Positions 1 to 43,786 of a stretch of DNA of 43,786 nucleotides are shown in pieces. The notes under the pieces were generated by a model that searched no databases, was not told the origin of the DNA, and worked only from the letters and a program-made list of their open reading frames with translations. Every line of letters starts with the position of its first letter. Within the stretch, counting starts at the first letter, position 1. The position numbers and the translations under genes are program-made. The DNA is taken from assembly GCA_947089095.1 (NCBI GenBank), contig CAMUJB010000007.1, positions 1 through 43,786 of the forward strand. Direction: 5' to 3'. Source of the DNA: an uncultured Clostridia bacterium. Lineage in GTDB: Bacteria > Bacillota > Clostridia > Lachnospirales > Lachnospiraceae.

Positions 1-158
1 TTACGAGGTCGATGAAGCAGGAAGCCCATTGGCTTTAGACAATGGGTAGTTCACCTAGAAAAAGCCATACAACGTGCAAAAGAAAAAGGAATTGTTTTAT
101 AAATATTTTTTTAAGAATGGAATTTTTAACCATTTAATTTTAGAAAGGGGAAAAAATT

Positions 159-476
159 ATGCCATTTATAGACGTAACAGATACTATATTAAATGAAGAG
201 GTAAAAGAATTAGAAGAAATATTGTCAAGAAACGAAAAAGCAAGAGAGGCCTGTATTCAATTTGAAGCAGAGTGCAAATTAAGAAAAGAACTAGCAGAAG
301 CTAGGAAAGAGAAAAATATAACACAAAAAGAACTGCAAAAACGTACCGGATTAACGCAACAAATGATTAGTAGAATAGAAAAGGATCAGGAAATAAGTCC
401 TAGTTTGAAAAATTTGATTAAATATGTAAATGCGATTGGATATGAATTAACGATACGTCCCGTTAAAAAGAAATAA
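159..476 (+). CDS. XRE-family helix-turn-helix DNA-binding protein (antitoxin-like small regulator)
   Basis: C-terminal half carries a classic HTH_XRE segment ITQKELQKRTGLTQQMISRIEKDQ. The N-terminal half is charged and helical. Purine-rich RBS (aaagggg) lies upstream. Confidence 0.6.
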   Translation: MPFIDVTDTILNEEVKELEEILSRNEKAREACIQFEAECKLRKELAEARKEKNITQKELQKRTGLTQQMISRIEKDQEISPSLKNLIKYVNAIGYELTIRPVKKK

Positions 477-639
477 ATATTAATAAAATAAATTTTCTTG
501 CTAATAATTTTTACCTGAAATTTCTTAAGATTGAAAACTATATAGAAAATGTAGATAGAAAGAAATATATAAATTTTTTCAATATTTTTAAGAATAAATC
601 TATAAAAAAGCTGTATATTCACAAAGAATTCGAGTAATG

Positions 640-688
640 GATAAAATCCCGGAAACGCTGATAAAATAAAGGGTTCCGGGATTGCTTT
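640..688. terminator. Stem-loop between convergent genes (HTH gene on +, kinase-like gene on -)
   Basis: aatcccggaaac / ggttccgggatt arms (11 bp, 1 mismatch) around a 15-nt loop, followed by gctttatattt. Confidence 0.4.
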
Positions 689-781
689 ATATTTCAAAAT
701 TTCTCACCAGCCATTTTATTTATCCACTCCGCCAGTAAGAATACCAAAATTTTTCTATTATACTTTTTTAATACTTAATAC

Positions 782-1897
782 CTAAGGCTGCATCAGCTCC
801 GCAACCCGATTCATCATTTCACAATATTCCTCATAAGATTTATATTTTAAAAACAAATCAATATTTTCCTGAACCAACATAGATCTTTGAAAATTTGCAA
901 TATCTCCTCTAATACAATTATATCGATACGTATAATCTAATTTTATCATCCGCAGCGTTTCTGCATAAGATAATCCGGTAGGAAAATATAATCCCTTTGT
1001 TGATTTTCCTTTAAAACAAGAGTCGTGATCAAATAACGGATAAAGCGAATGAGTTTTTCCATTCCAAACCAATGCACCAAAATTGTCCCGATTTCGATCG
1101 GTATTCAATGTAATATAATCCAATATATGCATTTTTAAAAATCCAATTGGATCAATCTGCATATATTTTAAATAAGGCAGACTGTTATAAGTCATAAGAT
1201 TGGTATCATAAAAAGACATCATATCCCGATAGGGAACCAATTCCAAGCTCTCTGATGTCTTGATCTGGCATACCGAACAATCCCTTTCATTTACTCTAGA
1301 ATAAATATATCGACTGCATGGAATATTTAAAAACTTTGCCAAATAATAAACAATAATTTCTGATAAAATTTCCTTAATTTTCTCATATTTTATCAATACA
1401 ATTCCCTTTGATGTGCGAACAAAGCACTTTGCCCGAATCCCTTTACTGGTCAATTCTCCTGTATAAATCTGATCTCCTATTGCATCATTTTGATTAATAT
1501 CCTGCAGATTCCCTGTCAATGCAACATCTGCTATCTTTAATGAGAATTCATTTTTATAGAGATTGACTTTTTCCCATGTCTCTTCCGAATATTTGGAACA
1601 GATCCAGTAATTATCCCGGAAACTTAATGCTCTGCTTAAGATACAGATATTGATATCGCTTTGATCATCAATTCCGCAAGAAACTAAAATTTCCTTACAA
1701 TATTCTCGATTTGTCATTAACATCCGATCCGAACAAAAACTTACAATCATCCCATAATCTCTGCGATTTTTTATAGACAGCGGTATTAATTCACAGTTAA
1801 AAACTTGAACTGTCTTTCTTTTTGTATCAAATTGAAGTACGATTTCATCCTTATATTTTAAAAAATATTCGCTTTCTAAAAATTCTCTGTCTCCCAT
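782..1897 (-). CDS. HipA/CtkA-like kinase-fold protein with a non-canonical catalytic loop; putative toxin-like kinase or pseudokinase
   Basis: Segment MHILDYITLNTDRNRDNFGALV has the HipA_C catalytic-loop pattern (hydrophobic-x-N-T-D-x-H-x-K-N-F-S), but with H replaced by N and K replaced by D. A later LFDHDSCF resembles the Mg-binding Asp region. RBS aaaggtgg sits 5 nt before the ATG. Confidence 0.45.
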   Translation of the reverse strand: MGDREFLESEYFLKYKDEIVLQFDTKRKTVQVFNCELIPLSIKNRRDYGMIVSFCSDRMLMTNREYCKEILVSCGIDDQSDINICILSRALSFRDNYWICSKYSEETWEKVNLYKNEFSLKIADVALTGNLQDINQNDAIGDQIYTGELTSKGIRAKCFVRTSKGIVLIKYEKIKEILSEIIVYYLAKFLNIPCSRYIYSRVNERDCSVCQIKTSESLELVPYRDMMSFYDTNLMTYNSLPYLKYMQIDPIGFLKMHILDYITLNTDRNRDNFGALVWNGKTHSLYPLFDHDSCFKGKSTKGLYFPTGLSYAETLRMIKLDYTYRYNCIRGDIANFQRSMLVQENIDLFLKYKSYEEYCEMMNRVAELMQP

Positions 1898-1926
1898 AAG
1901 CCACCTTTTACTGAATCCTATCTATC

Positions 1927-2175
1927 TTACTTGTTTCCTTGAATCCTATGTCTTCTCTTATACTGCTCCCAATTTCTTATCGCATCCTCTTCTGTCTCAC
2001 CCCCAAATTCTTCATTAATTAAGGTAATCATATAATCCAACATATCCTCCTTAATTCGTGTGGCATTACACTGATTTAAACGTTCTGCCTGTCTGCGTAT
2101 AAATTCTTCATCTGGTAGAGTGTCATCCTCTAAATCGGCTAGAGCATCACACATTTCCAAATCCTGAAATCTCAT
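1927..2175 (-). CDS. Small acidic hypothetical protein (82 aa), co-operonic and upstream of the kinase-like gene
   Basis: Intact ORF rich in D/E with no HTH. A 29-nt gap separates it from the downstream kinase-like gene on the same strand. Confidence 0.4.
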   Translation of the reverse strand: MRFQDLEMCDALADLEDDTLPDEEFIRRQAERLNQCNATRIKEDMLDYMITLINEEFGGETEEDAIRNWEQYKRRHRIQGNK

Positions 2176-2247
2176 CCAATCACCCCATTTTCTATCTATC
2201 TCAATAGCTATCGCCCTTTCTAATATTCCTTTATACTTTTAATCTGA

Positions 2248-2316
2248 AAAAAGGTGCCCTGCCAGCCAATGACAGTATACGATATACTATCCGGTTGGGT
2301 GCACCTTTTTTTTGAT
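2248..2316. terminator. Bidirectional rho-independent terminator separating the NUDIX operon from the kinase-like operon
   Basis: aaaaaggtgccctgccagcc...ggttgggtgcaccttttttttga: a GC stem flanked by an A-run on one side and a T-run on the other. Confidence 0.5.
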
Positions 2317-2329
2317 CTTTTTGTTTTTC

Positions 2330-2842
2330 CTACTCTCTAAAGTCAGAAACAGCAGAACAGTCCTTCTGATCTAATATTTCTTCCTGTGTTGGATAACAAA
2401 TCGCTTCTGTAAGTTTTTCTCCCATATACCGTAATTTTAAAGAAAAATAATTCTGTCTCTCCTCTAAAAGCCGGAAAAATATCCGATCTCCCTCCCAGAG
2501 ATTTAACTGAAATACGTCTTTTTTATTTACCCATGCAAGGGTTCCTTCTGTACATTCTATAGGGGTTCCTTTCCACCGATCTGCAGTAAAAAGATGCATA
2601 TATTCCGTTTCTTGCCCATCCTGAACAAATGTGACCAATCCTCGGTAAAAATACCGGGTTAATGTATAACCGGTTTCTTCCTTTACTTCCCGCAGCATAC
2701 ATTCCTCTGGTGTCTCACCTTCCTGAAATTTTCCTCCAATTCCAATCCATTTCCCCTGATTATTGTCATTGGTCTTTTTATTTCGATACATCATCAGATA
2801 GGTTTCACCTTGCTCTAAATAACATAAAGTTGACAAGTGCAT
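2330..2842 (-). CDS. NUDIX hydrolase (MutT-like)
   Basis: Canonical Nudix box GGKFQEGETPEECMLREVKEETG (G-x5-E-x7-REUxEExGU). Its start codon overlaps the stop of the upstream giant ORF (ATG 15 nt after TAA). Confidence 0.85.
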   Translation of the reverse strand: MHLSTLCYLEQGETYLMMYRNKKTNDNNQGKWIGIGGKFQEGETPEECMLREVKEETGYTLTRYFYRGLVTFVQDGQETEYMHLFTADRWKGTPIECTEGTLAWVNKKDVFQLNLWEGDRIFFRLLEERQNYFSLKLRYMGEKLTEAICYPTQEEILDQKDCSAVSDFRE

Positions 2843-2859
2843 ATCGTTTCTTTCCTTTT

Positions 2860-5800
2860 TTAATTAAAATAACATTTTTTAATTTCACTGGTTGAAATTT
2901 CTTCTAATCCCTGAGCAACTACATACTCTATCATATCAGGCTCTACCGTCCGAATAAATAATAGTGCATCTTCCTTAACATCAATATGAATCTCTTTATA
3001 AAGCACATTTTCAATTGGCATCTGTTCCATCTTAGAATCTGCTATAGGATTGTTGGTATAATAGATACGAACCACTTCTCTTGTAGCCCCTTGGAACGGA
3101 ACCCACTTTTTATACTCAATTTCAGCCGGTGAAAACTTACAGTCAAAATAATGTCTGTGATCTCTTCCTAAATAATAGTGGAAACGGGACTGCTGCAATG
3201 CATCGGTTTCATAATTTTTTTCAATTTTAATTGAACTTCCCGGACGGCTCTTTAACAGTCCATATGCTACTCCTGTTTTTGCATTTGGAACATATTCTTC
3301 TGTATTTTCACTCTCTCCCGTCAGCGGATCAATCAATTCAAAATATGCATTTCCTATTTCATCTGCCATTCTCTTAGATTTGCTGTAATATTCTTCAATC
3401 TTCTTTTGGAACAATTCTTTTACAAATATAGATTTACTGGAATTTCCTGCTAAAAAGATATAAATCTTATTCTCTTCTTTTTTTGTTTTCTCTTTAGATA
3501 AAAACATTTTAATTAAGCATTGGAAGAAACTATCAATTCCTTTTTGAATCCGTTTTTTAATTAATTCTACTAAATCCTGACTGGAAAATTCTAAAATACA
3601 CTGCGGCACAGGTTCTCCATTCATATTGTATAGAGAAACAACAATTCCTTCTTTATCAACTTCATTTTGTGCAGATTCATTGTCTAATTGGTATTTCTTT
3701 CTCCAACCCTGCTCCTGATGCCATAACGGACGCAACTCTTCTTTTAAAATCGACATATTTCTTCTTGCAATCTGAGAATTGATTAATAATGTCTCACTTC
3801 CTGCAAAACTATTCTCTCCAACTGGCAAAGTAAAGGTAATCTTCTTCTCCCGAAATACCTCTAAGTTTTTCTGATATACCTGATAAGCCAGTAATTCCAA
3901 TATATTTTCGCCGCCCAGTGTAACATCCGAATCTGCCCCAAAACATTCTAACACATAGTCATAGGCTTCTCTTTCGTACTCTTCTTCTGTTGCACCTCTG
4001 CAGATTCCAAAATCAAAGTCAGTTGTTCCTCCTCCAAAATCAAAAATTCCATACATAAACTGTTCTGTCTCATCCTTTGGCTCTAGATGACTTTGTTCCA
4101 ACGCTGTTACTGCATATGCTGCCGGCTCGCTGATTCCTAATTTTACCTGGAACCGTTCCATACATTCGGGATCACTCAGTATACTAGAAGGCAGAGATTT
4201 TTTAATTCCTTCATAAAAACTATTGGCTATAAAATCTCTTACATCTTTTGAATATCCAACCGGAAATGTCATTAGATAATTTAAGTAAATACCGTTCCGC
4301 ATATTGTTAATATATAACCCAATATAGTAAGCATACAATTCAATCGGATTGACAATTCCCTCTGTCATCTCAATATGCTCCCCTAAGTAATATTCTTCTT
4401 TTTGCTTATCCTTAATCAGTACACTTCCTTTTTCCCGATTTGCCCACTGTTTTAATTCATTAAAATAGGCATAAAAATCATCCGGCTTACAATTTCGAAA
4501 ATCTTCATAGGCATCATAAGAAACAAAAATATCATTGCAGGAAGTATGCGGTCTGCCAGCTTCTTTTTGATAATCTTCCATAAATTTTTTTACATTTGTA
4601 AATTCAATAATAGTTGGATTTTCGAAATCTTCTTCTTTTACTTCATCACTTAAATTTCCTGTTCCAATTCGAATCGGCACAATCCGGTTCGTAGCATCCT
4701 GACGAACAACGACTGTACTTTTCGTTCCAAAATCAATGCCAACTACACCATTTTTAATATCTAATTTCGGATCTCTTGCAATTAAATTCTCATAACGGAT
4801 TGTCTCACTTTCTGAAAAATTATTCTCTTTTCTGTCTTCCGTCCATTCTAAAGTTTCGGTACCCGATTCTTCACTCTCTTTTCTTGCTTCAAATAATTCC
4901 CAATGTCCTCTGATAATATCAAATAAAATATCTTTATCATATGGTTCTAAACGGCATCTATTTTTATCACAATCTAATAATGTCTGTATTTTTTCCATTT
5001 CTTCGTCTACTTCCCCTTCTCCTTGTATCGCATCTGTTTCTTTTATTTTTTCAATTTCTTCTATATTTTCATTTTCGGCTTTTTCGGTTTCTTTTCGCTC
5101 TTCTGTTTCTTCTGTCTTTTTATTTTCCCTACTTATTATTTTTGTCTCTTCTGCTTTTTCCGTTTTTACCTTCTCTATTTTTTGAATATTTTCTGGTTGC
5201 TGCTGTTCTGCTGCCTTTTCTGGAATTGATTTTAACTGCTTTTGTTGCTCATTAGAACTTTGGTCATTAGAACTTCTTTGCATCTCCTTCTGTTCTGGTA
5301 TTTTATTTTGTAATTCCAACTCCTGCTGATTTTTTAAGTTTTTTGATTCTGCTTTAGAAATTTCTAATTCTATAGATATTTCTGGTTCCGACATCTTAGA
5401 AATTTCAGACATTTCTGATTTATTAACAGATAATAATATCTCTGATTCTTCTAAATTCTCTTGAATTTCTGGCTCTAATACTTCTAATTCTATAGAAATT
5501 GGTTCTTCCTCTACCTCTTCTGCAGCTTCTGATTCTATAGAAATCGGCTCTTCTACTATCTCTTCTGCTTCAAAAGAGATTGGTTCTTCCTCCACCTCTT
5601 CTGCTGCTTCTGATTCTATAGAAATTGGCTCTTCTATTATCTCTTCTGCTTCAAAAGAAATCGGTTCTTCCTCTATCTCTTCTACAGCTTCTGGTTCTAT
5701 AGAAATTGGCTTTTCTACTATCTCTTCTGCTTCAAAAGAAATCGGTTCTTCCTCCACCTCTTCTGCTGCTTCTGATTCTATAGAAATCGGCTCTTCTATT

Positions 5801-7215
5801 ATCTCTTCTGCTTCAAAAGAAATCGGTTCTTCCTCTACCTCTTCTGCTGCTTCTAATTCTATAGAAATCGGCTCTTCTACTATCTCTTCTGCTTCAAAAG
5901 AGATTGGTTCTTCCTCCACCTCTTCTGCTGCTTCTGATTCTATAGAAATCGGCTCTTCTATTATCTCTTCTGCTTCAAAAGAAATTGGTTCTTCCTCTAT
6001 CTCTTCTGCAACTTCTGATTCTATAGAAATCGGCTCTTCTATTATCTCTTCTGCTTCAAAAGAAATTGGTTCTTCCTCTATCTCTTCTGCAACTTCTGAT
6101 TCTATAGAAATCGGCTCTTCTATTATCTCTTCTGCTTCAAAAGAAATTGGTTCTTCCTCTACCTCTTCTGCAATTTCTGGTTCTATAGAAATTGGCTCTT
6201 CCTCTATCTCTTCTGCAGCTTCTGGTTCTATAGAAATCGGTTCTTCCTCTACCTCTTCTGCAACTTCTGATTCTATAGAAATTGGTTCTTCCTCTATCTC
6301 TTCTGCAACTTCTGATTCTATAGAAATTGGCTCTTCCTCTATCTCTTCTGCTGCTTCTGGTTCTATAGAAATCGGTTTTTCCTCTACCTCTTCTGCTGCT
6401 TCTGATTCTATAGAAATCGGCTCTTCTACTATCTCTTCTGCAGGTGCTTGATATAATGAAGATAATTTCGATGTTCTAACTGTTTCTTCCTTCATTAATT
6501 GTTCCGTCTCTTCTAGAACAAGTTCTTTCTTATCCTCCTTTTCCACTATTTCATCCATTTTATTTCTTTGTAAAATAAAATCTTCAAAATCAATATTATG
6601 AAAATTATTACTTAAAAATTGCATCATTTTCCAACTGTCTTTTGAGGTATACAATGCAGATGGCGTTAGACCCATCTTTGCCCAAAGATAGATATCATAA
6701 TTCCAGGATTCTATATCTTTTCTTTTATATTTTTCTTCTACACGATAGATCTGCAAAATTGTTCCCTCTTCATTCTTCTGAAGACGGCGTATTTTTCTAC
6801 GTTCCTCATCATAAACCATGCCATTTTTTAAAAAAATCTTTTTCTTTCGGCATCTTTCTCCAAGTCCGGCAGCTCCAAATGTCTTTGGCATATTAGAAAT
6901 AGGCAGATAAGGAATAATCTGTTCTGCTTCCTCTTCTTTTAAATAATCCCAGACAATCCGCCCAGAATTTATCAAAATCGGACTTCTTTCCGGTCTTTTG
7001 TCTATCCGATAACTATTCTCTAGATACTTTTGTTCCATCGGAATAAAAATGTCTGTAGCCCTATGCTGATACCAGGTTCCTTCCAAACTGACTAATCGAA
7101 TAAATCCATTTACCCAATTACTTGGCGATTCAAAGATCGTGCGAATGTTGGCTTCCATATGGCAGCATTTTTCCCATATCTCTTTTTTCTCCAAGATACT
7201 CCATTTTTTCTCCAT
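2860..7215 (-). CDS. Giant 1451-aa multidomain protein: unknown N-terminal domain, acidic tandem-repeat linker, K/E/Q-rich low-complexity segment, Hsp70/actin-fold ATPase domain, and an unknown C-terminal domain
   Basis: Three Hsp70 NBD motifs are recognisable: VVGIDFGTKSTVV (phosphate-1, compare DnaK GIDLGTTNS), FDFGGGTTDFDFGI (phosphate-2, compare DLGGGTFD), and IFLAGNSSKSIFVKELF (adenosine motif, compare LVGGSTRIP). SD gaggtag precedes the ATG, and the stop TAG of the upstream gene lies inside this SD. Confidence 0.75.
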   Translation of the reverse strand: MEKKWSILEKKEIWEKCCHMEANIRTIFESPSNWVNGFIRLVSLEGTWYQHRATDIFIPMEQKYLENSYRIDKRPERSPILINSGRIVWDYLKEEEAEQIIPYLPISNMPKTFGAAGLGERCRKKKIFLKNGMVYDEERRKIRRLQKNEEGTILQIYRVEEKYKRKDIESWNYDIYLWAKMGLTPSALYTSKDSWKMMQFLSNNFHNIDFEDFILQRNKMDEIVEKEDKKELVLEETEQLMKEETVRTSKLSSLYQAPAEEIVEEPISIESEAAEEVEEKPISIEPEAAEEIEEEPISIESEVAEEIEEEPISIESEVAEEVEEEPISIEPEAAEEIEEEPISIEPEIAEEVEEEPISFEAEEIIEEPISIESEVAEEIEEEPISFEAEEIIEEPISIESEVAEEIEEEPISFEAEEIIEEPISIESEAAEEVEEEPISFEAEEIVEEPISIELEAAEEVEEEPISFEAEEIIEEPISIESEAAEEVEEEPISFEAEEIVEKPISIEPEAVEEIEEEPISFEAEEIIEEPISIESEAAEEVEEEPISFEAEEIVEEPISIESEAAEEVEEEPISIELEVLEPEIQENLEESEILLSVNKSEMSEISKMSEPEISIELEISKAESKNLKNQQELELQNKIPEQKEMQRSSNDQSSNEQQKQLKSIPEKAAEQQQPENIQKIEKVKTEKAEETKIISRENKKTEETEERKETEKAENENIEEIEKIKETDAIQGEGEVDEEMEKIQTLLDCDKNRCRLEPYDKDILFDIIRGHWELFEARKESEESGTETLEWTEDRKENNFSESETIRYENLIARDPKLDIKNGVVGIDFGTKSTVVVRQDATNRIVPIRIGTGNLSDEVKEEDFENPTIIEFTNVKKFMEDYQKEAGRPHTSCNDIFVSYDAYEDFRNCKPDDFYAYFNELKQWANREKGSVLIKDKQKEEYYLGEHIEMTEGIVNPIELYAYYIGLYINNMRNGIYLNYLMTFPVGYSKDVRDFIANSFYEGIKKSLPSSILSDPECMERFQVKLGISEPAAYAVTALEQSHLEPKDETEQFMYGIFDFGGGTTDFDFGICRGATEEEYEREAYDYVLECFGADSDVTLGGENILELLAYQVYQKNLEVFREKKITFTLPVGENSFAGSETLLINSQIARRNMSILKEELRPLWHQEQGWRKKYQLDNESAQNEVDKEGIVVSLYNMNGEPVPQCILEFSSQDLVELIKKRIQKGIDSFFQCLIKMFLSKEKTKKEENKIYIFLAGNSSKSIFVKELFQKKIEEYYSKSKRMADEIGNAYFELIDPLTGESENTEEYVPNAKTGVAYGLLKSRPGSSIKIEKNYETDALQQSRFHYYLGRDHRHYFDCKFSPAEIEYKKWVPFQGATREVVRIYYTNNPIADSKMEQMPIENVLYKEIHIDVKEDALLFIRTVEPDMIEYVVAQGLEEISTSEIKKCYFN
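5470..6450 (-). repeat. Near-perfect 84-nt (45 + 39 nt) tandem repeats inside the giant ORF, encoding EEPISIESE(A/V)AEE(V/I)EE and EEPISFEAEEI(I/V)E units about 20 times
   Basis: The nucleotide repeats ctcttctgc(t/a)gcttctgattctatagaaat(c/t)ggctcttc are almost identical copy to copy. The protein segment is extremely acidic and disordered-looking. Confidence 0.85.
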
Positions 7216-7220
7216 TTTTT

Positions 7221-8006
7221 CTACCTCACAATCACAATCGGCTTTATCACATCATCTTGTATGCTATATCCATTTAAAAGGACTTCCTGCACCACCCCAT
7301 TTACAATACTCTCCGAAGTTTTGATATATTGCCTCGAATCAAACTCATTACCAATCAGTACCTCTATAATCTCATAACGTTCTTTTCTTATATTGGTAAT
7401 ATTATAAACATTGATACATAAATCAAAGAAATTTGCCAATACTCGAATATTTTCCGTTTTTCTATCTGAATTCATAATTTCATCTTTAATAAAATTCCAT
7501 AATTGCTTAATTCCATTTTTATCTTTTCCTAAAGCAATAAAAGATTTAATATCCCATGAACCACATAAATTTTTTAAATAAGACTTTTGGCTTTTCTCCA
7601 ATTTCGAAATCCCCTGCCAAATCTCACTAATCTCCTCTAATGGTTCAAACTCCTTTTTCTGTTCCTGAAGCTGTTGATACAATTCTTCCTTCGAATGTTG
7701 AATCTCTCTCTTTTCCTTTTCCAAAACCACATTTTCTTTTTCTAATGCAGCATTTTCCTTTTCCAAGACAGCCTTTTCTTTTTCCAATGTCCGATAGTTT
7801 TCATGTAATCTTTCACACTCCAGATGTGCCTCTTCCAACTGATGATAAAGCAGATCCTTTTCTTTTTCCAATGCTTCTATCCTACGTTGAAATTCCCTCT
7901 CCTGTTCCTGATCTTTTTTTACAATTTTCTTAATATCCTCCTGAACCTCCCCATCTTTTAACAACTCACGCAAAATACGTTTTACACTAATTTGTATCTC
8001 ATCCAT
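7221..8006 (-). CDS. Coiled-coil protein (261 aa) with a C-terminal globular domain; first gene of the giant-ATPase operon
   Basis: Residues 30-130 are heptad-like and E/K/L-rich (LEKEKAVLEKENAALEKENVVLEKEKREI). The stop codon lies 5 nt from the next ATG, consistent with translational coupling. Confidence 0.5.
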   Translation of the reverse strand: MDEIQISVKRILRELLKDGEVQEDIKKIVKKDQEQEREFQRRIEALEKEKDLLYHQLEEAHLECERLHENYRTLEKEKAVLEKENAALEKENVVLEKEKREIQHSKEELYQQLQEQKKEFEPLEEISEIWQGISKLEKSQKSYLKNLCGSWDIKSFIALGKDKNGIKQLWNFIKDEIMNSDRKTENIRVLANFFDLCINVYNITNIRKERYEIIEVLIGNEFDSRQYIKTSESIVNGVVQEVLLNGYSIQDDVIKPIVIVR

Positions 8007-8373
8007 TTTCCAATCTCCTATTTTTTATGCTCCGTCACTTCCCACCTAAAATAAATTTTTATATTCCTAAGCGAAATCATAACATCTCAATTATTCTATC
8101 ACACAATTTCCAAATATACAACATAAGAAAAAACATTCTGAGAAGAAAACACATGGTTCTTAATTTCATACCAATTTTTAGTCAATCCATACCAATTTTA
8201 ACCTATCAAGGAAGTAGCAGAGCAGATTCCGAATTTCCTTTGACCAAATAATCAATCTTAAAAAACTCTGAAAGGCAAATTTTACAGTCAAATTTCGATA
8301 AAATAATAGATGACTTTTAACAGAATGTCCTGTAGAATAAAATAAAAATTCAAAATCTAAGGAGTAAAAAATA

Positions 8374-8907
8374 ATGGAAATAAAAACATTTGAAACTTCA
8401 TATTTAAAAGAGACGAAAGCCGCTTTAAAGAGTGCCTTTTTTCACAAAGGCAGTCACGAATTTTTCAATGAATGGGAATTTGCGGAAACAGTTCTGAAAT
8501 CAGACGGATATTTGCCGGAGTTATGTGTAATTGCTTTAGACGGAGAAACGGTGATTGGCTATAACATACTGACTAAAGCTGAAATCGGCGGTCAGCCTGG
8601 GCTGGCTTTGGGACCTTTAGGAGTGCGAAAAGAAGATCAAAATACAGGAGTAGGTTTTGCTCTTGTAAAAGAATGTATAAAAAGAGCCATAGAATTACAG
8701 TATCCTTGGATTGTTCTGCTAGGAGGAGAATACTATTCCCGATTTGGATTTGAGAATGGCAGACTTTATGGAATTACTGTATCAGATAATGAATTTGAGA
8801 ATGACCATTTACAGATTATATTTCTAGATGAATCGGTAAAAAATACGACTTCTGGAAAACTGATATATTGTGATGCATTTTATGATTCGGAAGGAAATTT
8901 ATTATAA
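8374..8907 (+). CDS. GNAT-family N-acetyltransferase
   Basis: Acetyl-CoA binding motif region QNTGVGFALVKECIKRA and an appropriate size of 177 aa. Confidence 0.8.
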   Translation: MEIKTFETSYLKETKAALKSAFFHKGSHEFFNEWEFAETVLKSDGYLPELCVIALDGETVIGYNILTKAEIGGQPGLALGPLGVRKEDQNTGVGFALVKECIKRAIELQYPWIVLLGGEYYSRFGFENGRLYGITVSDNEFENDHLQIIFLDESVKNTTSGKLIYCDAFYDSEGNLL

Positions 8908-8933
8908 AAACTACAGATACCCCCTACCTGACA

Positions 8934-8990
8934 CAAGGAAGTCCCCCCACCTCTTTCGCCTTCACGGCTTCGAAACGGGGGACTTCCTTG
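8934..8990. repeat. Copy A1 of the palindromic repeat family A (caaggaagtcccc ... ggggacttccttg hairpin), in inverted orientation relative to A2
   Basis: Perfect 13-14 bp stem. The internal approx. 30 nt is the reverse complement of the A2 internal segment, with substitutions. It lies between the convergent GNAT and BlaR1-like genes. Confidence 0.6.
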
Positions 8991-9001
8991 ATAGGTTAAA
9001 A

Positions 9002-10612
9002 TTACCTTTCGTTACTTACAGGTATTTCCTCTGTTTCCCCAACAGCCCGTTCTAACAGTTCTGTTATTTCTTCCTCCGTCATATAAGAAACACCTGTAAT
9101 CTCTCCTTCTGCATTTCGAATAATTTTAATGCTTGCCGTTCCTTTTGAATTGATATCAAGCATATAAAACGAACTGTCAGGACGCTGATCCTTAATAATG
9201 TTGATTAATTCACCCTGATAATAATAAGATTTCCCATTTTTTTCAATACCATAAGCTGCATACTCCTCAATAAGTGCGGTATCGTCCCAATCCCAGTCTT
9301 TATCGTCCCAGTCAAACCCCCAATCTTCATCATTCCAATCCCCATCGTCCCAATCAAACCCCCAATCTTCATCATTCCAATCCTTATCGTCCCAATCAAA
9401 CCCCCAATCTTTATTATTCCAATTCCCATCCTCCCAGCCAAAATTCCAATTTTTATTATTTCCATTCCAGCCAATATCCAAATTTTTATCAGAAACATAG
9501 CTATCCATTTCATGTCTTTTCTGTTCTGATATTAAAATTTCGCTTTTTTCAGCAGAATCGGAATGGTTTGCTGAAGCAGTTGGATAAACACCAACAAAAG
9601 CTGCTCCAAAGAGTAAACACAGTGTAGATATACCTGTAAAAATCCGAACCGTCTTTGTTTTTTTCTTAAAATTCATAATTGCACCTAACCTTTCTTTTAA
9701 TTGTTTCGCTCCCTCAGTCAAAGTTACCGATGTGAACGATCCTTTACGGAGATGATCGATCTTTAAAAATAAAAGCAAGACATCTCCATACTCACGTCTT
9801 ACGCTGTCATCAAGCATGGCTATAACTGCTTCATCACATGACAATTCACACGCTTTATTTACTTCTTTTTCAAGCAAATAAACAAACGGATTAAACCAAT
9901 GAATACAAATTACAAGCTGTATCAGCCATTTATAAAACATATCCCGCCGTTTGTAATGATTTAATTCATGCATAAAAATATAAGATAACTCTTTCTCCTT
10001 CCATTCTCTAACAGGCAAAATAATACTAGGACGAAAGAAACCAATCATAATGGGCGATGAAATCAAAGAATTACTATATAATTCTACTCTCGTTTTCATA
10101 CTCTGTTTTTCTTCCAAATCAGACAGCAAATTCAATATTTTTACATCTGATATCTCTGTATTGCCAACTTTCATATATTGAATAAAGCCTTGATAAATTG
10201 TCACTTTGCGGACAAAAAGAACTACTGCAAATACTGACCAAATAAAAAAGAGACACGCATATCTATCAAATAACTTCTGTTTAGCAGCATTATTTACAAT
10301 TATATTTTCATTTTCTAGTACCTGTGGTCGTATTGGTTCGTTGTTATCTGTATTTACTACAGCAGACAGCTTAGAACCTGCAGAATTCTCATTTGTTATA
10401 ACAACTGTACGAAACAGTTGAAACAAGCTTCCTACATTTATTGTATCAGGTGTAAAAGGAAGCAAAAACCGCAGCACAACAATGATCCAAATATAATACT
10501 GCCAACGCCTGCTGAACTTATTTTTATATAATGGTTTGAATCCTAAAATAAGCAATAGCAACAGTGTACCGGAAATAGACAGTGACAATACTATTTTCAT
10601 AAATTCATCCAT
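9002..10612 (-). CDS. BlaR1/MecR1-family M56 peptidase-type membrane sensor with a W/D-rich tandem-repeat region
   Basis: N-terminal TM helices, then the M56 zinc motif FMHELNHYKRRD (HExxH). Four repeats of DWGFDWDD(K/G)DWNDE follow. No BlaI-like repressor gene is adjacent. Confidence 0.75.
   Translation of the reverse strand: MDEFMKIVLSLSISGTLLLLLILGFKPLYKNKFSRRWQYYIWIIVVLRFLLPFTPDTINVGSLFQLFRTVVITNENSAGSKLSAVVNTDNNEPIRPQVLENENIIVNNAAKQKLFDRYACLFFIWSVFAVVLFVRKVTIYQGFIQYMKVGNTEISDVKILNLLSDLEEKQSMKTRVELYSNSLISSPIMIGFFRPSIILPVREWKEKELSYIFMHELNHYKRRDMFYKWLIQLVICIHWFNPFVYLLEKEVNKACELSCDEAVIAMLDDSVRREYGDVLLLFLKIDHLRKGSFTSVTLTEGAKQLKERLGAIMNFKKKTKTVRIFTGISTLCLLFGAAFVGVYPTASANHSDSAEKSEILISEQKRHEMDSYVSDKNLDIGWNGNNKNWNFGWEDGNWNNKDWGFDWDDKDWNDEDWGFDWDDGDWNDEDWGFDWDDKDWDWDDTALIEEYAAYGIEKNGKSYYYQGELINIIKDQRPDSSFYMLDINSKGTASIKIIRNAEGEITGVSYMTEEEITELLERAVGETEEIPVSNER
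9270..9480 (-). repeat. 42-nt coding tandem repeats (DWGFDWDDxDWNDE units) inside the BlaR1-like gene
   Basis: Repeated gtcccaatcaaaccccc(a)atcttcatcattccaatcc units can be read directly in the sequence. Confidence 0.65.
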
Positions 10613-10774
10613 TTTCTTTTCTCCAGAAGATTTCCATTTTTTAGTTATTTTTCGAAAAAATATCCCGCTGTAACAAGATTGATATAAAACTTATCTTAAC
10701 ATTATGTAGGTATGTATCTATCTTAACACTTTGTAGGTAATAATGCAATACCCCAAAAAAATTTTTAACCTCAT

Positions 10775-10928
10775 CAAGGAAGTCCCCCGCTTCTAAGCCG
10801 CTAAGGCGAAAGCGGTGGGTGGGGACTTCCTTGTTTCAGTGGGAGTGCAGACTCCCACTGAAAAGCTGCGATAGCAGCTATGAGGTTAGGAGCAAGTAGC
10901 GAAGCGGATTGCGAATATCCGATTTGAC
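10775..10928. repeat. Composite palindromic repeat: A2 hairpin (10775-10833), secondary hairpins (cagtgggagt/actcccactg and gctgc/gcagc), and module B2 (ggagcaagtagcgaagcggattgcgaatatccgatttgac)
   Basis: The same A and B modules recur at 8934, 19634-19709 and 23778-23873 in different orders and orientations. All copies are intergenic. Confidence 0.6.
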
Positions 10929-11029
10929 TATTTTAGAAAAACTAAAAATGTTTCAACAGCAGCTTTCTTCTCTATTTTTTTACGAAATTTCAGAAACGTA
11001 TTTTCCTCTATTGCATAATTAAGGACACA

Positions 11030-11068
11030 AAAAACGGCGTTTCTATTACGAAAAAACGCCGCATCTAT
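11030..11068 (-). terminator. Rho-independent terminator downstream of the MATE transporter gene
   Basis: Minus-strand stem ggcgtt / aacgcc followed by gttttttgtg. Confidence 0.45.
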
Positions 11069-11122
11069 ATAATATTTCACTTTTCTCTATTCTTTTTCCA
11101 TACGGTGTATACCATTCCTTCC

Positions 11123-12454
11123 TTAGATATAATGATACACGGTTCGCTCTTTTATCAGCAGTCCCACTGCCACAATCATAGCTAAAAACTCCGCTGCCAC
11201 AATCGCTGTCCATATTCCGTCTAACCCAAACAAAATCGGCAGTACAATCAAAGCCACGATCTGAAACAGCAGCGTCCGCAAAAAAGAAATTCCTGCCGAC
11301 ACCGCTCCATTGTTTAAAGCAGTAAAAAAAGCAGAACTAAATATATTAAAACCACTAAGTAAAAAGGAAAGAGAAAACAAACAAAACCCTCGCCGTGTCA
11401 TTTCCAGCAATTCTCTATCATATCCCACAAAAATCTTAGTCAGCGGAAGAGACAAAATTTCTGCAAATCCCGTCATACAAACTCCTCCTGCTAACACAAC
11501 CACTACACTTTTACGAAATAAATTCTTCAATTCCTCTCGATTCCCTGCCCCATAGTGAAACCCGACAATCGGTGCACTTCCAATCGAATATCCTAAAAAT
11601 ATCGCAATAAATACAAAATTTACATACATAATCACACCATAGGCAGCTACTCCATTCTCTCCCGCTGCTTTCATCAGCTGCAGATTATACAGCATATTTA
11701 CAAATGACATAGACAGGTTGCTCATCATCTCCGAAGAACCATTGGTGCAACTTTTTAACAACTCTCGTCCATAAAACTTCGTCCTTACCAACCGCAGCCT
11801 ACTGCTGTTTTTTCTTACAAAGTAAAAAATCGGCACAATTCCTCCCACAAAGCAACTCAGCACTGTAGCGGATGCCGCCCCGACAATTCCTAACTGAAAC
11901 ACTGCAATCAGCAAATAATCCATCAGCATATTAGTTACCCCAGCAGCCACCGTTACAATCAATCCAATCTGCGGTTTCTCCGCCACAGCGAAAAAAGTCT
12001 GAAAACTATTTTGAAGCATAAACGCCGTATTTCCAAATAAAAGAATTCTTCCATATAAAACAGCATCTTCCAATAATGCCTCATTTGCCCCTAAAAGCTT
12101 TGCTATCGGACGAATCCATATTACCCCAATAACGGACAAAACGATTCCTGCCGCTGCGTTTACATAGATAAGCATAGAAAAATATTCATTTGCCCGCTGT
12201 GCTTTTCCTTCTCCCATTGTCTTTGCAACAATCGCACTTCCTCCTGTTCCTAACATAAATCCGATTGCACCCATTGCCATAATAAACGGCATAATTAAAT
12301 TAACAGCCGCAAAAGAAGTACTCCCCACATAATTCGATACAAAAATTCCATCCACTACTCCATAGATAGAAGTAAAAATCATCATAACAATAGAAGGCAA
12401 TACAAAACGAAACAGTTTTGCATAAGTAAAATGTTCGGATAATTGAATTTTCAT
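11123..12454 (-). CDS. MATE-family multidrug/oligosaccharide efflux transporter
   Basis: 443 aa with 12 predicted TM helices and a MATE-typical N-terminus (FVLPSIVMMIFTSIYGVVDGIFVSNYVGS). Its ATG overlaps the marR stop (ATGA). Confidence 0.85.
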   Translation of the reverse strand: MKIQLSEHFTYAKLFRFVLPSIVMMIFTSIYGVVDGIFVSNYVGSTSFAAVNLIMPFIMAMGAIGFMLGTGGSAIVAKTMGEGKAQRANEYFSMLIYVNAAAGIVLSVIGVIWIRPIAKLLGANEALLEDAVLYGRILLFGNTAFMLQNSFQTFFAVAEKPQIGLIVTVAAGVTNMLMDYLLIAVFQLGIVGAASATVLSCFVGGIVPIFYFVRKNSSRLRLVRTKFYGRELLKSCTNGSSEMMSNLSMSFVNMLYNLQLMKAAGENGVAAYGVIMYVNFVFIAIFLGYSIGSAPIVGFHYGAGNREELKNLFRKSVVVVLAGGVCMTGFAEILSLPLTKIFVGYDRELLEMTRRGFCLFSLSFLLSGFNIFSSAFFTALNNGAVSAGISFLRTLLFQIVALIVLPILFGLDGIWTAIVAAEFLAMIVAVGLLIKERTVYHYI

Positions 12455-12969
12455 CAGTCCATTTCCTCCTCATTTTCACTTATTTCTGCTTTCCTTTTCT
12501 CTTCACCAGACAGCTTCTCCCAACTTCTATCTAAATTCTTCCGTAAAATCGATAAATACTTTTCGGACAGTCTTAATAAAGTATCTCCCTCCTCTTTTGT
12601 CATCTCACCAAATACCTGACTTTCCGCAATTAAAATAGGACGGATCTTCTGCTCTATTAATCTCTCCCCTGCCTCTGTTAAAAAAATATGCTTATCTCTG
12701 CCTCGCCCTGTTTCTAACCTTAAATATCCTGCCTGCTCTAACTTTCGAATAGAAGAATGGATTGTCTGCTTACTGGTAAAAGTCACACTGCAAATATCCC
12801 TCTGAAGACAGCCATTTCCCAATTCACAGATAGAATATAAAATAAAAAATGCACTGTCGGAAAGTCCGCACTTTAATGCAACTGAATGATACACTTCATC
12901 AAATTCCTGAAAAATCTGATTCAGCATCATCTGTTTTTTTTCATAAATTCTTTCCACAATTTTTTCCAT
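12454..12969 (-). CDS. MarR-family transcriptional regulator
   Basis: Winged-helix region (LRLETGRGRDKHIFLTEAGERL). It is translationally coupled to the downstream MATE gene. Confidence 0.8.
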   Translation of the reverse strand: MEKIVERIYEKKQMMLNQIFQEFDEVYHSVALKCGLSDSAFFILYSICELGNGCLQRDICSVTFTSKQTIHSSIRKLEQAGYLRLETGRGRDKHIFLTEAGERLIEQKIRPILIAESQVFGEMTKEEGDTLLRLSEKYLSILRKNLDRSWEKLSGEEKRKAEISENEEEMD

Positions 12970-12985
12970 ACAAATTCCTCCTTAT

Positions 12986-13038
12986 GTCTGATTTCAGACC
13001 TAAAGAGTATAATAGTACGATTTCAGACTTAAGTCAAG
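12986..13038 (-). promoter_or_regulatory. Putative marR-MATE promoter (TTGACT-17-TATTAT on the minus strand) with a palindromic operator GTCTGAAATCAGAC between the -10 box and the SD
   Basis: The minus strand reads ttgacttaagtctgaaatcgtactattatactctttaggtctgaaatcagacataaggagg. A half-site gtctgaaatcg also sits in the spacer. Confidence 0.4.
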
Positions 13039-16000
13039 TACTTTTTAAATGAAATTGATACCAACCACTCTTCAAATAAAAAACAAGCATTTCCTCCTGC
13101 ATACGCTCTACTCCCTCTAGCCCCTCTTTCCCTTTCTCTAACTGACTCTGTATCGGAAGAATCACGTTTCCTGTTGTATTTGCTGGTATTTGGCACCGAT
13201 AAACGATACTTTTATCTTCCTTTTTCTCCCATTCTGAAACAATTTGTCCATAAACAGAATCATAATACCCCTTTGCATACCAAAGTCCTCCTCCAACAAC
13301 AGGCTTTAAAATCACTTTTTTATACCCGGTTTCTCCCCTTTCCTCAGAAGTCCGAATCCCTAAAACTTCCCGGGCAATCCACTCTCCAACTGCTCCATAG
13401 GCATAGTGATTAAAAGAATTCATCGAGACATCCCCAAAAGTCCCCGTCTGTGCATGATAGGAATCCCACCGTTCCCATATCGTTGTTGCCCCGTTTTTCA
13501 CACTATACAGCCATCCGGGATTTCCTTCCTGCTCCAAAAGCACAAATGCTTCTCTAGAAAGACCAACCTTTGAAAGTGCCGAATTAATATGAGAAATCCC
13601 TAAAAATCCAACTGAAATATGTTCCTTCTGATCCAAAATTGCCTGCAAAAGTCCCCGTGCCGCTCCCTCTAACCGATCCTCTGGAATCAAATGAAAATCA
13701 ATCGCCAATGCATACGCCGTCTGACTGGGATGATTTTGATTTTCCTTTTCATTTGAATAATACGTTTCACAAATAATCTTCCCATTCCGATCGGGATTAG
13801 ACTTACTCATCTCTCCCCAATATCCAAGTGTGCCATCCTCTTTTACCCAAGCCTCACAAAAAGCACGCCGAATACAAGCAAACCGTTCCCTATAAAGCCG
13901 AGCCTCCTGTTCCTTTCCCAAAAGTTCTGCAATCCTCCCCATTAAATCCGCTGTATAAGCCGCATAAGCTGTAGCGGAAAGAATAAATGGCGTTGATTCA
14001 TCTAACGCCAAATGATCGCCTCTTCTCTGCTGCACCTGAAGAAACGGAATCGAAGCCAAATCCGACTGTTCTGGTCTCTCTTTCCCATACACCGTTCGAA
14101 TCCCTGTATTCTGTCTGCTTTCCATACTCTGATATGCTATCCATTGCTGCATCATCTCATAATTTTCTTCCAAAATCCGAATATCTCCATAGGCAAGATA
14201 CAATTCCCAAGGAACAATCACTGCTGCATCTCCCCATCCGTCACAGCCATCTGCACGATTATCCCCACCAAGAGGTGCCGTATCCGGGACAGCCCCCTTC
14301 TTATTATAAAGAAGCTGTGCATCCCGCAAATCCTGAAGCCATTTCCTAAGAAACATACAGACATCCATTAAAAAAACAGCCGTTCCCGCAAATATCTGGG
14401 TATCTCCAGTCCATCCCATCCGCTCATTTCGCTGCGGGCAATCCGTTGGCACAAGCAGTTCATTGCCTCTCTGCCCCCACTCAATATTTTTCCAAAGCTG
14501 GTTAATCAAAGGATTCGAACAAGTGAACGCCCCTGTTACCCGTGTCACATTAGACAAAACCAGTCCCTCCAGCTCAAATTCCTTAGGAATCTCTGAAAGC
14601 AAACTCCCATTCCCTGTAATCTCCACATATCGAAATCCATGCACCGTAAAAGAAGGTACAAATACCTCTCCTTCTTTTGCTCCTTTACAAATATAAATAT
14701 CCGCATTAGCAGCCGTTCGAAGATTCTGAATATACAATTCTCCATTCTTCTTACACATCTCCCCATAACGCAGCCGAAAAGAAGTCCCACGTTCTGCCTT
14801 TACCCGAAGCCGCACTGTTCCAACCATATTTTGTCCAAAATCATAAATAACATGTCCGCTTGGCTTTTCCCAACAAGAAACTGGCTTTATCACCCGTTCT
14901 ATTTTTACTCCCTCTCCAATCTGAGCCGATAATTCCCATTCCGCCTCCTGCTCGAAATTTCCATTTGTTGGCTGAACCAAAGAACCCCACTCTTTCACTT
15001 TGCAGGGCTTCCAAATCTGTTCCAAACCAGAAAAAATCCCTTCTTCCAACCGGGCATCATAACTCTCTCCGTCTAGATAATCCGAATCCATCAGCGGTCC
15101 TTTCCCCGTATACAGCCAAGTCCCATCCGTCTTTATCACTTCCTCTGTCCCGTCTCGATAGGTCACAACAATCTGTGCAAGAAAAGCACTTTCCCGCCCA
15201 TAGATCATAGCTCCCGAATATCCGCAGTATCCTGAATAATACCCCTTTCCCACCATAACAACCATTCTATTTTCCCCTGTATGTAGATAAGATTCCGCCG
15301 AATAAACCTGATAAGGAATTCGAATCCGATAGTCCGTAAATCCTGGTGTCAAATAGTCCTCTCCCACTCGTTTCCCATTCAAATAAATCTGATAACTTCC
15401 ACGAGCCGAAGCATATATTCGTGCTGTCTGAACCTCCCTATCTAAACAAAACTCCTTCTTTAAATGCAGTCCCGGACAGGGACAGACAAGTTCAAATGCA
15501 TTTTCCACCACCAGTTCACTGTTTTTTACTATTCCAAGTGCCGAAAAAACACCTCCGGTCTCAGAAAAATCCTCCTGCACATAAACCTCTCCAGTGATGC
15601 TATCTGAAATCCGAATATTTCGATAAACCGCCCTGCTTTTCAACTGCCGAAATCCAACCGACATAAGAAATGCCCTTCTAGGCTGATTAGAAGGATTCTC
15701 TGGTAAAAACTCCTCTTCTTCCTCTACTATATCCACTCCATTTAATTTTACAATAACAGCTCTTTTCCTTACAAAAAACAAAATCCGCTGCCATCCCTCT
15801 TCCGTCCCGACTGCTACCGCTTCTTCTGAAATCTGATACTTCTTTTCTCGATCTCCCTTCTTTCCCAATCCCACTTTTTTTGCACCTATTTCCGCTTTAC
15901 TGTCTCTATCCCAAGCACCGTCCGAATAATAAAATGCCCTTAACCAACGCTGTTTTAAATTTACCTCAAATAATACATAGTTATCCCGATCCCGTGCTGC

Positions 16001-16507
16001 CACTGCAAATCCTGCTGTATCTCCCTTTCTCACCTGAAAATCCACCTGATAACACCAATTTTCCAAAGCACTTGTATTGATCCCTGTTTCAGGGCTTCCA
16101 ATAAATTCTGCCCCATTCCAATTGTTTTTTCCTGTTCCCATAAGACCGGTTTCAAACCAGTTCCACTCACTTTCAACCGCTTCCCCCTGCTCGTCCCAAA
16201 CAATCACACACCAGCTATATCGTTTTCGAGGCAAAAGTTCCTCTCCCTGATAGCAAACGGCAACCGACTGTGTTGATTTTACTTTTTCACTATCCCATAC
16301 AAACGAAATCGTTTTCGACTCTAATTCCGCTGCTTTTACTGGATTCTTCTCTTCTAACCACTCCCAAACCAAAACTCGATAGGCACACTGAGCCGCTCCA
16401 TATCGTTCTGATTTCATCTGCCAGCTAAAAGCGGGATTTTTTACATCAATTCCGCAAGGATTTTTTTGATATTCTGTTTTTAAATTTAAAATTTGAATGT
16501 GATCCAT
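13034..16507 (-). CDS. Glycoside hydrolase family 78 alpha-L-rhamnosidase
   Basis: 1157 aa. Catalytic-domain motif DCPQRNERMGWTGDTQIFAGTAVF (D-x-P-x-R-E-R-x-GWTGD, typical of GH78), plus N-terminal beta-sandwich domains. Confidence 0.8.
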   Translation of the reverse strand: MDHIQILNLKTEYQKNPCGIDVKNPAFSWQMKSERYGAAQCAYRVLVWEWLEEKNPVKAAELESKTISFVWDSEKVKSTQSVAVCYQGEELLPRKRYSWCVIVWDEQGEAVESEWNWFETGLMGTGKNNWNGAEFIGSPETGINTSALENWCYQVDFQVRKGDTAGFAVAARDRDNYVLFEVNLKQRWLRAFYYSDGAWDRDSKAEIGAKKVGLGKKGDREKKYQISEEAVAVGTEEGWQRILFFVRKRAVIVKLNGVDIVEEEEEFLPENPSNQPRRAFLMSVGFRQLKSRAVYRNIRISDSITGEVYVQEDFSETGGVFSALGIVKNSELVVENAFELVCPCPGLHLKKEFCLDREVQTARIYASARGSYQIYLNGKRVGEDYLTPGFTDYRIRIPYQVYSAESYLHTGENRMVVMVGKGYYSGYCGYSGAMIYGRESAFLAQIVVTYRDGTEEVIKTDGTWLYTGKGPLMDSDYLDGESYDARLEEGIFSGLEQIWKPCKVKEWGSLVQPTNGNFEQEAEWELSAQIGEGVKIERVIKPVSCWEKPSGHVIYDFGQNMVGTVRLRVKAERGTSFRLRYGEMCKKNGELYIQNLRTAANADIYICKGAKEGEVFVPSFTVHGFRYVEITGNGSLLSEIPKEFELEGLVLSNVTRVTGAFTCSNPLINQLWKNIEWGQRGNELLVPTDCPQRNERMGWTGDTQIFAGTAVFLMDVCMFLRKWLQDLRDAQLLYNKKGAVPDTAPLGGDNRADGCDGWGDAAVIVPWELYLAYGDIRILEENYEMMQQWIAYQSMESRQNTGIRTVYGKERPEQSDLASIPFLQVQQRRGDHLALDESTPFILSATAYAAYTADLMGRIAELLGKEQEARLYRERFACIRRAFCEAWVKEDGTLGYWGEMSKSNPDRNGKIICETYYSNEKENQNHPSQTAYALAIDFHLIPEDRLEGAARGLLQAILDQKEHISVGFLGISHINSALSKVGLSREAFVLLEQEGNPGWLYSVKNGATTIWERWDSYHAQTGTFGDVSMNSFNHYAYGAVGEWIAREVLGIRTSEERGETGYKKVILKPVVGGGLWYAKGYYDSVYGQIVSEWEKKEDKSIVYRCQIPANTTGNVILPIQSQLEKGKEGLEGVERMQEEMLVFYLKSGWYQFHLKST

Positions 16508-16561
16508 TTTTTCCTTCCTTTTCTTTCTCTTTTATCGTTTATAAGGGAATTCCGAGGGGAC

Positions 16562-16793
16562 GCCAGAGTGCAGTAGAGCAGCACTGTTCCGCTCTACGGA
16601 AAGCAGAACTTCTAAGACTTCTGAATAGACGTGTATACCACCGGACGGATCGGGGTGCAATTCGCCCGTACAGCGGGCTAAACACACCCCTTTTTTGCCA
16701 TTCAAGAATGGCAAAAATCCTAGTGAATCGACAGAAGTCTAAGAACTTCTAGCTTTCCTCCGAAGTCACAGTGCTGCTCTACTGCACTCTGGC
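16562..16793. mobile_element. MITE-like palindromic element C1 (232 nt) with perfect 26-bp terminal inverted repeats and nested sub-hairpins
   Basis: TIR gccagagtgcagtagagcagcactgt / acagtgctgctctactgcactctggc. Internal IR pairs: agaacttctaagacttctg / cagaagtctaagaacttct; ggggtg..cacccc; tttttgccattcaagaatggcaaaaa. A diverged inverted copy lies at 19830-20075. Confidence 0.55.
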
Positions 16794-17273
16794 TATTCCT
16801 TCCTGCCTTCTAGTTTCTTTGTTCTGCCGTTTCTACCTTCTACCGTGTCTCTGCCGGTTTCCTTCAAATATAGGAACCCAATCGGTTTATCATTATCAAC
16901 TGTGCAAAAAAATACTTTATCTTTGCTTTCTGCAAGATACTTTTCTCTCGTCTCTGATATTCTGAATCATTCTGGAAGAGCCTCAAGGACAAACCTTGAA
17001 AACACTAAGGTTGTCATAGATGAGTTTTTCCCTGGTGTTATATCTTCCCGCAGGACATTATAAATTCTGATAAAGGGAAAATGAGAGAAACAAAATTATA
17101 TAAAACATTATAACACAAAATATGCGGGTATGCACGAGAGAGATTATAGAGAAAGAGATCCATCTGACCGACACAGTCATTTACGGTTACTTGATATTTT
17201 ACGGTTCATCTTTCTTCTTGGATATGTCCACACGGTTCTATTAGTTAGTTAAAATAAGACCTATTTAACATAC

Positions 17274-17326
17274 TTGACATAGGGAAAATAAAATGATATA
17301 ATTAGAAACATTCAAATGTATCTAAT
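17274..17326 (+). promoter_or_regulatory. Consensus sigma-A promoter (TTGACA-17-TATAAT) with a palindromic TetR-type operator overlapping the -10/+1 region
   Basis: ttgacatagggaaaataaaatgatataat, followed by aattagaaacat-tcaa-atgtatctaatt (12-bp arms, 1 mismatch). Confidence 0.55.
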
Positions 17327-17342
17327 TGTAAGAGGTGAGCTT

Positions 17343-17990
17343 ATGGCACGAAATAAATATCCCGAAATCACAGAAGCAAGGATATTGGACACAGCGACAA
17401 AACTTTTTTTAGAAAACGGGTGGGAGCGGACCACTATTCAAGATATTGTTGACGAATTAGGCGATATGACACGCGGAGCGTTCTATCATCATTTTAAGTC
17501 CAAAGATGAAATCATAGACGCTGTTACAACCCGTATCTTTATGGGGAACAATCCCTTTAAGGCAGTAGAAGAAATCAAAGATTTAAGTGGGCTTGAAAAA
17601 ATAAAGCATTTCTTTAAGTTTTCCCTACAGCGTAACGATACCATAAAATTCAGTGACGTTGCGGGAAGCGTATTAAAAAGTCCCATTTCTATTGGGAAAC
17701 AGGTCTTAGACAGTATCAATAATATGGCACCCTACTTTACGGAATACATCACAGAGGGCATAAAAGATGGTTCCATTCATGTGAACAATCCAAAGCAAAC
17801 AGCCGAAAGTATGATTTTGCTTGTAAATGTCTGGTTCAGTCCTTTTGTATTCTCCGATACGAAAGAAGATTATATGAAGAAGTATGAACAGTTGAAACTG
17901 ATGTATGAAGGGATAGGGCTTCCGCTGTTTGATGATGAACTGCAATCGTTATTTGAAAACTTATATGACAGGATTGCTGCACGCCAGTAA
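17343..17990 (+). CDS. TetR/AcrR-family transcriptional regulator
   Basis: N-terminal HTH ARILDTATKLFLENGWERTTIQDIVDELGDMTRGAFYHHFKSKDEI. RBS agaggtgag is followed by ATG at 17343; the ORF-track start at 17316 lacks an RBS. Confidence 0.85.
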   Translation: MARNKYPEITEARILDTATKLFLENGWERTTIQDIVDELGDMTRGAFYHHFKSKDEIIDAVTTRIFMGNNPFKAVEEIKDLSGLEKIKHFFKFSLQRNDTIKFSDVAGSVLKSPISIGKQVLDSINNMAPYFTEYITEGIKDGSIHVNNPKQTAESMILLVNVWFSPFVFSDTKEDYMKKYEQLKLMYEGIGLPLFDDELQSLFENLYDRIAARQ

Positions 17991-18034
17991 GATATAAAAA
18001 GCTGCCGTTTTATTGGCAGTTTTTATATAAGGAA

Positions 18035-18057
18035 ATACATACATTCATATGTATTAA
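18035..18057 (+). promoter_or_regulatory. Second copy of the TetR-type operator core (ACATTCATATGT) upstream of the chimeric transporter ORF
   Basis: aatacatacattcatatgtatt shares the ACATTCA(A/T)ATGT core with the operator at 17308-17319. A terminator-like hairpin gctgccgttttattggcagttttt lies at 17999-18024. Confidence 0.4.
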
Positions 18058-18070
18058 AGGAGGATAAAAA

Positions 18071-19546
18071 ATGCAAACGGAATTTGTAGTGCAAACAAAA
18101 AATCTTTGTAAGGTATTTGCCGGAAAGGAGGTTATTCACAACTGTACCATGTCTGTTGAGAGGGGAACAATCTATGGATTTTTGGGAAAAAACGGAGCCG
18201 GAAAAACGACAGTATTCAAAATCCTGTTAGGGTTGTTAAAACCCACTATGGGCGAAGTAAACGTTTTAGGTATGGACAGCAGCAAAAACAATTTGGAAGT
18301 ATTAAGGCGAACAGGAAGTCTGATAGAAACACCGATATTCTATGAACATCTGTCTGCTATGGATAATCTGCAATTACATCTTGACTATATGGAAATGAAT
18401 GGGGGAGAAATTGCGGAAACTCTTAAAATGGTAGGCTTATCAAATGTTGGTACACAGGCTGTTTCTACGTTTTCACTTGGTATGCGTCAACAGCTGGCGA
18501 TTGCACGAGCAATCGTACATAAGCCGGAACTTCTTATTTTAGACGAGCCTGTAAATGGTCTTGACCCCGTTGGAATAAAAGAAATGCGGAAACTGTTTTG
18601 TAAATTGGTAAAGCAACAAAACATTACCATTTTGCTTTCAAGCCATATCCTTTCTGCATTTGAGTCTCCCACTGTTCAAGCGTGTGTTCCTCAAATACAG
18701 TCTAGCGATAACATCATCAAGGGTAATGCGGTTGTAAATCAAGTAGCTGCGGTGGCTGCTCTCATTGCCCCGATACTTGGAAGTGTTCTCTATACTACCT
18801 TTGGCCTAAAGCCGGTTCTGTATGCAGGAGTTTTATGCTTTTTTGTTACGGCGGCATTTGAATGTTTTATTAAGCTGGAATACATACCAATAGATAACAG
18901 TAAAGGTCTTTTATCCATTATCAAGAGTGATTTTCTAACAAGTATGCGATTTATGGGCAAAGAACAATCCTGTATTTTAAAAATGTTGCTTTTAAGCACA
19001 TTGGTTAGTTTTTTTGTAATGGGAACAGCTATAGTAGGTCTGCCTTATATTGTGCGGAATGTACTGGACTTAAACGCTGAATATTATGGTTTTGCAGAAA
19101 GTGCGTTGGGATTGGCTGCAATCATTGGGAGCATTGCAGCCGGACTATTAACAGAGAAAATGAAACCCGGAAAACTATCAATCGTAGTTGTTGTTCTTGG
19201 AGTATTTCTTTTTCCGGCGGGCATTATTTTTCTTCTTCCAACAACAGCAATTACACGATACATTGTCAATATTATTTCGTTTTGTGGTATACAGATTGCT
19301 GCTTGCATTTTTTCTATTTTTGCTCTCTCTATAATACAGCAAAGAACCCCTAACCATTTAACGGGAAAAGTGATGGCATATGTCGCTACTATTTCTATGT
19401 GTGCCCAACCGTTAGGGCAAATGGTTTACGGAATATTGTTTGATAAATTTAGCAATGCCGTTTTTCTTGTATTACTTCCAACGGGAATACTTGTCTGCAT
19501 GATAGGTTTACTTGCCGTAAACTTTTTCAAAAGTTTAGAAAATTAG
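18071..19546 (+). CDS. Chimeric ORF: ABC-transporter ATP-binding domain (through the H-loop) fused in frame to the C-terminal half of an MFS transporter; probable deletion-derived fusion or pseudogene
   Basis: Walker A GKNGAGKTT, signature FSLGMRQQL, Walker B LLILDEP, and H-loop SSHIL. The remaining approx. 290 aa are polytopic MFS-like helices (LIAPILGSVLYTTFG ... LTGKVMAYVATISMCAQPLGQMVYGILFD). No ABC permease gene is present. Confidence 0.6.
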   Translation: MQTEFVVQTKNLCKVFAGKEVIHNCTMSVERGTIYGFLGKNGAGKTTVFKILLGLLKPTMGEVNVLGMDSSKNNLEVLRRTGSLIETPIFYEHLSAMDNLQLHLDYMEMNGGEIAETLKMVGLSNVGTQAVSTFSLGMRQQLAIARAIVHKPELLILDEPVNGLDPVGIKEMRKLFCKLVKQQNITILLSSHILSAFESPTVQACVPQIQSSDNIIKGNAVVNQVAAVAALIAPILGSVLYTTFGLKPVLYAGVLCFFVTAAFECFIKLEYIPIDNSKGLLSIIKSDFLTSMRFMGKEQSCILKMLLLSTLVSFFVMGTAIVGLPYIVRNVLDLNAEYYGFAESALGLAAIIGSIAAGLLTEKMKPGKLSIVVVVLGVFLFPAGIIFLLPTTAITRYIVNIISFCGIQIAACIFSIFALSIIQQRTPNHLTGKVMAYVATISMCAQPLGQMVYGILFDKFSNAVFLVLLPTGILVCMIGLLAVNFFKSLEN

Positions 19547-19633
19547 AGGGATATTGGTATAGAATGATTTGAATGGGTACATTGCCCTGTTTGCGGAAAT
19601 AAAACAAGATTGTGAATACGGAAAGATACGAAA

Positions 19634-19709
19634 GTCAAATCGGATATTCGCAATCCGCTTCGCTACTTGCTCATAACCTCATCAAGGAAGTCCCCGCTTC
19701 TAAGCCGCC
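19634..19709. repeat. Repeat modules B3 (reverse orientation) and a truncated A3 hairpin arm
   Basis: gtcaaatcggatattcgcaatccgcttcgctacttgctcataacctcat followed by caaggaagtccccgcttctaagccgcc. Confidence 0.55.
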
Positions 19710-19829
19710 AGACCATTGTGCCGAGGTTCGGCGGTTTCAACTATTTTATGCCCCACTGCCTCTGCCCCTGCCAGCAAAAAGCACAGGAGGAACAGGCAAG
19801 ATACAAAATATTACAAGCAGCAGAAAACA

Positions 19830-20075
19830 GCCAGAGTTGGGAAGCAATATCTTTCTGTTGTGACTTCGGAGGAAAGTTAGAAAATCTTAGGCTTCTGTCG
19901 ATCTCTAGGATTTTTTGCCATTCTCGAATGGCAAAAAAAGGGGTGTGTTTAGCCCGTTGTACGGGCGAATTGCACCCCGGTCCGTCCGGTTGGATACAGG
20001 TAAATGCAGAAGCCTTAGATTTTCTTACTTTCCGTAGAGCGGAACAGCAGAAAGATATTGCTTCCCAACTCTAGC
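19830..20075. mobile_element. MITE-like palindromic element C2, a diverged inverted copy of C1 with its own 28-bp TIRs
   Basis: TIR gccagagttgggaagcaatatctttctg / cagaaagatattgcttcccaactctagc. The core ttttttgccattctcgaatggcaaaaaaaggggtgtgtttagcccgttgtacgggcgaattgcacc is the reverse complement of the C1 core. Confidence 0.5.
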
Positions 20076-20158
20076 GTCCGTCTTGACACACCCCACTCTT
20101 TATTCCAGCCATAAAACATAAAACTTCCTCTCCGCTCCCCTCCCTTTCAACATGTCCC

Positions 20159-21097
20159 CTATTTCACCAGCAAATACCCAAAATAAACCAAATATCCAAC
20201 TAACATCACTACTCCTCCAAACCGCTCCAGCCGCATTTTTCGAAATACACACACCCAAAGCAAAATCCCCGCCAATATAGCAACAACGCCATCCACCAAA
20301 AATTCCATAGCAAACGGCACTGGTACAATCAAAGCCGTAGTTCCGACTACAAATAAAATATTAAAAATATTGCTCCCCACAATATTTCCAACTGCAATAT
20401 CCGCCTTTCCCTTCCGTGCCGCAATTACCGAAGTAACCAATTCTGGAAGTGAAGTTCCAAAAGCCACAATCGTAAGCCCAATTAACCGCTCACTCATTCC
20501 AAAAATAGCTGCAAGCCGATTAGCCGCATCCACTGTCACATCACTCCCCACAATAATCAGCACCATTCCAATCAAACCGGTAAGAAGCAACTTCCCCATC
20601 CGCTCCTGTTTTTCTTCTTCTGACTCCTGCTCTGCCATTCCCTGCTTTGCAGCCTGAAACAAATATCCAAGATAGACAAGAAAAAATCCCCAAAGCAAAA
20701 CCCCTTCCACACGGGTAATCATACCTCCGCTCATTCCGCAGACCAAAAGTACAGCCGAAACTCCAATCATAAAAGGCAGTTCAATCCGAATCGTAGATTT
20801 CTGCACCGCAATTGCTGTAATAACAGAAGTAATTCCAAGAATCACTAATACATTCATAATATTGCTTCCTACCACATTTCCAATTGTAATTCCGGCATTT
20901 CCCTTCATAGCTGCGGTAATACTAACTGCCGCCTCCGGTGCACTTGTTCCCATCGCTACAATCGTAAGCCCAATTACTAACTGCGGAATTCCGAATTTCT
21001 CCGCAATTCCAGATACCCCGTCTACAAACCAGTCAGCCCCTTTAATTAACATTACAAATCCCAATACCAACAATCCCATCTGCAATAATACTTCCAT
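20159..21097 (-). CDS. CaCA-family sodium/calcium antiporter (YrbG-like)
   Basis: Duplicated alpha-repeat motifs GTSAPE and GTSLPE within two 5-TM halves. Confidence 0.85.
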   Translation of the reverse strand: MEVLLQMGLLVLGFVMLIKGADWFVDGVSGIAEKFGIPQLVIGLTIVAMGTSAPEAAVSITAAMKGNAGITIGNVVGSNIMNVLVILGITSVITAIAVQKSTIRIELPFMIGVSAVLLVCGMSGGMITRVEGVLLWGFFLVYLGYLFQAAKQGMAEQESEEEKQERMGKLLLTGLIGMVLIIVGSDVTVDAANRLAAIFGMSERLIGLTIVAFGTSLPELVTSVIAARKGKADIAVGNIVGSNIFNILFVVGTTALIVPVPFAMEFLVDGVVAILAGILLWVCVFRKMRLERFGGVVMLVGYLVYFGYLLVK

Positions 21098-21184
21098 TTT
21101 TTCTTCCTCCTTTTTTCCTTTGAATTTTTACCAGATTTACTATTCCTATTTTGTGTTATGAAAGCAGCGATTATTCTGCAACCA

Positions 21185-21235
21185 CAAAAAGGGACAAAAC
21201 TTTTGCATATAATATGCCAAAAGTCTTGTCCCTTT
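21185..21235 (-). terminator. Long hairpin terminator downstream of the second MATE gene
   Basis: aaagggacaaaacttttgcatat-aat-atgccaaaagtcttgtcccttt (23-bp arms), followed on the minus strand by tttttgtgg. Confidence 0.5.
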
Positions 21236-21377
21236 CTATCTCTCAGAAAGTTGTACAGCCACGATAACAAATCGGGGGATGTTGACTGTACAATGATAAC
21301 TACTCCCTTTCAACTATCTTAAGTATACCTAATTTTTACAATATGTCAATCTTAAAACTAAAAATTTTTTAATTTTA

Positions 21378-22769
21378 TTATAAAGAAGAATATTCTCGAA
21401 TTACTTTCCAAGCAAATCCTCCAGAAAGCACCATAGCAATTGTCCACCCAATCGGCCAAGACAGCCATACTGCCGTTACTCCGCCAAAATAAGCAAACAG
21501 ATAAGCGAGAATCACCCGAAGAATCAAATCTGTAAAAGTAGACAACATAAACATCCGCATCCGTCCGGTTCCCCGAAGTACTCCGTCAGCCGCTAATTTA
21601 ATAGAAATTACCAGATAAAAAGGAGAGACAATCCGCAAAAACTCCACACCTGTTTTCATCGCCTGTGCACTTTCATCCTTTAAAAAAAGCCCCATCATCT
21701 GCCCTCCAAATCCAAAAAAACAAACCAGAAAAGGCAGTGCCGCCAACACACCGATCCCCATTCCCGCACGCAGTCCTTCTTTTATTCGTTTTAATTTTCC
21801 CGCCCCAAGATTTTGTGCCGTAAAACTAGAAATTCCATTTCCCAATGTAGTAAAACTGGTAATCGCAAATGTATTTAATTTAATAGCAGCAGAATAGCCA
21901 GCTATTACAGAAGATCCAAATCCATTAATCAAACTTTGAATAAAAATATTTCCAATCGAAACAAAACTCTGCTGTAAAATACTTGGAACCGCAATGGCAC
22001 CAATTTTTTTTAACATGTTCCATGAAAACAACACCGTTCCTTCTCCGTGAATGTTTCTTATTTTTTTATTCAATGTCCATAGGGCAAATACACAGGCAAT
22101 TCCCTGTGCTAAAAAGGTTGCCCAGGCTACTCCGGGTACGCCCCATTGAAAAACAGCAACAAATAGATAATCTAGTACAATATTTCCAAGGGAAGAGCCG
22201 ATTAAAAAGTAAAGCGGTGTTTTAGAATCTCCAAGAGAAGTAAAAATACCAGTTCCTACATTATAAAGATATAGAAATAAAAATCCAGCAATGTAAATTC
22301 TAAGATAGACGGCACCCTCTTCAAAAATATTGCTTGGTGTGCGGATCATCTCCATTAAACTGCGTGTCCCCATCAAACCTGCTCCCATTAACAATATAGA
22401 TAAACCTGCCGAAGCAACTAAAGTGGTAAAAATGGCGGTTTTCATCATTCCATACTGCTTTGCTCCATATAGCTGAGAAATGACAACGGCACATCCAATA
22501 TTGCTTCCAATGGCAATCGCCATAAAGATCATCGTAATGGGATAGGAAGCTCCTACTGCTGCCAGTGCATCCTCTCCTGCAAATTTTCCAGCAATTACGC
22601 TGTCCGCAATATTATAAAGCTGCTGAAAAATTACACTGATAAACATTGGTATTGAAAAATTCCACAATACATAAAGCGGTTTTCCCTCTGTTAAATCTTT
22701 CATCTCGTTTGTCCTTCTTTCGTCTGTATCATTCTTCACCACTTTATACCTATTTTTTTTAAATAGCAA
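21378..22769 (-). CDS. MATE-family efflux transporter (NorM-like)
   Basis: 463 aa with 12 TM helices and a MATE N-terminal signature region (LWNFSIPMFISVIFQQLYNIADSVIAGKF). Confidence 0.85.
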   Translation of the reverse strand: MLFKKNRYKVVKNDTDERRTNEMKDLTEGKPLYVLWNFSIPMFISVIFQQLYNIADSVIAGKFAGEDALAAVGASYPITMIFMAIAIGSNIGCAVVISQLYGAKQYGMMKTAIFTTLVASAGLSILLMGAGLMGTRSLMEMIRTPSNIFEEGAVYLRIYIAGFLFLYLYNVGTGIFTSLGDSKTPLYFLIGSSLGNIVLDYLFVAVFQWGVPGVAWATFLAQGIACVFALWTLNKKIRNIHGEGTVLFSWNMLKKIGAIAVPSILQQSFVSIGNIFIQSLINGFGSSVIAGYSAAIKLNTFAITSFTTLGNGISSFTAQNLGAGKLKRIKEGLRAGMGIGVLAALPFLVCFFGFGGQMMGLFLKDESAQAMKTGVEFLRIVSPFYLVISIKLAADGVLRGTGRMRMFMLSTFTDLILRVILAYLFAYFGGVTAVWLSWPIGWTIAMVLSGGFAWKVIREYSSL

Positions 22770-22777
22770 GCTTTTTT

Positions 22778-23662
22778 TTATTCCACTATTGCATCTAGTC
22801 CATTTTCCCCTTCTTTTGCAGTAGAAATAAAAACTTCTACTCGGTTAGGCAGACAAATAATTCTTTCTTGTGTTCTAGAGATTGCCCGTTCTTTTACACA
22901 GAGTAAATCGGGACAAGAGGATTCACTGATAAAGGCTGTTTTATTCTGTATCGTCAATATCGTATAGTTTCCATTTCCCCAATCGAGCCGATAAACCCCG
23001 TCCTGGGAAAGCGGATATTCTTGATAAAAAGATGCATCTTTATAAACTATAACACCCTCTCCCTCTCTCTTTGCAAGTTCGACTCCGCCAAGTACCAGTC
23101 CTCCTATTAAGACAAAGCCAAGCCCTATTGTTCCGTCTAATATCCCTATCTTTTGCTGATTGTGCTGCCCTTTTAAACTTTGCAAAACCTTAGAAGCAAT
23201 TACTCCAATGACTCCTCCTGTCAGAACACCTGCGGGCAGCAAAATTCCCAAATAAGTAAAAATACTGCTGCTTTTTAGTACAATGGCTGCTATTCCTATC
23301 TGTCCGATATTGTGCAGTGCTCCTCCTGCCATACTAACACCATATAGGCTGCAGCATTTTTTTTGCTTTAAAAAAACCATTCCTAAAAAACTAAGGATTC
23401 CTCCAGCTAACCCATAAATCATAGGAAATATCCCGCTAAATGCAAAACCGCTCAGTAAGATCCGAAGAATAGAAATAAAAAAAGCGGCTTTTTCTCCTAT
23501 TGTATAAAGAGCAATTACTGTAACCAGATTTGCCAATCCAAGTTTTATTCCGGGTATAGGGATAAGCACAGGAAACAGAGACTCTAAATAGCTAAAAATA
23601 AAAGCTAAAGCCACTAATATTCCTCCAGTCGCCAATTTCTCACCATATTGTTTGTTTTGCAT
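22778..23662 (-). CDS. Fusion of a Gx-transporter-family membrane domain (heptaprenyl-diphosphate-synthase-component-I-like) with a NusG-domain-II-like C-terminal domain
   Basis: N-terminus has about 5 TM helices (GILVALAFIFSYLESLFPVL...). The soluble C-terminus (VYRLDWGNGNYTILTIQNKTAFISESSCPDLLCV) resembles NusG_II-type domains usually encoded as a separate neighbouring gene. Confidence 0.5.
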   Translation of the reverse strand: MQNKQYGEKLATGGILVALAFIFSYLESLFPVLIPIPGIKLGLANLVTVIALYTIGEKAAFFISILRILLSGFAFSGIFPMIYGLAGGILSFLGMVFLKQKKCCSLYGVSMAGGALHNIGQIGIAAIVLKSSSIFTYLGILLPAGVLTGGVIGVIASKVLQSLKGQHNQQKIGILDGTIGLGFVLIGGLVLGGVELAKREGEGVIVYKDASFYQEYPLSQDGVYRLDWGNGNYTILTIQNKTAFISESSCPDLLCVKERAISRTQERIICLPNRVEVFISTAKEGENGLDAIVE

Positions 23663-23777
23663 ATTCTTTTCTCCTTATTACTAATAATCTGATTCAAAGT
23701 GGGTTTTTAAATAAAATAGGATGCCGATTCTAAGTATAAAAAAATTTAGAACCGATATCCCATTCGATTTCAGTATA

Positions 23778-23873
23778 GGTTATGAGCAAGTAGCAAAGCG
23801 GATTGCGAATATCCGATTTGACCCTATCAAAGAAGTCCCCCTTCTAAGCCAGAAAGCGGCGGGGGACTTCCTT
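23778..23873. repeat. Repeat modules B4 (direct) and A4 hairpin
   Basis: ggttatgagcaagtagcaaagcggattgcgaatatccgatttgac, then caaagaagtccccc...gggggacttccttt. Confidence 0.55.
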
Positions 23874-23939
23874 TAACTAAAAAACGGCTTTTTATCAAAT
23901 TCCTTGTCTTTTCTAATGTTAATGTAAGACATCATCTTT

Positions 23940-24722
23940 TTAAGATATAATCTTAACTGGACATTTTTCTGCACATTTTCCGCAATTCGTACATTTCTCA
24001 TAATCAATATGAGCGATATTCTGTGTTACGGTAATGGCACCGCTTTCACATTGTTTTGTACAAAGCATACAGCCGATACAGCCTACGGAGCAAGCCTCTT
24101 TTACCGCTTTTCCTTTTTCTTTTGAAGAGCACTGTACCAGATGTTTTGCTGAATAAGGTACCAGTTCAATTAACTGTTTCGGACAGGCTGCTACGCACTT
24201 TCCGCAAGCTACGCATTTTTCTTTATCGACTACGGCTACCCCATCTACTACATGAATCGCATCAAACTGACATGCCGTTACACAAGATCCATATCCTAAG
24301 CATCCAAATGCACATGCTTTCTCTCCGCGTCCAGGAGCCATTACCGCTTCCTTACAGTCTGGAATCCCATAGTAATGATACTTTCTTTCCGTTTTATCGC
24401 AAGTTCCGACACACTTTACAAAAGCCACTTGTTTTTCACTGTCTCCGGCACTAATCCCCATAACACCACTGATCTGTTCCGCTACAGAGGCTCCTCCTAC
24501 CGGACATCCGTTTACCGGAGCTTCGCCTTTTACAATCGCAGCTGCCAATCCATCACATCCGGCGTAACCACAGCCACCACAGTTATTTCCAGGGAGAAAT
24601 CCACGCACAGCAATTTCTCTTTCATCTACTTCTACTTCGAACTTTTTATTGGCAATTCCCAATACCAGTCCGATAATCAATCCCGTTATACCGACCACCG
24701 CAGTAGCAATTATAATATTCAT
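23940..24722 (-). CDS. rnfB: Rnf complex subunit B (ferredoxin-like, multiple 4Fe-4S clusters)
   Basis: N-terminal TM helix plus Cys clusters CGGCGYAGC and CxxCxxCxxxCP. Start placed at MNIII, where GGAGG lies 9 nt upstream. The ORF-track start is 3 codons earlier. Confidence 0.85.
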   Translation of the reverse strand: MNIIIATAVVGITGLIIGLVLGIANKKFEVEVDEREIAVRGFLPGNNCGGCGYAGCDGLAAAIVKGEAPVNGCPVGGASVAEQISGVMGISAGDSEKQVAFVKCVGTCDKTERKYHYYGIPDCKEAVMAPGRGEKACAFGCLGYGSCVTACQFDAIHVVDGVAVVDKEKCVACGKCVAACPKQLIELVPYSAKHLVQCSSKEKGKAVKEACSVGCIGCMLCTKQCESGAITVTQNIAHIDYEKCTNCGKCAEKCPVKIIS

Positions 24723-24740
24723 ACCTGCCATCCTCCTCTC

Positions 24741-25316
24741 TTATAATACACCCGAAAATCCAACAAAAGCCATTGCCATCAGTCCGGCTGTAATTAAAAG
24801 AATCGGTGAACCCTGAAATGCTTTCGGCACATCGTTGTGCTCGTTTCTCTCTCGTATACCGGCAAGAATTACAATTGCTATTGTAAAACCTGCTGCCGTA
24901 CCAAAACCATTGATAATACTTTTGAAAATGCCATATTCTTTCTGTACATTAATAATTGCAATTCCCAATACCGCACAGTTTGTTGTAATCAAAGGCAGAT
25001 AAACGCCAAGTGCCTGATAAAGCCCAGGCATTACCTTCTTTAATACAATTTCTACAAACTGCACCAACGCTGCAATCACCAAAATAAATACAATCGTCTG
25101 CAGATACTCTAATTGAAACCGCTGTAACACCTGTGTATAAATCACACTGGTAACAGCCGAAGCAATTGTAATAACAAAGATAACTGCTGCACCCATTCCT
25201 ATAGAAGTATCTACCTTTTTCGAAACACCCAAAAAAGGACAAAGCCCTAAGAACTGACTGAGAACAACGTTATTTACCAGTGCCGCACTAATTAAAATAA
25301 TCAGTAATTCTTTCAT
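24741..25316 (-). CDS. rnfA: Rnf complex subunit A
   Basis: MKELLIILISAALVNNVVLSQFLGLCPFLGVSKK is a typical RnfA/NqrE-like polytopic sequence. Confidence 0.9.
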   Translation of the reverse strand: MKELLIILISAALVNNVVLSQFLGLCPFLGVSKKVDTSIGMGAAVIFVITIASAVTSVIYTQVLQRFQLEYLQTIVFILVIAALVQFVEIVLKKVMPGLYQALGVYLPLITTNCAVLGIAIINVQKEYGIFKSIINGFGTAAGFTIAIVILAGIRERNEHNDVPKAFQGSPILLITAGLMAMAFVGFSGVL

Positions 25317-25336
25317 CCTGCTTTCCGCCTTTCTTT

Positions 25337-26044
25337 TTATTTTCTATTTTCCTTCTGGTTCTCAATCTTTTCATGATTTGCCCGGCAGGTATTTCCAGAA
25401 CACGCTGCACAATTTCCGCCGCAGGAAATTTCAGTTCCCTTTTGATTGGTAGCGGATTTTAATTTTAGTTTATTTTGAAGTGCAGTTAATGCTGCAAGTA
25501 CAAAAAATGCCCCAGGTGCCATAATAAAAATACTGACTGGTTCATACGAAGCCGGTGTAAGAGCTGCACCAAAGATCGTACCAGAACCGATCCATTCCCG
25601 AAATGCACCGATAAAAGTAAGCCCAACCGTAAATCCCAGTCCCATGCCGATTCCATCACAGGCAGAAAGAAGCACTGGATTTTTATAGGCATACGCTTCT
25701 GCACGTCCCAAGATAATACAATTTACTACAATTAAAGAAATATAAATTCCAAGTGCCTGATAAAGTGAATAGATATAGGCTTCCATAATCAATTCCAGCA
25801 TTGTAACAAACGAAGCTACAATTACAATAAATGCCGGAATTCTTACCTTATCTGGAATCACCTTCCGAAGCATAGAAATAATCATATTGGATAAAATCAG
25901 CACAACTGTAGTAGAAAGCCCCATTCCAAGCCCATTCATTGCCGAGGTGGTTACTGCCAAGGTCGGACACATACCAAGCATTAGAACAAAAGTAGGATTT
26001 TCTTTTATAATCCCGTTATAAATACGTTCGATATATTGATTCAT
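25337..26044 (-). CDS. rnfE: Rnf complex subunit E with a Cys-rich C-terminal tail
   Basis: LMLGMCPTLAVTTSAMNGLGMGLSTTVVL is a RnfE/NqrD-type sequence. The tail is CGGNCAACSGNTC. Confidence 0.9.
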   Translation of the reverse strand: MNQYIERIYNGIIKENPTFVLMLGMCPTLAVTTSAMNGLGMGLSTTVVLILSNMIISMLRKVIPDKVRIPAFIVIVASFVTMLELIMEAYIYSLYQALGIYISLIVVNCIILGRAEAYAYKNPVLLSACDGIGMGLGFTVGLTFIGAFREWIGSGTIFGAALTPASYEPVSIFIMAPGAFFVLAALTALQNKLKLKSATNQKGTEISCGGNCAACSGNTCRANHEKIENQKENRK

Positions 26045-26118
26045 TTTGTTCCTCTTTCCCTAATATTTTTATGTTATTCTTCTAATTTCTTCTAATTTAT
26101 AAAATCTTAACTTTACAC

Positions 26119-26182
26119 GATATTTTGATATTTTGATATTTTAATGCTTTGATGCTTTAATACTTTAATACTTTGATGTTTT
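26119..26182. repeat. Octanucleotide microsatellite (RATRYTTT x 8) abutting the rnfG stop codon
   Basis: gatattttgatattttgatattttaatgctttgatgctttaatactttaatactttgatgtttt. A 9-nt tandem tcttctaat x2 precedes it at 26076-26100. Confidence 0.7.
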
Positions 26183-26809
26183 TTATTCCGCATAATCAGA
26201 AGCAAAGGCAAGAGCGGCATTAACAGCATTGGTCACTGCTTTTGAAGTAATCGTAGAACTTGTCATTGCATCAATTTCATTCTCTGCTGTTGCCCCAGTT
26301 GTTGTCACCAAAAACCGATCTACGGTTTTATCCATATATTGAGATAAAAAAGCAGGTTCCTTTGCCCTTGCACCAAGTCCGACTGTCTCATTCATATCTA
26401 AAATGGAAACCCCTTCAATATGTCCGTCTAAGCGAATTCCCATTGCTACTTGAATATCGCCTCCATATCCTTCTCTTGAAGTAGCAGAAACAATATAGCC
26501 GACAACAGCACCGGATTCATCCTTTGCATACAGTGCCTCATTGACAACCACCTTACCAAACTCGCTTCCATTTGTATTCCAATCATTGGAACAAGCCAAT
26601 ACTTTTTCTGCCAATTCTGCTGACTCTTCGAACTCTGCTGCTGTCTGATAAACAGAGCGGTATGTATTTTGCTTTTCTATCACTTTCCGCTGTGCAATCG
26701 GATCTTTTGTCATATCATAAATAACTCCCAGCAAAAGTCCTGCAATCAATGTAATGGTACAGAGAATCAGAGCATCTTTTATCATTGTATCTTTTTTCTT
26801 ATTTTCCAT
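26183..26809 (-). CDS. rnfG: Rnf complex subunit G (FMN-binding)
   Basis: FMN_bind-type C-terminus (TSSTITSKAVTNAVNAALAF). Start chosen at MENKKKD, with RBS ggaaaggag 9 nt upstream. The longer ORF-track start would overlap rnfD by 59 nt. Confidence 0.8.
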   Translation of the reverse strand: MENKKKDTMIKDALILCTITLIAGLLLGVIYDMTKDPIAQRKVIEKQNTYRSVYQTAAEFEESAELAEKVLACSNDWNTNGSEFGKVVVNEALYAKDESGAVVGYIVSATSREGYGGDIQVAMGIRLDGHIEGVSILDMNETVGLGARAKEPAFLSQYMDKTVDRFLVTTTGATAENEIDAMTSSTITSKAVTNAVNAALAFASDYAE

Positions 26810-27737
26810 TTCCTGTCTTCTCCTTTCCAAATGCAGCCGGCAAGGTGACACGCTCAATCAATGGCACCAGCATATTGCAGAAAATAATCGCATAAGAAAC
26901 ACCTTCTGCAGAAGCACCAAAGATACGGAAAATTCCAGTTAAAATACCCAGCATTACCCCAAATACAATCTGTCCGTTTGGTGTAATCGGACTGGTCACA
27001 TAATCAGTTGCCATAAAAAATGCTCCCAGCATCAGCCCGCCGCCGAATAACTGTGCACCCAAATAAGAAAGATCCAAGCCATGCCCGCCAAATATTACTG
27101 CAAACAAAGCAAATGTTCCAATATAAACCAAAGGAATCCGCAGACTAATCACTTTTTTCCACACCAGATAAGCAGCACCGATTAAAACAGCCAGTGCAGA
27201 AACTTCCCCAATCGTACCTCCGATAAATCCAAAAAACATATCCATCACATTGACGGATTCTCCATTCTTTAACAGAGCAAGCGGCGTTGCACCGGAAACT
27301 CCGTCACAGGAAAACCGTGTCATTCTTCCGGCAAAAGAGATCAGCAAAAAACAACGTGCTGCAAGTGCCGGATTCATAAAGTTCTGTCCCAATCCTCCAA
27401 AGAGCTGCTTTACTACTAAAATAGCAAATACTCCGCCAATTAAAGGAATCCACCAAGGCACTTCCACAGAAAGATTTAATCCCAGTAATATTCCCGTTAC
27501 TAATGCACTGCCGTCCTCTATTGTAATCTTTTGTTTCATTCCCCTCTGATAGAGATATTCCGTTCCGACACATGCTGCAATTGACACCAGCATAATAATC
27601 AAAGCCCGATATCCAAAATGAAAAATACCAAAGGCAGTGGTCGGAAGTAACGCAATCGCCACATCAAACATAATACTATGTGTTGTATCCTTGCTTCTGA
27701 CATGAGGTGCACAAGATACATTTAACATCTGACTCAT
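26799..27737 (-). CDS. rnfD: Rnf complex subunit D
   Basis: RnfD/NqrB-like polytopic sequence. Start placed at MSQML, where GGAGGAG lies 7 nt upstream. The ORF track begins 5 codons earlier, at 27752. Confidence 0.85.
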   Translation of the reverse strand: MSQMLNVSCAPHVRSKDTTHSIMFDVAIALLPTTAFGIFHFGYRALIIMLVSIAACVGTEYLYQRGMKQKITIEDGSALVTGILLGLNLSVEVPWWIPLIGGVFAILVVKQLFGGLGQNFMNPALAARCFLLISFAGRMTRFSCDGVSGATPLALLKNGESVNVMDMFFGFIGGTIGEVSALAVLIGAAYLVWKKVISLRIPLVYIGTFALFAVIFGGHGLDLSYLGAQLFGGGLMLGAFFMATDYVTSPITPNGQIVFGVMLGILTGIFRIFGASAEGVSYAIIFCNMLVPLIERVTLPAAFGKEKTGNGK

Positions 27738-27752
27738 AAAGGTCTCCTCCAT

Positions 27753-29075
27753 CTATTTCTTCTTACGATTTGCCATTACAGTGGCACGCATCTGTGCAAA
27801 TGCCTGCGTCAAGTTTCTTTTGGCAGGGCATACAAAGGTACAGCTTCCACATTCACAACATTCCATTCCATTTAACTTTTCAAACTGCTCCGCTTCTCCG
27901 TGCACTGCCACATCATAAAGCATCTGAGGCACGATATGCCCCGGGCAGACAGAAACACAGCGTCCGCAGCGGATGCAGGCACTTGGTTCCATAGCAGAAA
28001 CTTCATCCTTTGTCAAAGCCAGCAGTGCAGTAGAATTCTTTGTCACCGGCACATCCAGCCGAAACATTGCCTTCCCCATCATCGGACCGCCGTTAATAAT
28101 CTTTTCCGGCTCACAAGTCAGTCCTCCTGCTGCATCTAAAAGTTCCTGATAGCAGATTCCGGTCGGTACAATAAAATTCTGAGGGTCTTTTACTGCATTT
28201 CCTGTCACCGTAATAATTCTTCTCATTAAAGGAGTCGATTCACATACTGCCATCTGAATGGCTGCTGCCGTATCCACATTGCTGACGACACAGCCTGCAT
28301 CAGCCGGAAGCATAGAAGAATTAATCTTACGCCCGGTTACCGCATAAATTAAAAAACGCTCCCCACCTTGAGGATACTTTGTCTGCAGCGGACATACCTT
28401 AATTCTAGATTCCTGTGCTACCAATTTTTCGATCTTTGCAATCGCATCAGGCTTATTATTTTCAATCGCAATAATACCTTGTGCCCGTTCAAAAAGCTGC
28501 AGTTCTACTTTTAATCCTTCTATTACCCGCTCCGGCTGTTCTAAAAGCATCCGGTAATCCGAAGTAAGATAAGGTTCACATTCTGCTCCATTGATAATGA
28601 CAAAATCAATTTTATTGTCATCTTTTGGAGTAAGTTTTACATTAGTAGGAAACCCGGCACCGCCAAGTCCGACAATCCCAGCTTCTTTTACAATTCCTCG
28701 AATCTGTTCTTTTGAAAGTTTTCGATAATCCCGTTTTTCGCCTACTCCTGGTGCCTTTGTATATTGTTCATCATTTTCTATTACAATACAAAGTGCCGTA
28801 TTTCCATTTGCCAAAACCCGATTTTCAATTTTCTTTACCTTACCGGATACCGAAGCGACTACCGGTGCCGATATAAATCCCCCTGCTTCAGCAATCTTCT
28901 GCCCTGCCTGCACCAAATCCCCCACTGCTACATTAGGAACAGCAGGTGCACCGATATGCTGCGATACCGGATAAACTAATTCTTTTCCTGGCTTCAATTC
29001 CCGCATGGGTTTATCTTTCGATAACTCTTTTCCCTCTGCCGGATGAATTCCGCCCTTAAATGTTGCTAATTCCAT
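27753..29075 (-). CDS. rnfC: Rnf complex subunit C (NADH-binding, 2x 4Fe-4S)
   Basis: GAGFPTNVKL motif and two ferredoxin-type clusters, CIRCGRCVSVCP and CCECGSCTFVCP. Confidence 0.9.
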   Translation of the reverse strand: MELATFKGGIHPAEGKELSKDKPMRELKPGKELVYPVSQHIGAPAVPNVAVGDLVQAGQKIAEAGGFISAPVVASVSGKVKKIENRVLANGNTALCIVIENDEQYTKAPGVGEKRDYRKLSKEQIRGIVKEAGIVGLGGAGFPTNVKLTPKDDNKIDFVIINGAECEPYLTSDYRMLLEQPERVIEGLKVELQLFERAQGIIAIENNKPDAIAKIEKLVAQESRIKVCPLQTKYPQGGERFLIYAVTGRKINSSMLPADAGCVVSNVDTAAAIQMAVCESTPLMRRIITVTGNAVKDPQNFIVPTGICYQELLDAAGGLTCEPEKIINGGPMMGKAMFRLDVPVTKNSTALLALTKDEVSAMEPSACIRCGRCVSVCPGHIVPQMLYDVAVHGEAEQFEKLNGMECCECGSCTFVCPAKRNLTQAFAQMRATVMANRKKK

Positions 29076-29388
29076 GAACGTCCTCTCTTTCCATTGATAT
29101 ACTGTACTTTATCTAACTATAATCCAAAATAAAAATTAATGCAAGTCATAAGTTGACATCTTTTGATAAAAGCAAATAAAATAATCCCTTTTTTTCTTGA
29201 AAATATAGAAAAAAACACCAATAAATCCCAAGAAAATAAAATTTAACAGGATTTATAAGTGTTTAAAACTACTAAAATTTTTATAGAATATCTGCCAAAA
29301 AAGGAAAAATCTACAAATCCTATTTGGTTAAATTTACTGTCTATTTTATATACTTATTCCTATTGTATTTATAGCTATCCCGTACGCC

Positions 29389-29522
29389 TGTATCGAAGGA
29401 GGTTTCTTTGCTGGGGCCGTTTGCACTAAGGCTTCCTCGCAGCGGACACATAAGGCACGAAAATACCGTGCCTAAGTGCCGGCGGGAAGCAATACCCCTG
29501 CAAAGAAACCTCCTTCGATACA
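29389..29522. repeat. Palindromic structured element D1 (134 nt) with a 22-bp perfect closing stem and internal sub-hairpins
   Basis: gtatcgaaggaggtttctttgc ... gcaaagaaacctccttcgatac. Internal hairpin ggcacg-aaaatac-cgtgcc. D2, 380 nt away, is its inverted copy. Confidence 0.6.
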
Positions 29523-29611
29523 AGCTGTCTGTTCCTTCCTATTCATTTTGCACCATTTCTGCTGTATAAAATTTATCCATATTTTCAACTAAACGATTCG
29601 CCTTAATATTC

Positions 29612-29662
29612 TTTTCTAATTTAAAACGTTTTTTTTATTTTCTAATTTAAAACGTTTTTTTA
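29612..29662. repeat. Tandem duplication of a 25-nt AT-rich unit containing the palindrome AAAACGTTTT, between D1 and D2
   Basis: ttttctaatttaaaacgttttttt appears twice in tandem. Confidence 0.6.
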
Positions 29663-29768
29663 ATATCAAATCAATAGCATAAGCATATCTCTACTCTATA
29701 TCTATTCACCGTTTATTAAGAATACAAAATCAAAACAGGATTTATCTGCCAACCGGTCGGTATATACA

Positions 29769-29909
29769 GTAGGTATGGAAAGGGAATTCTCTGCAGGGGT
29801 ATTGCTTTCCGCCGGCACTTAGGTGCTGTCTTTTAGCACCTTATGTGTCCGCTGCGAAAAAGCCTTAGTGCAAACGGCCCCAGCAGGGAATTTCCCTTTC
29901 CATACCTGC
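29769..29909. repeat. Palindromic structured element D2, an inverted diverged copy of D1 with compensatory stem substitutions
   Basis: aggtatggaaagggaattc ... gaatttccctttccatacct closing stem. The internal hairpin ggtgct-gtctttt-agcacc differs from the D1 hairpin ggcacg/cgtgcc at 2 positions on both strands, so pairing is preserved. It lies 50 nt downstream of the pnp stop. Confidence 0.6.
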
Positions 29910-29958
29910 GTCCGCCCCGAAACTCCCTTCCTATACAACCATCTTGCTTTTCTTTTCT

Positions 29959-32043
29959 CTACCGAACATCCTTTATACTAAAACTAATTCGCCCCATCTT
30001 ATCCTTCCCAAGGCAAACTACCTTTACAATATCTCCCAAAGTAAGCACATCTTCCACATGTTCAATCCGTTCCTTAGAAATCTTAGAAATATGCACCATT
30101 CCTTCTTTTCCAGGGGCAAACTCTAAAAAGGCTCCGAATTCCTTAATGCTGATTACTTTCCCGGTATAATACTTTCCTTCTTCAAAATCCGAAGCAATCA
30201 TCTGGATATATTCTACTGCTTTTTCCATCTTCGCCCGATCCGTTCCGCAGACAGAAACAGCTCCCTCATCTGTGATATCAATTTTTACATCGGTTTCTGT
30301 AATAATCGCATTGATGGTTTTTCCCTTTGGTCCGACTACATCTCCTATTTTAGCCGGATCAATCATAACCTGTATAATTTTCGGTGCATATATCCCTACC
30401 TCTTTGCGGGGTTCTGCAATCGCAGGTTTCATACAATGCTCCATAATATATAACCTTGCTTCTCGGCAGCGTGCAATCGCTCCCTCTACAATCTCTCTTG
30501 TCAGACCATGTATTTTAATGTCCATTTGGATTGCGGTTATTCCAGCATCTGTACCAGTTACTTTAAAGTCCATATCGCCGAAAAAGTCTTCCAGCCCCTG
30601 AATATCTGTTAATAAAAGATATTCTTCATCTGTTTCGCCTGTTACCAATCCGCAGGAAATGCCGGCTACCATTTTCTTGATTGGCACGCCTGCTGCCATA
30701 AGGGACATACAAGAAGCACAGGTGGATGCCATAGAAGTAGAACCATTGGATTCAAATGTCTCCGAAACAGTACGAATCGCATATGGGAATTCTTCTTCGG
30801 AAGGAAGTACTGGTACTAAAGCCCGTTCAGCAAGTGCACCATGTCCGATTTCTCTTCGTCCCGGACCTCTGGAGACTTTTGTCTCTCCTACAGAATAGGA
30901 CGGGAAATTGTAGTGATGCATATAGCGTTTGGAGGTTTCATTGACATCTAATCCGTCTAGTTTCTGTGCTTCAGAAAGTGGTGCTAAAGTACATACATTG
31001 CAGATCTGGGTCTGTCCTCTGGTAAACATAGCAGAACCATGTACTCTTGGAATAATATCTATTTCTGCAGCAAGCGGACGAATCTGGGTGATTTCTCTGC
31101 CGTCTGGACGTTTTTGATCTTTTAAAATCATCTTTCGAACGGTCTTTTTTTCATATTGATAGACTGCTTCATCTATCAGAGGAAGCCATTCTTCTTTTTC
31201 TGCAAATGTTTCTAACAGGTTGTCTTTTAACAAGCGGATTCGCTCTTCTCTGACCTGTTTTTGTTCTGCAAACATGACTTTTTCCATTTCTTCCGGGGGT
31301 ACAATTTCTTTAATGGCAGTGAATAATTCTTCCGGTATGGCACAACTGGTATACTCATGTTTTGCTTTTCCACACTCTGCTACAATGCTGTCAATAAATG
31401 CAATTACTTGCTGATTGACTGCATGGGCAGTATAAATAGCCTCTATCATCTGTGCTTCTGGTACTTCATTGGCTCCTGCCTCTATCATAATGACTTTTTC
31501 TCTGGTGGAAGCAACCGTTAATTTTAAATCGGAAATGGTGTTTTGTTCTGCATTTGGATTGAGCACAAATTTCCCGTCAATTAATCCAACCTGTGTGGTT
31601 GCACATGGACCGTCAAACGGAATATCGGAAATCGCTACTGCAATAGCAGAACCTAACATAGCCGTTAATTCCGGGCTGCACTCTGGATCAACCGACATAA
31701 CCATATTGTTGATTGTTACATCATTTCTATAGTCTTTTGGAAATAATGGACGCATAGGACGGTCAATTACACGGGAGGTTAGAATTGCATTTTCGGATGC
31801 TTTTCCCTCTCTTCGATTAAAACCCCCTGGAATTTTTCCTACTGCATATAATTTTTCTTCATATTCTACACTAAGCGGGAAAAAATCAATTCCCTCTCTT
31901 GGTTTTTCGGATGCAGTTGCTGTAGATAATACTGTGGTATCTCCATAGTGCATAAATGCAGCACCATTCGCCTGAGCTGCTACACGTCCTATGTCTACCC
32001 GCAGCGTCCTTCCAGCTAATTCCATCTCAAAACTTTTATACAT
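29959..32043 (-). CDS. pnp: Polyribonucleotide nucleotidyltransferase (PNPase)
   Basis: Two RNase-PH domains, a KH domain and a C-terminal S1 domain (GKVISIKEFGAFLEF). Start taken at MYKSFEMEL, where GGAGG lies 5 nt upstream. The ORF track begins 4 codons earlier. Confidence 0.95.
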   Translation of the reverse strand: MYKSFEMELAGRTLRVDIGRVAAQANGAAFMHYGDTTVLSTATASEKPREGIDFFPLSVEYEEKLYAVGKIPGGFNRREGKASENAILTSRVIDRPMRPLFPKDYRNDVTINNMVMSVDPECSPELTAMLGSAIAVAISDIPFDGPCATTQVGLIDGKFVLNPNAEQNTISDLKLTVASTREKVIMIEAGANEVPEAQMIEAIYTAHAVNQQVIAFIDSIVAECGKAKHEYTSCAIPEELFTAIKEIVPPEEMEKVMFAEQKQVREERIRLLKDNLLETFAEKEEWLPLIDEAVYQYEKKTVRKMILKDQKRPDGREITQIRPLAAEIDIIPRVHGSAMFTRGQTQICNVCTLAPLSEAQKLDGLDVNETSKRYMHHYNFPSYSVGETKVSRGPGRREIGHGALAERALVPVLPSEEEFPYAIRTVSETFESNGSTSMASTCASCMSLMAAGVPIKKMVAGISCGLVTGETDEEYLLLTDIQGLEDFFGDMDFKVTGTDAGITAIQMDIKIHGLTREIVEGAIARCREARLYIMEHCMKPAIAEPRKEVGIYAPKIIQVMIDPAKIGDVVGPKGKTINAIITETDVKIDITDEGAVSVCGTDRAKMEKAVEYIQMIASDFEEGKYYTGKVISIKEFGAFLEFAPGKEGMVHISKISKERIEHVEDVLTLGDIVKVVCLGKDKMGRISFSIKDVR

Positions 32044-32284
32044 CGTTTCCTCCATTCTCCGCTGTCTGCGGAATCTTATTTTCTTAATTTTCTAATCTGT
32101 CTGTCCCGCCGGAGAGTTCCGAAACTACTGAAAAATACAGAAAATAGGACTATTTCGTTATTTCTTATTAGATGTTTATTTGTTTATTTCTTTATTTCTT
32201 TTTTCTGTCCTTTTCAGTGGTCTCGGCTAACTTTTTTCCTTTGGGAGTCTTTTGTTTTTTCCTAATTTTCTTTTCCAATTTTCT

Positions 32285-32316
32285 TTCACAAATATAGGGC
32301 GGATTACTCCGCCCCA
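32285..32316 (-). terminator. rpsO terminator/attenuator hairpin in the rpsO-pnp leader
   Basis: Minus strand ggggcggagtaatccgcccta followed by tatatttgtg. The arrangement is the classic rpsO-terminator-pnp-leader. Confidence 0.45.
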
Positions 32317-32358
32317 TAAAACGACAGACACCCAGAATCCTGCATGCCGCCGCTTTTC

Positions 32359-32625
32359 TTACTTTCTGATTCCTAACTTTTCAATTAATGCACGATAACC
32401 ATCCAGATTTGTCTTTTTTAAATAGTCCAATAATCCACGTCTCTGTCCAACCATCTGTAATAATCCGCGTCTGGAATGATGATCCTTTGGATTGTTCTTT
32501 AAATGTTCGGTTAATTCATTGATTCGAAATGTTAAAATGGCAATCTGTACCTCTGGAGAACCTGTATCATTTGGTGTTCTTCCATAAGTTGCAATTAATT
32601 CGGCTTTCTTTTCCTTTGAAATCAT
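32359..32625 (-). CDS. rpsO: 30S ribosomal protein S15
   Basis: 88 aa, with [32 protein letters not shown] typical of S15. Confidence 0.95.
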
Positions 32626-32757
32626 AATTCAGTATTCCTCCTAAAATTTTCTTATCCCCTCTACTAAGCACAGGTTGGAGCAGCCATATCCTGAGTAAAG
32701 GTTAAAATATCACAACAGTTAGAAGTATAACATAGGAAAAAGGCTTTGTCAATTTTT

Positions 32758-34932
32758 TTATTTGGAATACTCTGCTTTTCTCTCTATAATCCAGTCTTCT
32801 AGTTTCGGAGAGTTTGGATTGACTTGCTGCCAGGCAACAGAAACAGGCGGTGAACAATATCTGCAGCGGTTCATTGGAGTTAGTAAGGCTTGTTTTATCT
32901 GACAGAGTGTCAGATTCGGCTGATATAAATCAACCGCACCGTCACATGGAATTGCTTTTTGAAAGGTTTGATTAAAGTAAGGAGTTACAAACGGCAGAAA
33001 GCACGCCGCTATTTTTCCCTCATATAGATTATGACAGTGAGCCTGTAAGCATCGGAAAAATTGTTCTGTTTTATCATTATCTCCCGAAACATTCTGCTTC
33101 ATTGTAAAATTTTCCATTAAAGGCGAAACCCAATAAGATACCCCCTTTTTATTTAAAAATTCTTTGATTTCTTCTATTTTATCCTTCATTGGTGGATACC
33201 AAGAAATAGAAAAATAACCGTTTACTATCTTCATCAAATAAAATAGTTCATCTTCCATTTGCTTTAATAAAAGAGCATTGGTTACAACGGCTATTTTAGA
33301 ATCTGGATAAACTTCTTTTGTTAAAAGAAGAAATTTTTTTAATTCTTTATTTAATAAAGGTTCCCCGCCCATAATTCTGATTATTCCAATATCTTTGATA
33401 AATGATTTTAACTGAAAGAAATCTTTCTTAAACTGTTCATAATTGGTAGTTTTCTTTTTTTCTACCAATGGAGCATAATGCTCACATGCTTTACAATTTA
33501 AGTTACAATGATCTACAACATGATATTCCAGATAAGGTAAATAGGGACAATCTAAATAAGGCACCAGTAAATGTGATAATTCTTCTTTAGCATATTGATT
33601 TTGTTTTAATAAATTTCTTCCTATACAGTAGATATCATTAATATCCACCCCTGCCTGAATCAAATCGGTAATTAAAAAGGATTGTCCTATATAAGCAGCA
33701 GTTGGAATTACGATTGCTGCTACTTTTTGTTCCTTATATAGAGTGACAAACTTTTTTAATTCTATAACTGGTACGCCTTTTTGCATCGATACAAAAGGTT
33801 TTTCTACAACAAAATATGTAACTTCAAATTTATAATTATTGGGATCTAAATCCTGAAGATACATATTATATAAATTTTCAATTAAATTTTTCGCCGTTAT
33901 ACTATAATTTTCTGTTCCATATACTGCAATCTGAATCCTATCTTCCAATTTTTGTATGACATTTATTTCTTCTGAATTTCTAAATGGATTATGTTCTAAT
34001 AAAATAGAAAGGAAATCGCTTACTGCTTTTTCAAATTTCGATTTCTCTGCCCGAATAAAAGAACGATAATATTCAAAATCTGAAATATAGGTATCATATT
34101 CATTTACTAACTGTTCTATACAGGAACAAATTGCTGGTACATCTGCTATTGTACGTTTAAACTTATATTGATCCATAATCGGAATATCTTCATAGTAATC
34201 TGCACTTCCATTCCTGCCTGTTACAATGCAGCAACCGCTGATTGCTGCTTCCCTTGGCATCCGATCTTTGCCCGGATGATTTCCAAAATCAATATATACC
34301 CGACTTTCCAGCATAAGATGGGAAACCTCATCTGGTGACATTTGGGCAATTGGAATCCAATGCAGATTTGGCGAAAATGCTATCAATTTATTTGTAAAAT
34401 CAAGACCTTTTTTCGGATTATAAAGAACATTTAACTTACGTTTCGAAGAATCCAACAATACTTCTTCTGTAAAAAAATCTTCTCCCAAATAATCGGATAC
34501 CTCAAAAATCTGTTCTTCAGAAACGCCTGCTTTTTTTAAAAAATCTTTTGCATACATGGATTGTGTCATATGCAATATTGATTTATTTTTTTTAAAGCTA
34601 TACCATTTTTCAACAGGATTTGCTAAAAAATAATTGTCTACACTTTCCCACCATATAATAACAGAACATCTTCTAAATTGAGTTTCTGCCATAACAGCCA
34701 TCACTTCCGGCAAAACAATAACAGCATCCTTTTCATTATAAGTATTTACCAAAAAAGGATTTTTATATTTTTCATATTGTTCTGGAACGGGATGCCCCAT
34801 TTCAGGAGTATTATCTATATACAATAATTTTGCTATTCCAAAATGCTGTTTATTCAGTTCAAAAACAAGCTGTTGAAGCAGCTCTACTCCCCCGGTAGTA
34901 ACTCTTGGCGGGGAACAAACATAAATATTCAT
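32758..34932 (-). CDS. Glycosyltransferase-like N-terminal region fused to a radical SAM domain with a C-terminal Cys-rich (SPASM/twitch-like) region; flagellin-glycosylation-island enzyme
   Basis: rSAM motifs DHCNLNCKACEH (CxxxCxxC) and IMGGEPLL. C-terminal Cys clusters CLQAHCH ... CDGAVD ... CRYCSP. N-terminal GT-B-like segment EAAISGCCIVTGRNG. Start set at MNIYV (RBS aaaggag). Confidence 0.65.
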   Translation of the reverse strand: MNIYVCSPPRVTTGGVELLQQLVFELNKQHFGIAKLLYIDNTPEMGHPVPEQYEKYKNPFLVNTYNEKDAVIVLPEVMAVMAETQFRRCSVIIWWESVDNYFLANPVEKWYSFKKNKSILHMTQSMYAKDFLKKAGVSEEQIFEVSDYLGEDFFTEEVLLDSSKRKLNVLYNPKKGLDFTNKLIAFSPNLHWIPIAQMSPDEVSHLMLESRVYIDFGNHPGKDRMPREAAISGCCIVTGRNGSADYYEDIPIMDQYKFKRTIADVPAICSCIEQLVNEYDTYISDFEYYRSFIRAEKSKFEKAVSDFLSILLEHNPFRNSEEINVIQKLEDRIQIAVYGTENYSITAKNLIENLYNMYLQDLDPNNYKFEVTYFVVEKPFVSMQKGVPVIELKKFVTLYKEQKVAAIVIPTAAYIGQSFLITDLIQAGVDINDIYCIGRNLLKQNQYAKEELSHLLVPYLDCPYLPYLEYHVVDHCNLNCKACEHYAPLVEKKKTTNYEQFKKDFFQLKSFIKDIGIIRIMGGEPLLNKELKKFLLLTKEVYPDSKIAVVTNALLLKQMEDELFYLMKIVNGYFSISWYPPMKDKIEEIKEFLNKKGVSYWVSPLMENFTMKQNVSGDNDKTEQFFRCLQAHCHNLYEGKIAACFLPFVTPYFNQTFQKAIPCDGAVDLYQPNLTLCQIKQALLTPMNRCRYCSPPVSVAWQQVNPNSPKLEDWIIERKAEYSK

Positions 34933-34955
34933 CTTTTTCTCCTTTACTTTTCCTA

Positions 34956-36110
34956 TTACTTTTTCCATACCTCTAATATTGCAGCAATTCGATGCCAATA
35001 AGTATGTCCCTCTATCAGTTTCTGATATGCCGCCTCCTTTACACGTTCTCTTTCTTCTATATGATTTCCATATCGTACAATCGCACGTGAAAACTCTGCA
35101 GGATTTGTAAAATATACTAATGTTTCATCCCTCTTAAAAAAATAAGCATAATCCCTCTGAAACCCAACAATAGGAAAACCTCCTGCTGCTATTACTTCCA
35201 ACGTATCCCTTGGAATACCATTATGTAAAGTATGAGGTGCTAATACCAAAGTAAATTCTTTTCCGGCATAAATTTTCTTCCTCGCTATTTCATCTTCCAC
35301 CAAAGCCTTTTTTTTAGAATTACAATCTGGAAACTCTCCGTTAGAATAAATTGTCATAATGGAAGCAAAATTTTGTAAAAATATTTGCTGCTGTATTCTA
35401 GTACATACAGGTGCAAAATATCGATCTGCCACAAAAAGTTTCTGCATTTCTAAAAGAAGATTCTCTGGAAGGATATTTCCCTTTAAAAACTCCTGTTGTA
35501 CCCGAAGCAATAATCCATTTTCTAGAATATATGCCCCATATAATACCCTTTGTGCATGAATAAAAGCATCTAGATAACCTTTACTGTAAATGGACATTTC
35601 CTTTGTATTTAAAACATCCTCTGGGCATTTTGCAAGAAAGCATACTTCTCTTTCCATAGGCACAATTTCTCGTACACTATCTACTTCTACAGCATCAGGC
35701 AGAAAAAAGGCATTTGTAATTCCTAATTGCCATAGTTTTTCTACCAAATAACTATCACATACAAAAAAATAATTATATCCATTCCGCACAGAAGCTGTAT
35801 ATAAATCAAAATTAGGAAGCTGTAAGATCCAACTGCAATAAGGAATGGCTTCTCTTTGGCAAAAATCCGATATAAACGATAAAAAATTAACAGAAAACAC
35901 CATATCACTCGCTGCTGCTCGAATCTGCTCTTTCAAGGAAAGCAAAAGAGATTCCACTTTTTCTTTCTGTTGTATTTCCTGTTTTTCTTCCCAATTCTGT
36001 ATCAATTCATGTGAAAGCAGAATTGTATTTACCAAAATTCCCATCTCTTTCCATGCTTTTAGAATAGCTTTATCATAAGGATAGCCCCATATAAGATATG
36101 TTAGCTTCAT
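34956..36110 (-). CDS. CgeB-like (GT1-related, DUF3880-type) glycosyltransferase, paralog 1
   Basis: C-terminal GT-B half (LEVIAAGGFPIVGFQRDYAYFF...). Start set at MKLTYLIWGYPYDKAIL, parallel to the paralog N-terminus MKLFIYDWNFITKYDL. Confidence 0.55.
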   Translation of the reverse strand: MKLTYLIWGYPYDKAILKAWKEMGILVNTILLSHELIQNWEEKQEIQQKEKVESLLLSLKEQIRAAASDMVFSVNFLSFISDFCQREAIPYCSWILQLPNFDLYTASVRNGYNYFFVCDSYLVEKLWQLGITNAFFLPDAVEVDSVREIVPMEREVCFLAKCPEDVLNTKEMSIYSKGYLDAFIHAQRVLYGAYILENGLLLRVQQEFLKGNILPENLLLEMQKLFVADRYFAPVCTRIQQQIFLQNFASIMTIYSNGEFPDCNSKKKALVEDEIARKKIYAGKEFTLVLAPHTLHNGIPRDTLEVIAAGGFPIVGFQRDYAYFFKRDETLVYFTNPAEFSRAIVRYGNHIEERERVKEAAYQKLIEGHTYWHRIAAILEVWKK

Positions 36111-36133
36111 AATAATTCCTCGCTTATCTGTCT

Positions 36134-37339
36134 TTATTTTGATAACTTGTTTTTCAAACCTGAGAGTTCCCATATTCGATTTAATTGATGTTCATAACTA
36201 AACTTATCTTTGACAATTTTATAACCGTTTTGTCTAATCTTTTCTGCTTCCTTTTCATGACTTAGATAATATTTGCACTTATCTAATGCCTCTTCCATAG
36301 AACTATATATCAAAAGATCTTGTCCGTCTTTAAAATATTCATTTAAATCTTCTTGATAATTTGTCATTGCTAATGCATGACAGCCCATAATATCAATCAC
36401 TCGCTGAGGGATACCTCGGCGAATATTTCGCAATGTAATATTTAAATTTATTTTACTACACTTAAATACAAGCGGCATATCATATCTATAATCTACAGGT
36501 TCACATATCTTTACATTTGGAAGTTTCGGACTATTTATGGTAAACAACTTTACATGATAATATTTTGCCAATAGTGTAAGTAAAAGTATTCTCTCTTTAT
36601 TGGTTACTGCCTTTAAAAGAAAAGCAATCAATCCCCAACTTTTTACTTCTTCTACATCATGAAAAAAATTATGATTCAAATTTTTCAATAAAGCTTCTGT
36701 TACTTTTTGATTGCATAGACGTTTAATAAGATTTTCATTAATTAATTCTTGAATAAAATTCGTACCATAAACATTTAACTGTATATTAATCAGTGCTGCA
36801 ATATAGCCTGCACCATACTCATCAAACAGGGGAAACATTTTATCCATATCTGATTGATAAAGCTGCCCAACAAAAGAAATATCTGCATGATATTTCATCC
36901 TTCCCATAGGAGTAGGTTTCATTTGACTTAAACGTCTAGCATCAGCTGCCAAAGGTAAATAATAAAAAATATTTTTTACTCCATGCTCCTGAAATTCCTC
37001 ATATTCCGAAGAATCAAATAAAAAAATACGATTGGTGTCAAAAAAATGAGTTTCATTTGCTATGCCTAAGGCTGGACTATCATATGTCCAACAAATATAA
37101 AGTATATTTCTTGCATGTGCTGCCTCTGCCAACTCCAAAAAAAAATTAATAGAAAAAATTGCATCATATTTTTTATTATCTAAGGCTTTTTCCAAATCCT
37201 TCCGAAACTGCTTACTTTGTGAATTTACTCTAGGATTTGACTTTGAATTAAATAAATCATATTCAATCCCCTGTTTCTGCATTGCTCTATACAAATCATA
37301 CTTTGTAATAAAATTCCAATCATAAATAAATAGCTTCAT
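36134..37339 (-). CDS. CgeB-like glycosyltransferase, paralog 2
   Basis: Same architecture as the neighbouring gene (GIPQRVIDIMGCHALAMTNYQEDLNEYFKDGQDLLIYSS). Typical of flagellin glycosylation islands in Firmicutes. Confidence 0.55.
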   Translation of the reverse strand: MKLFIYDWNFITKYDLYRAMQKQGIEYDLFNSKSNPRVNSQSKQFRKDLEKALDNKKYDAIFSINFFLELAEAAHARNILYICWTYDSPALGIANETHFFDTNRIFLFDSSEYEEFQEHGVKNIFYYLPLAADARRLSQMKPTPMGRMKYHADISFVGQLYQSDMDKMFPLFDEYGAGYIAALINIQLNVYGTNFIQELINENLIKRLCNQKVTEALLKNLNHNFFHDVEEVKSWGLIAFLLKAVTNKERILLLTLLAKYYHVKLFTINSPKLPNVKICEPVDYRYDMPLVFKCSKINLNITLRNIRRGIPQRVIDIMGCHALAMTNYQEDLNEYFKDGQDLLIYSSMEEALDKCKYYLSHEKEAEKIRQNGYKIVKDKFSYEHQLNRIWELSGLKNKLSK

Positions 37340-37349
37340 ACTATACTCC

Positions 37350-37400
37350 TACAAAATAAAGAATAAATAACAATAGGCGGTGTAAAAACCGCACCGCCTA
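37350..37400 (-). terminator. Rho-independent terminator downstream of flagellin
   Basis: Minus strand ataggcggtgcggtttttacaccgcctat followed by tgttatttattctttattttg. Confidence 0.5.
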
Positions 37401-37448
37401 TAGATATTCATACCATTTAATCTAATCTGTTTTTTACAACAATTACTA

Positions 37449-39032
37449 TTAACCAAGAAGAGAAAGAACTCCTTGATTGCTCTGATTTGCTTGAGCTAAC
37501 ATAGATTGACCAGCTTGAGCCAAAATATTATTATTCGCATATCTTACCATTTCAGTAGCCATATCCGTATCACGAATTTGACTTTCAGCACTTGTCGTAT
37601 TCTCCACTACATTATCTAAGTTATTAATTGTATGCTCTAAACGGTTTTGAACAGCACCAAGGGCAGCTCTTTGATCAGAAACTTTATTCAATGCCGCTTT
37701 AATTGTTTCAATTGCATTTAATGCATTTGTATCATCTTCTCCATTTACCTTTAAACCAGTGACACCAATTGCCTTAGCACTCATAGATTTTATATCAAGA
37801 GAAATCTGATTATTGGTTGTAGCATCTGCACCTACATGAAGATTCAAAGTTAAAGCACCTACATCAAATTTATCTGTATAACTTAGCAGTCTATCCACGT
37901 CAGCCTGTGTTGCCAACTGACGGTCAGTTGCACCCTCTCCTGTCTTTAAATACAGTTCTGCATTAGGATCTAACTTACCATTGTTGTTAATATATTTATC
38001 TAAACCATTCGCAGCAATCTCATTACCATCCCTATCAATAAATTGAACTACGCCCTTACTTGTATAGTCAGAATAAGCGACAGAATCTACAGCAAGTTTT
38101 ACAGGAGCAAGCGTAGAATAATACTTCGATATATCTGCAGCAGTCGCACCAATATCTGTTCCTATCTCTTTCCTATTTCCATCTGAATCATATACTTCTG
38201 TCTTCAGCTTATAATGTGCACCAGTATCAGTTACAGTATTACTAGCAATTGCAACTGCTTGACTCTTTATATCACCTGTTCCAGCACTAGAAGAATAATA
38301 AGTTGCTGTTGAATCATATGCTTCCCCAGAAGCAACTTGATAATATTCATCTCCCACTTTCTTCAAATACTTACCTGTACTATCCGTGAAAACTGCTTCC
38401 GAATTATTTAAGAAATTACCAGAATCACTAGATGCAATCGCTACTCCATAGGTTGCACCTGTACTGTCACTATAATATACTTTTGTTGAATCAACTGCTG
38501 TTTTCAACGTCCCTTTCGATAAAGTCTTAACGGTATTATCTTCTACATAGTAAAGGTCTTGGCTAATCACATCTACTTCTTTATATTGGAAATTTGTGTC
38601 TTTTGCAGCATTTACATCCCCTTTTAACAAATAAGTTTCATTAAACTTCGTTGTCTCCGATACACGATCGATTTCTGTTACCAACTGATCGATCTCAGCC
38701 TGAATCGCATCTCTATCAGAAGAAGAATTCGTTCCATTTGCTGCCTTTACTGCCAATTCATTCATTCTCTGAAGCATATCCTGTACTTCTGTCAACGCAC
38801 CTTCTGCTGTCTGTACGGCACTGATTCCGTCCTGTGCATTAGAAGAAGCCTGTGTCAGTCCTCGGATCTGTTTTCTCATTTTTTCGGAAATTGCCAAACC
38901 TGCTGCATCGTCTGCTGCACGATTGATCTTATAACCAGATGATAATTTTTCTGTGGATTTTGCCTGAGCCTTGGTTGTGATACCTAGCATACGATTAGAA
39001 TTCATTGCTGTAAGATTGTGTTGTACTACCAT
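37449..39032 (-). CDS. fliC: Flagellin with a large variable central domain
   Basis: Conserved N-terminal D0/D1 ([17 protein letters not shown] ... [17 protein letters not shown]) and C-terminal D1/D0 ([16 protein letters not shown] ... [25 protein letters not shown]). SD aaggagg precedes the ATG. Confidence 0.9.
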
Positions 39033-39296
39033 AAAATATACCTCCTTGTAATACGGCTTGTTTCATCATTTTTCTTTTCCCTTGCCGTTTCTTTGTTATG
39101 CGGTCAACTCCATTTGCCGCTTTGGTAAGAAAAGTCTTACCTCATTTCTTAAAAAATTTATCTCGGATTTCCACCAAATATCATTTCTTTTGATTTCTTT
39201 CCGAATTTAATAATCCGAATCACATCCCGCTTTTGGGCCCGATTGTTGCAGACTGCTTTCGGTTATTAACCATAACAAATAACCTCTCTTCTTCTT

Positions 39297-39551
39297 TTAG
39301 CTTCCTGCCTTCGAAGAAGATTTCTTCTTTCGAAACCGTTCTGCCAATTCCGGTTCTGCATAATATTGAGGAAGAGATCCCCTCTCTTCTTCCGGCACGT
39401 TCTGTTCCATCACTTTACTTCTCACTACACCGACTTCCTTTGGTGCATCAATCAGAATTCGAAGATGGCTTTTACTGCCTCCTAAAAATGCAATCTTAAT
39501 ATTATCCCCTATCATCAGGTATTCTTCTGTACTTAGAGTCAGTCTTAACAT
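39297..39551 (-). CDS. csrA: Carbon storage regulator CsrA (flagellin-mRNA translational repressor) with a C-terminal extension of about 25 aa
   Basis: MLRLTLSTEEYLMIGDNIKIAFLGGSKSHLRILIDAPKEVGVVRSKV aligns with the CsrA consensus (MLxLTRxxGExxxIGDxIxIxVL...NAPKEV). It lies upstream of flagellin as in Bacillus, but no fliW is adjacent. Confidence 0.8.
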   Translation of the reverse strand: MLRLTLSTEEYLMIGDNIKIAFLGGSKSHLRILIDAPKEVGVVRSKVMEQNVPEEERGSLPQYYAEPELAERFRKKKSSSKAGS

Positions 39552-39584
39552 CTAAAAACCTCCTTGTTTTCTCCATGTCCTCTG

Positions 39585-39620
39585 TGCCAATATGAAAATG
39601 CAACATTTGTTAGTAAAATG
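39585..39620. repeat. Palindromic 15-6-15 site 1 (aaaatgcaacattt-gttagt-aaaatgttgcatttt); candidate recombinase core site or operator
   Basis: Perfect 15-bp arms around the 6-nt spacer gttagt. It lies between divergent csrA and the recombinase gene. It matches the inverse of site 2 (40383-40419) at 33 of 36 positions. Confidence 0.55.
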
Positions 39621-39664
39621 TTGCATTTTTAAGAAAGCAAAATTCAACGAACGGAGGATCTATC

Positions 39665-40255
39665 ATGAGCACAACACAGCCTATTAAAAGCAAAGACGCA
39701 CTGAACCAATTTAAAAATTATTATTTGCTGCAAAAACCTCAGCCAAGAAACTATACCCTGATTATATTGGGACTAAATACAGCACTGCGAATCTCCGATA
39801 TTCTCACATTAAAATGGAACGATATCTATGATGACCATACTAAAACCATGAAAAAACATTTAGAAGTAATAGAACAAAAGACCGGAAAATCCCGCACGAT
39901 TGCATTAAACCGCTCTATCTGCACCACCCTAAAAAACTACCTTTCGTATTCCTTCCAGGAAAAACCCTATGAAAAAGAGCAGTATCTCTTCTTAAGTCAG
40001 AAAGGAAAGAATGAGCCAATCAGTCGTTCTCAAGCCTACCGAATTATCTGTACTGCTGCCAAAGCATCTGGACTGGATCAACATATCAGCTGCCACTCTC
40101 TAAGAAAGACATTCGGTTATCATGCGTGGAAACAGGGAACCCCTCCAGCCCTTTTAATGGATCTTTACAATCACTCCTCCTACAGCATTACCAAGCGATA
40201 TTTAAGTATTGAACAAGACGAAAGAGATGAAGTGTATTTAAAAATTACACTCTAA
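39665..40255 (+). CDS. Small tyrosine site-specific recombinase (FimB/FimE-sized, 196 aa)
   Basis: Catalytic residues in order: R (ALRISDIL), H-x-x-R (HSLRKTFGYH), H (LYNHSSY), Y (ITKRYL). SD ggagga lies 7 nt upstream. A strong terminator hairpin aaatgccgcttatc/gataagcggcattt follows at 40272-40307. Confidence 0.8.
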   Translation: MSTTQPIKSKDALNQFKNYYLLQKPQPRNYTLIILGLNTALRISDILTLKWNDIYDDHTKTMKKHLEVIEQKTGKSRTIALNRSICTTLKNYLSYSFQEKPYEKEQYLFLSQKGKNEPISRSQAYRIICTAAKASGLDQHISCHSLRKTFGYHAWKQGTPPALLMDLYNHSSYSITKRYLSIEQDERDEVYLKITL

Positions 40256-40271
40256 TCCAATCACAAAAAGA

Positions 40272-40307
40272 AATGCCGCTTATCGACAGAGGATAAGCGG
40301 CATTTCC
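40272..40307 (+). terminator. Rho-independent terminator of the recombinase gene
   Basis: gaaatgccgcttatcgacagaggataagcggcatttc followed by a T/A-rich run. Confidence 0.6.
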
Positions 40308-40382
40308 CTTGAAAAATAAAAAATTTAAAAAAATTCAAAAACGCTATAAAGTATTTTATAAAAACACCGATATAAGGAATAT

Positions 40383-40419
40383 AAAAATACAACATTTTAC
40401 TAACAAGTGTTGTATTTTT
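40383..40419. repeat. Palindromic site 2 (aaaaatacaacatttt-actaac-aagtgttgtattttt), an inverted copy of site 1
   Basis: Its spacer actaac is the reverse complement of the site 1 spacer. The two sites bracket an approx. 760-bp segment that contains the recombinase gene. Confidence 0.55.
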
Positions 40420-40583
40420 ATTTTTTATAAAGTATCTTCCTTTTCTATTCTACTAAACAGCATAAACAAAAGCAAATATTTTTATACATATCTATCATAT
40501 CTTATAAAATTCAAGAAAATTTTTCATATTTTTCCTAAATTTTCTGTATTTTACAACACATTATACGAATCAAATATTCTATC

Positions 40584-42797
40584 TCATTCACTAATAGAGT
40601 GCTGAAACAAAATCCAAGTACTAATAAAATAACAAATCAGCAGTAACATAAGAATTCCCCCAGTTGCACCTATCTGTATCAGCAGTGCCCTACTCCCAAT
40701 ATATGCCGAAATTTCTGCCGATATCGTCTGAACAAAGTAAACAAGCACAACGACAGCAGCCCCTACTGCAACAACAACGGGAAGTCCAAACCACACTCCT
40801 AACTGCCGAAATACAAGTCTTTTGATTCTCTGCTCTTCCACTCCCAATTTTCGAAGTACGGAAAAACGATAGCGATACTGCCCTGCATCCAAAAGCTGCT
40901 GCAGAGAAAGTATGGTAAGACAGATTACCATCAACACAACGGCAGCATAAATCATCCCCGCCTGCAGAACAAAATTATTGGCCTTTGTACCATTTATCTG
41001 CAGGGTACGCAAACGAATTCCATATGCTGTGCCATTCTCTGTCCGCTCGGGATATTCTTTTATAAATTCCTTTTCCAATTTACAAGCATCCGCATAAGAA
41101 ATCCCTCTCTCTGTTAGAATATAGCGATCCCGCATAACCGGAAGCAAACTTTCACAAATCGAATCTGGAAAGACATACAAAACATTGGTATAGGAATTGT
41201 AAACCGTTTGTCCAATTTCATACTGATAATAAGACTCTTCCGAAAGCGTCAATTCCCCGGCATCTGTTAGGATATGGGTATGTTCTCTAAGAAAATCGTC
41301 CCGTTCCTCCTTTGCTGCAACGGATTTCCACTGTGTTGTAAATTCATTCTCCTCTAAAAAAATCGGTTCTTTCCCCAACATCGTCAGTATCCTATTATAA
41401 TTACTAAGAGAAATCGCCACAGCAGGAAATTCATATTTCTTCCGATTATGAAACTCTTCTTTCTTAGGCAAATACAGATAAAAAGTACAATCAGAAGCAA
41501 TCTCGATCCCATGCTCTCCCAAAAAATCACTTGCCAGCAAATAGTCATCCTGCGGCAAATATTCTTCTTGATAGACCTGATTATATCTGGAAAAAATCTG
41601 CACATCATACATCGAACGGCTGTCCAAATATCCAGAAGCCCAACCTGTTAAAATAGGTGCCGCAATAAACATCACAATCGCAAGTACTAAAGTAATACTG
41701 ATCAGCGTCATTGTTTTACTGGTGGTATTTAATTTCGAAATAATCTGTCCCCAAAAAAACAAATTTTCTCCATTATACTTATGTTCCGGTGACTTTTCCT
41801 TCCATGCGGCAATCTGACCGCTTGCCAAATAGATCAAATCACAGATAAAAAACAGCAGATCCGCCAAAAGAAACACCAGATATTGATTTTTTATCCCCGA
41901 CCCCAGCGGCAGATAATATTGATGGATTATCCCTGGTACACTGGCTGCCAAAAAAGCATTACAAACCGAACACATCAACAGTCCCAAAAGTAAGGAAGAA
42001 TCCTTTCTTTTTTTCCTTCGAACAATCCACAATAAAAAGCAGCCTAACGTAACAGCCGGAAAAAAAAGATTCCCCCAGAACATGACCTGTACAGGAACAG
42101 CAAAACGGCTGTCATAATAAAACCAAACTTTCCGTATCCCAGTTATAAGTCTCCAAAGCATAAATCCTTCGAAAATCCTCACCACTGCAAAAATCCAACG
42201 GCTCTTCTTTAATTCAGGCTCATTCTCTCTATCTGCCGAAAGCATCGCAACAATTTTCGTCTTTCGAATCATATAAGTATTCAAACTTCCCACTGCAAAA
42301 AAACTTAAAATAAAAAACACTGCCGTCAGCAATACCGTATCTGGAAACAGTGTCCATGCCAACTGATACGTTTTCCCATAAGAAGTCAATAACATTGCCG
42401 TAATAAACTGAGAACAAAACACACCAAAAAAAATTCCCAGTCCGATAGAAATCATTCCCATTATCAACGTTTCCGCAAAGAAAAGCCCCGCAACCGTCTT
42501 TTGCTCCATTCCCATAATTAACTGAAGGGCAAACTCTTTCTGCTTCCGCTGCAGCATATATCGATTCACAAACCAGATTAAAAAAGCCAAACACAATGTA
42601 ATCATACAGACGGCCGCTTTCATTCCGTCACTAAGCATCGTAAAATCATACTCACTTCCAATATCCGGCTTATAATATCTGCTGGAAATAGACAAAAACG
42701 AATAAAACAGCGTTACACATATCGTCATAGTCACAACATAAACTAAATAATCCCTTACCGACCGCTTAGCATTTCGAAAAACCAGTTTCACATACAT
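40584..42797 (-). CDS. BceB-type ABC transporter permease (FtsX-like, 10 TM, with a large extracellular loop)
   Basis: 737 aa. N-terminus MYVKLVFRNAKRSVRDYLVYVVT and a 4TM-loop-6TM topology typical of BceB/VraG peptide-sensing permeases. Overlaps the upstream ATPase gene. Confidence 0.8.
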   Translation of the reverse strand: MYVKLVFRNAKRSVRDYLVYVVTMTICVTLFYSFLSISSRYYKPDIGSEYDFTMLSDGMKAAVCMITLCLAFLIWFVNRYMLQRKQKEFALQLIMGMEQKTVAGLFFAETLIMGMISIGLGIFFGVFCSQFITAMLLTSYGKTYQLAWTLFPDTVLLTAVFFILSFFAVGSLNTYMIRKTKIVAMLSADRENEPELKKSRWIFAVVRIFEGFMLWRLITGIRKVWFYYDSRFAVPVQVMFWGNLFFPAVTLGCFLLWIVRRKKRKDSSLLLGLLMCSVCNAFLAASVPGIIHQYYLPLGSGIKNQYLVFLLADLLFFICDLIYLASGQIAAWKEKSPEHKYNGENLFFWGQIISKLNTTSKTMTLISITLVLAIVMFIAAPILTGWASGYLDSRSMYDVQIFSRYNQVYQEEYLPQDDYLLASDFLGEHGIEIASDCTFYLYLPKKEEFHNRKKYEFPAVAISLSNYNRILTMLGKEPIFLEENEFTTQWKSVAAKEERDDFLREHTHILTDAGELTLSEESYYQYEIGQTVYNSYTNVLYVFPDSICESLLPVMRDRYILTERGISYADACKLEKEFIKEYPERTENGTAYGIRLRTLQINGTKANNFVLQAGMIYAAVVLMVICLTILSLQQLLDAGQYRYRFSVLRKLGVEEQRIKRLVFRQLGVWFGLPVVVAVGAAVVVLVYFVQTISAEISAYIGSRALLIQIGATGGILMLLLICYFISTWILFQHSISE

Positions 42798-43554
42798 GAC
42801 TCTTTCCTCCTCCCATCATAGTCAGCACATTTAAAATCTTTTGAAAAAAGGCACTTCTGCTGTCACTCCCTTTATACAATTCCATAAAAATTTCCCCATC
42901 CTGCAAAAATAAAATCCGCTCAGCATAACTAGCTGTAAAAGCATCATGTGTCACCATTAAAATCGTTGTTCCAATCTGTCTATGAATCCCTTGAATCGTA
43001 GATAACAGCATCTGTGCCGAATGACTGTCCAAAGCCCCGGTCGGTTCATCCGCTAACAAAAGCTTCGGCTTATGAATCATTGCCCTGGTACAGGCACAAC
43101 GCTGCTTCTGCCCTCCAGATACCTGATAGGGATATTTATCAAGAATATCACAAATATTCAACTGTTCTGCCATTTCTAAAACAGCTTTCTCAATCATCCT
43201 TGCAGGCATCCGATTAATTGTCAGTGCCAATGCAATATTTTCAGAAATGGTCAGTGTATCCAACAAATTAAAATCTTGAAACACAAAACCCAAATTTTCT
43301 CTGCGAAACCGAGCAAGCGACTTTGGCTTTATCTCCGTTATATCTGTTCCATCCAAATAGATATGACCTGCACTTACCGTATCAATCGTAGAGATACAAT
43401 TAAGCAGTGTTGTTTTCCCGGAACCAGAAGCTCCCATAATACTAAGAAATTCACCTGCTTCCACCGAAAAACTAATATCTTTAATCGCTTTTGTCAGATT
43501 TCCTTTATTTCCATAATATTTTTGAATATGTTCCAACTCTAAAATCATATACAT
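42766..43554 (-). CDS. BceA-type ABC transporter ATP-binding protein
   Basis: Walker A GASGSGKTTLLN, signature VSGGQKQR, Walker B LLLADEPTGALD, H-loop VTHD. The true start may be the second ATG (MILELEHIQKYYG, 43548). Confidence 0.9.
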   Translation of the reverse strand: MYMILELEHIQKYYGNKGNLTKAIKDISFSVEAGEFLSIMGASGSGKTTLLNCISTIDTVSAGHIYLDGTDITEIKPKSLARFRRENLGFVFQDFNLLDTLTISENIALALTINRMPARMIEKAVLEMAEQLNICDILDKYPYQVSGGQKQRCACTRAMIHKPKLLLADEPTGALDSHSAQMLLSTIQGIHRQIGTTILMVTHDAFTASYAERILFLQDGEIFMELYKGSDSRSAFFQKILNVLTMMGGGKSHVCETGFSKC

Positions 43555-43633
43555 TCTCTCTCCTTTTCCTTTTTTCTGCTCTTATTATAACGAACCCGCA
43601 AACATTTTGGTATCAAGTTTCCTTACACAGTTC

Positions 43634-43647
43634 TTACAAAAATGTAA
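43634..43647. promoter_or_regulatory. BceR-type response-regulator box TTACA-AAAA-TGTAA upstream of the bceAB-like operon
   Basis: Exact match to the published TNACA-N4-TGTAA consensus for BceR-like regulators, about 85 nt upstream of the ATPase start. An extra half-site ttaca lies at 43623-43627. Confidence 0.4.
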
Positions 43648-43650
43648 GAA

Positions 43651-43696
43651 GTGCAGAACCGATCCATCCGATCAATTCTGCACTCCATCCACAAAA
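43651..43696 (-). terminator. Terminator hairpin at the 3' end of the partial histidine kinase gene
   Basis: Minus strand gtgcagaa(ttgatcggatggatcgg)ttctgcac followed by ttcttacatttttg. The stem overlaps the last 4 codons. Confidence 0.45.
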
Positions 43697-43786
43697 TCAT
43701 TTCTATAAAAAGAAAGGGCAACCGTAGTTCCCTTTCCTTCCGAATCTACAGCCAATCCAATTCCTAACTTATCACAAAGACGTCTG
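43672..43786 (-). CDS. 3' end of a sensor histidine kinase gene (partial; HATPase_c C-terminus), presumably the BceS-like partner
   Basis: Translation runs to the window edge: RRLCDKLGIGLAVDSEGKGTTVALSFYRNDFVDGVQN*. Its position upstream of BceAB-like genes fits a BceRS-BceAB module. Confidence 0.4.
   Translation of the reverse strand, partial: RRLCDKLGIGLAVDSEGKGTTVALSFYRNDFVDGVQN

What the first reader, a model, noticed from the sequence alone, without database searches (positions are those of the whole stretch)
782..2175. HipA/CtkA-like kinase-fold gene with substituted catalytic-loop residues plus an acidic 82-aa partner, next to the Hsp70-fold operon
The 371-aa protein carries the HipA_C-type catalytic-loop pattern. 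The expected His and Lys of the NTD-x-H-x-K-NFS motif are replaced (NTDRNRDNFG), so it is either a divergent kinase or a pseudokinase. It is co-transcribed with a small, very acidic non-HTH protein rather than a HipB-like HTH, so it is not a classical hipBA. An XRE HTH gene (159-476) lies convergently downstream. The pair sits directly beside the Hsp70-fold operon and may be part of the same accessory island, or an accessory toxin/immunity-like module of it.
Basis: partly seen in the sequence, partly recalled or inferred. Interest (0 to 1): 0.55.

Follow-up and report, generated by a model that had tools for sequence, protein, structure and literature searches.

The report
HipA-fold kinase with novel small partner
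This is a self-contained two-gene cassette from gut Lachnospiraceae: a kinase with the fold of the persistence toxin HipA but a remodelled active site, plus a previously undescribed small acidic helical partner; it resembles a toxin-antitoxin pair, is not a classical hipBA, and is not part of the neighbouring Hsp70-like operon.

The parts
782..1897 (-). 371-aa HipA-fold kinase gene: N-terminal HipA-like subdomain plus core kinase domain
1427..1456 (-). Gly-rich loop codons E148-L-T150-S-K-G153-I-R-A-K157; T150 is in the register of HipA Ser150
   Evidence: G153 is in 107/107 and K157 in 104/107 superfamily members; T/S at 150 in 85/107. hhalign places T150=S150, G153=G153, K157=K157, with low local confidence. 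T150 is present in 19/19 partner-bearing kinases and replaced by C or M in the two partner-less subclades.
1082..1099 (-). Catalytic loop codons D267-R-N269-R-D-N272 (the clade-specific D-R-N-R-D-N)
   Evidence: Invariant in alignment A1 and in all 33 loci examined. hhalign and hmmsearch align D267=HipA D309, N269=H311, D271=K313, N272=N314. The superfamily has D-R-H-x-x-N.
1022..1030 (-). Mg-binding motif codons D290-H-D292 (F-D-H-D)
   Evidence: D290 aligns with HipA D332. D290 is present in 105/107 superfamily members. D292 and K296 are fixed only in this clade.
1898..1926 (-). 29-nt spacer with the kinase Shine-Dalgarno sequence (AAGGTGG); no terminator
   Evidence: Sequence. Fold dG -1.7 kcal/mol, z +0.6. 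In one related clade the two genes overlap by 8 nt.
1927..2175 (-). 82-aa acidic (pI 4.5) all-helical partner gene, founding a new family with conserved C-terminal motif K42..L46.Y48...W69..Y72-K73
   Evidence: ORF. 41 homologous clusters, all Lachnospiraceae hypothetical proteins with no Pfam domain. Directly upstream of the kinase in 21/35 loci. Mantel r 0.96. AF2 gives three helices, pLDDT 73. No structural match at E<5. Codon-position bias.
2247..2311 (-). Terminator-like compound hairpin (A-run, GGUGCACCC...GGGCACC stem, U-run) between the NUDIX gene and the small gene. It marks the upstream boundary of the two-gene unit in this species.
   Evidence: dG -31.5 kcal/mol, z -6.1, 0/200 shuffles fold as well. 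It is not conserved in sister species L012/L013.
645..683 (-). Hairpin followed by UUUU, about 100 nt after the kinase stop codon; a candidate terminator for the unit
   Evidence: dG -14.1 kcal/mol, z -2.7, 3/200 shuffles fold as well. Moderate support only.

Best explanation
The locus is a self-contained, independently inherited two-gene module. The downstream gene encodes a catalytically competent protein kinase with the complete HipA architecture (N-subdomain plus core). It belongs to a large CtkA-related 'D-R-H-x-x-N' superfamily that Pfam and NCBIfam do not call. Within that superfamily, a Lachnospiraceae clade has remodelled the active site to D-R-N-R-D-N / F-D-H-D...K. The upstream gene encodes a cognate small acidic three-helix protein with no DNA-binding domain. 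Most likely this protein binds the kinase stoichiometrically and holds it inactive, making a type II toxin-antitoxin-like pair. By analogy with HipS and HipB it may act near the Gly-rich loop/Thr150 through its conserved Trp69. When freed, the kinase would phosphorylate a cellular target and arrest growth. Shown here: the fold, conservation of catalytic residues, the gene pairing, co-divergence, and independence from neighbouring genes. Inferred: physical binding, inhibition, toxicity, the target, and the role of Thr150 and Trp69.
Against: No experiment or complex prediction supports binding, inhibition or toxicity. 14 of 35 loci have an intact kinase and no detectable partner. Three of these lineages keep Thr150, so the kinase is tolerated alone, which is unusual for a potent toxin. 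The partner has no DNA-binding fold for the autoregulation typical of type II TA modules. The near-universal superfamily His is replaced, so activity could be altered. The clade was not found on viral contigs, and plasmid hits are only distant relatives. The Thr150/partner correlation rests on only two independent events. The T150=S150 register has low local alignment confidence.
Confidence: 0.45

Rival explanations
1. A non-toxic regulatory or signalling kinase. The small protein would be its substrate, activator or targeting subunit, not an inhibitor. The module would tune some Lachnospiraceae-specific physiology without causing growth arrest.
For: 40% of loci carry the kinase alone with all catalytic residues intact. 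All 38 genome-collection loci come from Lachnospiraceae MAGs or isolates, and those inspected lie among housekeeping or sensory genes such as MCP, the spoVA operon, an AlaX-like gene and two-component systems. The partner has no autoregulatory DNA-binding domain.
Against: The tight upstream-small/downstream-large arrangement with overlaps, the fast-evolving partner and the patchy unrelated neighbourhoods are more typical of TA-like cassettes. The partner has no conserved Ser or Thr that could be a phospho-acceptor; its conserved residues are K42, L46, Y48, W69, Y72 and K73. The closest structural relatives with known biology are toxins (HipA, HipT).
Confidence: 0.3
2. A pseudokinase, or an enzyme with changed chemistry (a nucleotide-binding scaffold, an AMPylase-like enzyme or a small-molecule/lipid kinase), as a result of the His to Asn change and the accompanying R270/D271/D292/K296 substitutions.
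For: His269 is present in 104/107 superfamily members but is replaced in the whole clade, together with four other clade-specific charged residues around the active site. By sequence, more members match PI3_PI4_kinase (24/50) than HipA_C (6/50), and the loop is most like PI4KII's NTDRGNDN.
Against: The catalytic Asp, both Mg ligands, both Lys residues, the helix-C Glu and the Gly-rich loop Gly are all invariant. Classical pseudokinases usually lose at least one of these (own knowledge). The substituted residues are themselves invariant, which means selection on a working site. The full HipA-like N-subdomain is retained.
Confidence: 0.15
3. An accessory toxin/immunity-like module of the adjacent Hsp70-fold operon (261-aa coiled-coil protein, giant Hsp70-like protein, NUDIX), functionally linked to it.
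For: All five genes are collinear on one strand in the source species and in two sister species (L011-L013). In L013 the NUDIX-to-small-gene spacer is only about 40 nt, with no hairpin.
Against: No NUDIX, giant or 261-aa homolog lies near the kinase in any other locus. 8 of 8 metagenomic loci with the 261-aa + giant pair (58-80% identity) have no kinase or partner within 3-8 kb downstream. In this window a hairpin of -31.5 kcal/mol plus a U-run follows the NUDIX gene.
Confidence: 0.05
4. A classical hipBA-type system in which the convergent XRE HTH protein (159-476) serves as the HipB antitoxin/repressor.
For: The XRE protein gives weak sub-threshold hits to HipB-type models (couple_hipB 32 bits against a cut-off of 71.65; HipB 23.6 against 79).
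Against: The gene is convergent, not co-oriented. It is found only in the L004-type strain variant, next to an IS605-type TnpB and a type I R-M system. Five other strain variants with a 100% identical kinase have an AAA_14/DUF4143 gene there instead. No XRE homolog occurs in any of the other loci.
Confidence: 0.02

Closest known systems
HipA of the E. coli K-12 hipBA module (Ser/Thr kinase toxin; PDB 5k98, 3tpd)
   Different: Only 11% identity. No Pfam HipA_C or NCBIfam HipA hit. The loop is D-R-N-R-D-N, not D-G-H-A-K-N. The upstream partner is an acidic helical protein with no HTH, not HipB. The family was not covered by the 10 gene-context families of Gerdes et al. 2021 (PMC8262856).
CtkA (JHP0940) of Helicobacter pylori (PDB 3akj)
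HipBST (HipT kinase with HipS antitoxin; PDB 7ab3, 7wcf)
   Same: A Hip-fold kinase neutralised by a small protein that does not bind DNA. HipS uses a conserved Trp next to the Gly-rich loop, and Gly-rich-loop Ser phosphorylation is coupled to antitoxin action (PMC10627512). Our partner likewise has a near-invariant Trp, and its presence tracks Thr150.
   Different: HipS is homologous to HipA N-subdomain-1, and HipT lacks that subdomain. Here the N-subdomain is still fused to the kinase, the partner is an unrelated three-helix protein, and there is no third HTH gene.
Type II phosphatidylinositol 4-kinases (PI4K2A/B)
   Different: These are eukaryotic lipid kinases. Similarity is limited to about 35 residues by sequence and to the core lobe by structure. 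They have no HipA-like N-subdomain.
PADLOC candidate defence protein PDC-M03A
   Same: The kinase core (residues 149-295) matches at E 3e-10.
   Different: PDC-M03A models are 280-305 positions long (core-only length). None of the five proteins scanned from 782-8006 hit any other PDC-M03 model. I know of no experimental validation, and the single paper found mentions it once and was not read.

Membership tests
HipA family (Pfam HipA_C PF07804 / NCBIfam type II TA HipA toxin) | Significant match to the curated HipA_C / HipA models | tested here: not met
   The window protein has no HipA_C hit at E<=1 and no NCBIfam hit. Only 6/50 family members reach E<=0.01. In the ten distant relatives scanned, all HipA_C hits fall below the 30.5-bit cut-off.
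HipA family (Pfam HipA_C PF07804 / NCBIfam type II TA HipA toxin) | HipA three-dimensional architecture: N-subdomain plus core kinase | tested here: met
HipA family (Pfam HipA_C PF07804 / NCBIfam type II TA HipA toxin) | [quoted passage not shown] 2021 | tested here: inconclusive
   The Gly-rich loop (G153, K157), catalytic Asp/Asn and Mg Asp are present and invariant. His and Lys of the catalytic motif are replaced by Asn and Asp. The activation loop could not be mapped.
HipA family (Pfam HipA_C PF07804 / NCBIfam type II TA HipA toxin) | Adjacent HTH antitoxin (HipB) in the same operon | tested here: not met
   The upstream partner has no HTH or any Pfam domain. The nearby XRE gene is convergent and strain-variable.
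HipA family (Pfam HipA_C PF07804 / NCBIfam type II TA HipA toxin) | Kinase is growth-inhibitory and phosphorylates an aminoacyl-tRNA synthetase | not testable with these tools
   Requires expression and phosphoproteomic experiments.
CtkA-like / 'D-R-H-x-x-N' HipA-related superfamily (not called by Pfam/NCBIfam) | Profile-level sequence homology across the core and, for full-length members, the N-domain | tested here: met
   The A1 profile finds 3,208 clusters at E<=1e-3, with full-length alignments. CtkA scores E 3.6e-5. The N-domain motifs R58, R64, D95 and W98 are present in 105-107 of 107 members.
CtkA-like / 'D-R-H-x-x-N' HipA-related superfamily (not called by Pfam/NCBIfam) | Catalytic-loop His (D-R-H) | tested here: not met
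   His is present in 104/107 distant members and Asn in every member of the Lachnospiraceae clade.
PI3_PI4_kinase (Pfam PF00454) | Score above the gathering threshold (27.1 bits) | tested here: not met
   14.7 bits, E 0.03, catalytic-loop region only. 24/50 family members reach E<=0.01.
Type II toxin-antitoxin module | Two adjacent co-oriented genes, small one first, closely spaced or overlapping, inherited together | tested here: met
   29-nt spacer here; -23 to +39 nt in relatives; 21/35 loci; Mantel r 0.96.
Type II toxin-antitoxin module | Antitoxin binds and neutralises a growth-inhibiting toxin | not testable with these tools
   No complex prediction tool was available. Both structure-prediction jobs went to the two monomers.
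Type II toxin-antitoxin module | Antitoxin carries a DNA-binding domain for autoregulation (typical, not universal) | tested here: not met
   No Pfam/NCBIfam domain. Three-helix model with no PDB match at E<5. No conserved operator: the AGATAGATAG repeat is marginal and not conserved.
PADLOC PDC-M03 candidate defence system | Presence of further PDC-M03 components beside the A component | tested here: not met
   Only the A models hit, and only on the kinase core (3e-10). The small partner and the three upstream proteins hit no PDC-M03 model.

The most novel reading that the evidence does not exclude
This is the founding example of an eleventh Hip-type kinase family, restricted to gut Lachnospiraceae. 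In it, a full-length HipA-fold toxin with a His-less D-R-N-R-D-N active site is controlled by a new class of non-DNA-binding, all-helical antitoxin. The antitoxin's action is mechanistically coupled to phosphorylation of Thr150 in the Gly-rich loop. Lineages that lost the antitoxin survived by mutating Thr150.
Probability: 0.25. Interest if true: 0.65.

Novelty: new variant of a known kind. Interest (0 to 1): 0.5.

Why it matters
Hip kinases are the model for kinase-mediated bacterial persistence, and their diversity has been catalogued by gene context. This locus adds a large clade that Pfam and NCBIfam fail to call, from abundant gut commensals. It keeps the full HipA architecture but pairs it with a partner unlike HipB, HipS, HipN or HipR, and it has replaced a nearly universal catalytic-loop His. 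If the pair is a toxin-antitoxin system, it shows a new way to restrain a HipA-fold kinase. It also offers a natural experiment on how Gly-rich-loop phosphorylation and antitoxin control are coupled, because partner loss coincides with Thr150 loss, twice. If it is not toxic, it shows that HipA-fold kinases have non-toxin roles in Firmicutes. It also corrects the idea that the pair belongs to the neighbouring Hsp70-like operon.

Tried and rejected
(1) Single-sequence searches were uninformative: Pfam, NCBIfam and PDB phmmer gave no HipA hit. Profiles and structure were needed.
(2) The narrow family profile aligned only the catalytic region to HipA in hhalign (53 columns, probability 16%) and hmmsearch. 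A broader 125-sequence profile was needed.
(3) The simple terminator scan missed both hairpins because of its loop-size limit. Direct folding found them.
(4) The AGATAGATAG repeat, considered as a possible operator, was rejected. It occurs 2 times against 0.15 expected, 3/100 shuffles reach that count, and it is not conserved in L012/L013.
(5) 'Cluster 2', a recurrent neighbour in 19 loci, proved to be a heterogeneous set of histidine kinases, response regulators and DegV proteins linked through multidomain proteins, and was rejected as a partner.
(6) The Foldseek search of the partner model gave nothing at E<5.
(7) The afdb50 fold library was unavailable.
(8) The viral-contig scan for the clade found nothing.
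(9) The literature search for PDC-M03 found a single paper that mentions it once, which I did not read.
(10) My first catalytic-loop regex was off by one and gave nothing. It was corrected.
(11) The upstream ORFs of plasmid-borne sister kinases do not match the partner HMM, so the partner family appears specific to the Lachnospiraceae clade.

Full report
OBSERVATION. A 371-aa ORF lies at 782..1897 (-) and an 82-aa ORF at 1927..2175 (-), with an XRE-type HTH gene at 159..476 (+) convergent with them. The motif LNTDRNRDNFG is present; the D-R-N-R-D-N codons are at 1082-1099. The small protein is acidic (21 D+E, 12 K+R, pI 4.51) and matches no Pfam or NCBIfam family. Both are real genes. The large one has more than 150 homologous clusters. 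The small one has 41, and its differences from two sister species fall on third codon positions (29 vs 7 and 7; 37 vs 8 and 9).

THE 'SUBSTITUTED' CATALYTIC LOOP. hhalign and hmmsearch align D267/N269/D271/N272/D290 with HipA D309/H311/K313/N314/D332. HipA is the wrong yardstick, however. An exhaustive profile search shows that the protein belongs to a very large family: 3,208 representative clusters at E<=1e-3 and 1,928 at <=1e-10. In the members scanned, HipA_C and HipA_2 hits all fall below threshold, and only two of ten reach the PI3_PI4_kinase cut-off. In 107 distant full-length members the loop is D-R-H-x-x-N, as in CtkA: Asp 105, Arg 100, His 104 and Asn 106 of 107. The HipA Lys is therefore not expected here. 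The His, on the other hand, is nearly universal, and the Lachnospiraceae clade containing our protein has replaced it with Asn. That clade has also fixed R270, D271, D292 and K296, positions that vary elsewhere. The variant loop is identical in all 33 loci examined, at 42-100% overall identity. G153, K157, K170, E180, D267, N272 and D290 are invariant in the clade and in 104-107 of 107 superfamily members. This is a coordinated, selected remodelling of a working active site, not decay. PI4KII has the aligned loop NTDRGNDNW, also without His; that it is an active kinase is my own knowledge. An active enzyme is therefore the most likely reading. Altered chemistry cannot be excluded.

THE SMALL PARTNER. 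The first search found only close homologs. However, tblastn and HMM searches of 38 species-representative genome loci, all Lachnospiraceae, found recognisable relatives directly upstream of the kinase, at -16 to +39 nt. They occur in 21 of the 35 loci that could be evaluated, including kinases only 42-55% identical to ours. A metagenomic locus, L010, has a divergent 64-aa version. The family (A2/A3) has a variable acidic N-terminus. Its conserved C-terminal motif contains K42, L46, Y48, W69, Y72 and K73. All 41 database clusters are unannotated Lachnospiraceae proteins. No Pfam family matches consistently. The AlphaFold model is a three-helix protein of moderate confidence (pLDDT 73) with no structural neighbour at E<5. 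Nothing suggests DNA binding. Kinase and partner co-diverge (Mantel r 0.96, 0 of 5,000 permutations reach it), and the partner evolves faster (37% vs 59% mean identity). In one clade the stop and start codons overlap by 8 nt. On the kinase tree the partner occupies deep branches throughout. It is missing from two monophyletic subclades and three singletons. This pattern suggests an ancestral partner that was lost several times.

A CORRELATION WORTH FOLLOWING. I compared partner-bearing kinases (n=19) with partner-less ones (n=14) at every position. The best discriminator is residue 150. It is Thr in 19/19 partner-bearing kinases, Cys in one partner-less subclade and Met in the other; the three partner-less singletons keep Thr. 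By motif (E-L-T150-S-K-G153-I-R-A-K157 against HipA R-I-S150-V-A-G153-A-Q-E-K157) and by the broad hhalign alignment (low local confidence), T150 is the counterpart of HipA Ser150. Position 150 is Thr or Ser in 85/107 superfamily members. In HipA, Ser150 autophosphorylation ejects the Gly-rich loop and inactivates the kinase. In HipT the phospho-serine docks on the catalytic Asp and on the D+2 His, which is the very position that is Asn here. HipS blocks the kinase by inserting a conserved Trp beside the Gly-rich loop, and HipB also uses a Trp (PMC10627512). [quoted passage not shown] SURROUNDINGS. (a) XRE gene. Strains of the source species carry 100% identical kinases, but only the L004-type variant, which matches our window, has the XRE gene. 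There it sits beside an IS605-type TnpB and a type I R-M system. The other strains have an AAA_14/DUF4143 gene in that position. No other locus has an XRE homolog. It is not a HipB.

(b) Hsp70-like operon. The 261-aa, giant and NUDIX genes accompany the pair only in the source species and in two sister species, L012 and L013. Conversely, 8 of 8 metagenomic loci with the 261-aa + giant pair (58-80% identity) lack the kinase and its partner within 3-8 kb downstream. In this window a compound hairpin flanked by an A-run and a U-run (2247-2311; dG -31.5, z -6.1) follows the NUDIX gene. A weaker hairpin plus U-run (645-683; dG -14.1, z -2.7) follows the kinase gene, and the 29-nt spacer between the small gene and the kinase gene is unstructured. 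The first hairpin is not conserved in the sister species, so read-through there is possible. The adjacency is best explained as inherited synteny within one genus.

(c) Elsewhere the pair sits in unrelated neighbourhoods. Distant full-length relatives (24-28% identity) lie on Campylobacter, Helicobacter and Clostridium plasmids in TA-rich regions (zeta, HicA, PIN). Their upstream genes do not match our partner family. The kinase core resembles the PADLOC defence candidate PDC-M03A (3e-10).

COMPARISON WITH KNOWN SYSTEMS. Gerdes et al. (2021) defined ten Hip kinase families by gene context: HipA, HipE, HipT, HipH, HipF, HipG, HipI, HipJ, HipL and HipM. Their partners are HTH proteins, HipS-like or HipS-HIRAN proteins, or resolvase-like proteins (PMC8262856). 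None combines a full-length kinase with a small acidic helical partner, and their sampling required sequence similarity that this clade lacks. The module works most like a Hip TA pair with a protein inhibitor that does not bind DNA, as in HipBST. It fails several membership criteria for HipA proper: no HipA_C match, no HipB, and a variant catalytic motif. It also differs from CtkA by having an N-subdomain and lacking the His.

VERDICT. The fold assignment and 'not classical hipBA' are supported. The partner is a real, recurrent and previously undescribed family. The His substitution is real, but it is a selected clade signature, not evidence of a dead kinase. The XRE gene and the Hsp70-like operon are bystanders. 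My best explanation is a TA-like kinase/inhibitor cassette (confidence about 0.45 for the mechanism; more than 0.9 for the fold and for the two-gene unit). The main rival is a non-toxic regulatory kinase with an accessory subunit (0.3), motivated by the 40% of loci where the kinase stands alone. Novelty: a new variant of a known kind. Interest is moderate (0.5). It would rise if the Thr150/partner coupling or a new mode of antitoxin action were confirmed.

Noticed in passing
window 2860-7215 (-): The giant Hsp70-like gene contains long acidic EEPISIE/FEAEEI-type tandem repeats. Its product length varies from 1313 to 1533 aa among strains with otherwise identical flanks. It has no Pfam, NCBIfam or PADLOC hit.
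   Followed up: partly
window 1-780; loci L001-L006 downstream of the kinase: The slot just downstream of the kinase is strain-variable. Most strains have an AAA_14/DUF4143 gene there; the L004/window variant has XRE + IS605-type TnpB + a type I R-M system. One distant superfamily member (P0247, 894 aa) is a kinase-AAA_14 fusion, hinting at a functional link between these kinases and AAA_14 ATPases.
   Followed up: partly
L018, L019, L023, L024, L027, L029, L042 (gene directly downstream of the kinase): By my reading of the sequence (no family scan was run), a ~385-aa gene resembling the AlaX alanyl-tRNA-editing protein lies 15-72 nt downstream of the kinase, or overlaps it by 4 nt, in one clade. 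This is intriguing because HipA and HipT target aminoacyl-tRNA synthetases. However, it is a single clade and so possibly a single event.
   Followed up: no
L010 1-13116: Here the kinase sits in a dense same-strand array of accessory genes: Fic, two HipA_C proteins, DUF3990, YpsA, a PARG-like gene, NTase/HEPN, and a split paralog of the kinase itself. The array looks like a toxin/defence island.
   Followed up: no
L058 1152-2507 (C. helveticus plasmid NZ_CP037749.1): The gene annotated 'transcriptional regulator' (WP_252972884.1) is actually a tandem paralog of the adjacent HipA-domain kinase. It has the same N-domain, the DRHLGNFG loop and a sub-threshold HipA_C hit, and no HTH.
   Followed up: yes
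window 2330-2842 (-): The NUDIX hydrolase matches the single-gene PADLOC defence candidate PDC-S07 (E 2.5e-13). It is absent from the related 261-aa + giant loci L051-L057. L050 has only a distant (30% identity) NUDIX-like match about 6 kb away.
   Followed up: partly
window 1918-1927 and 2192-2201 (-): The 10-mer AGATAGATAG occurs just upstream of both the small gene and the kinase gene (2 matches against 0.15 expected; 3/100 shuffles reach 2). It is not conserved in sister species, so it is probably chance.
   Followed up: yes

Follow-up and report, generated by a model that had tools for sequence, protein, structure and literature searches.

The window analysed here (the whole stretch of 43,786 nt, from an uncultured Lachnospiraceae bacterium of the Clostridia) carries three tightly packed minus-strand genes, for a coiled-coil protein, a giant Hsp70-fold ATPase and a NUDIX hydrolase, and raises the question of whether they form one functional system and of what kind. 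The explanation that best accounts for the findings as a whole, held with moderate confidence, is a two-gene Hsp70/GrpE-like module that is a probable conflict or envelope-stress engine, with the NUDIX gene as a passenger.

Gene arrangement and the NUDIX gene

The tight three-ORF arrangement, the terminator hairpin and the acidic tandem repeat described in a first-pass annotation were all borne out on recheck of the sequence (Table 1). The 261-aa gene ends in ...GTGAGGTAG, and the ATG of the 1451-aa gene lies 5 nt further; thus, the stop codon of the first adjoins the GAGG Shine-Dalgarno sequence of the second. The TAA of the large gene is followed after 17 nt by the NUDIX ATG, which is preceded by AAGGAAAG, with no terminator in this gap. 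The hairpin that ends the transcription unit has a GC-rich stem (-35.1 kcal/mol, z = -2.8 relative to shuffled sequences) and was missed by a simple consensus scan for terminators. The intergenic region upstream of the pair is probably the promoter region of the operon; a promoter scan of this region found a single weak -35/-10 match (8331-8303, minus strand), and shuffled sequence scores equally well.

Table 1. Coordinates of the features of the locus within the window
Feature	Position	Strand	Basis
GrpE-like partner gene, 261 aa	7221..8006	-	
Hsp70-like ATPase gene, multi-domain, 1451 aa	2860..7215	-	ORF
N-terminal domain, aa 1-240, family-specific adaptor, fast-evolving	6496..7215	-	
Acidic tandem-repeat linker, aa 258-585	5461..6444	-	TRF and composition
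E/K/Q/S-rich low-complexity spacer, aa 586-740	4996..5460	-	Composition
Conserved pre-NBD motif, aa ~743-775, LLDCDKxRCRLExY...GHWELFE	4891..4989	-	Alignment A1
Hsp70-type nucleotide-binding domain (NBD), aa ~822-1327	3235..4752	-	Foldseek, hhalign, invariant columns
C-terminal beta-rich domain, aa ~1329-1451	2863..3231	-	Model and fold-alignment span
NUDIX hydrolase gene, 170 aa	2330..2842	-	Pfam, Nudix box
Intrinsic-terminator-like hairpin, bidirectional, ends transcription unit	2247..2316	.	RNA fold, A-run 5' and T-run 3' of stem
Intergenic region upstream of the pair, common to divergent GNAT gene	8007..8373	-	367 nt, AT-rich

The NUDIX hydrolase matches Pfam PF00293 (E = 8.9e-18; 65 bits vs a cut-off of 21.1) and has a perfect Nudix box, GKFQEGETPEECMLREVKEETGY, at aa 37 (pattern GX5EX7REUXEEXGU). 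A three-gene functional system, in which this enzyme cooperates with the Hsp70-like protein and the 261-aa partner as effector or nucleotide-signal processor, is favoured by its short distance from the large gene, with a strong terminator after it and none before, by the same gene arrangement at two other loci (L013 and L014), and by a match to PDC-S07, a single-gene candidate in PADLOC (E = 2.5e-13). The PDC-S07 match, however, reflects the generic NUDIX domain, and a NUDIX gene lies directly 3' of the Hsp70-like gene in the window, L013 and L014 alone; none is directly downstream in the other relatives of 75-82% identity (L006-L009, L011, L012 and L017-L020) or at any distant locus. Of 75 loci, 6 have a NUDIX gene in the vicinity, half of these six being from one lineage, a frequency that looks near chance for so common a family. 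The first-pass annotation had treated the three genes as a unit and had named lack of synteny in related genomes as the finding that would speak against it; since the NUDIX gene is absent from those relatives, the unit does not hold for this gene. The NUDIX gene is a lineage-specific, co-transcribed passenger outside the conserved module, and its participation in a three-gene system is very unlikely.

Predicted folds of the large protein and its partner

The AF2 model of the large protein (pLDDT 74, pTM 0.69) retrieves only Hsp70s among its best 50 Foldseek matches in the PDB (E = 5.9e-18 to 8.7e-13), including DnaK, BiP, Hsc70, Hsp110, Ssb and Ssz. For structures with both an NBD and a substrate-binding domain (SBD) the alignment covers ~670 columns, and they rank higher than NBD-only structures, which align over ~530. 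The Hsp70 signatures sought (DxGTT phosphate-1, EPxAA, DxGGGTxD phosphate-2, LGGED and GGxxR/K adenosine) are present, in the form of GIDFGTKST, ISEPAAYA, FDFGGGTTD, TLGGEN and LAGNSSKS. In hhalign, which aligned aa 278-373 of the core with DnaK residues 156-237, the motifs ISEPAAYA, FDFGGGTTD and TLGGEN pair with INEPTAAA, YDLGGGTFD and HLGGED of DnaK. The conserved NBD residues are D828, K922, E1030, D1059, T1064/T1065 and D1066, and the catalytic positions are invariant across an alignment of 20 homologs. The C-terminal domain is all-beta in the model (pLDDT 75-92) and probably corresponds to the substrate-binding beta-domain of Hsp70s. The model shows no evident helical lid after the NBD, and no J-domain was matched by Pfam among the scanned operon or neighbourhood genes; a housekeeping DnaJ could serve as the co-chaperone.

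The curated profile libraries do not recognise this protein: Pfam and NCBIfam give no above-threshold match to the whole protein or to aa 738-1451 alone, PADLOC-DB 2.0.0 gives no match at all, and even the best homolog against Pfam HSP70 (L071) falls short of the cut-off (E = 0.0012; 17.6 vs 20.6 bits). The C-terminal half is, by its predicted structure, a true but very divergent Hsp70-type ATPase unit with intact motifs, in agreement with the placement of an Hsp70-fold ATPase in this half by the first-pass annotation. The further exclusion of a chaperone-type Hsp70 stands in part; the protein is not DnaK, HscA or HscC and has no Pfam HSP70 match, but its fold matches Hsp70 over NBD and SBD, its signatures are Hsp70-specific and its partner is of the GrpE type. 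An actin/ParM/MreB-like filament protein with a coiled-coil adaptor also merits consideration, as the ASKHA fold is common to actin and Hsp70, which cannot be distinguished by their phosphate-binding motifs alone. By contrast, the best 50 fold matches include no actin-like protein, the EPxAA and LGGE(D/N) signatures that are specific to Hsp70 align, the C-terminal domain lies where an SBD would be and a GrpE fold is predicted for the partner, which together make a filament highly implausible.

The 261-aa partner is modelled with high confidence (pLDDT 90) as a long helix (aa 19-120), a helical bundle (aa 122-204) and a small C-terminal beta-domain (aa 211-260), in the order of the parts of GrpE. 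Its best 10 Foldseek matches are all GrpE (probability 0.66-1.00), and the next matches have E > 1. By sequence the relationship is faint: the window protein is below the Pfam GrpE threshold (12.2 bits vs 25.8; E = 0.15), family members match in 8/45 and 5/45 cases (best E = 3.1e-6), and hhalign aligns the C-terminus with GrpE residues 148-193. A PDB search with the family profile did not recover GrpE, and the window protein falls short of every Pfam, NCBIfam and PADLOC threshold. The structure prediction assigns the 261-aa protein a GrpE fold, in keeping with the GrpE-like layout noted at first pass, and by analogy it would be the dedicated nucleotide-exchange factor of the large protein. The first-pass annotation could match the combination to no described chaperone, cytoskeletal or defence system; neither of the two proteins is annotated in the curated profile libraries.

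Some 820 residues lie ahead of the NBD. The N-terminal domain has no Pfam match and sequence searches with it recover close relatives only; in other family members WD40 or PP2C_2 occupies this position. The acidic linker is encoded by an 81-bp unit in 10.9 copies (5494-6397), with a 90/135-bp periodicity that continues to 6442, and at the protein level consists of 23 units of 12 or 15 aa (EEPISIESEAAEEVE / EEPISFEAEEII; 44% Glu). In the public MAG record for this organism a scaffold gap of 100 N lies within the repeat; thus, the repeat is real, but the present assembly is the sole basis for the exact number of copies. At this place the relatives carry low-complexity linkers that are unrelated and differ in length, and the acidic repeat is, on sequence comparison, a lineage-specific form of a hypervariable linker and not a family-wide feature. 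The spacer that follows shows no conservation in the alignment. The pre-NBD motif has invariant columns in alignment A1 (L9, L10, D13, K14, R16, C17, Y22, G33, H34 and W35) and falls in a low-confidence region of the structure model.

Distribution and gene neighbourhoods of the pair

A neighbourhood search indicates that the pairing of the 261-aa and 1451-aa genes, as anticipated at first pass, is kept across phyla. The partner gene is directly upstream of the large gene at 49 of 69 informative loci and nearby at 53, these loci being drawn from Bacillota, Campylobacterota and Zeta-/Gammaproteobacteria. On this synteny, the conserved unit is two genes, Hsp70-like and GrpE-like. Clustering at 90% leaves more than 4,600 homologs of the large protein, and clustering at 50% identity leaves 976 representatives, of which 645 are at E <= 1e-30; sequence comparison delimits a discrete family. 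Source annotation, where given, is 'hypothetical'.

At other loci the pair has additional partners of two main types: (i) a recurrent operon in which it is joined by a HerA/FtsK-like ATPase, a membrane protein with a glycine-zipper-like segment at its N-terminus and a small protein, and (ii) an operon with a small protein and a dynamin-like GTPase. The HerA-like partners match Pfam DUF87, TraG P-loop and TrwB (HerA/FtsK/VirB4-like P-loop ATPases) and the PADLOC mad8/HerA models (E = 2.7e-22), and the dynamin-like partner has a weak match to PADLOC LeoBC (E = 2.4e-9). On a mobilizable Acinetobacter plasmid the order is WYL, HerA-like, glycine-zipper proteins, GrpE-like, two Hsp70-like, HEPN and integrase. 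Genes for NYN, vWA-TerF, WD40 and DUF4280 proteins are occasional neighbours.

The recurrent operons with a HerA/FtsK/VirB4-like ATPase and a glycine-zipper membrane protein, together with a PAAR-like DUF4280 neighbour at a Ureibacillus locus, are compatible with a protein or DNA translocation motor, in which an Hsp70-like ratchet pulls alongside the pump for export, secretion or DNA transfer. Mitochondrial Hsp70 with Mge1 is such a pulling ratchet at the import channel. A motor is nevertheless unlikely: most loci, the window included, are missing the HerA/FtsK-like or membrane partner, the pair is not linked to secretion substrates or to relaxase or pilus genes, and the dynamin-type variant is ill-suited to a translocon.

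A specialised housekeeping pair, comparable to HscA/HscB or HscC and devoted to folding, assembling or extracting one client or serving one site (e.g., at the membrane or spore envelope) with no conflict role, is a more serious alternative. Both folds and the catalytic motifs are intact, the genes are chromosomal among ordinary neighbours in the window and at most other loci, the family was not found in phage genomes, and many hosts are spore-forming Bacillota. The accessory or defence-island setting suggested at first pass is weak; the window neighbours and the 148 flanking genes at other loci are mostly ordinary, with sparse defence-model matches. On the other side, the distribution is very patchy, with 228 stretches confirmed among the genomes of 185,579 species (one genome for each), yet members from Bacillota, Campylobacterota and Zeta-/Gammaproteobacteria are ~40% identical. 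Flanks differ even among close relatives, the module occurs in tandem or multiple copies at some loci, the fast-evolving N-terminal domain is sometimes exchanged, one copy sits on the plasmid with WYL, HEPN and integrase genes, and hosts (including gut Lachnospiraceae, Bacillaceae, Campylobacterota and marine Proteobacteria) extend to non-sporulating species. A purely housekeeping function is possible, if somewhat doubtful.

Comparison with known systems and proposed role

The pair resembles Hsp70/GrpE in that the genes are adjacent with the exchange-factor-like gene first, the NBD fold and the catalytic Asp/Lys/Glu/Thr positions are kept with a beta-domain after the NBD, and the partner shares with GrpE the long helix, helical bundle, small beta-domain and a similar C-terminal motif. 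The differences are as follows: identity to Hsp70s is ~11-14%, the window proteins give no Pfam match to HSP70 or GrpE that passes the threshold, an adaptor, disordered linker and conserved motif precede the NBD, a helical lid and a linked DnaJ gene are not apparent, and, unlike DnaK/GrpE, the pair is patchily distributed and present besides the housekeeping dnaK. HscA, HscC and YegD are specialised bacterial Hsp70 paralogs with narrow tasks, are recognised by standard Hsp70 profiles and, to our knowledge, have no dedicated GrpE-like gene or long N-terminal extension. The family described here is likewise an additional Hsp70-family ATPase but is invisible to those profiles.

Hsp70 or Hsp70-like components of predicted conflict systems have precedents (PMC7159879, PMC11090510). 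The CnuD/CnuCD proteins of Type III CoCoNuT are very divergent Hsp70-like NBD/SBD units in predicted conflict operons, some of which also encode FtsK/HerA-family ATPases and glycine-zipper proteins (PMC11090510). The CoCoNuTs centre on McrB-type GTPase and McrC homologs and HEPN nucleases, and the Walker-like motifs of CnuD are degenerate (PMC11090510). By contrast, the module here has intact ATPase motifs and a GrpE-like partner and is not linked to McrBC, a distinction drawn from gene content and motifs; McrB-like NxD GTPase and McrC (DUF2357) are absent from the three-gene operon of the window, and from the gene maps of 85 loci and the most frequent flank families. In the predicted GAP1-N2 GTPase-centric conflict systems of Firmicutes and Actinobacteria, a GTPase is joined by an Hsp70 and the cognate GrpE (Kaur et al. 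2020, PMC7159879); the defining components are ZnR-GTPases, GAP1 and FNIII-repeat proteins, and DnaJ fusions are often present (PMC7159879). The GTPase at some loci here is instead dynamin-like, and no ZnR-GTPase, GAP1 or FNIII-repeat protein was found beside the module in the window and annotated relatives, GAP1 having no profile in the libraries used. The accessory partners in relatives also recall Sir2-HerA, MADS mad8 and Eleos LeoA/LeoBC, with matches to HerA/mad8 and, weakly, LeoBC; however, these are confined to generic P-loop or GTPase domains, the hallmark partners of those systems (Sir2, DUF4297, methylase and LeoA) are missing, and neither a HerA-type nor a dynamin-type gene is present in the window. 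The PADLOC check proposed at first pass was negative, with nothing for the large protein, only coiled-coil noise for the partner and the generic PDC-S07 match for the NUDIX.

By analogy with DnaK-GrpE, ATP hydrolysis would lock the Hsp70-like protein on a protein target, and the GrpE-like dimer would open the nucleotide cleft so that ADP is released and the cycle reset. The conserved adjacency of the two genes lends indirect support to this role of the partner. The N-terminal adaptor, exchangeable for WD40 or PP2C in relatives, would set the site or target of the engine, and the window would represent the minimal form of the module. The pair most likely serves as a sensing or regulatory engine in a mobile conflict (anti-phage/anti-MGE) or envelope-stress system, because the same pair is operonic elsewhere with membrane-directed NTPase modules and occasionally with WYL, HEPN, NYN, vWA or WD40 genes. 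Patchy cross-phylum spread, multiple copies, N-terminal swaps, HerA and dynamin partners and the plasmid locus all hint at mobility or conflict. A conflict role proper is plausible yet unproven, as most flanking genes are ordinary. The more specific proposal, of an undescribed mobile conflict-system family in which the fast-evolving, exchangeable N-terminal sensor detects an invader protein and the core engine then licenses HerA/FtsK-like and glycine-zipper, dynamin-like or HEPN/NYN effectors, is offered tentatively; if true, the pair would be an Hsp70-based counterpart of STAND or MoxR-vWA switches.

Few proteins have been studied as thoroughly as Hsp70 and GrpE, yet the widespread family described here escapes Pfam, NCBIfam and PADLOC, and both proteins merit family models in public databases. 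In this family the Hsp70/exchange-factor engine has been refitted with an exchangeable N-terminal adaptor and coupled to partners of the HerA, dynamin and nuclease types. If its role is defence, bacterial immunity would gain a sensing principle based on a chaperone; if housekeeping, the module would be a new dedicated chaperone system of abundant gut bacteria.

Gene layout and the NUDIX gene

The genes of the GrpE-like partner, the Hsp70-like ATPase (the large protein) and the NUDIX hydrolase lie close together on the minus strand of the window. The partner gene ends in ...GTGAGGTAG, with the ATG of the large gene 5 nt further on, and the NUDIX ATG lies 17 nt past the TAA of the large gene, preceded by AAGGAAAG. 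A hairpin with an A-run and a T-run on its sides (-35.1 kcal/mol, z = -2.8) follows; it is not picked up by a simple consensus terminator scan. The large gene includes a tandem repeat of 10.9 copies of an 81-bp unit, with related periodicity up to 6442; at the protein level, this gives 23 units, each 12 or 15 residues long, and a Glu content of 44%. The minus-strand ORFs, tight junctions, hairpin and acidic repeat are thus all present as the first-pass annotation described them. The window is ~99% identical to a mouse-gut Lachnospiraceae MAG (MGBC128194, locus L010), in which a 100-N scaffold gap falls inside the acidic repeat (window ~5.5-6.4 kb), while the window assembly reads through. Since the public MAG record is gapped exactly there, the repeat copy number is the sole uncertain detail of the layout.

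Features of the window and of related loci (L numbers, loci with an Hsp70-like gene in other genomes)
Feature	Locus	Coordinates	Strand	Size	Basis or remark
GrpE-like partner gene	window	7221-8006	minus	261 aa	ORF map
Hsp70-like large gene	window	2860-7215	minus	1451 aa	ORF map
NUDIX gene	window	2330-2842	minus	170 aa	ORF map
Tandem repeat in large gene	window	5494-6397			
Pre-NBD motif in large gene	window	4891-4989	minus		aa ~743-775
Hairpin	window	~2247-2316			
Two-gene module	window	782-2175	minus	82 aa + 371 aa	
BlaR1/M56-like membrane protein	window	9002-10612	minus		
Scaffold gap	L010	4434-4533		100 N	
HerA/FtsK-like ATPase	L071	11065-14088			low-complexity insert
HerA/FtsK-like ATPase	L051	11059-14151			low-complexity insert
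HerA/FtsK-like ATPase	L074	7951-10971			low-complexity insert
PAAR-like DUF4280 protein	L039	6996-7331			E = 1.3e-13
Extension 1, large component: HerA/FtsK-type P-loop ATPase	relatives			~1,000-1,080 aa	Pfam DUF87; PADLOC mad8 2.7e-22, HerA 1e-18
Extension 1, protein with glycine-zipper-like hydrophobic N-terminus	relatives			~230 aa	
Extension 1, further protein	relatives			~145-190 aa	
Extension 2, small protein	relatives			~170 aa	
Extension 2, dynamin-like GTPase	relatives			~880 aa	

The NUDIX gene had been read as part of a three-gene operon, a unit that the comparison did not bear out. Among the compared loci, only the window, its twin L010, L013 and L014 have it immediately after the large gene; in relatives at 75-82% identity (L006-L009, L011, L012 and L017-L020), unrelated genes lie downstream, often on the opposite strand. 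One of these relatives, L019, is the cultured Acetatifactor aquisgranensis DSM 110981. The NUDIX gene belongs to neither of the modules that flank it, which are themselves unrelated, and in the window genome it probably shares a transcript with the pair upstream of it. Downstream of the terminator, the genes for the 82-aa and 371-aa proteins make up another conserved module, noted in metagenome contigs at 43-55% identity with neither a NUDIX nor an Hsp70-like gene; membership of the NUDIX gene in this module was rejected, as the two genes occur without it. Based on matches to the PADLOC candidate PDC-M03A (E = 3e-10) and, weakly, to PI3/PI4-kinases, the 371-aa protein is predicted to have a kinase fold and is possibly HipA-like. 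Elsewhere in the window, a BlaR1/M56-like membrane protein has an odd W/D/N-rich C-terminal repeat (NWNFGWEDGNWNNKDWGFDWDDKDWNDEDWGFDWDD...).

Predicted Hsp70-type core and GrpE-like partner

Scans of the whole large protein, aa 1-256 and aa 738-1451 against Pfam, NCBIfam and PADLOC gave no useful match, and phmmer of the core (the C-terminal half, comprising the NBD and a C-terminal beta-domain) against PDB sequences returned noise only. The C-terminal 714 residues have >4,600 homologs in a 90%-clustered protein collection, the named ones labelled 'hypothetical protein' and mostly from Lachnospiraceae. Searched with a family profile, 1.84 billion representatives yielded just 976 matches at E <= 1e-3 (645 at E <= 1e-30), all of them long proteins of the same type; thus, the family is discrete and stands apart from the canonical Hsp70s, which are far more numerous.

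An AlphaFold model of the core (20 homologs as input; pLDDT 74, pTM 0.69) was searched against the PDB, and the best 50 matches are all Hsp70s (DnaK, BiP, Hsc70, Hsp110, Ssb and Ssz; E down to 5.9e-18). PDB constructs with both NBD and SBD align over ~670 columns and rank higher than NBD-only constructs (~530 columns). By hhalign, ISEPAAYA aligns with INEPTAAA of DnaK (E171), FDFGGGTTD with YDLGGGTFD (D194, T199 and D201) and TLGGEN with HLGGED, and the Hsp70 signature positions mapped in this way are invariant across the family alignment; comparisons with single DnaK or GrpE sequences found the right regions at low probabilities (24% and 7.7%) and served for motif mapping only. The homolog of locus L071, from the Bacillaceae genome of Neobacillus dielmonensis, has a sub-threshold Pfam HSP70 match. 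From these fold matches, aligned motifs, invariant positions and the L071 match, the core is predicted to be of the Hsp70 type, and its active site appears competent. The beta-domain after the NBD occupies the SBD position and, judging from the extent of the alignment, may be its equivalent. Because Hsp70s alone fill the top of the fold list and the Hsp70 signatures are present, an actin- or ParM-like identity of the large protein is rejected.

The regions before the core are far less constant. The N-terminal domain (aa 1-240) has no Pfam match, and a sequence search across family representatives retrieved close relatives only; loose motifs of the N-terminal region are common to many family members. 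This position is held by WD40 propellers in the representatives P0147, P0161 and P0185 and by a PP2C-type domain in P0077. The acidic repeat and E/K/Q-rich spacer are not conserved, with close relatives carrying very different low-complexity linkers of other lengths at the same site; the repeat is a single lineage's form of a hypervariable disordered linker. The pre-NBD motif LLDCDKxRCRLExY...GHWELFE, which includes two conserved Cys, is invariant; it is of low confidence in the model and has no obvious Hsp70 counterpart.

The GrpE likeness noted for the coiled-coil protein at first pass is upheld by its predicted structure and by searches. As in GrpE, a long helix (here ~100 residues) is followed in the confident partner model (pLDDT 90) by a helical bundle and then a small beta-domain at the C-terminus. 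The best 10 Foldseek matches are all GrpE (E. coli, Geobacillus, Thermus and human mitochondria; E = 8.8e-5 to 2.6e-2, probability up to 1.00), and the next have E > 1. Pfam GrpE is the sole recurrent non-coiled-coil family among partner family members, matching 8/45 full-length proteins and 5/45 C-terminal domains (best E = 3.1e-6; window's partner, E = 0.15), and hhalign places the partner C-terminus on GrpE residues 148-193 (GrpE sequence checked against 1DKG). Against the PDB, coiled-coil matches swamp the profile of the full-length family, and the profile of the C-terminal domain does not find GrpE. The partner probably adopts a GrpE fold.

Taken jointly, an Hsp70-type ATPase with a dedicated GrpE-like exchange factor, the NUDIX hydrolase standing outside the unit, is very likely. 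By analogy, the pair would work as DnaK and GrpE do, with both proteins falling below the curated Pfam thresholds of the two families. Unlike DnaK, the large protein has ~820 residues before the NBD and no evident lid, and no J-protein gene is linked to the pair.

Distribution and accessory genes of the pair

Synteny was assessed by ORF maps and family HMMs in 80 loci from species-representative genomes and 9 metagenome loci. Of the 69 loci whose upstream DNA extends far enough, 49 have a GrpE-like gene as the immediate same-strand neighbor upstream, and 53 have one nearby. The hosts include Lachnospiraceae, other Clostridia, Bacillaceae, Heliorestis, Epulopiscium, Campylobacterota, Zetaproteobacteria and Gammaproteobacteria, with Hsp70-like proteins ~40% identical to the window's copy across roughly 700 residues. 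Flanking genes vary even among close relatives of the window locus, and a collection with one genome per species (185,579 species) has 228 confirmed stretches; together with the spread over phyla, this distribution points to horizontal transfer. A Lachnospiraceae clade with a core ~58% identical to the window's (L001, L022-L029, L035 and L037) has no adjoining GrpE-like gene, its partner being either encoded elsewhere or not needed. Tandem or duplicated Hsp70-like genes occur inside single loci (L070, L075, L079, L085 and L105), and three MAGs (JAWXUS01, JAILNN01 and JALWSU01) have two separate loci each.

Two extensions are found repeatedly in relatives. Among 75 loci with downstream DNA, extension 1 is found in 13, extension 2 in 6 and neither in 50; all genes of both extensions are absent throughout the window. 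Between dynamin-type and HerA-type operons, the small proteins of ~170 aa show no detectable relationship. The HerA/FtsK-like ATPases of L071, L051 and L074 carry a ~130-residue S/T/N/G-rich low-complexity insert between the N-terminal and P-loop domains. In Acinetobacter piscicola (L105), the mobilizable plasmid pYH12207-1 carries an operon that encodes, in this order, a WYL regulator, a HerA-like ATPase, two glycine-zipper proteins, a 310-aa protein, the GrpE-like protein, two Hsp70-like proteins, a HEPN protein whose R-x4-H motif is intact and a dynamin fragment, followed downstream by an integrase and then HipBA and IS982. Genes adjoining the module in other loci encode NYN plus OST-HTH, vWA-TerF, WD40 or PAAR-like DUF4280 proteins. 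In Ureibacillus xyleni (L039), a PAAR-like DUF4280 protein and a 1084-aa protein without a Pfam match are encoded directly upstream of the GrpE-like gene.

Possible roles of the pair

It is tentatively proposed that the pair drives sensing or regulation in a mobile conflict or envelope-stress system, a reading that falls somewhat short of even odds. Points in favor of a conflict or mobile-element role, held with modest confidence, are the patchy spread over phyla with tandem and multiple copies, an N-terminus that evolves fast and can be exchanged while the engine stays conserved, and the HerA-, dynamin-, WYL-, HEPN- and NYN-type partners; Hsp70 or Hsp70-like components are also predicted in conflict systems (PMC7159879, PMC11090510). 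Against this role, PADLOC has no model that matches the large protein, no phage copy and only two plasmid copies were found, and most loci have the bare pair. The 148 flanking genes are mostly ordinary, with only ~10 matching defence models, some generic; the defence-island setting suggested at first pass thus shows no clear enrichment. The main rival, a dedicated housekeeping chaperone, is rated only a little less likely than the conflict or envelope-stress role.

The pair is distinct from two systems of conflict biology: CoCoNuT includes McrB/McrC genes, and the GAP1-N2 GTPase system includes a ZnR-GTPase, GAP1 and an FNIII protein, none of which was found linked to the pair in the loci compared. 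The first-pass view of an undescribed system holds, as the pair lies outside PADLOC and literature searches turned up no account of this family. What is new is an unannotated, widespread pair of an Hsp70-like and a GrpE-like protein.

Follow-up and report, generated by a model that had tools for sequence, protein, structure and literature searches.

Intergenic multi-hairpin repeats of gut Lachnospiraceae as a probable family of non-autonomous IS200/IS605-type elements

What are the strongly folding repeats that lie between the genes of this uncultured Lachnospiraceae bacterium, and how did they come to be there? The 43,786-nucleotide stretch of DNA analyzed here (the window) carries two repeated sequences, termed modules A and B, which an earlier note had placed at four intergenic sites and described as shuffled in order and orientation. 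The A and B sequences are indeed present at all four sites and are far more frequent than expected by chance: the 13-nt stem CAAGGAAGTCCCC of module A occurs seven times in the window (≤2 mismatches) against 0.53 expected, a count reached in 0 of 100 shuffles, and for the 39-nt module B three occurrences (≤3 mismatches) compare with 0 expected. On the evidence below, the repeats probably constitute a family of non-autonomous IS200/IS605-type elements of the kind named PATEs (palindrome-associated transposable elements). The kind of element is a known one, while the family itself is apparently undescribed in gut Lachnospiraceae; as the earlier note had supposed, no prior description of it was found in Rfam, in plasmid and phage collections, or in literature searches.

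A single repeat unit and its derivatives in the window

Once the loci recovered by a genome scan had been oriented and aligned, A and B proved to be not independent modules but the two ends, left and right, of a single unit of ∼160 nt (158-160 nt). The order is a TTTAAC target, a 4-5-nt linker, hairpins P2, P3, and P4, the linker complement followed by GTTA, and module B. Module A corresponds to the long hairpin P2; P3 reads TTTCAGTGGGAG...CTCCCACTGAAA and P4 reads AGCTGCGATAGCAGCT in the aligned units, and module B is laid out as GAGCAAGTAGC-N3-GCGGATTGCGAATATCCGC-TT(G/A)AC, with a hairpin between GAGCAAGTAGC and TT(G/A)AC. A closing helix, P1, pairs the flanking TAAC with the internal GTTA. 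The unit is gene-less, consists of hairpins throughout, and at 158-160 nt is too short to encode a transposase. Its 5' end, C(N3-4)AT-CAAGGAAGT, is not complementary to its 3' end, ATATCCGCTTGAC, so full units have no terminal inverted repeats. Both ends instead carry subterminal hairpins, P2 beginning 4-5 nt inside the left end, and the hairpin of module B stopping 5-6 nt before the right end; these are dissimilar in the main subfamily and have similar stems only in the GAGGAAGT subfamily. A near-invariant GTAG lies 5' of the B hairpin, 4 nt from its foot, and the two ends share the direct repeat CAAGGAAGT / GAG(C/G)AAGT.

Window copies were scored with a covariance model of the family (R1). 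The full-length unit occupies positions 10770-10929 on the plus strand (192 bits, E = 5e-46; alignment A1) and comprises the linker CTCAT (10770-10774), P2 or module A (10775-10833), P3 (10834-10863), P4 (10864-10879), ATGAGGTTA (10880-10888), and module B (10890-10928), ending TTTGAC(T). This copy had been read as A joined to B; both modules are there, but the two conserved hairpins P3 and P4 separate them, and a closing helix, TAACCTCAT/ATGAGGTTA, encloses the whole. The TTTAAC target motif (10764-10769, plus strand) lies directly 5' of the unit and, by comparison with the empty site of L143 described below, is placed outside the element proper. The 510-nt gap upstream of the BlaR1-like gene, which contains the full-length element, has no BlaI-type repressor gene; it also has a separate direct repeat, ATCTTAACA(T/C)T(A/T)TGTAGGTA, occurring twice at 10693-10745.

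The remaining copies are incomplete. The copy at 8203-8244 (plus strand, 31.8 bits) has lost its interior and keeps only the termini, 42 nt in all, reading CTAT-CAAGGAAGTAGCAGAGCAGATTCCGAATTTCCTTTGAC; the TTTAAC before it occupies 8197-8202. A 3'-truncated copy at 8908-8994 (minus strand, 59.5 bits), made up of the linker CTAT, P2 (8934-8990), and a degenerate P3, sits between the convergent BlaR1-like and GNAT genes, with its TTTAAC (9000-8995, minus strand) right after the BlaR1-like stop codon at 9002-9004. The site at 19633-19709 (minus strand, 49.6 bits), formerly taken for a reverse-complemented B followed by A, is a single short form, P2-ATGAGGTTAT-B, that is 5'-truncated by a cut inside the P2 loop and has the loop flipped. 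Likewise, what had appeared as one B+A unit at 23777-23874 is in fact two tandem units: a 5'-truncated copy retaining the remnant of the P1 3' arm and module B, ending TTTGAC (23777-23822, plus strand, 45.6 bits), and a 3'-truncated copy consisting of the linker CCTAT and P2 only (23823-23874, plus strand, 14.4 bits for P2 alone). The second begins directly after the TTTGAC of the first, which occupies the usual place of TTTAAC. All four sites of the earlier count are therefore real, but with the overlooked copy at 8203-8244 and the tandem pair the window holds six copies, which lie on both strands.

Truncation and tandem insertion, together with a flipped P2 loop and the loss of DNA between short direct repeats, account for the odd arrangements, and the tandem, truncated, and 42-nt forms may accordingly be viewed as putative decay products or terminal-only derivatives. 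Five other contigs (L021, L027, L032, L036, and L038) have the 42-nt form as well, at unrelated loci; the deletion junction of this form falls in the direct repeat CAAGGAAGT / GAG(C/G)AAGT, and it would arise by deletion between the two repeat copies. Elsewhere, the P2 loop is flipped between perfect arms in L021 and L015, and further microhomology deletions occur in L007 and in a second copy in L142. In L008 and L012 the forms are reduced to P1-P2-P1' and are perfect palindromes, TTTTAAC...GTTAAAA.

Several neighboring features of the window were recorded in their own right. A second repeat family, element C, of ∼230-245 nt with 26-32-nt terminal inverted repeats, occurs in opposite orientation at 16562-16793 and 19830-20075 around TetR and ABC/MFS genes, and its right-hand copy lies ∼120 nt from the end of the truncated copy at 19709. 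The ORF at 18071-19546 is an unusual chimera of an ABC-transporter ATPase domain (residues 23-162) with an MFS transporter domain (residues 193-446), possibly a fusion made by rearrangement. A hairpin-forming leader of the Gx/NusG_II gene (23680-23760, minus strand), GGATGCCGATTCTAAG...TTAGAACCGATATCC, is kept in the L131 relative (Gx protein 79% identical) where the remaining spacer is not, and is a candidate cis-regulatory element. Inverted repeats of 43 nt, 88% complementary, bracket a 196-aa tyrosine recombinase (Phage_integrase) at 39589-40424, beside the flagellin gene (37449-39032); this is a candidate invertible switch, and a homologue occurs in L002. Just upstream of the PNPase gene (29959-32055, minus strand) is a large inverted repeat whose 132-nt arms (29404-29535 and 29759-29890) are 82% complementary and separated by 223 nt. 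Finally, a 1451-aa ORF (2860-7215), for which the source collection lists no Pfam hit, includes at 5400-6490 a long tandem-repeat array with periods of 81 nt and 45 nt.

Insertion site, spread, and genomic context

Evidence for mobility comes from a viral contig, L142, found by scanning for module B. There a full unit interrupts a gene whose halves, taken together, align as a single piece with a phage minor capsid protein, and an intact homologue of the split gene (P0057, phage minor-head-like, 97% identical) is present on L143. The empty site in L143 reads GGAGTTTAAC followed directly by GTATATGC, with TTTAAC already present in the target immediately before GTATATGC; the filled site in L142 reads GGAGTTTAAC, then CGAATCAAG...CCGCTTGAC(C), then GTATATGC. 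The insert is thus 158 nt long, CGAATCAAGTAAGTCCCC...CCGCTTGAC(C), and lies directly after TTTAAC. In this one pair, which belongs to another subfamily and to a viral contig rather than to the genome of the window, target duplication is absent apart from a 1-nt C junction ambiguity, and the 3' TT(G/A)AC comes with the element and is not a target duplicate. Across all loci, TTAAC precedes 46 of ∼60 recognizable 5' ends and a further six are one base off. A second copy in L142, of ∼50 nt (1530-1585), is preceded by TTTAAG instead of TTTAAC and has an internal deletion between ATTGCGAA of the P2 loop and ATTGCGAA of module B. Two other insertion mechanisms were considered and set aside: integron attC-type recombination, as the junction does not fit cleavage between G and TT, and IS110-type insertion, as there is no conservation 3' of the insertion point.

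A stem-pair scan covering one genome per species recovered 32 exact-stem loci in 12 assemblies, mostly Lachnospiraceae, with 12 of the 32 derived from one mouse-gut MAG. The carriers are Lachnospira, Eubacterium, Blautia, Clostridium, and Hominisplanchenecus, together with unclassified Lachnospiraceae, Firmicutes, and bacterial bins, and one bin labelled Eggerthellaceae. The covariance model found many more copies in the seeded loci, often clustered, and several loci lie <100 nt from a contig end. The same model found 0 copies in a negative control of 366 kb of metagenome loci bearing BlaR1 relatives (50-69% identical), and 0 copies in the syntenic rnfB-Gx-MatE loci of relatives whose Gx proteins are 79, 73, and 65% identical and which lack the element between rnfB and the Gx gene. 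The rnfB-Gx spacer is 277 nt in the window versus 154, 192, and 1022 nt in these relatives, respectively, whose flanks are too diverged to place the exact junction. An empty site was also sought in the lineage of the window, among contigs with identical GNAT, MatE, and RnfB proteins, where the spacing was the same throughout. The plasmid collection gave no match and the phage collection matched only nine unannotated faecal contigs; scans of viral contigs for the left and right ends returned few true copies and no autonomous element.

All 35 copies that were checked (35/35) are intergenic and none lies within an ORF; the earlier description of a dispersed, intergenic, hairpin-forming family was right. 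Orientation relative to the two neighboring genes is near uniform (9/9/8/6 for the four combinations), and all-against-all clustering of the ORFs around copies identified no recurrent neighbor protein family. The earlier note had suggested that the repeats serve as terminators or mRNA stabilizers. Such a role finds no support, given the random orientation, the lack of a T-run in the elements, and the terminator that the MatE gene has of its own at 11062-11034, before the element. That the repeats are passive cis elements of this type, or alternatively classical MITEs moved by a DDE transposase, is highly improbable. The long hairpin arms could pass as inverted repeats and the P1-P2-P1' forms are perfect palindromes, but a MITE of that class is at odds with a filled site that has no target duplication and with full units that have no terminal inverted repeats.

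Being gene-less, without terminal inverted repeats or target duplication, and with hairpins near the ends and a fixed 5' motif, the family falls within the published descriptive definition of PATEs (PMC3119063), and its target-specific insertion without duplication in the L142/L143 pair points to elements of the IS200/IS605-PATE kind rather than to MITEs with inverted repeats and target duplications such as bcr1. The earlier comparison with REP, BOX, or bcr elements was in this respect a loose one. PATEs are gene-less derivatives of IS200/IS605 elements, and those of Haloquadratum include 52-bp terminal-only versions that arose when repeats mediated the core's deletion (PMC3119063), which the 42-nt form resembles. 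Meers et al. described the transposon-adjacent (TAM) and transposon-encoded (TEM) motifs of IS605 elements and gene-less, PATE-like copies that are mobilized in trans and often encode omega RNAs (PMC10055086).

By this precedent, a Y1 HUH transposase (TnpA) supplied in trans would recognize the folded hairpins and cut out the top strand, from TTTAAC to TTGAC, as single-stranded DNA, which the same enzyme would then re-insert; its target motif would be the adjoining TTTAAC, and its cleavage motif the TTRAC that the element encodes. As no transposase partner was found, we only infer mobilization by a Y1 HUH enzyme. A crude motif screen for Y1 and TnpB zinc-ribbon signatures detected no tnpA or tnpB in the ∼300 kb of copy-bearing loci, and no tnpB was found adjoining any copy. 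Next to a truncated copy in L028 are two ORFs, of 124 and 388 aa, whose sizes fit a tnpA-tnpB pair; however, the smaller lacks any Pfam match and the larger is a methyltransferase. The PATE assignment is favored by the copy number and spread of the family, its random orientation, the lack of a recurrent neighbor, the strand asymmetry of its helices detailed below, and the precedent of an IS200/IS605 TnpB with a TTTAA TAM in ISAam1 (PMC12908284). Against it stand the missing tnpA and tnpB, the single filled/empty pair, the unlike hairpins of the main subfamily, the conservation of P3 and P4, the TAAC-GTTA helix P1, and the occurrence of window copies on both strands. The left and right ends of IS608-type elements are usually alike, and the palindromes near the two termini of PATEs often are.

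A conserved fold and a possible RNA function

A 176-nt stretch containing the full copy and its flanks is predicted to fold into a four-way junction (-53.2 kcal/mol, z = -11.9). For a MAFFT alignment of 20 full units, RNAalifold predicted 47 pairs, 12 of which show compensatory changes, in line with the covariation that the earlier note had proposed to look for. In a specified 54-pair structure, 95.7% of cells form a standard pair, a fraction that falls to 38-47% on sliding the partners, and none of 500 shuffles attains the observed paired fraction or the covariation score. The invariance of the lower P2 stem in the aligned set is an ascertainment artefact, the search pattern having required that stem; a diverged copy found by the covariance model only (L017, 2733-2906) keeps P2 and P3 with a different stem, AAGCATTCCCCC/GGGGGGATGCTT. 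P3, P4, and the closing helix are conserved, P3 and P4 with compensatory changes. Within the helices, G-T cells outnumber A-C cells (48 versus 11), an excess suggesting that it is the TTTAAC-to-TTGAC strand whose folding is important.

To our knowledge, the known TnpA mechanisms require no hairpins of the P3/P4 kind, and we are not familiar with a helix between a flanking TAAC and an internal GTTA from characterized IS200/IS605 ends. Conservation of P3, P4, and the closing helix beyond the needs of TnpA leaves room for an added RNA function, such as that of a guide-RNA scaffold. We considered whether the unit is first of all a gene for a structured RNA that travels on a mobile element. The RNA would be an omega RNA scaffold used in trans by TnpB or a protein derived from it, and its guide would be the 16-20 nt that follow TTGAC(T). 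This proposal is compatible with the PATE assignment, to which it adds an RNA function, and we regard it as possible though unlikely. It would explain the four-way junction with its 12 covarying pairs and high paired fraction, unmatched by slid partners or shuffles, the conservation of P3 and P4 though unneeded for transposition, and the G-U excess on the very strand that would be transcribed from left end to right end, although G-T wobble is tolerated in single-stranded DNA too. Precedents are the omega RNAs that PATEs often encode (PMC10055086) and ISAam1, an IS200/IS605 element whose TnpB has a TTTAA TAM (PMC12908284).

Several observations weigh against an omega RNA. Searches of Rfam with the whole window and with the element alone, at gathering and permissive thresholds, returned nothing credible (best hit on the element alone 18.3 bits versus a gathering score of 36), nor did the IS605-orfB motifs, which are among the families in Rfam, give a match. 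No conserved promoter was seen upstream of the units, the motif screen gave no tnpB in copy-bearing loci, and junction-less forms recur as well. The narrower suggestion that the four-way junction with the B hairpin represents a new class of trans-acting, omega-RNA-like guide scaffold is doubtful, somewhat more so than the general one; each copy would then be a guide-RNA gene, with the DNA immediately beyond TTGAC(T) as its guide, for a TnpB, IscB, or nuclease-dead TnpB-like protein encoded elsewhere in these Lachnospiraceae genomes. Other structured RNAs fared no better: ARAGORN detected 0 tRNA or tmRNA genes in the window, and a tRNA-like or group II intron fragment was dismissed because the element is too small and the sole match weak and sub-threshold.

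The hallmarks of REP elements and their RAYT proteins are an imperfect palindrome of 20-40 nt, a 5' GTAG, arrangement in doublets, and a RAYT gene flanked by REPs. Repeats of the REP/REPIN type, kept by a single-copy domesticated RAYT instead of an IS-borne TnpA, would account for the near-invariant GTAG 5' of the B hairpin and for extragenic copies that are numerous and locally clustered. We consider this improbable, since the GTAG stands 4 nt off the hairpin foot, the units are of 160 nt with five helices rather than 20-40-nt palindromes, neither inverted doublets nor a RAYT gene was seen in the copy-bearing loci, and the literature on RAYT, REPIN, and Firmicutes yielded nothing.

Significance and comparison with known systems

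The probable PATE family described here has practical consequences. With several copies at contig ends, it breaks metagenome assemblies of common gut Lachnospiraceae, and, as the split phage head gene of L142 shows, the element can interrupt genes. For Lachnospiraceae, it moreover provides a clean case in which single-strand transposition guided by a target motif can be tested. A TnpB-type RNA-guided system using a TTTAAC motif in gut anaerobes would be indicated if the junction turned out to act as a guide-RNA scaffold; if not, the matter is one of annotation, and the intergenic hairpins are best masked as mobile repeats instead of being treated as regulatory RNAs.

Small, intergenic, modular, and strongly folding repeats with variable module content are known from BOX of pneumococcus, bcr1 of the Bacillus cereus group, and Correia-type MITEs. 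Unlike the present family, which shows neither feature, bcr1 and Correia elements are described as bounded by terminal inverted repeats and as duplicating their targets (TTTAT and TA). REP/REPIN elements with RAYT share with it extragenic hairpins, a GTAG 5' of a hairpin, and presumed HUH Y1 chemistry, but the units here are far longer and multi-hairpin, without doublets and with no RAYT found. Like the omega RNAs of TnpB elements such as ISDra2 and ISAam1, the unit presents a structured segment of ∼100-150 nt ending at the right end on the transposon top strand, and it has a TTTAA-type TAM in common with ISAam1; here, in contrast, there is no TnpB gene nearby and no Rfam match, and an RNA role is a candidate only.

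Compared with PATEs such as HqIRS46 of Haloquadratum and the gene-less ISGst-related elements of Geobacillus stearothermophilus, to which the family is likened by description, the host group differs (Lachnospiraceae and relatives), the autonomous parent has not been found, the interior is a conserved four-way junction whose closing helix takes in the flanking target, and the hairpins of the main subfamily are unlike. [quoted passage not shown]

Follow-up and report, generated by a model that had tools for sequence, protein, structure and literature searches.

Two long palindromes, C1 and C2, lie in opposite orientation within the stretch of DNA analysed here (43,786 nt, referred to as the window), where they bracket a regulator gene and a transporter gene. 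This raises the question of what such a pair is and how it came to be there. A sequence-only reading had classed the two palindromes as a MITE-like element with perfect TIRs. We find that they are members of a family of abundant, lineage-restricted, structured palindromic intergenic repeats, analogous to REPINs and MITEs, and we consider below how this family may spread and what it may do to the genes beside it.

Inverted-repeat alignment recovers the two copies in the orientation and at the positions first noted (Table 1). They are mutually inverted and have common blocks of 92 nt and 44 nt that agree at 88-91%; a profile search of the whole window found no family copy beyond these two. The ends are perfectly paired over 26 nt in C1 and over 28 nt in C2, as the sequence-only reading had stated, the 28 nt of C2 being part of arms that extend to 32 nt. 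Each copy folds into one extended hairpin of about 85 bp, capped by a conserved three-way junction. Folding energies are -127 and -139 kcal/mol for C1 (z -12 and -14 against dinucleotide shuffles) and -129 and -140 kcal/mol for C2 (z -14 against the same type of shuffle); for both copies together, z ranges from -12.3 to -14.6, and 0 of 200 dinucleotide shuffles were equally stable. Read on the element '+' strand, the layout begins with GGACG-CCAGAGT, continues through a copy-specific segment (18 nt in C1 and 24 nt in C2) and a common inner stem with a few compensated differences, and reaches an apical junction bearing two small hairpins, from which the mirror arm leads back. The outer 18-24 nt differ between the copies and match their own partner arms, and the conserved core with its TTTTTGCCATTC..GAATGGCAAAAA hairpin is found in both, again as first described. 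The 18-nt outer-stem type of C1 is that of two copies (L065 and L040) in the MAG described below, and the outer stem of C2 is of the 24-nt GGGAAG..-type, as in most copies of the class that we call A.

Table 1 Positions, strands and characteristics of the features of the window that bear on C1 and C2
Feature	Position in window	Strand	Description
C1	16559..16794	+ (element '+' = window + strand)	class B, GCAGTA.. outer-stem subtype; nhmmer profile positions 1-251, 239 bits
C1 outer stem, 5' arm	16562..16587		26 nt, 100% complementary to 16768-16793
C1 outer stem, 3' arm	16768..16793		partner of 16562-16587
C1 apical hairpin 1	16652..16696	+	GGGGTG(CAATTC)GCCCG-TACA-GCGGGC(TAAACA)CACCCC, then T6
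C1 apical hairpin 2	16692..16717		TTTTTGCCATTC-AAGA-GAATGGCAAAAA
C2	19828..20078	- (element '+' = window - strand)	class A; nhmmer profile positions 1-252, 265 bits
C2 outer stem, first arm	19830..19861		32 nt, 94% complementary to 20044-20075
C2 outer stem, second arm	20044..20075		partner of 19830-19861
C2 apical hairpins 2 and 1	19911-19939 and 19940-19978	-	together 19911..19978
GH78 alpha-L-rhamnosidase gene	13034..16507	-	Pfam; 5' start toward outer side of C1
C1-rhamnosidase spacer	16508..16558	-	51 nt; holds CTTATAAA..AAAGGAAGG, alignable to sister-species intergenic region
Segment between hairpins	16795..19827	+	3.0 kb; genes on strand opposite to neighbours
Consensus promoter-like site	17274-17302		in enclosed segment; promoter scan 12/12
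TetR regulator	17316-17990	+	Pfam
ABC_tran/MFS fusion ORF	18071-19546	+	Pfam
Second-repeat-family fragment	19633-19695		in enclosed segment
G-rich spacer, exchanger stop codon to C2	20079..20158	-	80 nt; class A outer flank, G-rich across the family
Na/Ca exchanger gene	20159..21097	-	Pfam PF01699; 3' end toward outer side of C2

A scan for the core pattern over one genome per species matched at least 120 stretches. Among the matches listed, and chance ones aside, nearly all belong to MGBC128194, a MAG of a mouse-gut Lachnospiraceae, in which they often sit at the end of a contig. One contig from the window's strain group matches the window at 98.8% identity and MGBC128194 at about 96%; this MAG is therefore essentially conspecific with the window. 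A profile built on full copies was used for a census of 8-kb blocks from this fragmented short-read MAG, with ORFs called mechanically, and revealed at least 150 non-redundant copies in 615 kb. By length offset of the outer stem, 81 of these were assigned to class A and 61 to class B, with 8 left unclassified; some MAG copies may carry consensus errors. The dispersed repeat proposed by the sequence-only reading is thus confirmed by counting the core genome-wide in a conspecific MAG, where the copies have unrelated flanks; these flanks, the copies elsewhere and a site that is empty in sister species together rule out a segmental duplication, the outcome which that reading had named as fatal to its proposal.

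Rfam gave 0 matches in the window at the gathering score, and a permissive scan gave only chance matches with E of at least 2. The sole Rfam echo of hairpin 2 was such a match, to mir-548 (E=2). Blastn with C2 against plasmid and phage collections gave no match, and the generic core pattern had 0 matches in viral contigs and 13 stretches in metagenome contigs, the real ones all coming from one sample series. Full-text literature searches found no description of such a repeat family. The distribution of the family looks narrow, limited to a single species-level lineage. Within that lineage, 2 of 87 full copies (L086 and L054) have chimeric arms, of different types on the two sides, so recombinants between copies arise and persist. 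One contig, L126 (coverage 2.7x), has the left half of C2 fused to the right half of a different copy; as either a misassembly or a genuine recombinant, it is not counted as evidence here.

An alignment of the 87 full copies was analysed using RNAalifold, which returned 67 pairs. Compensatory (double) changes occur at 44 of these, and standard pairing holds in 97.1% of stem cells, compared with 82.3% after column shuffling and 40-48% after displacing the partner by 1-3 columns; double-changed cells number 879, where 249 are expected. In the same alignment, the outer stem diverges widely among copies, and about 95% of its cells are Watson-Crick within each copy. Only GACGCYAGAG..CTCTRGCTG is conserved at the extreme ends, the adjoining 18-24 nt varying from copy to copy. 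Hence the label 'TIR' holds in so far as the inverted arms are real, but these arms are only the lowest part of a stem of about 85 bp that covaries and differs in sequence among copies, and such variation is unlike that of TIRs bound by a transposase. The apical hairpins behave in the same manner. Hairpin 1 has a fully compensated variant, in which GGGGTG/CACCCC is replaced by GGCACG/CGTGCC and GCCCG/CGGGC by GCCTC/GAGGC, and hairpin 2 has at least four alternative stem versions, every one of them paired. The internal loops of hairpin 1 (CAATTC and TAAACA) are invariant across the 87 copies, and the conservation of the core is far above that of the stems. This combination of conserved unpaired bases and freely covarying stems suggests that a folded nucleic acid is recognised by something.

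The way in which pairs change may bear on whether that nucleic acid is RNA or DNA. Full swaps, some of them transversions, are much commoner than one-sided G-U intermediates, a pattern that fits block exchange, or the correction of either arm against its partner, no less well than it fits stepwise compensation in RNA. A comparison of orthologous copies in 99%-identical strains (L042 with L132 and L137), made to look for compensation in place, gave one-sided changes only, among which MAG consensus errors are possible. Each hairpin is 235-255 nt long and the minimal A-B unit is about 570 nt, with no coding capacity. A peptide, KKGVCLARCTGELHP(D/G)PSG, is readable in C1 and C2, and the sequence-only reading had taken the corresponding conserved short ORF to be probably spurious. 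That caution was justified: the compensated variant found in the family alters 5 of 13 peptide residues through paired nucleotide swaps, the T-run is 6 or 7 nt long among family copies, which shifts the frame, and the ORF spanning the peptide has no Pfam match. The short ORF is spurious, a by-product of the conserved core.

The difference between the ends of C1 and C2, which had been noted as a peculiarity of two copies of one element, is real, but is now read as that between two subfamilies placed oppositely relative to genes. Class A has an outer-stem segment of 24 nt (GGGGAAnnGATTCCTT..-like), a G-rich outer flank and the inner flank CTGTCTTTTCCTGCC..; in class B, the segment is 18 nt long, the outer flank is ..CCAAAGAG and the inner flank is CTGTATTGTCCCACAATTTACG... 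Among 39 pairs of neighbours less than 3.5 kb apart, 36 are arranged as '+' then '-', and 30 of those consist of one A and one B. The smallest A-B gap is 78-84 nt, with a conserved sequence, and larger gaps contain locus-specific tandem amplifications of spacer pieces, a second repeat family, IS fragments or whole genes; the spacer of about 80 nt readily grows by tandem duplication or uptake of foreign DNA. When ORFs of 120 aa or more lying no farther than 400 nt away were considered, the outer side of class A was directed toward a gene 3' end in 27 cases versus 12, and the outer side of class B toward a 5' start in 26 versus 4 (Fisher p=3e-6). Given the facing of A and B and their placement at gene ends, the usual order is gene 1, A (sense), spacer, B (antisense), gene 2. 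This polarity could track the direction of replication instead of that of transcription.

Several features differ with strand or class. Hairpin 1 (-21.9 kcal/mol as RNA) is followed in the '+' orientation by U5-7 in all copies, with no such run in the '-' orientation, and the hairpin with its U-run qualifies, at the level of sequence, as an intrinsic (Rho-independent) terminator. Simple terminator scans called no terminator at the hairpins. Past the full hairpin, a T-run of at least 4 within 14 nt is present in 44 of 58 class A copies and in 8 of 46 class B copies. The G-rich 5' flank of class A pairs with the U/C-rich 3' flank through G-U pairs only, adding -12.9 kcal/mol in the sense strand versus -5.4 in the antisense strand (sense-favoured in 42 of 43 copies); no sense/antisense folding asymmetry was found for the class B flanks. 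Among the non-Watson-Crick cells of class B stems, G-U pairs number 48 in sense and 14 in antisense (p=2e-5), or 37 and 14 without one common column, and the main stems of class A have no sense bias (35 in sense versus 49 in antisense). Finally, TGn with a TATAAT-like hexamer, reading outward and ending 0-4 nt before the hairpin base, occurs in 25 of 46 class B copies and in 0 of 58 class A copies. A promoter scan called this extended -10-like motif in one copy (L083); the -35 region of class B is weak, and C1 lacks the motif. Class A therefore looks like a terminator in its predicted features, and class B may start transcription anew into the gene that follows. A stop at hairpin 1 and its U-run would preclude formation of the full RNA hairpin, which would be hard to reconcile with the evidence for RNA pairing in class A.

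How the pair reached this locus can be read from its neighbours. C1 lies 54-55 nt from the start codon of the minus-strand rhamnosidase gene, in line with the figure of about 55 nt first given. Along the minus strand, the Na/Ca exchanger is followed by C2 (A, sense), ABC/MFS and TetR on the opposite strand, C1 (B, antisense) and GH78, and the polarity of the C2...C1 block equals the A...B polarity found genome-wide. The enclosed segment has a GC content of 35-39% versus 41-47% in the flanks. In sister species (exchanger protein 85-90% identical, with Rnf...MatE...exchanger synteny kept), GH78 follows 67-98 nt after the exchanger, and no family member is present within 9-15 kb of these loci. 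Because the outer genes are this close together in the sister species, with no element between them, we conclude that the C2-[ABC/MFS, TetR]-C1 segment is an insertion, spanning roughly 16551-20158 (about 3.6 kb). C1 and C2, which the sequence-only reading had described as two copies of an element, are not independent of each other but are the two ends of this one insertion. Its suggestion of looking for empty sites in relatives was fruitful in that the empty exchanger-GH78 junction was found, but no target-site duplication was detected. The only remnant alignable to the sister species is CTTATAAA..AAAGGAA..ATG, just upstream of the rhamnosidase start. C1, which on the sequence-only reading may supply or disrupt the rhamnosidase promoter, adjoins a TATAAA/RBS region common to the window lineage and the sister species, and is without the extended -10-like motif of many class B copies.

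All strains with an identical exchanger protein carry both C1 and C2, and no filled/empty polymorphism was seen among close strains, only between species. An exact-protein look-up of TetR gave no record and that of the ABC/MFS protein returned the same locus only; the cargo has thus not been seen elsewhere. The hairpins may have come in with the cargo, or the cargo may have been added later to an A-B unit already in place.

We searched for traces of the machinery that might have moved such units. The longest word common to the two flanks of a copy averages 5.2 nt versus 5.03 nt after permutation, so that no target-site duplication is apparent, one of 2-4 bp being below detection with boundaries as fuzzy as these. 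All-against-all clustering of 528 ORFs yielded paralogue clusters of no more than 6 members, and no cluster turned up repeatedly beside the copies. Nor did the 615 kb of MAG blocks or the window contain an autonomous relative with the same ends. Elements of the IS200/IS605 type have ends that are recognised as folded DNA hairpins, and they insert in an orientation-specific manner with no target-site duplication; however, their hairpins are 20-30 nt long, their left and right ends differ and they flank tnpA/tnpB, no such gene being seen here. Using phmmer with approximate IS608 TnpA and E. coli RAYT queries, we found no Y1 or RAYT protein in the 615 kb or in the other DNA examined. 'MITE-like' is therefore apt in part: the copies are small, numerous and devoid of a transposase gene, and have filled and empty sites, but their TIRs are not conserved across copies and no target-site duplication was detected.

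Among known repeats, the REPIN/REP-BIME sequences with RAYT of Pseudomonas and E. coli (PMC3116915, PMC3337134) are the nearest analogues and resemble the family in many respects. They occur in hundreds of extragenic copies (at least 150 in this family), they form hairpins as inverted doublets, with no transposase inside the element and no target-site duplication seen, and one genome can hold several subfamilies. REPIN hairpins frequently have compensatory changes, occur in tandem clusters and depend on a trans-acting single-copy transposase (PMC3116915); the first two traits are found here as well. However, a REP is about 20-40 nt and a REPIN about 100 nt long, whereas the unit described here is 235-255 nt with an apical three-way junction, its doublet consists of two whole hairpins of different subfamilies whose polarity with respect to genes is fixed, the DNA examined here yielded no RAYT-like gene, and the host is a Firmicute. 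The Correia elements (CREE) of Neisseria and the ERIC sequences of enterobacteria are likewise intergenic, form long stem-loops in mRNA, owe their evidence of mobility to filled and empty sites, and can carry promoters or terminators that alter expression of neighbours (PMC3184786), signals that are predicted in the present family. In contrast to it, they are 100-160 bp long, with TIRs conserved across copies and TA or other target-site duplications (PMC3184786); here, terminal arms vary, a duplication was not detected and the sequence is similar to neither of them.

Closer in host are the pneumococcal BOX and SPRITE repeats (PMC3184786, PMC10969869), which also occur in a Firmicute. SPRITE is a terminator-like repeat, and BOX is modular, with paired end modules around a tandemly repeated middle that is comparable to the A-[tandem array]-B arrangement seen here; these modules, however, are about 50 nt long, the sequences are unrelated, and no polarity of two subfamilies has been described for them. 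A parallel for the window locus is the IMU pair flanking an integron (Poirel 2009, as summarised in PMC3184786): in both cases, two small non-autonomous repeats bracket passenger genes absent from related genomes. According to that summary, mobilisation of the IMU pair was demonstrated experimentally, with a 5-bp duplication and an IS relative, whereas movement of C2, cargo and C1 is deduced from one empty site. The family has neither the TIRs conserved across copies that define a MITE nor the size of a REP (about 20-40 nt). It appears to belong to no named family and to be kin to the REPIN and MITE kinds.

We favour, with moderate confidence, the explanation that the family is selfish non-autonomous DNA of the REPIN/MITE kind, mobilised in trans via its fold, with its arms kept paired and its unit insulating transcription. 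The copies would spread as non-autonomous DNA, with an enzyme supplied in trans that recognises the folded hairpin and its junction. Complementarity of the arms would be kept by the folding requirement of that enzyme, by template-switch correction of quasi-palindromes, which is an established mechanism, or by both. Once inserted, an A-B unit would act as a transcriptional insulator: the outward hairpin 1 and U-run in each copy would stop entry from either side, class A would add the T-run past the full hairpin as a further stop, and some class B copies would restart transcription toward the downstream gene.

The main rival, for which much of the same evidence could be claimed, is that the copies are host-domesticated regulatory cassettes, kept in every intergenic region for the use that the cell makes of their RNA. 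Class A would be a terminator and stabiliser at gene 3' ends, and class B would form a hairpin in the 5' leader and bring a promoter of its own. The long duplex could also be a processing site for RNase III, and covariation would reflect selection on RNA at each locus, not mobility. A core far more conserved than the stems, invariant internal loops, strict placement relative to genes, the different T-run and extended -10 motifs of the two classes and strand-specific G-U pairs that match the sense strand of each (42 of 43 class A flanks; 48 versus 14 in class B stems) are all as expected of such cassettes. We nevertheless consider them unlikely. Occurring in a single species-level lineage and missing from the syntenic regions of sister species, the family is not an old host function. 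Moreover, the main stem of class A has no sense G-U bias, the rarity of one-sided G-U intermediates fits templated DNA correction or block exchange better, and the copies recombine and break assemblies like selfish repeats. A multicopy structured ncRNA gene or guide-like RNA, with the variable outer segment specifying the target of some effector, is very unlikely: a conserved scaffold joined to a variable segment of 18-24 nt, strong covariation and the lack of an Rfam match are in keeping with it, but the variable segment is in all cases paired perfectly with its own complementary arm and comes in a few related types instead of being hypervariable, and neither a conserved neighbouring protein gene nor a promoter common to all copies was found. 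Two further candidates were set aside, retron ncRNA for the lack of a reverse transcriptase and for its differing topology, and integron attC sites for the dispersed, not arrayed, copies.

The arrangement of inverted repeats of 235-250 bp around short promoter-bearing spacers, together with a window cargo oriented opposite to all its neighbours, also recalls the boundaries of invertible segments, A and B serving to flip the enclosed DNA as a phase-variation switch. This is highly improbable, given that a crossover in the core would leave mismatched outer stems, whereas the arms match in 85 of 87 copies, that every A-B pair is in the same state and that no recombinase is linked to the copies. 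As to a local segmental duplication, a chance palindrome or a small protein-coding gene, which two copies in the window and a peptide readable in both might have suggested, the probability is negligible: the census and the covariation refute all three, with at least 150 copies in unrelated flanks, fold z scores of -12 to -14, altered residues and a frame shift in the peptide, and no Pfam match. Returning to the favoured explanation of selfish, fold-mobilised DNA, a bolder version of it can be formulated, which is possible although rather doubtful. In this version, the A-B doublet would be a hairpin-ended mobile insulator of a kind not described before, the two hairpins of which, about 240 nt each and with their conserved three-way junction, are recognised as folded single strands by a single-copy enzyme, RAYT-like or new, with its gene elsewhere in the genome; the unit inserts between genes with fixed polarity, carries outward terminators and a restart promoter, and captures passengers such as the TetR-transporter pair.

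Most bacterial intergenic repeats, such as REP, ERIC, Correia and BOX, are short, the best-known cases being those of Proteobacteria and pneumococci. The family described here is much longer and more elaborate, with 85-bp stems, a junction and two oppositely placed, gene-aware subfamilies, and comes from uncultured gut Lachnospiraceae. It accounts for a noticeable part of the intergenic sequence, interrupts short-read assemblies and favours chimeric joins, and in the window it marks the point at which a regulator-transporter pair was inserted beside a carbohydrate-degrading gene. The family is also a direct test case for how a genome tolerates at least 150 near-perfect long palindromes and how complementarity of their arms is kept up. 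If the terminator and promoter predictions are true, one repeat family would set the transcript ends of hundreds of genes.

A second instance of a hairpin pair enclosing a gene is present in L034, another of the fetched DNA stretches: two facing copies of class A, the subfamily that lies after gene 3′ ends, surround one gene, on the opposite strand (6372–7993). The enclosed gene encodes an α/β-hydrolase-like protein of 265 aa with an HGGGF motif. Within the cargo, the segment between the two hairpin copies of the window, the transporter ORF has an odd architecture, with an ABC ATPase domain (residues 23–162) fused to an MFS permease domain (residues 193–446); it could have arisen by fusion or by decay.

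Tandem arrays, specific to each locus, occupy the spacers of A–B units (a class A copy facing a copy of class B, the subfamily before gene starts) in L004, L040, L052, L068, L071, L095 and L104. Their units are ~20–65 nt long, are present in up to ~10 copies and consist of duplicated segments of conserved inner-flank sequence, for example TTGCTTCATGCATCCATAGAG... or ...GTAGATTGTGGAATAAT.... The A–B spacers also often house a second structured repeat family of ~170 nt (TTTAACCTCATCAAGGAAGTCCCC ... GAGGTTAGGAGCAAGTAGCGAAGCGGATTGCGAATATCCGATTTGAC), which recurs in intergenic regions and has no match in Rfam.

Two hairpin copies are disrupted or chimeric. The copy in L133 (413–2216) is split by an IS carrying a 411-aa transposase-like ORF and terminal inverted repeats, with a ~10 bp duplication of the hairpin element core, GGCTAAACAC; the same copy is additionally cut off by an IS5-like element. 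In L126 (3371–3830), a low-coverage contig, the left half of C2, the class A copy of the window, is fused with the right half, together with the flank, of another class A copy, that of MAG locus L043, which adjoins a T2SSE gene. The outer arms of the fused copy are mismatched; either two copies recombined or the assembly is chimeric at this point.

Further repeats were observed in the window. The large imperfect inverted repeat in the PNPase/RnfC intergenic region (~880 nt) has 132-nt arms (82%) 223 nt apart and is accompanied by a nested 31-nt pair; it does not belong to the hairpin family. In-frame tandem repeats are found within two ORFs, one of them, of 1451 aa, having no match in Pfam.

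Features of the window and other occurrences of the second repeat family
Feature	Position	Detail
1451-aa ORF	2860–7215	
Tandem repeats in 1451-aa ORF	5400–6487	81/45 nt
BlaR1-like M56 peptidase ORF	9002–10612	
Tandem repeats in peptidase ORF	9281–9448	42 nt
Second repeat family, full copy	10764–10929	
Second repeat family, fragments	8194–8215, 8943–9001, 19633–19695, 23777–23840	
Second repeat family, other occurrences		L027, L038, L071, L100
Cargo transporter ORF	18071–19546	
Imperfect inverted repeat	29404–29890	
Flagellin gene	37449–39032	
Small tyrosine recombinase gene	39665–40255	196 aa, Phage_integrase domain
Inverted repeats around recombinase gene	39589–39631, 40382–40424	43 nt

Finally, the flagellin gene adjoins a small tyrosine recombinase gene that is bracketed on both sides by inverted repeats. 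This recombinase locus (39589–40424) resembles an invertible switch that would control flagellar phase variation.

Follow-up and report, generated by a model that had tools for sequence, protein, structure and literature searches.

REP/BIME elements of Enterobacteria and the RAYT-associated REPINs of Pseudomonas are extragenic high-copy palindromes which are concentrated at the 3′ ends of genes. BOX of Streptococcus pneumoniae, Correia/NEMIS of Neisseria, ERIC of Enterobacteria and bcr1 of the Bacillus cereus group are MITE-like repeats which fold in transcripts, and ERIC and Correia have orientation-dependent effects on mRNA processing and stability. The attC sites of integrons are imperfect palindromes of 57–141 nt which are recognised as folded single strands, and it is their structure, not their sequence, that is conserved.

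Here we describe two long palindromes, D1 and D2, located between the pnp and rnfC genes in the window, which is the whole 43,786-nt stretch of Lachnospiraceae DNA that was analysed. D1 and D2 belong, each in its own right, to an uncatalogued, dispersed family of structured palindromes; they do not form the two ends of a single transposon. Lachnospiraceae rank among the most abundant bacteria of the gut, and their non-coding genome has hardly been explored. The family contributes dozens of near-identical, strongly structured modules to a genome, located after housekeeping genes, and it is a large natural set of compensatory changes.

Anatomy of the D1–D2 locus

D2 sits behind the 3′ end of pnp (polynucleotide phosphorylase; 29959–32055, minus strand), a 698-aa ORF whose homologues contain RNase_PH, PNPase, KH and S1 domains. 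The first gene of the rnf operon, rnfC (27753–29075, minus strand), starts ~310 nt from the 5′ end of D1, which points to the rnfC upstream region. The rnfC ortholog of locus L047 has RnfC_N and Complex1_51K domains, and its upstream region aligns with that of the window. As the pnp stop codon is at 29959–29961 and the GGACGC motif of D2 at 29913–29908, the gap between them is ~45–50 nt, in agreement with the ~50 nt given by an earlier, sequence-only reading of this DNA. Both this position and the sense orientation of D2 are those of a pnp 3′-UTR element. No tRNA or tmRNA was found in the D1–D2 region. The AT-rich spacer of the doublet (29536–29758) is locus-specific and lies outside the repeat family. 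A 26-nt tandem duplication noticed in it earlier (29609–29660) is real but peculiar to this locus.

D1 (29376–29535, plus strand) is a full family member and the partner copy in the doublet, with the 5′ motif CCGTACGC, a hairpin at 29386–29525 and TGTCTGTTCC on the 3′ side. Its left P1 arm of 26 nt (29386–29411), the outer ~18 nt of which are copy-specific, pairs with the right arm (29500–29525) with a single C·A mismatch close to the base. The arms enclose an asymmetric core (29412–29499) composed of P2 (GGGG/CCCC), the 5′ internal loop CCGTTTGCACTAAG, P3, P4 and the apical hairpin GGCACG-AAAATAC-CGTGCC. D2 (29759–29919, minus strand) is also a full member, sense to pnp, with the GGACGC motif in front of a hairpin at 29909–29768 and the tail ACTGTATATACC. 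According to fold and sequence reading, its left P1 arm (29883–29909) has 27 nt with one bulged A, and its right arm is at 29768–29794. The D2 core (29795–29882) carries the apical allele GGTGCT-AAAAGAC-AGCACC. The covariance model R1 scored D1 at 181.1 bits on the plus strand against 49 bits on the minus strand, and D2 at 166.9 bits on the minus strand against 38.5 bits on the plus strand. The sense strands folded at −83.7 kcal/mol for D1 (z = −12.3) and −70.5 kcal/mol for D2 (z = −8.3), and none of 200 shuffles was as stable in either case.

The two mutually inverted long hairpins of the sequence-only reading are found where it had placed them, and their inverted alignment is 82% identical over 132 nt. 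The compensatory differences described there are also real: the apical hairpin is GGCACG/CGTGCC in D1 and GGTGCT/AGCACC in D2, and the outer stems differ in sequence, each being self-complementary. In helix P3, D1 and D2 differ by one C-G to U-A swap and one U·G wobble. The stem of D2 had been called perfect, but only 16 bp are (29771–29786 with 29892–29907), followed by a 1-nt bulge and a C·A mismatch. A supposed third copy of the arm at 29918–29937 is weak, because the arms of 7 of 42 other copies fit that flank as well as D2's own; genuine copy-specific 5′ partial duplications were seen at four other loci (L030, L037, L046, L049). Recent inverted duplication as the origin of doublet partners is not supported: the arm identity of D1 and D2 is 0.495 compared with 0.483 for random copies.

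A dispersed family of structured palindromes

Copies exist at many other loci as well, contrary to what would have refuted the sequence-only reading. The copy-number search gave ~60 related copies in one genome, 64 being detected by blastn, and all of the ~60 copies in the sampled part of that genome were intergenic. A 20-mer of the core had 58 exact matches in 46 loci, all but two of them from the mouse-gut Lachnospiraceae MAG MGBC128194. A core pattern with a gap of 17 nt was present in at least 120 metagenome stretches, which represent 46 distinct loci and mostly carry human-gut labels. An orthologous locus (L033), in which D1 is 100% identical, is present in the same mouse-gut MAG that holds the 20-mer loci. 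One carrier contig was assigned to Mediterraneibacter by GlyA identity, and variant forms of the family occur in other gut Lachnospiraceae. Family members are found behind polC and glyA in relatives of Mediterraneibacter glycyrrhizinilyticus or Ca. M. intestinavium. Plasmid, phage and viral contig collections contained no family match. When the window was searched against Rfam 15, no match reached the gathering score, and the three chance-level matches at E ≤10 were all outside D1 and D2; 13 diverse member loci gave tRNAs only. Neither sequence-based nor topic-based literature searches on the element brought up any relevant work. Since the family is missing from Rfam 15, it will be mis-annotated or overlooked. 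It also disrupts short-read assemblies, with many MAG contigs stopping within the core, and it may drive rearrangements between copies.

The unit of ~160 nt has the same organization in every copy: a 5′ GGACG motif, a 26-bp P1 stem, a strand-asymmetric core of ~88 nt and a CTGT tail. Only 3 of 46 copies deviate from a P1 length of 26 bp. The outer 18–19 nt of the P1 arms have a mean pairwise identity of only 0.47–0.48 among copies with pairing kept, and the core has a mean identity of 0.93 (45 copies, this genome). The arms share a loose consensus (identity 0.48 against a random expectation of 0.28). The core centre, AGCGGACAC-RUA-AG(6–7 bp hairpin)CU-AA-GUGCCGRCG, was common to all diverse members recovered with it, which come from several Lachnospiraceae lineages; this invariant centre of ~40 nt contains two 5′-strand bulges. 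An additional hairpin is inserted in L098. In several species, a GGACAC-type core is partnered with a GGTAC-type core.

The earlier statement that structure is kept while sequence drifts is borne out by massive covariation over ~180 related copies. Double-sided changes were found at 32 of 54 pairs within this genome. Among 53 diverse members, 92.5% of cells were paired and 50 of the 54 pairs covaried, with a covariation score of 0.787 compared with 0.18 for shuffled and at most 0.117 for slid alignments. In an alignment which was fitted to the model and is therefore biased towards structure, the inner helices had 38 G·U and 6 A·C cells, and the mismatches of P1 were 45 G·U and 41 A·C. Similar numbers of G·U and A·C are expected of a DNA palindrome and not of an RNA helix. 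The sequence-only reading had offered selection on an RNA structure or hairpin-templated DNA as the cause of covariation, and the templated-DNA option fits the outer stem, which changes at an approximately neutral rate and is still paired. As the outer stem looks DNA-templated and the inner core looks single-strand-selected, the two causes of covariation can be separated in one element. A pseudoknot was rejected, the apical loop showing by eye no covariation with the 5′ internal loop, and so was transition-biased, editing-like variation of the arms (150 transitions, 172 transversions).

Copies were mostly in sense orientation, 0–150 nt past a stop codon. The 5′ side adjoins the end of a same-strand gene within 150 nt in 26 copies of this genome, and the 3′ side adjoins a gene end in 5; the corresponding numbers for the wider family are 23 and 7. 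The gene ends come from crude ORF calls, in which the longest ORFs of 100 aa or more were taken. Convergent gene pairs (L017, L045) have one sense copy per gene, indicating that orientation tracks transcription and not replication. D1 belongs to a sizeable minority whose 5′ end is towards a gene start, as do nine copies situated in divergent intergenic regions. Upstream genes are ordinary chromosomal genes, e.g. pnp, polC, glyA, fmt, thrC and V-ATPase, and the copies are scattered over more than 40 contigs behind unrelated housekeeping genes in both orientations. No conserved neighbouring protein family was found around them. The 5′ flank is locus-specific, often opening 0–30 nt past the stop codon, with no conserved promoter upstream.

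Neighbouring copies less than 1.5 kb apart were arranged tail-to-tail in 25 cases, in tandem in 3 and head-to-head in none; many copies are solo. The spacers of doublets range from 64 to 1046 nt. The 13 interiors compared in this genome (105–1080 nt) were mutually non-homologous, and some enclose whole host genes. Read by eye, translations of genes inside doublets resemble a metallophosphoesterase and a GNAT acetyltransferase. A scan for a hairpin followed by a U-tract gave no such terminator site for the elements. The element tail reads GCTGTnTATTCC; past the stem, the consensus sequence is GCUGUnUAUUCC, or CUGGGCUG in GC-rich relatives, the tails of relatives not being U-rich. A simple terminator scan did not separate genes with an element (3/24) from genes without one (17/114).

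Between orthologous copies of two species, the arms differ by 19–23%, intergenic DNA by 15–27% and the core at 1 of 88 positions. Nearly all arm differences between species are compensated (five paired changes and one unpaired change in the right arm). The arms are not hypermutable: no arm difference was found between two strains 1.5% diverged, and between species their rate is about that of intergenic DNA. The stem allele of the apical hairpin was swapped between two 98.5%-identical strains, those of the window and L033. The L033 ortholog of D2 has GGCACG-AAAGTAC-CGTGCC, eight of the window/L033 differences cluster at 29824–29838, and each of the two stem alleles occurs commonly in other copies. 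The apical hairpins of doublet partners are only slightly more alike than those of random pairs (0.82 against 0.76, permutation p = 0.10). Chimeric copies with the left arm of one locus and the right arm of another were present in metagenome assemblies (L056, L131, L141, L148, L158, L173).

Differences among relatives were losses only, by microhomology deletion. Four comparisons of filled and absent sites (L018/L019, window/L047 and two in L170/L174) showed microhomology remnants or replaced sequence, with no clean empty site, target duplication or recent gain. In a sister species, one doublet partner was deleted and the interior retained. Copying of the arms from target DNA was rejected because the “empty” sites are deletion remnants (microhomology GTTTTT, CTTTC, CCGG) and because the arms share a loose consensus. 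The core as a young insert in an older hairpin family was also rejected, no coreless arm hairpin being found in 333 kb.

Proposed role and alternative explanations

On balance, we favour the interpretation that D1 and D2 are independent members of a large, old and dispersed REP/BIME-like family of structured palindromes in Lachnospiraceae, with a role at transcript 3′ ends which is inferred from orientation and wobble statistics. The elements probably act in mRNA 3′ ends. The sense strand would fold when single-stranded, most probably as the 3′ portion of the transcript of the upstream gene, and the long hairpin may then be a 3′-end barrier, a terminator or an insulator. The sequence-only reading had suggested that the unit could be the pnp terminator or a target of RNase III or PNPase. 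A putative protein would contact the invariant core and the base motifs, and the variable helix would be a fixed-length spacer without protein contact. Template switching within the palindrome, at the level of DNA, probably keeps P1 complementary, and core uniformity may be due to selection combined with gene conversion among the copies. The family would have spread long ago through a trans-acting mechanism and would now mostly be lost via slippage deletions.

A more specific and clearly more tentative proposal is that the ~40-nt centre (AGCGGACAC-RUA-AG / CU-AA-GUGCCGRCG), the 26-bp helix and the GGACG/CUG foot might form the docking platform of a putative dedicated protein for Lachnospiraceae-wide, orientation-specific 3′-end formation or insulation, with tail-to-tail doublets as two-way transcription insulators, or else the platform of a new class of mobilisation system, one that recognises hairpins and not terminal repeats. 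Binding of a dedicated factor by the core would, if true, amount to a new layer of 3′-end control in gut Firmicutes.

The alternative with the best prospects, although we regard it as doubtful, is purely selfish, non-autonomous DNA of the REPIN/PATE type. A trans-acting single-strand enzyme, e.g. a Y1/HUH RAYT-like protein, would read the folded sense ssDNA through the hairpin base and the core, and effects on transcripts would be incidental. The many extragenic copies, their inverted doublets and the conserved single-stranded motifs at the hairpin foot are in keeping with such an origin, as is P1, which resembles a DNA palindrome in its symmetric mismatches, neutral rate and full compensation. 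Hairpins of ssDNA also tolerate G·T wobbles. Group 1 RAYTs are present in Clostridia, according to a statement in PMC5581495. However, no Y1 transposase gene lies beside any copy. Tblastn with approximate IS200, IS608 and RAYT queries had a sole match in 1.37 Mb, a part of each genome, and this was an IS200/IS605 tnpA 5.8 kb from an element. Further, such elements are usually recognised through their arms, which here show the lowest conservation of the whole unit. Neither a recent gain nor an empty site or target duplication was observed, and relatives differ by deletions only. The copies are old, as indicated by the ~52% divergence of their arms, yet the core is intact in each of them. Finally, orientation tracks the adjacent gene on both strands and not one replication strand.

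It is improbable that the family consists of free-standing structured ncRNA genes, protein-sequestering or catalytic, with their own promoter instead of cis-acting 3′-UTR elements. Such genes would account for the strong covariation, the conserved asymmetric loops and the extra hairpin in L098, but there is no conserved promoter upstream, the 5′ flank is locus-specific and no Rfam family matched. Besides, ~60 near-identical cores per genome are atypical of a trans-acting RNA.

We give still less credit to doublets as site-specific recombination or inversion modules (invertons) with the conserved cores as crossover sites. The inverted repeats do surround short AT-rich, promoter-like DNA, and the chimeric metagenome copies could be taken for products of recombination, but these chimeras may be assembly misjoins over the ~90-nt repeat. 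A crossover in the core would yield non-complementary arms, and the copies of all 25 doublets are self-complementary. The orientation of the interior is identical in the window and L033, which represent two strains; solo copies are common, and the elements have no linked recombinase gene.

The model of the sequence-only reading, in which D1, the AT-rich core and D2 are one MITE with terminal inverted repeats of ~135 nt, drew on the inverted 82% identity over 132 nt and is matched by the recurrence of tail-to-tail doublets, but it is refuted and retains almost no probability, given the 13 unrelated interiors, some with host genes, the many solo copies, the likeness of partners being no higher than that of random copies, the survival of an interior after deletion of one partner, and conservation which is found in the core (0.93) and not in the outer arms (0.47–0.48).

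Comparison with known systems

Like intrinsic terminators, the elements have a stable GC-containing hairpin in sense orientation a few tens of nt past the stop codon; they differ in having a 26-bp stem with a structured apex of 88 nt and no regular U-tract. With attC sites they share the position at gene 3′ ends and a fixed orientation. However, attC sites have conserved outer R″/R′ boxes and a variable centre and form one co-oriented array beside intI, whereas the present family has a conserved centre, is dispersed on many contigs behind housekeeping genes and forms inverted doublets, so that its box and array layout is not that of attC sites.

BOX, Correia/NEMIS, ERIC and bcr1 are likewise interspersed intergenic repeats of 100–200 nt, forming long hairpins on co-transcription with neighbouring genes. 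They have conserved terminal inverted repeats and mostly target-site duplications, whereas the arms of the present elements vary from copy to copy and no target-site duplication was seen.

The differences from REP/BIME and REPINs lie in size, in conservation and possibly in the associated gene. The REP unit is 20–40 nt, and here each unit of ~140–160 nt is a complete hairpin. REPINs have conserved arms around a variable spacer, whereas here the apex is conserved and the stem is variable; REPINs also flank a single-copy RAYT gene, and the approximate queries found only an unlinked IS200/IS605 tnpA in the 1.37 Mb covered, a part of each genome. The doublet spacers are longer than those of BIMEs and mutually unrelated. 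The features in common are the extragenic, high-copy and palindromic nature of the elements and their location at gene 3′ ends, the inverted doublets, which frequently combine two subtypes (GGACAC-type and GGTAC-type cores in the present family), the paired changes that maintain the hairpin and the conserved motif at the hairpin foot.

Two hairpins between pnp and rnfC

The pnp ORF (29959-32055) and the rnfC ORF (27753-29075) are both on the minus strand, and the two long hairpins that the sequence-only reading had placed between them are present. D1 consists of an 88-nt core between two 26-nt arms (29386-29411 and 29500-29525), and D2, on the minus strand, has its arms at 29883-29909 and 29768-29794. 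They are inverted copies of each other, with 82% identity when aligned in inverted orientation. The sense strand folded at -83.7 kcal/mol for D1 (z = -12.3) and at -70.5 kcal/mol for D2 (z = -8.3), and neither fold was matched by any of 200 shuffles. The compensatory changes between D1 and D2 are real and affect the apical hairpin, the outer stem and one pair of the inner helix P3. The stems had been described as perfect, but one bulge and one C.A mismatch were found in the stem of D2. The supposed third arm copy at 29918-29937 was not upheld, as it resembles the arms of several unrelated copies as much as D2's own arm.

Of the two, D2 follows pnp in sense orientation. Its inverted partner, D1, points its 5′ end at the conserved region upstream of rnfC, about 310 nt away. 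No canonical terminator was found after pnp, and no tRNA or tmRNA was found in the D1-D2 region. Bidirectional terminator-like hairpins of the canonical A-tract/hairpin/T-tract type are located at 21188-21235, 39593-39631, 40269-40307 and 40381-40421 of the window, indicating that this genome uses ordinary intrinsic terminators, though not after pnp. Two strong sigma-70-like promoter matches on the plus strand (29094-29123 and 29153-29182, 11 of 12 positions each) are directed towards D1 and away from rnfC, in a region conserved in the relative L047. If active, they would produce a plus-strand transcript of ~200-260 nt that ends in sense-oriented D1.

The 26-nt tandem duplication at 29609-29660 was confirmed. 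Each of its units contains one palindrome AAAACGTTTT (29623-29632 and 29649-29658) upstream of the rnf operon. This palindrome is also present in L033, the MAG ortholog of the window, yet it is locus-specific; it could be a binding site of a regulator. Within the rnf operon, the 8-nt unit GATACTTT is repeated 7.4 times in an intergenic gap (26119-26182), where the window and L033 differ by one 8-nt indel. The minus-strand ORF 2860-7215 (1451 aa) contains ~11 tandem 81-nt repeats (5494-6442, 88% matches) encoding a highly repetitive protein segment, and a second coding repeat, with a 42-nt unit, is located at 9302-9436 in ORF 9002-10612.

Spread, anatomy and covariation of the family

D1 and D2 are not unique to this locus. 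The core 20-mer GGCCGTTTGCACTAAGGCTT occurred 58 times across 46 genome loci, 44 of which were from one uncultured Lachnospiraceae MAG of a mouse gut catalogue (MGBC128194), and blastn brought the total to 64 copies. L033, which belongs to this MAG, is 98.5% identical to the window across 5.7 kb, so both belong to one species. Many MAG contigs break off within the core, which is expected of a repeat that interrupts short-read assembly. A scan of Rfam 15 gave no match at the gathering score and none at E up to 10, and the plasmids, phages and viral contigs searched gave no match to the element. The pattern GCGGRCACRTAAGN{16,19}CTAAGTGCC, checked on known family loci, matched at least 120 metagenome stretches, mostly with human-gut labels, which collapse to 46 distinct loci among the matches listed. 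These relatives scored 56-123 bits with R1, a covariance model built from copies of the window's species genome. The carrier contig L170 is Mediterraneibacter, with a GlyA 100% identical to that of Ca. M. intestinavium; together with the lineage-specific versions of the element, this indicates that the family spans at least several Lachnospiraceae lineages. Neither sequence-based nor topic-based literature searches turned up a description of it. We conclude with high confidence that these are new, widespread, REP/BIME-like structured palindromic repeats, and, equally firmly, that D1 and D2 form one typical tail-to-tail doublet.

The alignment is gap-free across all copies. A unit starts with (C)CGGACGC and the 26-nt left arm. 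The core follows with TGGGG, CCGTTTGCACTAAG (the unpaired 5′ loop), GCTTCCTCGC, AGCGGACAC and ATA, then an apical hairpin of 6-7 bp with an AAAAGAC-type loop, AA, GTGCCGGCGGGAAGC, AATA and CCCC. The 26-nt right arm, GCTGTnTATTCC and a weakly conserved tail of ~30 nt end the unit. Mean pairwise identity among 45 copies of this genome was 0.93 in the core, 0.84-0.85 in the inner 7 bp of the stem, 0.83-0.86 in the foot motifs and 0.47-0.48 in the outer 18-19 bp of the stem (composition expectation 0.28). Despite this variable outer sequence, the stem was paired near-perfectly in every copy, and only three copies depart from a stem length of 26 bp. P1 (the outer stem), P2, P3 and the 5′ loop come in lineage-specific versions; all lineages share the centre AGCGGACAC-RUA-AG[hairpin]CU-AA-GUGCCGRCG, a 5′ foot of the GGACG type and a CUG foot on the 3′ side. 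The 5′ internal loop (29417-29426, GCCGTTTGCAC) reads CG-C-nnnn-G-CT or CG-T-nnnn-A-CT, and by eye the two positions covary across species, hinting at a mini-helix of 2 bp or a tertiary contact. In one human-gut species (L145:6256-6460 and ERZ777011 contigs including L055, L067, L090, L094 and L101), arms are conserved among copies and an extra outer helix, in which TTGCGAAACTC pairs with GAGTTTCGCAA, gives hairpins of ~200 nt. These are located in gene-gene spacers, the one in L145 ending ~50 nt 5′ of the next start codon.

RNAalifold of 46 copies gave 54 pairs, and 32 of these had changed on both sides. Among 53 diverse members, such double-sided changes were found in 50 of the 54 pairs with 92.5% of cells paired, bearing out the proposed covariation, and the covariation score was 0.787 versus 0.18 for shuffled alignments and at most 0.117 with slid partners. 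The inner helices P2b-P4 contained 38 G.U/U.G cells versus 6 A.C/C.A cells, and the sense strand outscored the antisense strand by 120-130 bits with R1, indicating that the functional strand folds as a single strand. In P1, 45 G.U cells were found versus 41 A.C cells; the signals of the inner helices and of P1 point opposite ways on RNA versus DNA. Between orthologous copies of two species, the arms diverged by 19-23%, nearly all of it compensated (five paired changes and one unpaired change in the right arm), while divergence was 15-27% in neighbouring intergenic segments, 9-10% in coding segments and 1 of 88 positions in the core. A neutral arm rate with near-complete compensation is not expected under stepwise compensatory selection. 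The pattern fits DNA-level correction of the palindrome by intramolecular template switching, which we infer from the known behaviour of quasi-palindromes.

Gene-end position, doublets and turnover

In this genome, the 5′ end of 26 copies is no more than 150 nt from the stop codon of a gene on the same strand, and the 3′ end adjoins a gene end in only five copies, three of which are between convergent genes. In the wider family, the 5′ side was at a gene end in 23 cases and the 3′ side in 7. The upstream genes, among them fmt, gerA, ftsX, thrC, uxuA and those for a PBP, a V-ATPase subunit and ABC transporters, are ordinary chromosomal genes; in Mediterraneibacter they include polC and glyA. 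Convergent genes at the loci L017 and L045 have one sense copy each, which indicates that orientation tracks the adjacent transcription unit and not the replication strand.

Of the neighbours less than 1.5 kb apart, 25 pairs were tail-to-tail, none was head-to-head and three were tandem; in two of these three the copies are separated by a whole gene, and the third involves a fragment. Partners differ in core subtype (GGACAC, GG-TAC) in several species. D1, the AT-rich middle and D2 had been taken as one MITE, but the interiors of 13 doublets in this genome (105-1080 nt) are mutually non-homologous, some enclosing entire host genes or a small ORF rich in Cys and Gly. Moreover, many copies are solo, arm identity is 0.495 between doublet partners versus 0.483 for random copies, and the sister-species locus L019 lost one partner and kept the interior and the shared partner. 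D1 and D2 are therefore two family members that happen to be adjacent, and the AT-rich spacer, tandem duplication included, is ordinary intergenic sequence specific to this locus. The interior of the doublet at L024:5330-5785 contains about six tandem repeats of ~45 nt, which derive from the motif of the 3′ tail (TTTCAGCCGAAACGTTGTTTTGCAG).

The window and L033 do not differ in D1 or in any of the four arms; eight differences are located within the 15 nt of the D2 apical hairpin. They switch one stem allele for another, each common elsewhere in the genome, and short-tract gene conversion is the best explanation for this. Relatives lacking a copy were compared in four cases (L019 with L018, L047 with the window, and two L174 sites with L170). 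These sites showed the 5′ foot and part of the left arm, the 5′ half, the tail only, or replaced sequence; junction microhomology (GTTTTT, CTTTC, CCGG) was present in three of the four, and no clean empty site or target duplication was found in any. Every observed change was a loss, which fits an old family. Behind pnp, other strains (L052 and L053) have a copy of a different core subtype, and at L049:6040-6184 five tandem units of CTCGGACGCATGAAGAAGACCGA, comprising the 5′ foot and arm start, directly follow pnp. Immediately 5′ of many copies there are duplications, tandem or partial, that comprise the 5′ foot and the first 10-20 nt of the same copy's left arm; they recur across species (L032 ~4290-4360, L046, L030, L037, L017 and, in metagenomes, for example L059 ~7680-7710). 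They may reflect fork stalling or slippage at palindrome entry. Chimeric copies with left and right arms of different loci were seen on metagenome contigs L056, L131, L141, L148, L158 and L173, and arose either from genuine recombination among strains, between dispersed cores, or from misassembly across the ~90-nt repeat.

Proposed function and relation to known repeats

We lean towards a role in RNA, in which the sense strand would fold within the transcript of the upstream gene and act as a 3′-end barrier, terminator or insulator. A putative factor would contact the invariant centre and the foot motifs, and the variable 16-18 bp of P1 would be a fixed-length spacer without factor contact. 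The main rival, which we consider less likely than the RNA role, is that the elements are selfish DNA whose single-stranded hairpin would be recognised by a trans-acting HUH-type enzyme; the only Y1 transposase found in the 1.37 Mb searched is unlinked to any element.

By genomic behaviour, REP/BIME and REPINs are the nearest family. However, the unit described here is 4-5 times larger, with a full hairpin per unit, and, the other way round from those repeats, its apex is conserved and its arms are variable. In BIMEs, Y and Z units alternate, which the differing core subtypes of doublet partners recall. BOX, Correia, ERIC and bcr1-type MITEs are similar in size and co-transcription but, unlike this family, have conserved terminal repeats. 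The attC sites likewise fold as single strands and are positioned at gene ends, but lack the dispersed layout.

Follow-up and report, generated by a model that had tools for sequence, protein, structure and literature searches.

Control of flagellins by a switch of DNA orientation is exemplified by the classic Hin system of Salmonella enterica (H segment, hixL, hixR, fljBA), in which the recombinase gene and an outward promoter both lie inside the invertible segment, and one orientation drives an operon for a flagellin and for a repressor of flagellin expression. The locus described here is part of a 43,786-nt stretch of DNA from an uncultured Clostridia bacterium (GCA_947089095.1 CAMUJB010000007.1:1-43786), the whole of which is referred to as the window. 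It resembles the Hin layout in that a recombinase gene (39665-40255) and a predicted outward promoter (40347-40373) are enclosed by two inverted sites, and in that the operon to be driven encodes, next to flagellin, a candidate repressor, namely CsrA in the place of FljA and in the opposite gene order. FljA binds the fliC promoter (PMC9368917), CsrA by contrast is an RNA-binding protein. Further differences concern the enzyme, since Hin is a serine invertase needing Fis, HU and an enhancer whereas the window encodes a tyrosine recombinase, the sites, which in the window are Xer/lox-like with arms of ~10 nt around a 7-nt centre, and the output, which would be ON or OFF for one flagellin instead of a toggle between two. 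Hin and the window system are unrelated in sequence, so that the resemblance is convergent, and the cassette appears to be an independently arisen tyrosine-recombinase counterpart of Hin.

The Escherichia coli fimS switch is, like the one proposed here, an invertible-promoter ON/OFF switch for a surface appendage, and its enzymes FimB and FimE are likewise short (~200 aa) single-domain tyrosine recombinases. Unlike in the window, the fim recombinases are encoded outside the promoter segment, a layout shared by one variant of the cassette family analysed below (L067), whose recombinase gene lies outside a 132-bp promoter segment; the window segment instead contains its recombinase gene, together with a predicted promoter of the sigma-28 type. 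In the fim system the sites are 9-bp repeats, whereas the window sites are 27-nt palindromic cores.

The flagellar (RecV) and cwpV switches of Clostridioides difficile share with the window the affiliation to the Clostridia, the use of a tyrosine recombinase and, as proposed here, the control of flagella by inversion. The C. difficile flagellar switch is situated within the leader region of flgB, an early operon, contains no promoter, is acted on by RecV in trans, and its orientation determines elongation or Rho-dependent termination within the leader (PMC7446863). An effect of orientation on transcript elongation or termination in a leader is also proposed for the window. In contrast to the private recombinase cassette found here for each flagellin gene, RecV is encoded at another locus and acts on several switches, and only the window segment has a predicted internal promoter and an apparent intrinsic terminator on its OFF side. 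Finally, Xer/dif and Cre/lox sites consist of two inverted arms around an asymmetric crossover region of 6-8 nt that is identical in both partners, as do the sites in the window. However, the window protein has no N-terminal core-binding domain, as opposed to Xer, and its two inverted sites flank the recombinase gene and are not placed at the replication terminus.

In the full-text literature searched, a flagellin switch of Lachnospiraceae that works by inversion was nowhere described, although large inverton catalogues may hold instances without comment. An analysis of Roseburia and Eubacterium flagellin promoters does not contain the word 'recombinase' (Neville 2013, PMC3720852).

The recombinase and its paired sites

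The gene at 39665..40255 on the plus strand encodes a tyrosine recombinase of 196 aa that consists of the catalytic domain only. Phage_integrase was its sole significant Pfam domain (PF00589, 7.9e-32, 110.8 bits over residues 14-182 compared to a cut-off of 27.1), the protein did not qualify as a serine recombinase of the resolvase/invertase type, and an N-terminal core-binding domain is absent. Residues R42, K72, H144, R147, H170 and Y179 were invariant in 14 homologues with 59-86% identity and are readily recognisable as the tyrosine-recombinase catalytic set; they align with the catalytic positions of FimB and FimE, and their spacing is like that in XerD. An AF2 model of the protein (mean pLDDT of 78, with low confidence for the C-terminal 28 residues) gave the catalytic domains of XerA, XerD, lambda Int and Tn1549 Int as top Foldseek matches, all with a probability of 1.00, while MrpR and YopR were distant fold matches.

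With 196 aa the protein is as short as the single-domain enzymes FimB (200 aa) and FimE (198 aa), to which it showed 34% and 27% identity, respectively, over 144-155 aligned aa. Its scores of 58.9 and 54.3 bits against the NCBIfam FimB and FimE families (PRK09870, PRK09871) were below the cut-offs of 221 and 222, and by these measures it is a distant relative of FimB/FimE only. The best profile and fold matches were XerA, XerD and XerC, with scores far below the Xer family cut-offs, and no NCBIfam family had a cut-off that the protein reached. More than 7,700 homologues were retrieved at E <= 1e-10, nearly all of them 192-196 aa long and, where named, from Lachnospiraceae; the identical protein was present on 78 contigs. 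A promoter of the recombinase gene itself was looked for and none was recognised; a weak sigma-70-like match ahead of the gene is overlapped by site 1. As the distance between site and start codon is only 24-33 nt in several relatives of the cassette, the recombinase promoter should either overlap the site or be located outside the segment, and if so, recombinase expression would depend on orientation.

Site 1, on the flagellin side (39595-39629), is a perfect palindrome composed of the 14-nt arms AAAATGCAACATTT and AAATGTTGCATTTT around the 7-nt centre GTTAGTA (39609-39615), with TGCAACATTTGTTAGTAAAATGTTGCA as 27-nt core (39599-39625). Site 2, on the non-flagellin side (40384-40418), has the core TACAACATTTTACTAACAAGTGTTGTA (40388-40414), the centre TACTAAC (40398-40404) and one mismatch between its arms. 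Site 1 and the minus strand of site 2 differed at 3 of 35 nt, similarity was confined to this inverted comparison, and the two centres are reverse complements, which defines the sites as inverted. The repeat spans 43 nt at 88% (39589-39631 and 40382-40424), and the segment is thus bounded by inverted repeats. An initial sequence-only reading had described two oppositely oriented palindromic core sites bracketing a single gene, that of a 196-aa tyrosine recombinase with the full catalytic set, and in this it was right. Its coordinates were displaced by about 10 nt, and instead of 36-nt sites with 15-bp arms and a 6-nt spacer, the first beginning at 39585, we measured 35-nt sites of 14 + 7 + 14 nt, beginning at 39595.

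No further copy of the sites was found in the 43.8-kb window (0 expected from 100 shuffles), in which the core pattern TRCAAC-N15-GTTGYA likewise did not occur outside the two sites. Both can form hairpins of 14-17 bp (-16.6 to -20 kcal/mol), and no shuffled sequence was as stable. Centre to centre, the predicted invertible segment comprises ~790 bp (39612..40401). These limits are backed by a relative (L191/L193, see below), in which the equivalent segment is exactly the part that was inverted.

Conserved architecture of the cassette family and its flagellin operon

The cassette was surveyed in one genome per GTDB species. Of the at least 587 loci obtained, the best 80 were analysed. In 65 of these 80, TGCAAC-N15-GTTGCA cores (26-27 nt) were present on both sides of the recombinase gene under strict conditions, and a relaxed scan raised this to at least 70. 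In the 65 loci the core-to-core distance was 666-1227 bp, and site arms were near-invariant while the 7-nt centre was locus-specific, with 41 different sequences. Partner centres were identical in inverted orientation in 63/65 loci and in direct orientation in 0/65, compared to 3.2 of 7 matches when centres were paired across loci. Conserved arms around a variable, asymmetric centre matched between partners are the known crossover layout of tyrosine recombinases (dif, lox, FRT). The 7-nt centre appears to set partner specificity. Neither a terminator nor an operator role alone explains the conservation of the arms together with the covariation of the centres.

A csrA-flagellin pair just beyond the near site, with its transcription directed away from the recombinase gene as in the window, was present in ~60 of the 80 loci, while variable housekeeping DNA (rpoA, rplQ, argG, gpmI) occupies the other flank. 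In the variant L067, both sites are upstream of the recombinase gene and enclose only the 132-bp promoter piece, which faces csrA. In the P0022 loci one site has been lost and the sigma-28 motif is missing, and the cassette looks locked there; they had been considered as ON examples and were dropped from the inversion evidence for these reasons.

At the far end of the window segment, a sigma-28 (FliA/SigD) type promoter is predicted on the plus strand (40347..40373), with TAAA (40347-40350), N15 and aCCGATAT (40366-40373). It is situated 15 nt inside site 2 and directed outward. Compared to TAAA-N15-GCCGATAT, it matches at 4/4 and 7/8 positions with exact spacing, and it was the single strict match to TAAA-N14-16-CCGATA in the 43.8-kb window (40347-40372, plus strand). 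TAAA-N15-CCGATAT is the sigma-28 consensus quoted for flagellin genes of Roseburia, Eubacterium and Butyrivibrio (PMC3720852). Of 66 loci, 63 had a strict or one-mismatch motif of this direction at 18-25 nt from the far site, inside the segment, and the other three had it at altered spacing. In the proposed switch, the segment promoter would be active and sigma-28 dependent.

The site-2 hairpin is followed on the plus strand by the T-run TTTTTATTTTTTAT (40415..40428), and together they resemble an intrinsic terminator that would act on the promoter's transcript when the switch is OFF. Hairpin and TTTTTATTTTTT show the layout of a hairpin with U-run (-16.6 kcal/mol, z -4.7); a simple terminator scan made no call at this position, which is attributable to the A/U-rich stem with few G-C pairs. 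The tails of the two sites differed consistently within the family: at least 5 T in the 8-nt tail were found in 45/65 loci on the non-flagellin side versus 1/65 on the flagellin side, with mean T numbers of 5.1 and 1.4, respectively (Wilcoxon p = 1.4e-11). In the window, the non-flagellin side has the tail TTTTTATA, whereas the tail toward csrA is CATATTGG, without U-run. The non-flagellin-side site probably doubles as a terminator, its U-run being the element that would end transcription. From this asymmetry it follows that the promoter transcript should halt at once in the OFF state and continue in the ON state.

A point against the model is that even in the ON state the transcript would have to cross a 14-bp site hairpin (-17 to -20 kcal/mol) and the UUUU behind it, which could attenuate it. 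After the recombinase stop codon, a perfect 15-bp hairpin (40270..40306; -25.1 kcal/mol, z -7.7), whose T-run is confined to the minus strand, was scored terminator-like on that strand and could stop antisense read-through from the ABC operon.

The gene to be controlled encodes a flagellin of 527 aa (37449..39032, minus strand; Flagellin_N 4.7e-43, Flagellin_C 7.2e-27). It is preceded by csrA (39297..39551, minus strand; 84 aa, PF02599 1.3e-16), which is conserved next to the near site and would be the first gene after the switch when ON. The 264-nt spacer between both genes (39033..39296, minus strand), a long flagellin leader, contains no recognisable promoter, and no sigma-70-like site was found on its minus strand. 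Concordantly, T[AT]AA-N14-16-CCGATA was present in 0/65 csrA-flagellin spacers of the family, a sigma-28 motif was identified in 1/66 when the -10 was further relaxed, and a sigma-70 match of at least 10/12 in 0/66. Downstream of flagellin are two glycosyltransferase-like genes with the Pfam domains DUF3880 and Glyco_trans_1_2 (34956..37339, minus strand), which, as strand and spacing indicate, probably share the flagellin operon.

Further to the left of these two DUF3880/glycosyltransferase genes, a radical-SAM gene is followed by PNPase and the Rnf complex. To the right of the cassette are an FtsX-type ABC permease (40584-42797, minus strand) and an ABC ATPase, in agreement with the earlier assignment of an ABC permease as the next gene. 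The reported 113-nt gap between csrA and the recombinase gene (39551 to 39665) is also correct, and it contains no ORF, hence fliW is indeed not adjacent to csrA. The statement that the flagellar locus ends abruptly at this point is misleading, however, as flagellar structural genes are absent from the window and the csrA-flagellin-glycosyltransferase island stands alone between PNPase/Rnf and the ABC transporter. No Rfam family came near threshold in 38800-40800.

Inversion in relatives and orientation in the window

Inversion with breakpoints inside the sites was demonstrated in a relative. The recombinase of locus L061 (P0140) occurs in residue-identical form on contigs of several mouse-gut samples, and among the ten listed 8 were OFF and 2 ON: on eight contigs flagellin and csrA are divergent from the recombinase gene, while on L193 and L199 csrA and flagellin are downstream of it. 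Comparison of L191 and L193 gave three blocks, reverse for 62-3479 (99.6%), forward for 3451-4189 (98.6%) and reverse for 4161-7579 (96.1%), with the junctions on the two 27-nt sites and only the site-bounded segment inverted. Since polymorphic outer arms stayed with the flanks and the inner arms moved, the exchange is placed within the centre TGGGGGA. The Acetatifactor pair L086 and L048 (97% identical) presented the same picture, and the opposite arrangement promoter-site-csrA-flagellin was found in L013, L061, L075 and L086.

A comparison over 10,122 bases showed the window to be identical to ERZ13657768 NODE_149; ERZ14231454 and ERZ27298413 are further samples with this contig. In the window, the promoter is directed away from csrA, and this corresponds to the OFF state. 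Based on these features, we assign a probability of about 80% to the cassette being a self-contained DNA-inversion switch for the flagellin operon. The Hin-like arrangement suggested from the sequence alone is supported by the architecture of the sites, the covarying centres, the conserved outward sigma-28 promoter, the csrA-flagellin neighbour and the inversion in a relative; the far-end promoter, the OFF orientation and the wide distribution of the cassette family had escaped that reading.

According to the proposed mechanism, the 196-aa recombinase would bind the TGCAAC...GTTGCA arms of the two 27-nt cores, and strand exchange in the identical 7-nt centres GTTAGTA would flip the ~790-bp segment that carries the recombinase gene and the outward sigma-28 type promoter at its far end. 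In the OFF orientation the promoter transcript would meet the site-2 hairpin and U-run, where it should stop, and csrA, flagellin and probably the glycosyltransferase genes, which have no promoter of their own, would be silent. In the ON orientation the promoter would face csrA at a distance of ~90 nt, with a hybrid site devoid of a U-run at this position, and csrA-flagellin would be transcribed as a late flagellar (sigma-28) operon. The inverted left junction of the window should then read ...GCCAATATGAAAATGCAACATTTGTTAGTAAAATGTTGTATTTTATATTCCTTATATCGGTG.

Of the competing explanations, the one that withstands the data best is a switch that has become locked or decayed in this species, leaving flagellin permanently silent or driven by an unrecognised promoter. 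It would account for the single orientation seen so far: among the contigs listed for the window's species, no ON orientation was found (8/8 and 6/6 OFF in look-ups by recombinase and by csrA, 21 read each), the contigs listed for its close relative P0002 and for P0078 and P0151 were all OFF as well, and decayed versions exist in the family, as in the P0022 loci mentioned above. These look-ups cover the longest contigs with similar places merged, so that minority orientations could be missed, and consensus assemblies give the majority orientation only and would hide a minority ON population. The JGI metagenome collection, which evidently lacks these organisms, returned 0 matches to the left junction of the window in either orientation and one short contig (L099) with the generic promoter-plus-site pattern. 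A locked state is at odds with a recombinase that is identical on 78 contigs and retains all catalytic residues, with perfectly identical centres and near-consensus arms at both sites, and with an intact promoter and terminator tail. We regard it as unlikely, and the intact parts suggest that the window's own copy can switch, though possibly rarely.

A second reading, in which the palindromes are operators or terminators and the recombinase-fold protein acts mainly as a DNA-binding regulator similar to the SPbeta repressors MrpR and YopR, draws on the stable site hairpins with a T-run at the far one, on the overlap of site 1 with the sigma-70-like match and on the presence of both repressors among the distant fold matches. 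But terminators conserve structure and not sequence, whereas TGCAAC/GTTGCA is near-invariant here and the centres covary in inverted orientation only; moreover, the catalytic residues are invariant and real inversion occurred at equivalent sites in relatives. This renders the reading highly improbable. The terminator alternative raised earlier is retained in part, given the T-run at the non-flagellin-side site, but as a sole role it is contradicted by the covariation and the inversions. A secondary function of the sites in autoregulation or termination would fit the inversion switch.

The least probable proposal, a small integrative or mobile recombinase cassette inserted beside csrA that displaced fliW and has no regulatory role, can appeal to the different chromosomal positions of the module across species and to distant recombinase relatives on IMG/VR contigs, where the gene is in some cases preceded by one similar palindrome, yet inverted sites permit inversion and no excision, the cassette is tied to csrA-flagellin in ~60/80 loci and carries a flagellar-type promoter as conserved cargo, and it is the whole flagellin-csrA-switch module, found beside csrA-flagellin in ~60 species, that changes position and not the recombinase cassette alone.

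Flagellin display and multiple cassettes

Lachnospiraceae flagellins are generally considered dominant antigens of the microbiota, both as TLR5 ligands and as Crohn's-associated antigens of the CBir1 type. The inversion switch probably allows gut Lachnospiraceae to turn an immunogenic flagellin on and off. If it works, flagellin display by abundant commensals would be phase-variable, and in that case the presence of the gene in a metagenome would not predict its expression. Existing shotgun data allow the orientation of each cassette to be determined and compared with the state of the host. By analogy with FljA, CsrA from the cassette operon may repress flagellin expression.

Cassettes are present in Acetatifactor aquisgranensis DSM 110981 and in Petralouisia muris. 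Several genomes harbor two or three cassettes, arranged in tandem in A. aquisgranensis, and in 5/6 multi-cassette genomes the centres differ within the genome. Tyrosine recombination needs identity of the centres of partner sites, and this requirement would keep the cassettes of one genome from recombining with each other. As a tentative extension, which we consider rather doubtful, such cassettes might constitute a multi-locus system of flagellin antigen variation in gut Lachnospiraceae: each flagellin would have its own cassette with private 7-nt centres, the CsrA paralogue would silence other flagellin mRNAs in the manner of FljA, one flagellin type would be displayed at a time, and most copies would be OFF in the gut under host TLR5/IgA pressure.

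With a recombinase of ~190 aa, 27-nt sites and at least 41 natural centre variants, the family also represents a compact natural toolkit. In two of its loci, L073 and L082, the cassette is located between two divergent flagellin genes with identical 5' ends (84 and 108 nt, respectively), an arrangement that would alternate between two flagellins.

Flagellin alleles and the flanks of the switch

Two allele sets of flagellin and downstream glycosyltransferase-like genes were distinguished among strains of the window's species (34956-39032 in the window, compared with contigs L001, L005 and L008 and with L002-L004, L006 and L007). One set consists of a 527-aa flagellin with glycosyltransferases of 401 aa and 384 aa, the alternative set of a 529-aa flagellin with glycosyltransferases of 409 aa and 386 aa. 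The switch, comprising the recombinase gene and the sigma-28 type promoter motif between the two inverted palindromic sites, is almost the same across all compared strains of this species, whichever set they carry. The flagellin gene of one sample is split into called products of 88 aa and 438 aa (L007 3785-5368; L206 3020-4603), which, as read from these calls, suggests an inactivating frameshift or nonsense mutation adjoining an intact switch.

On the csrA side, the 30-nt gap between the near site and csrA contains repeated ...CCCTGC... / ...GCCGCCTTGCA... motifs in many loci (e.g. L015 4880-4909, L021 and L026). Read on the csrA strand, these flank motifs correspond to GCAGGGAGG and could represent putative GGA-type CsrA-binding sites in the leader. 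A G+C-rich perfect 15-bp hairpin is located 3' of the recombinase stop codon (window 40270-40306), with a T-run on the minus strand only; its possible role is to block antisense transcription entering from the ABC operon, which is convergent with the recombinase gene.

Segment layout and cassette number

The predicted invertible segment varies in layout between related loci. At L067 (4747-4932) both sites precede the recombinase gene, and the segment between them is only ~132 bp long and includes a sigma-28 motif directed at csrA; with the recombinase outside the segment, this locus resembles the fimS layout. Segments of 1.1-1.9 kb instead of the usual ~0.7 kb were found at L009 (4922-6089), L053 (4792-6072), L042 (414-2373) and L060 (4950-6944), and in these loci the stretch from the recombinase gene to the promoter therefore holds additional DNA.

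Two further loci, L082 (4709-5951) and L073 (34-1058), carry a cassette without csrA that is flanked by two divergent flagellin genes. The two genes of each pair share the same leader and 5' end, with identity over 108 nt in L082 and 84 nt in L073. Such a layout would toggle between two flagellins rather than act as an ON/OFF switch.

Tandem flagellin-csrA-switch cassettes are present in Acetatifactor aquisgranensis DSM 110981 (L048 3000-9083), whereas its relative L086 has one cassette instead of two at the same place. The match to the second recombinase of L048 is broken into two pieces (7763-8146 and 8151-8315), making a frameshift in this sequence possible.

Divergent recombinases and relatives on predicted viral contigs

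In all ten contigs encoding the recombinase variant P0022 (L212-L221; protein 69% identical) a 601-aa flagellin gene lies directly downstream of the recombinase gene. These loci have one recognisable site only and lack both the sigma-28 motif and csrA. Judged by this arrangement, they look like derivatives that have decayed or become locked.

More distant relatives of the recombinase, with 39-48% identity, occur on predicted viral contigs (IMG/VR, L113-L124), where a single palindrome of the type TGTAAC...GTTACA precedes the recombinase gene by about 30-230 nt. At L111 and L112 (recombinase with 54% identity), csrA-flagellin follows downstream. Together, the relatives on predicted viral contigs and these two loci may give a clue to where the cassette came from.
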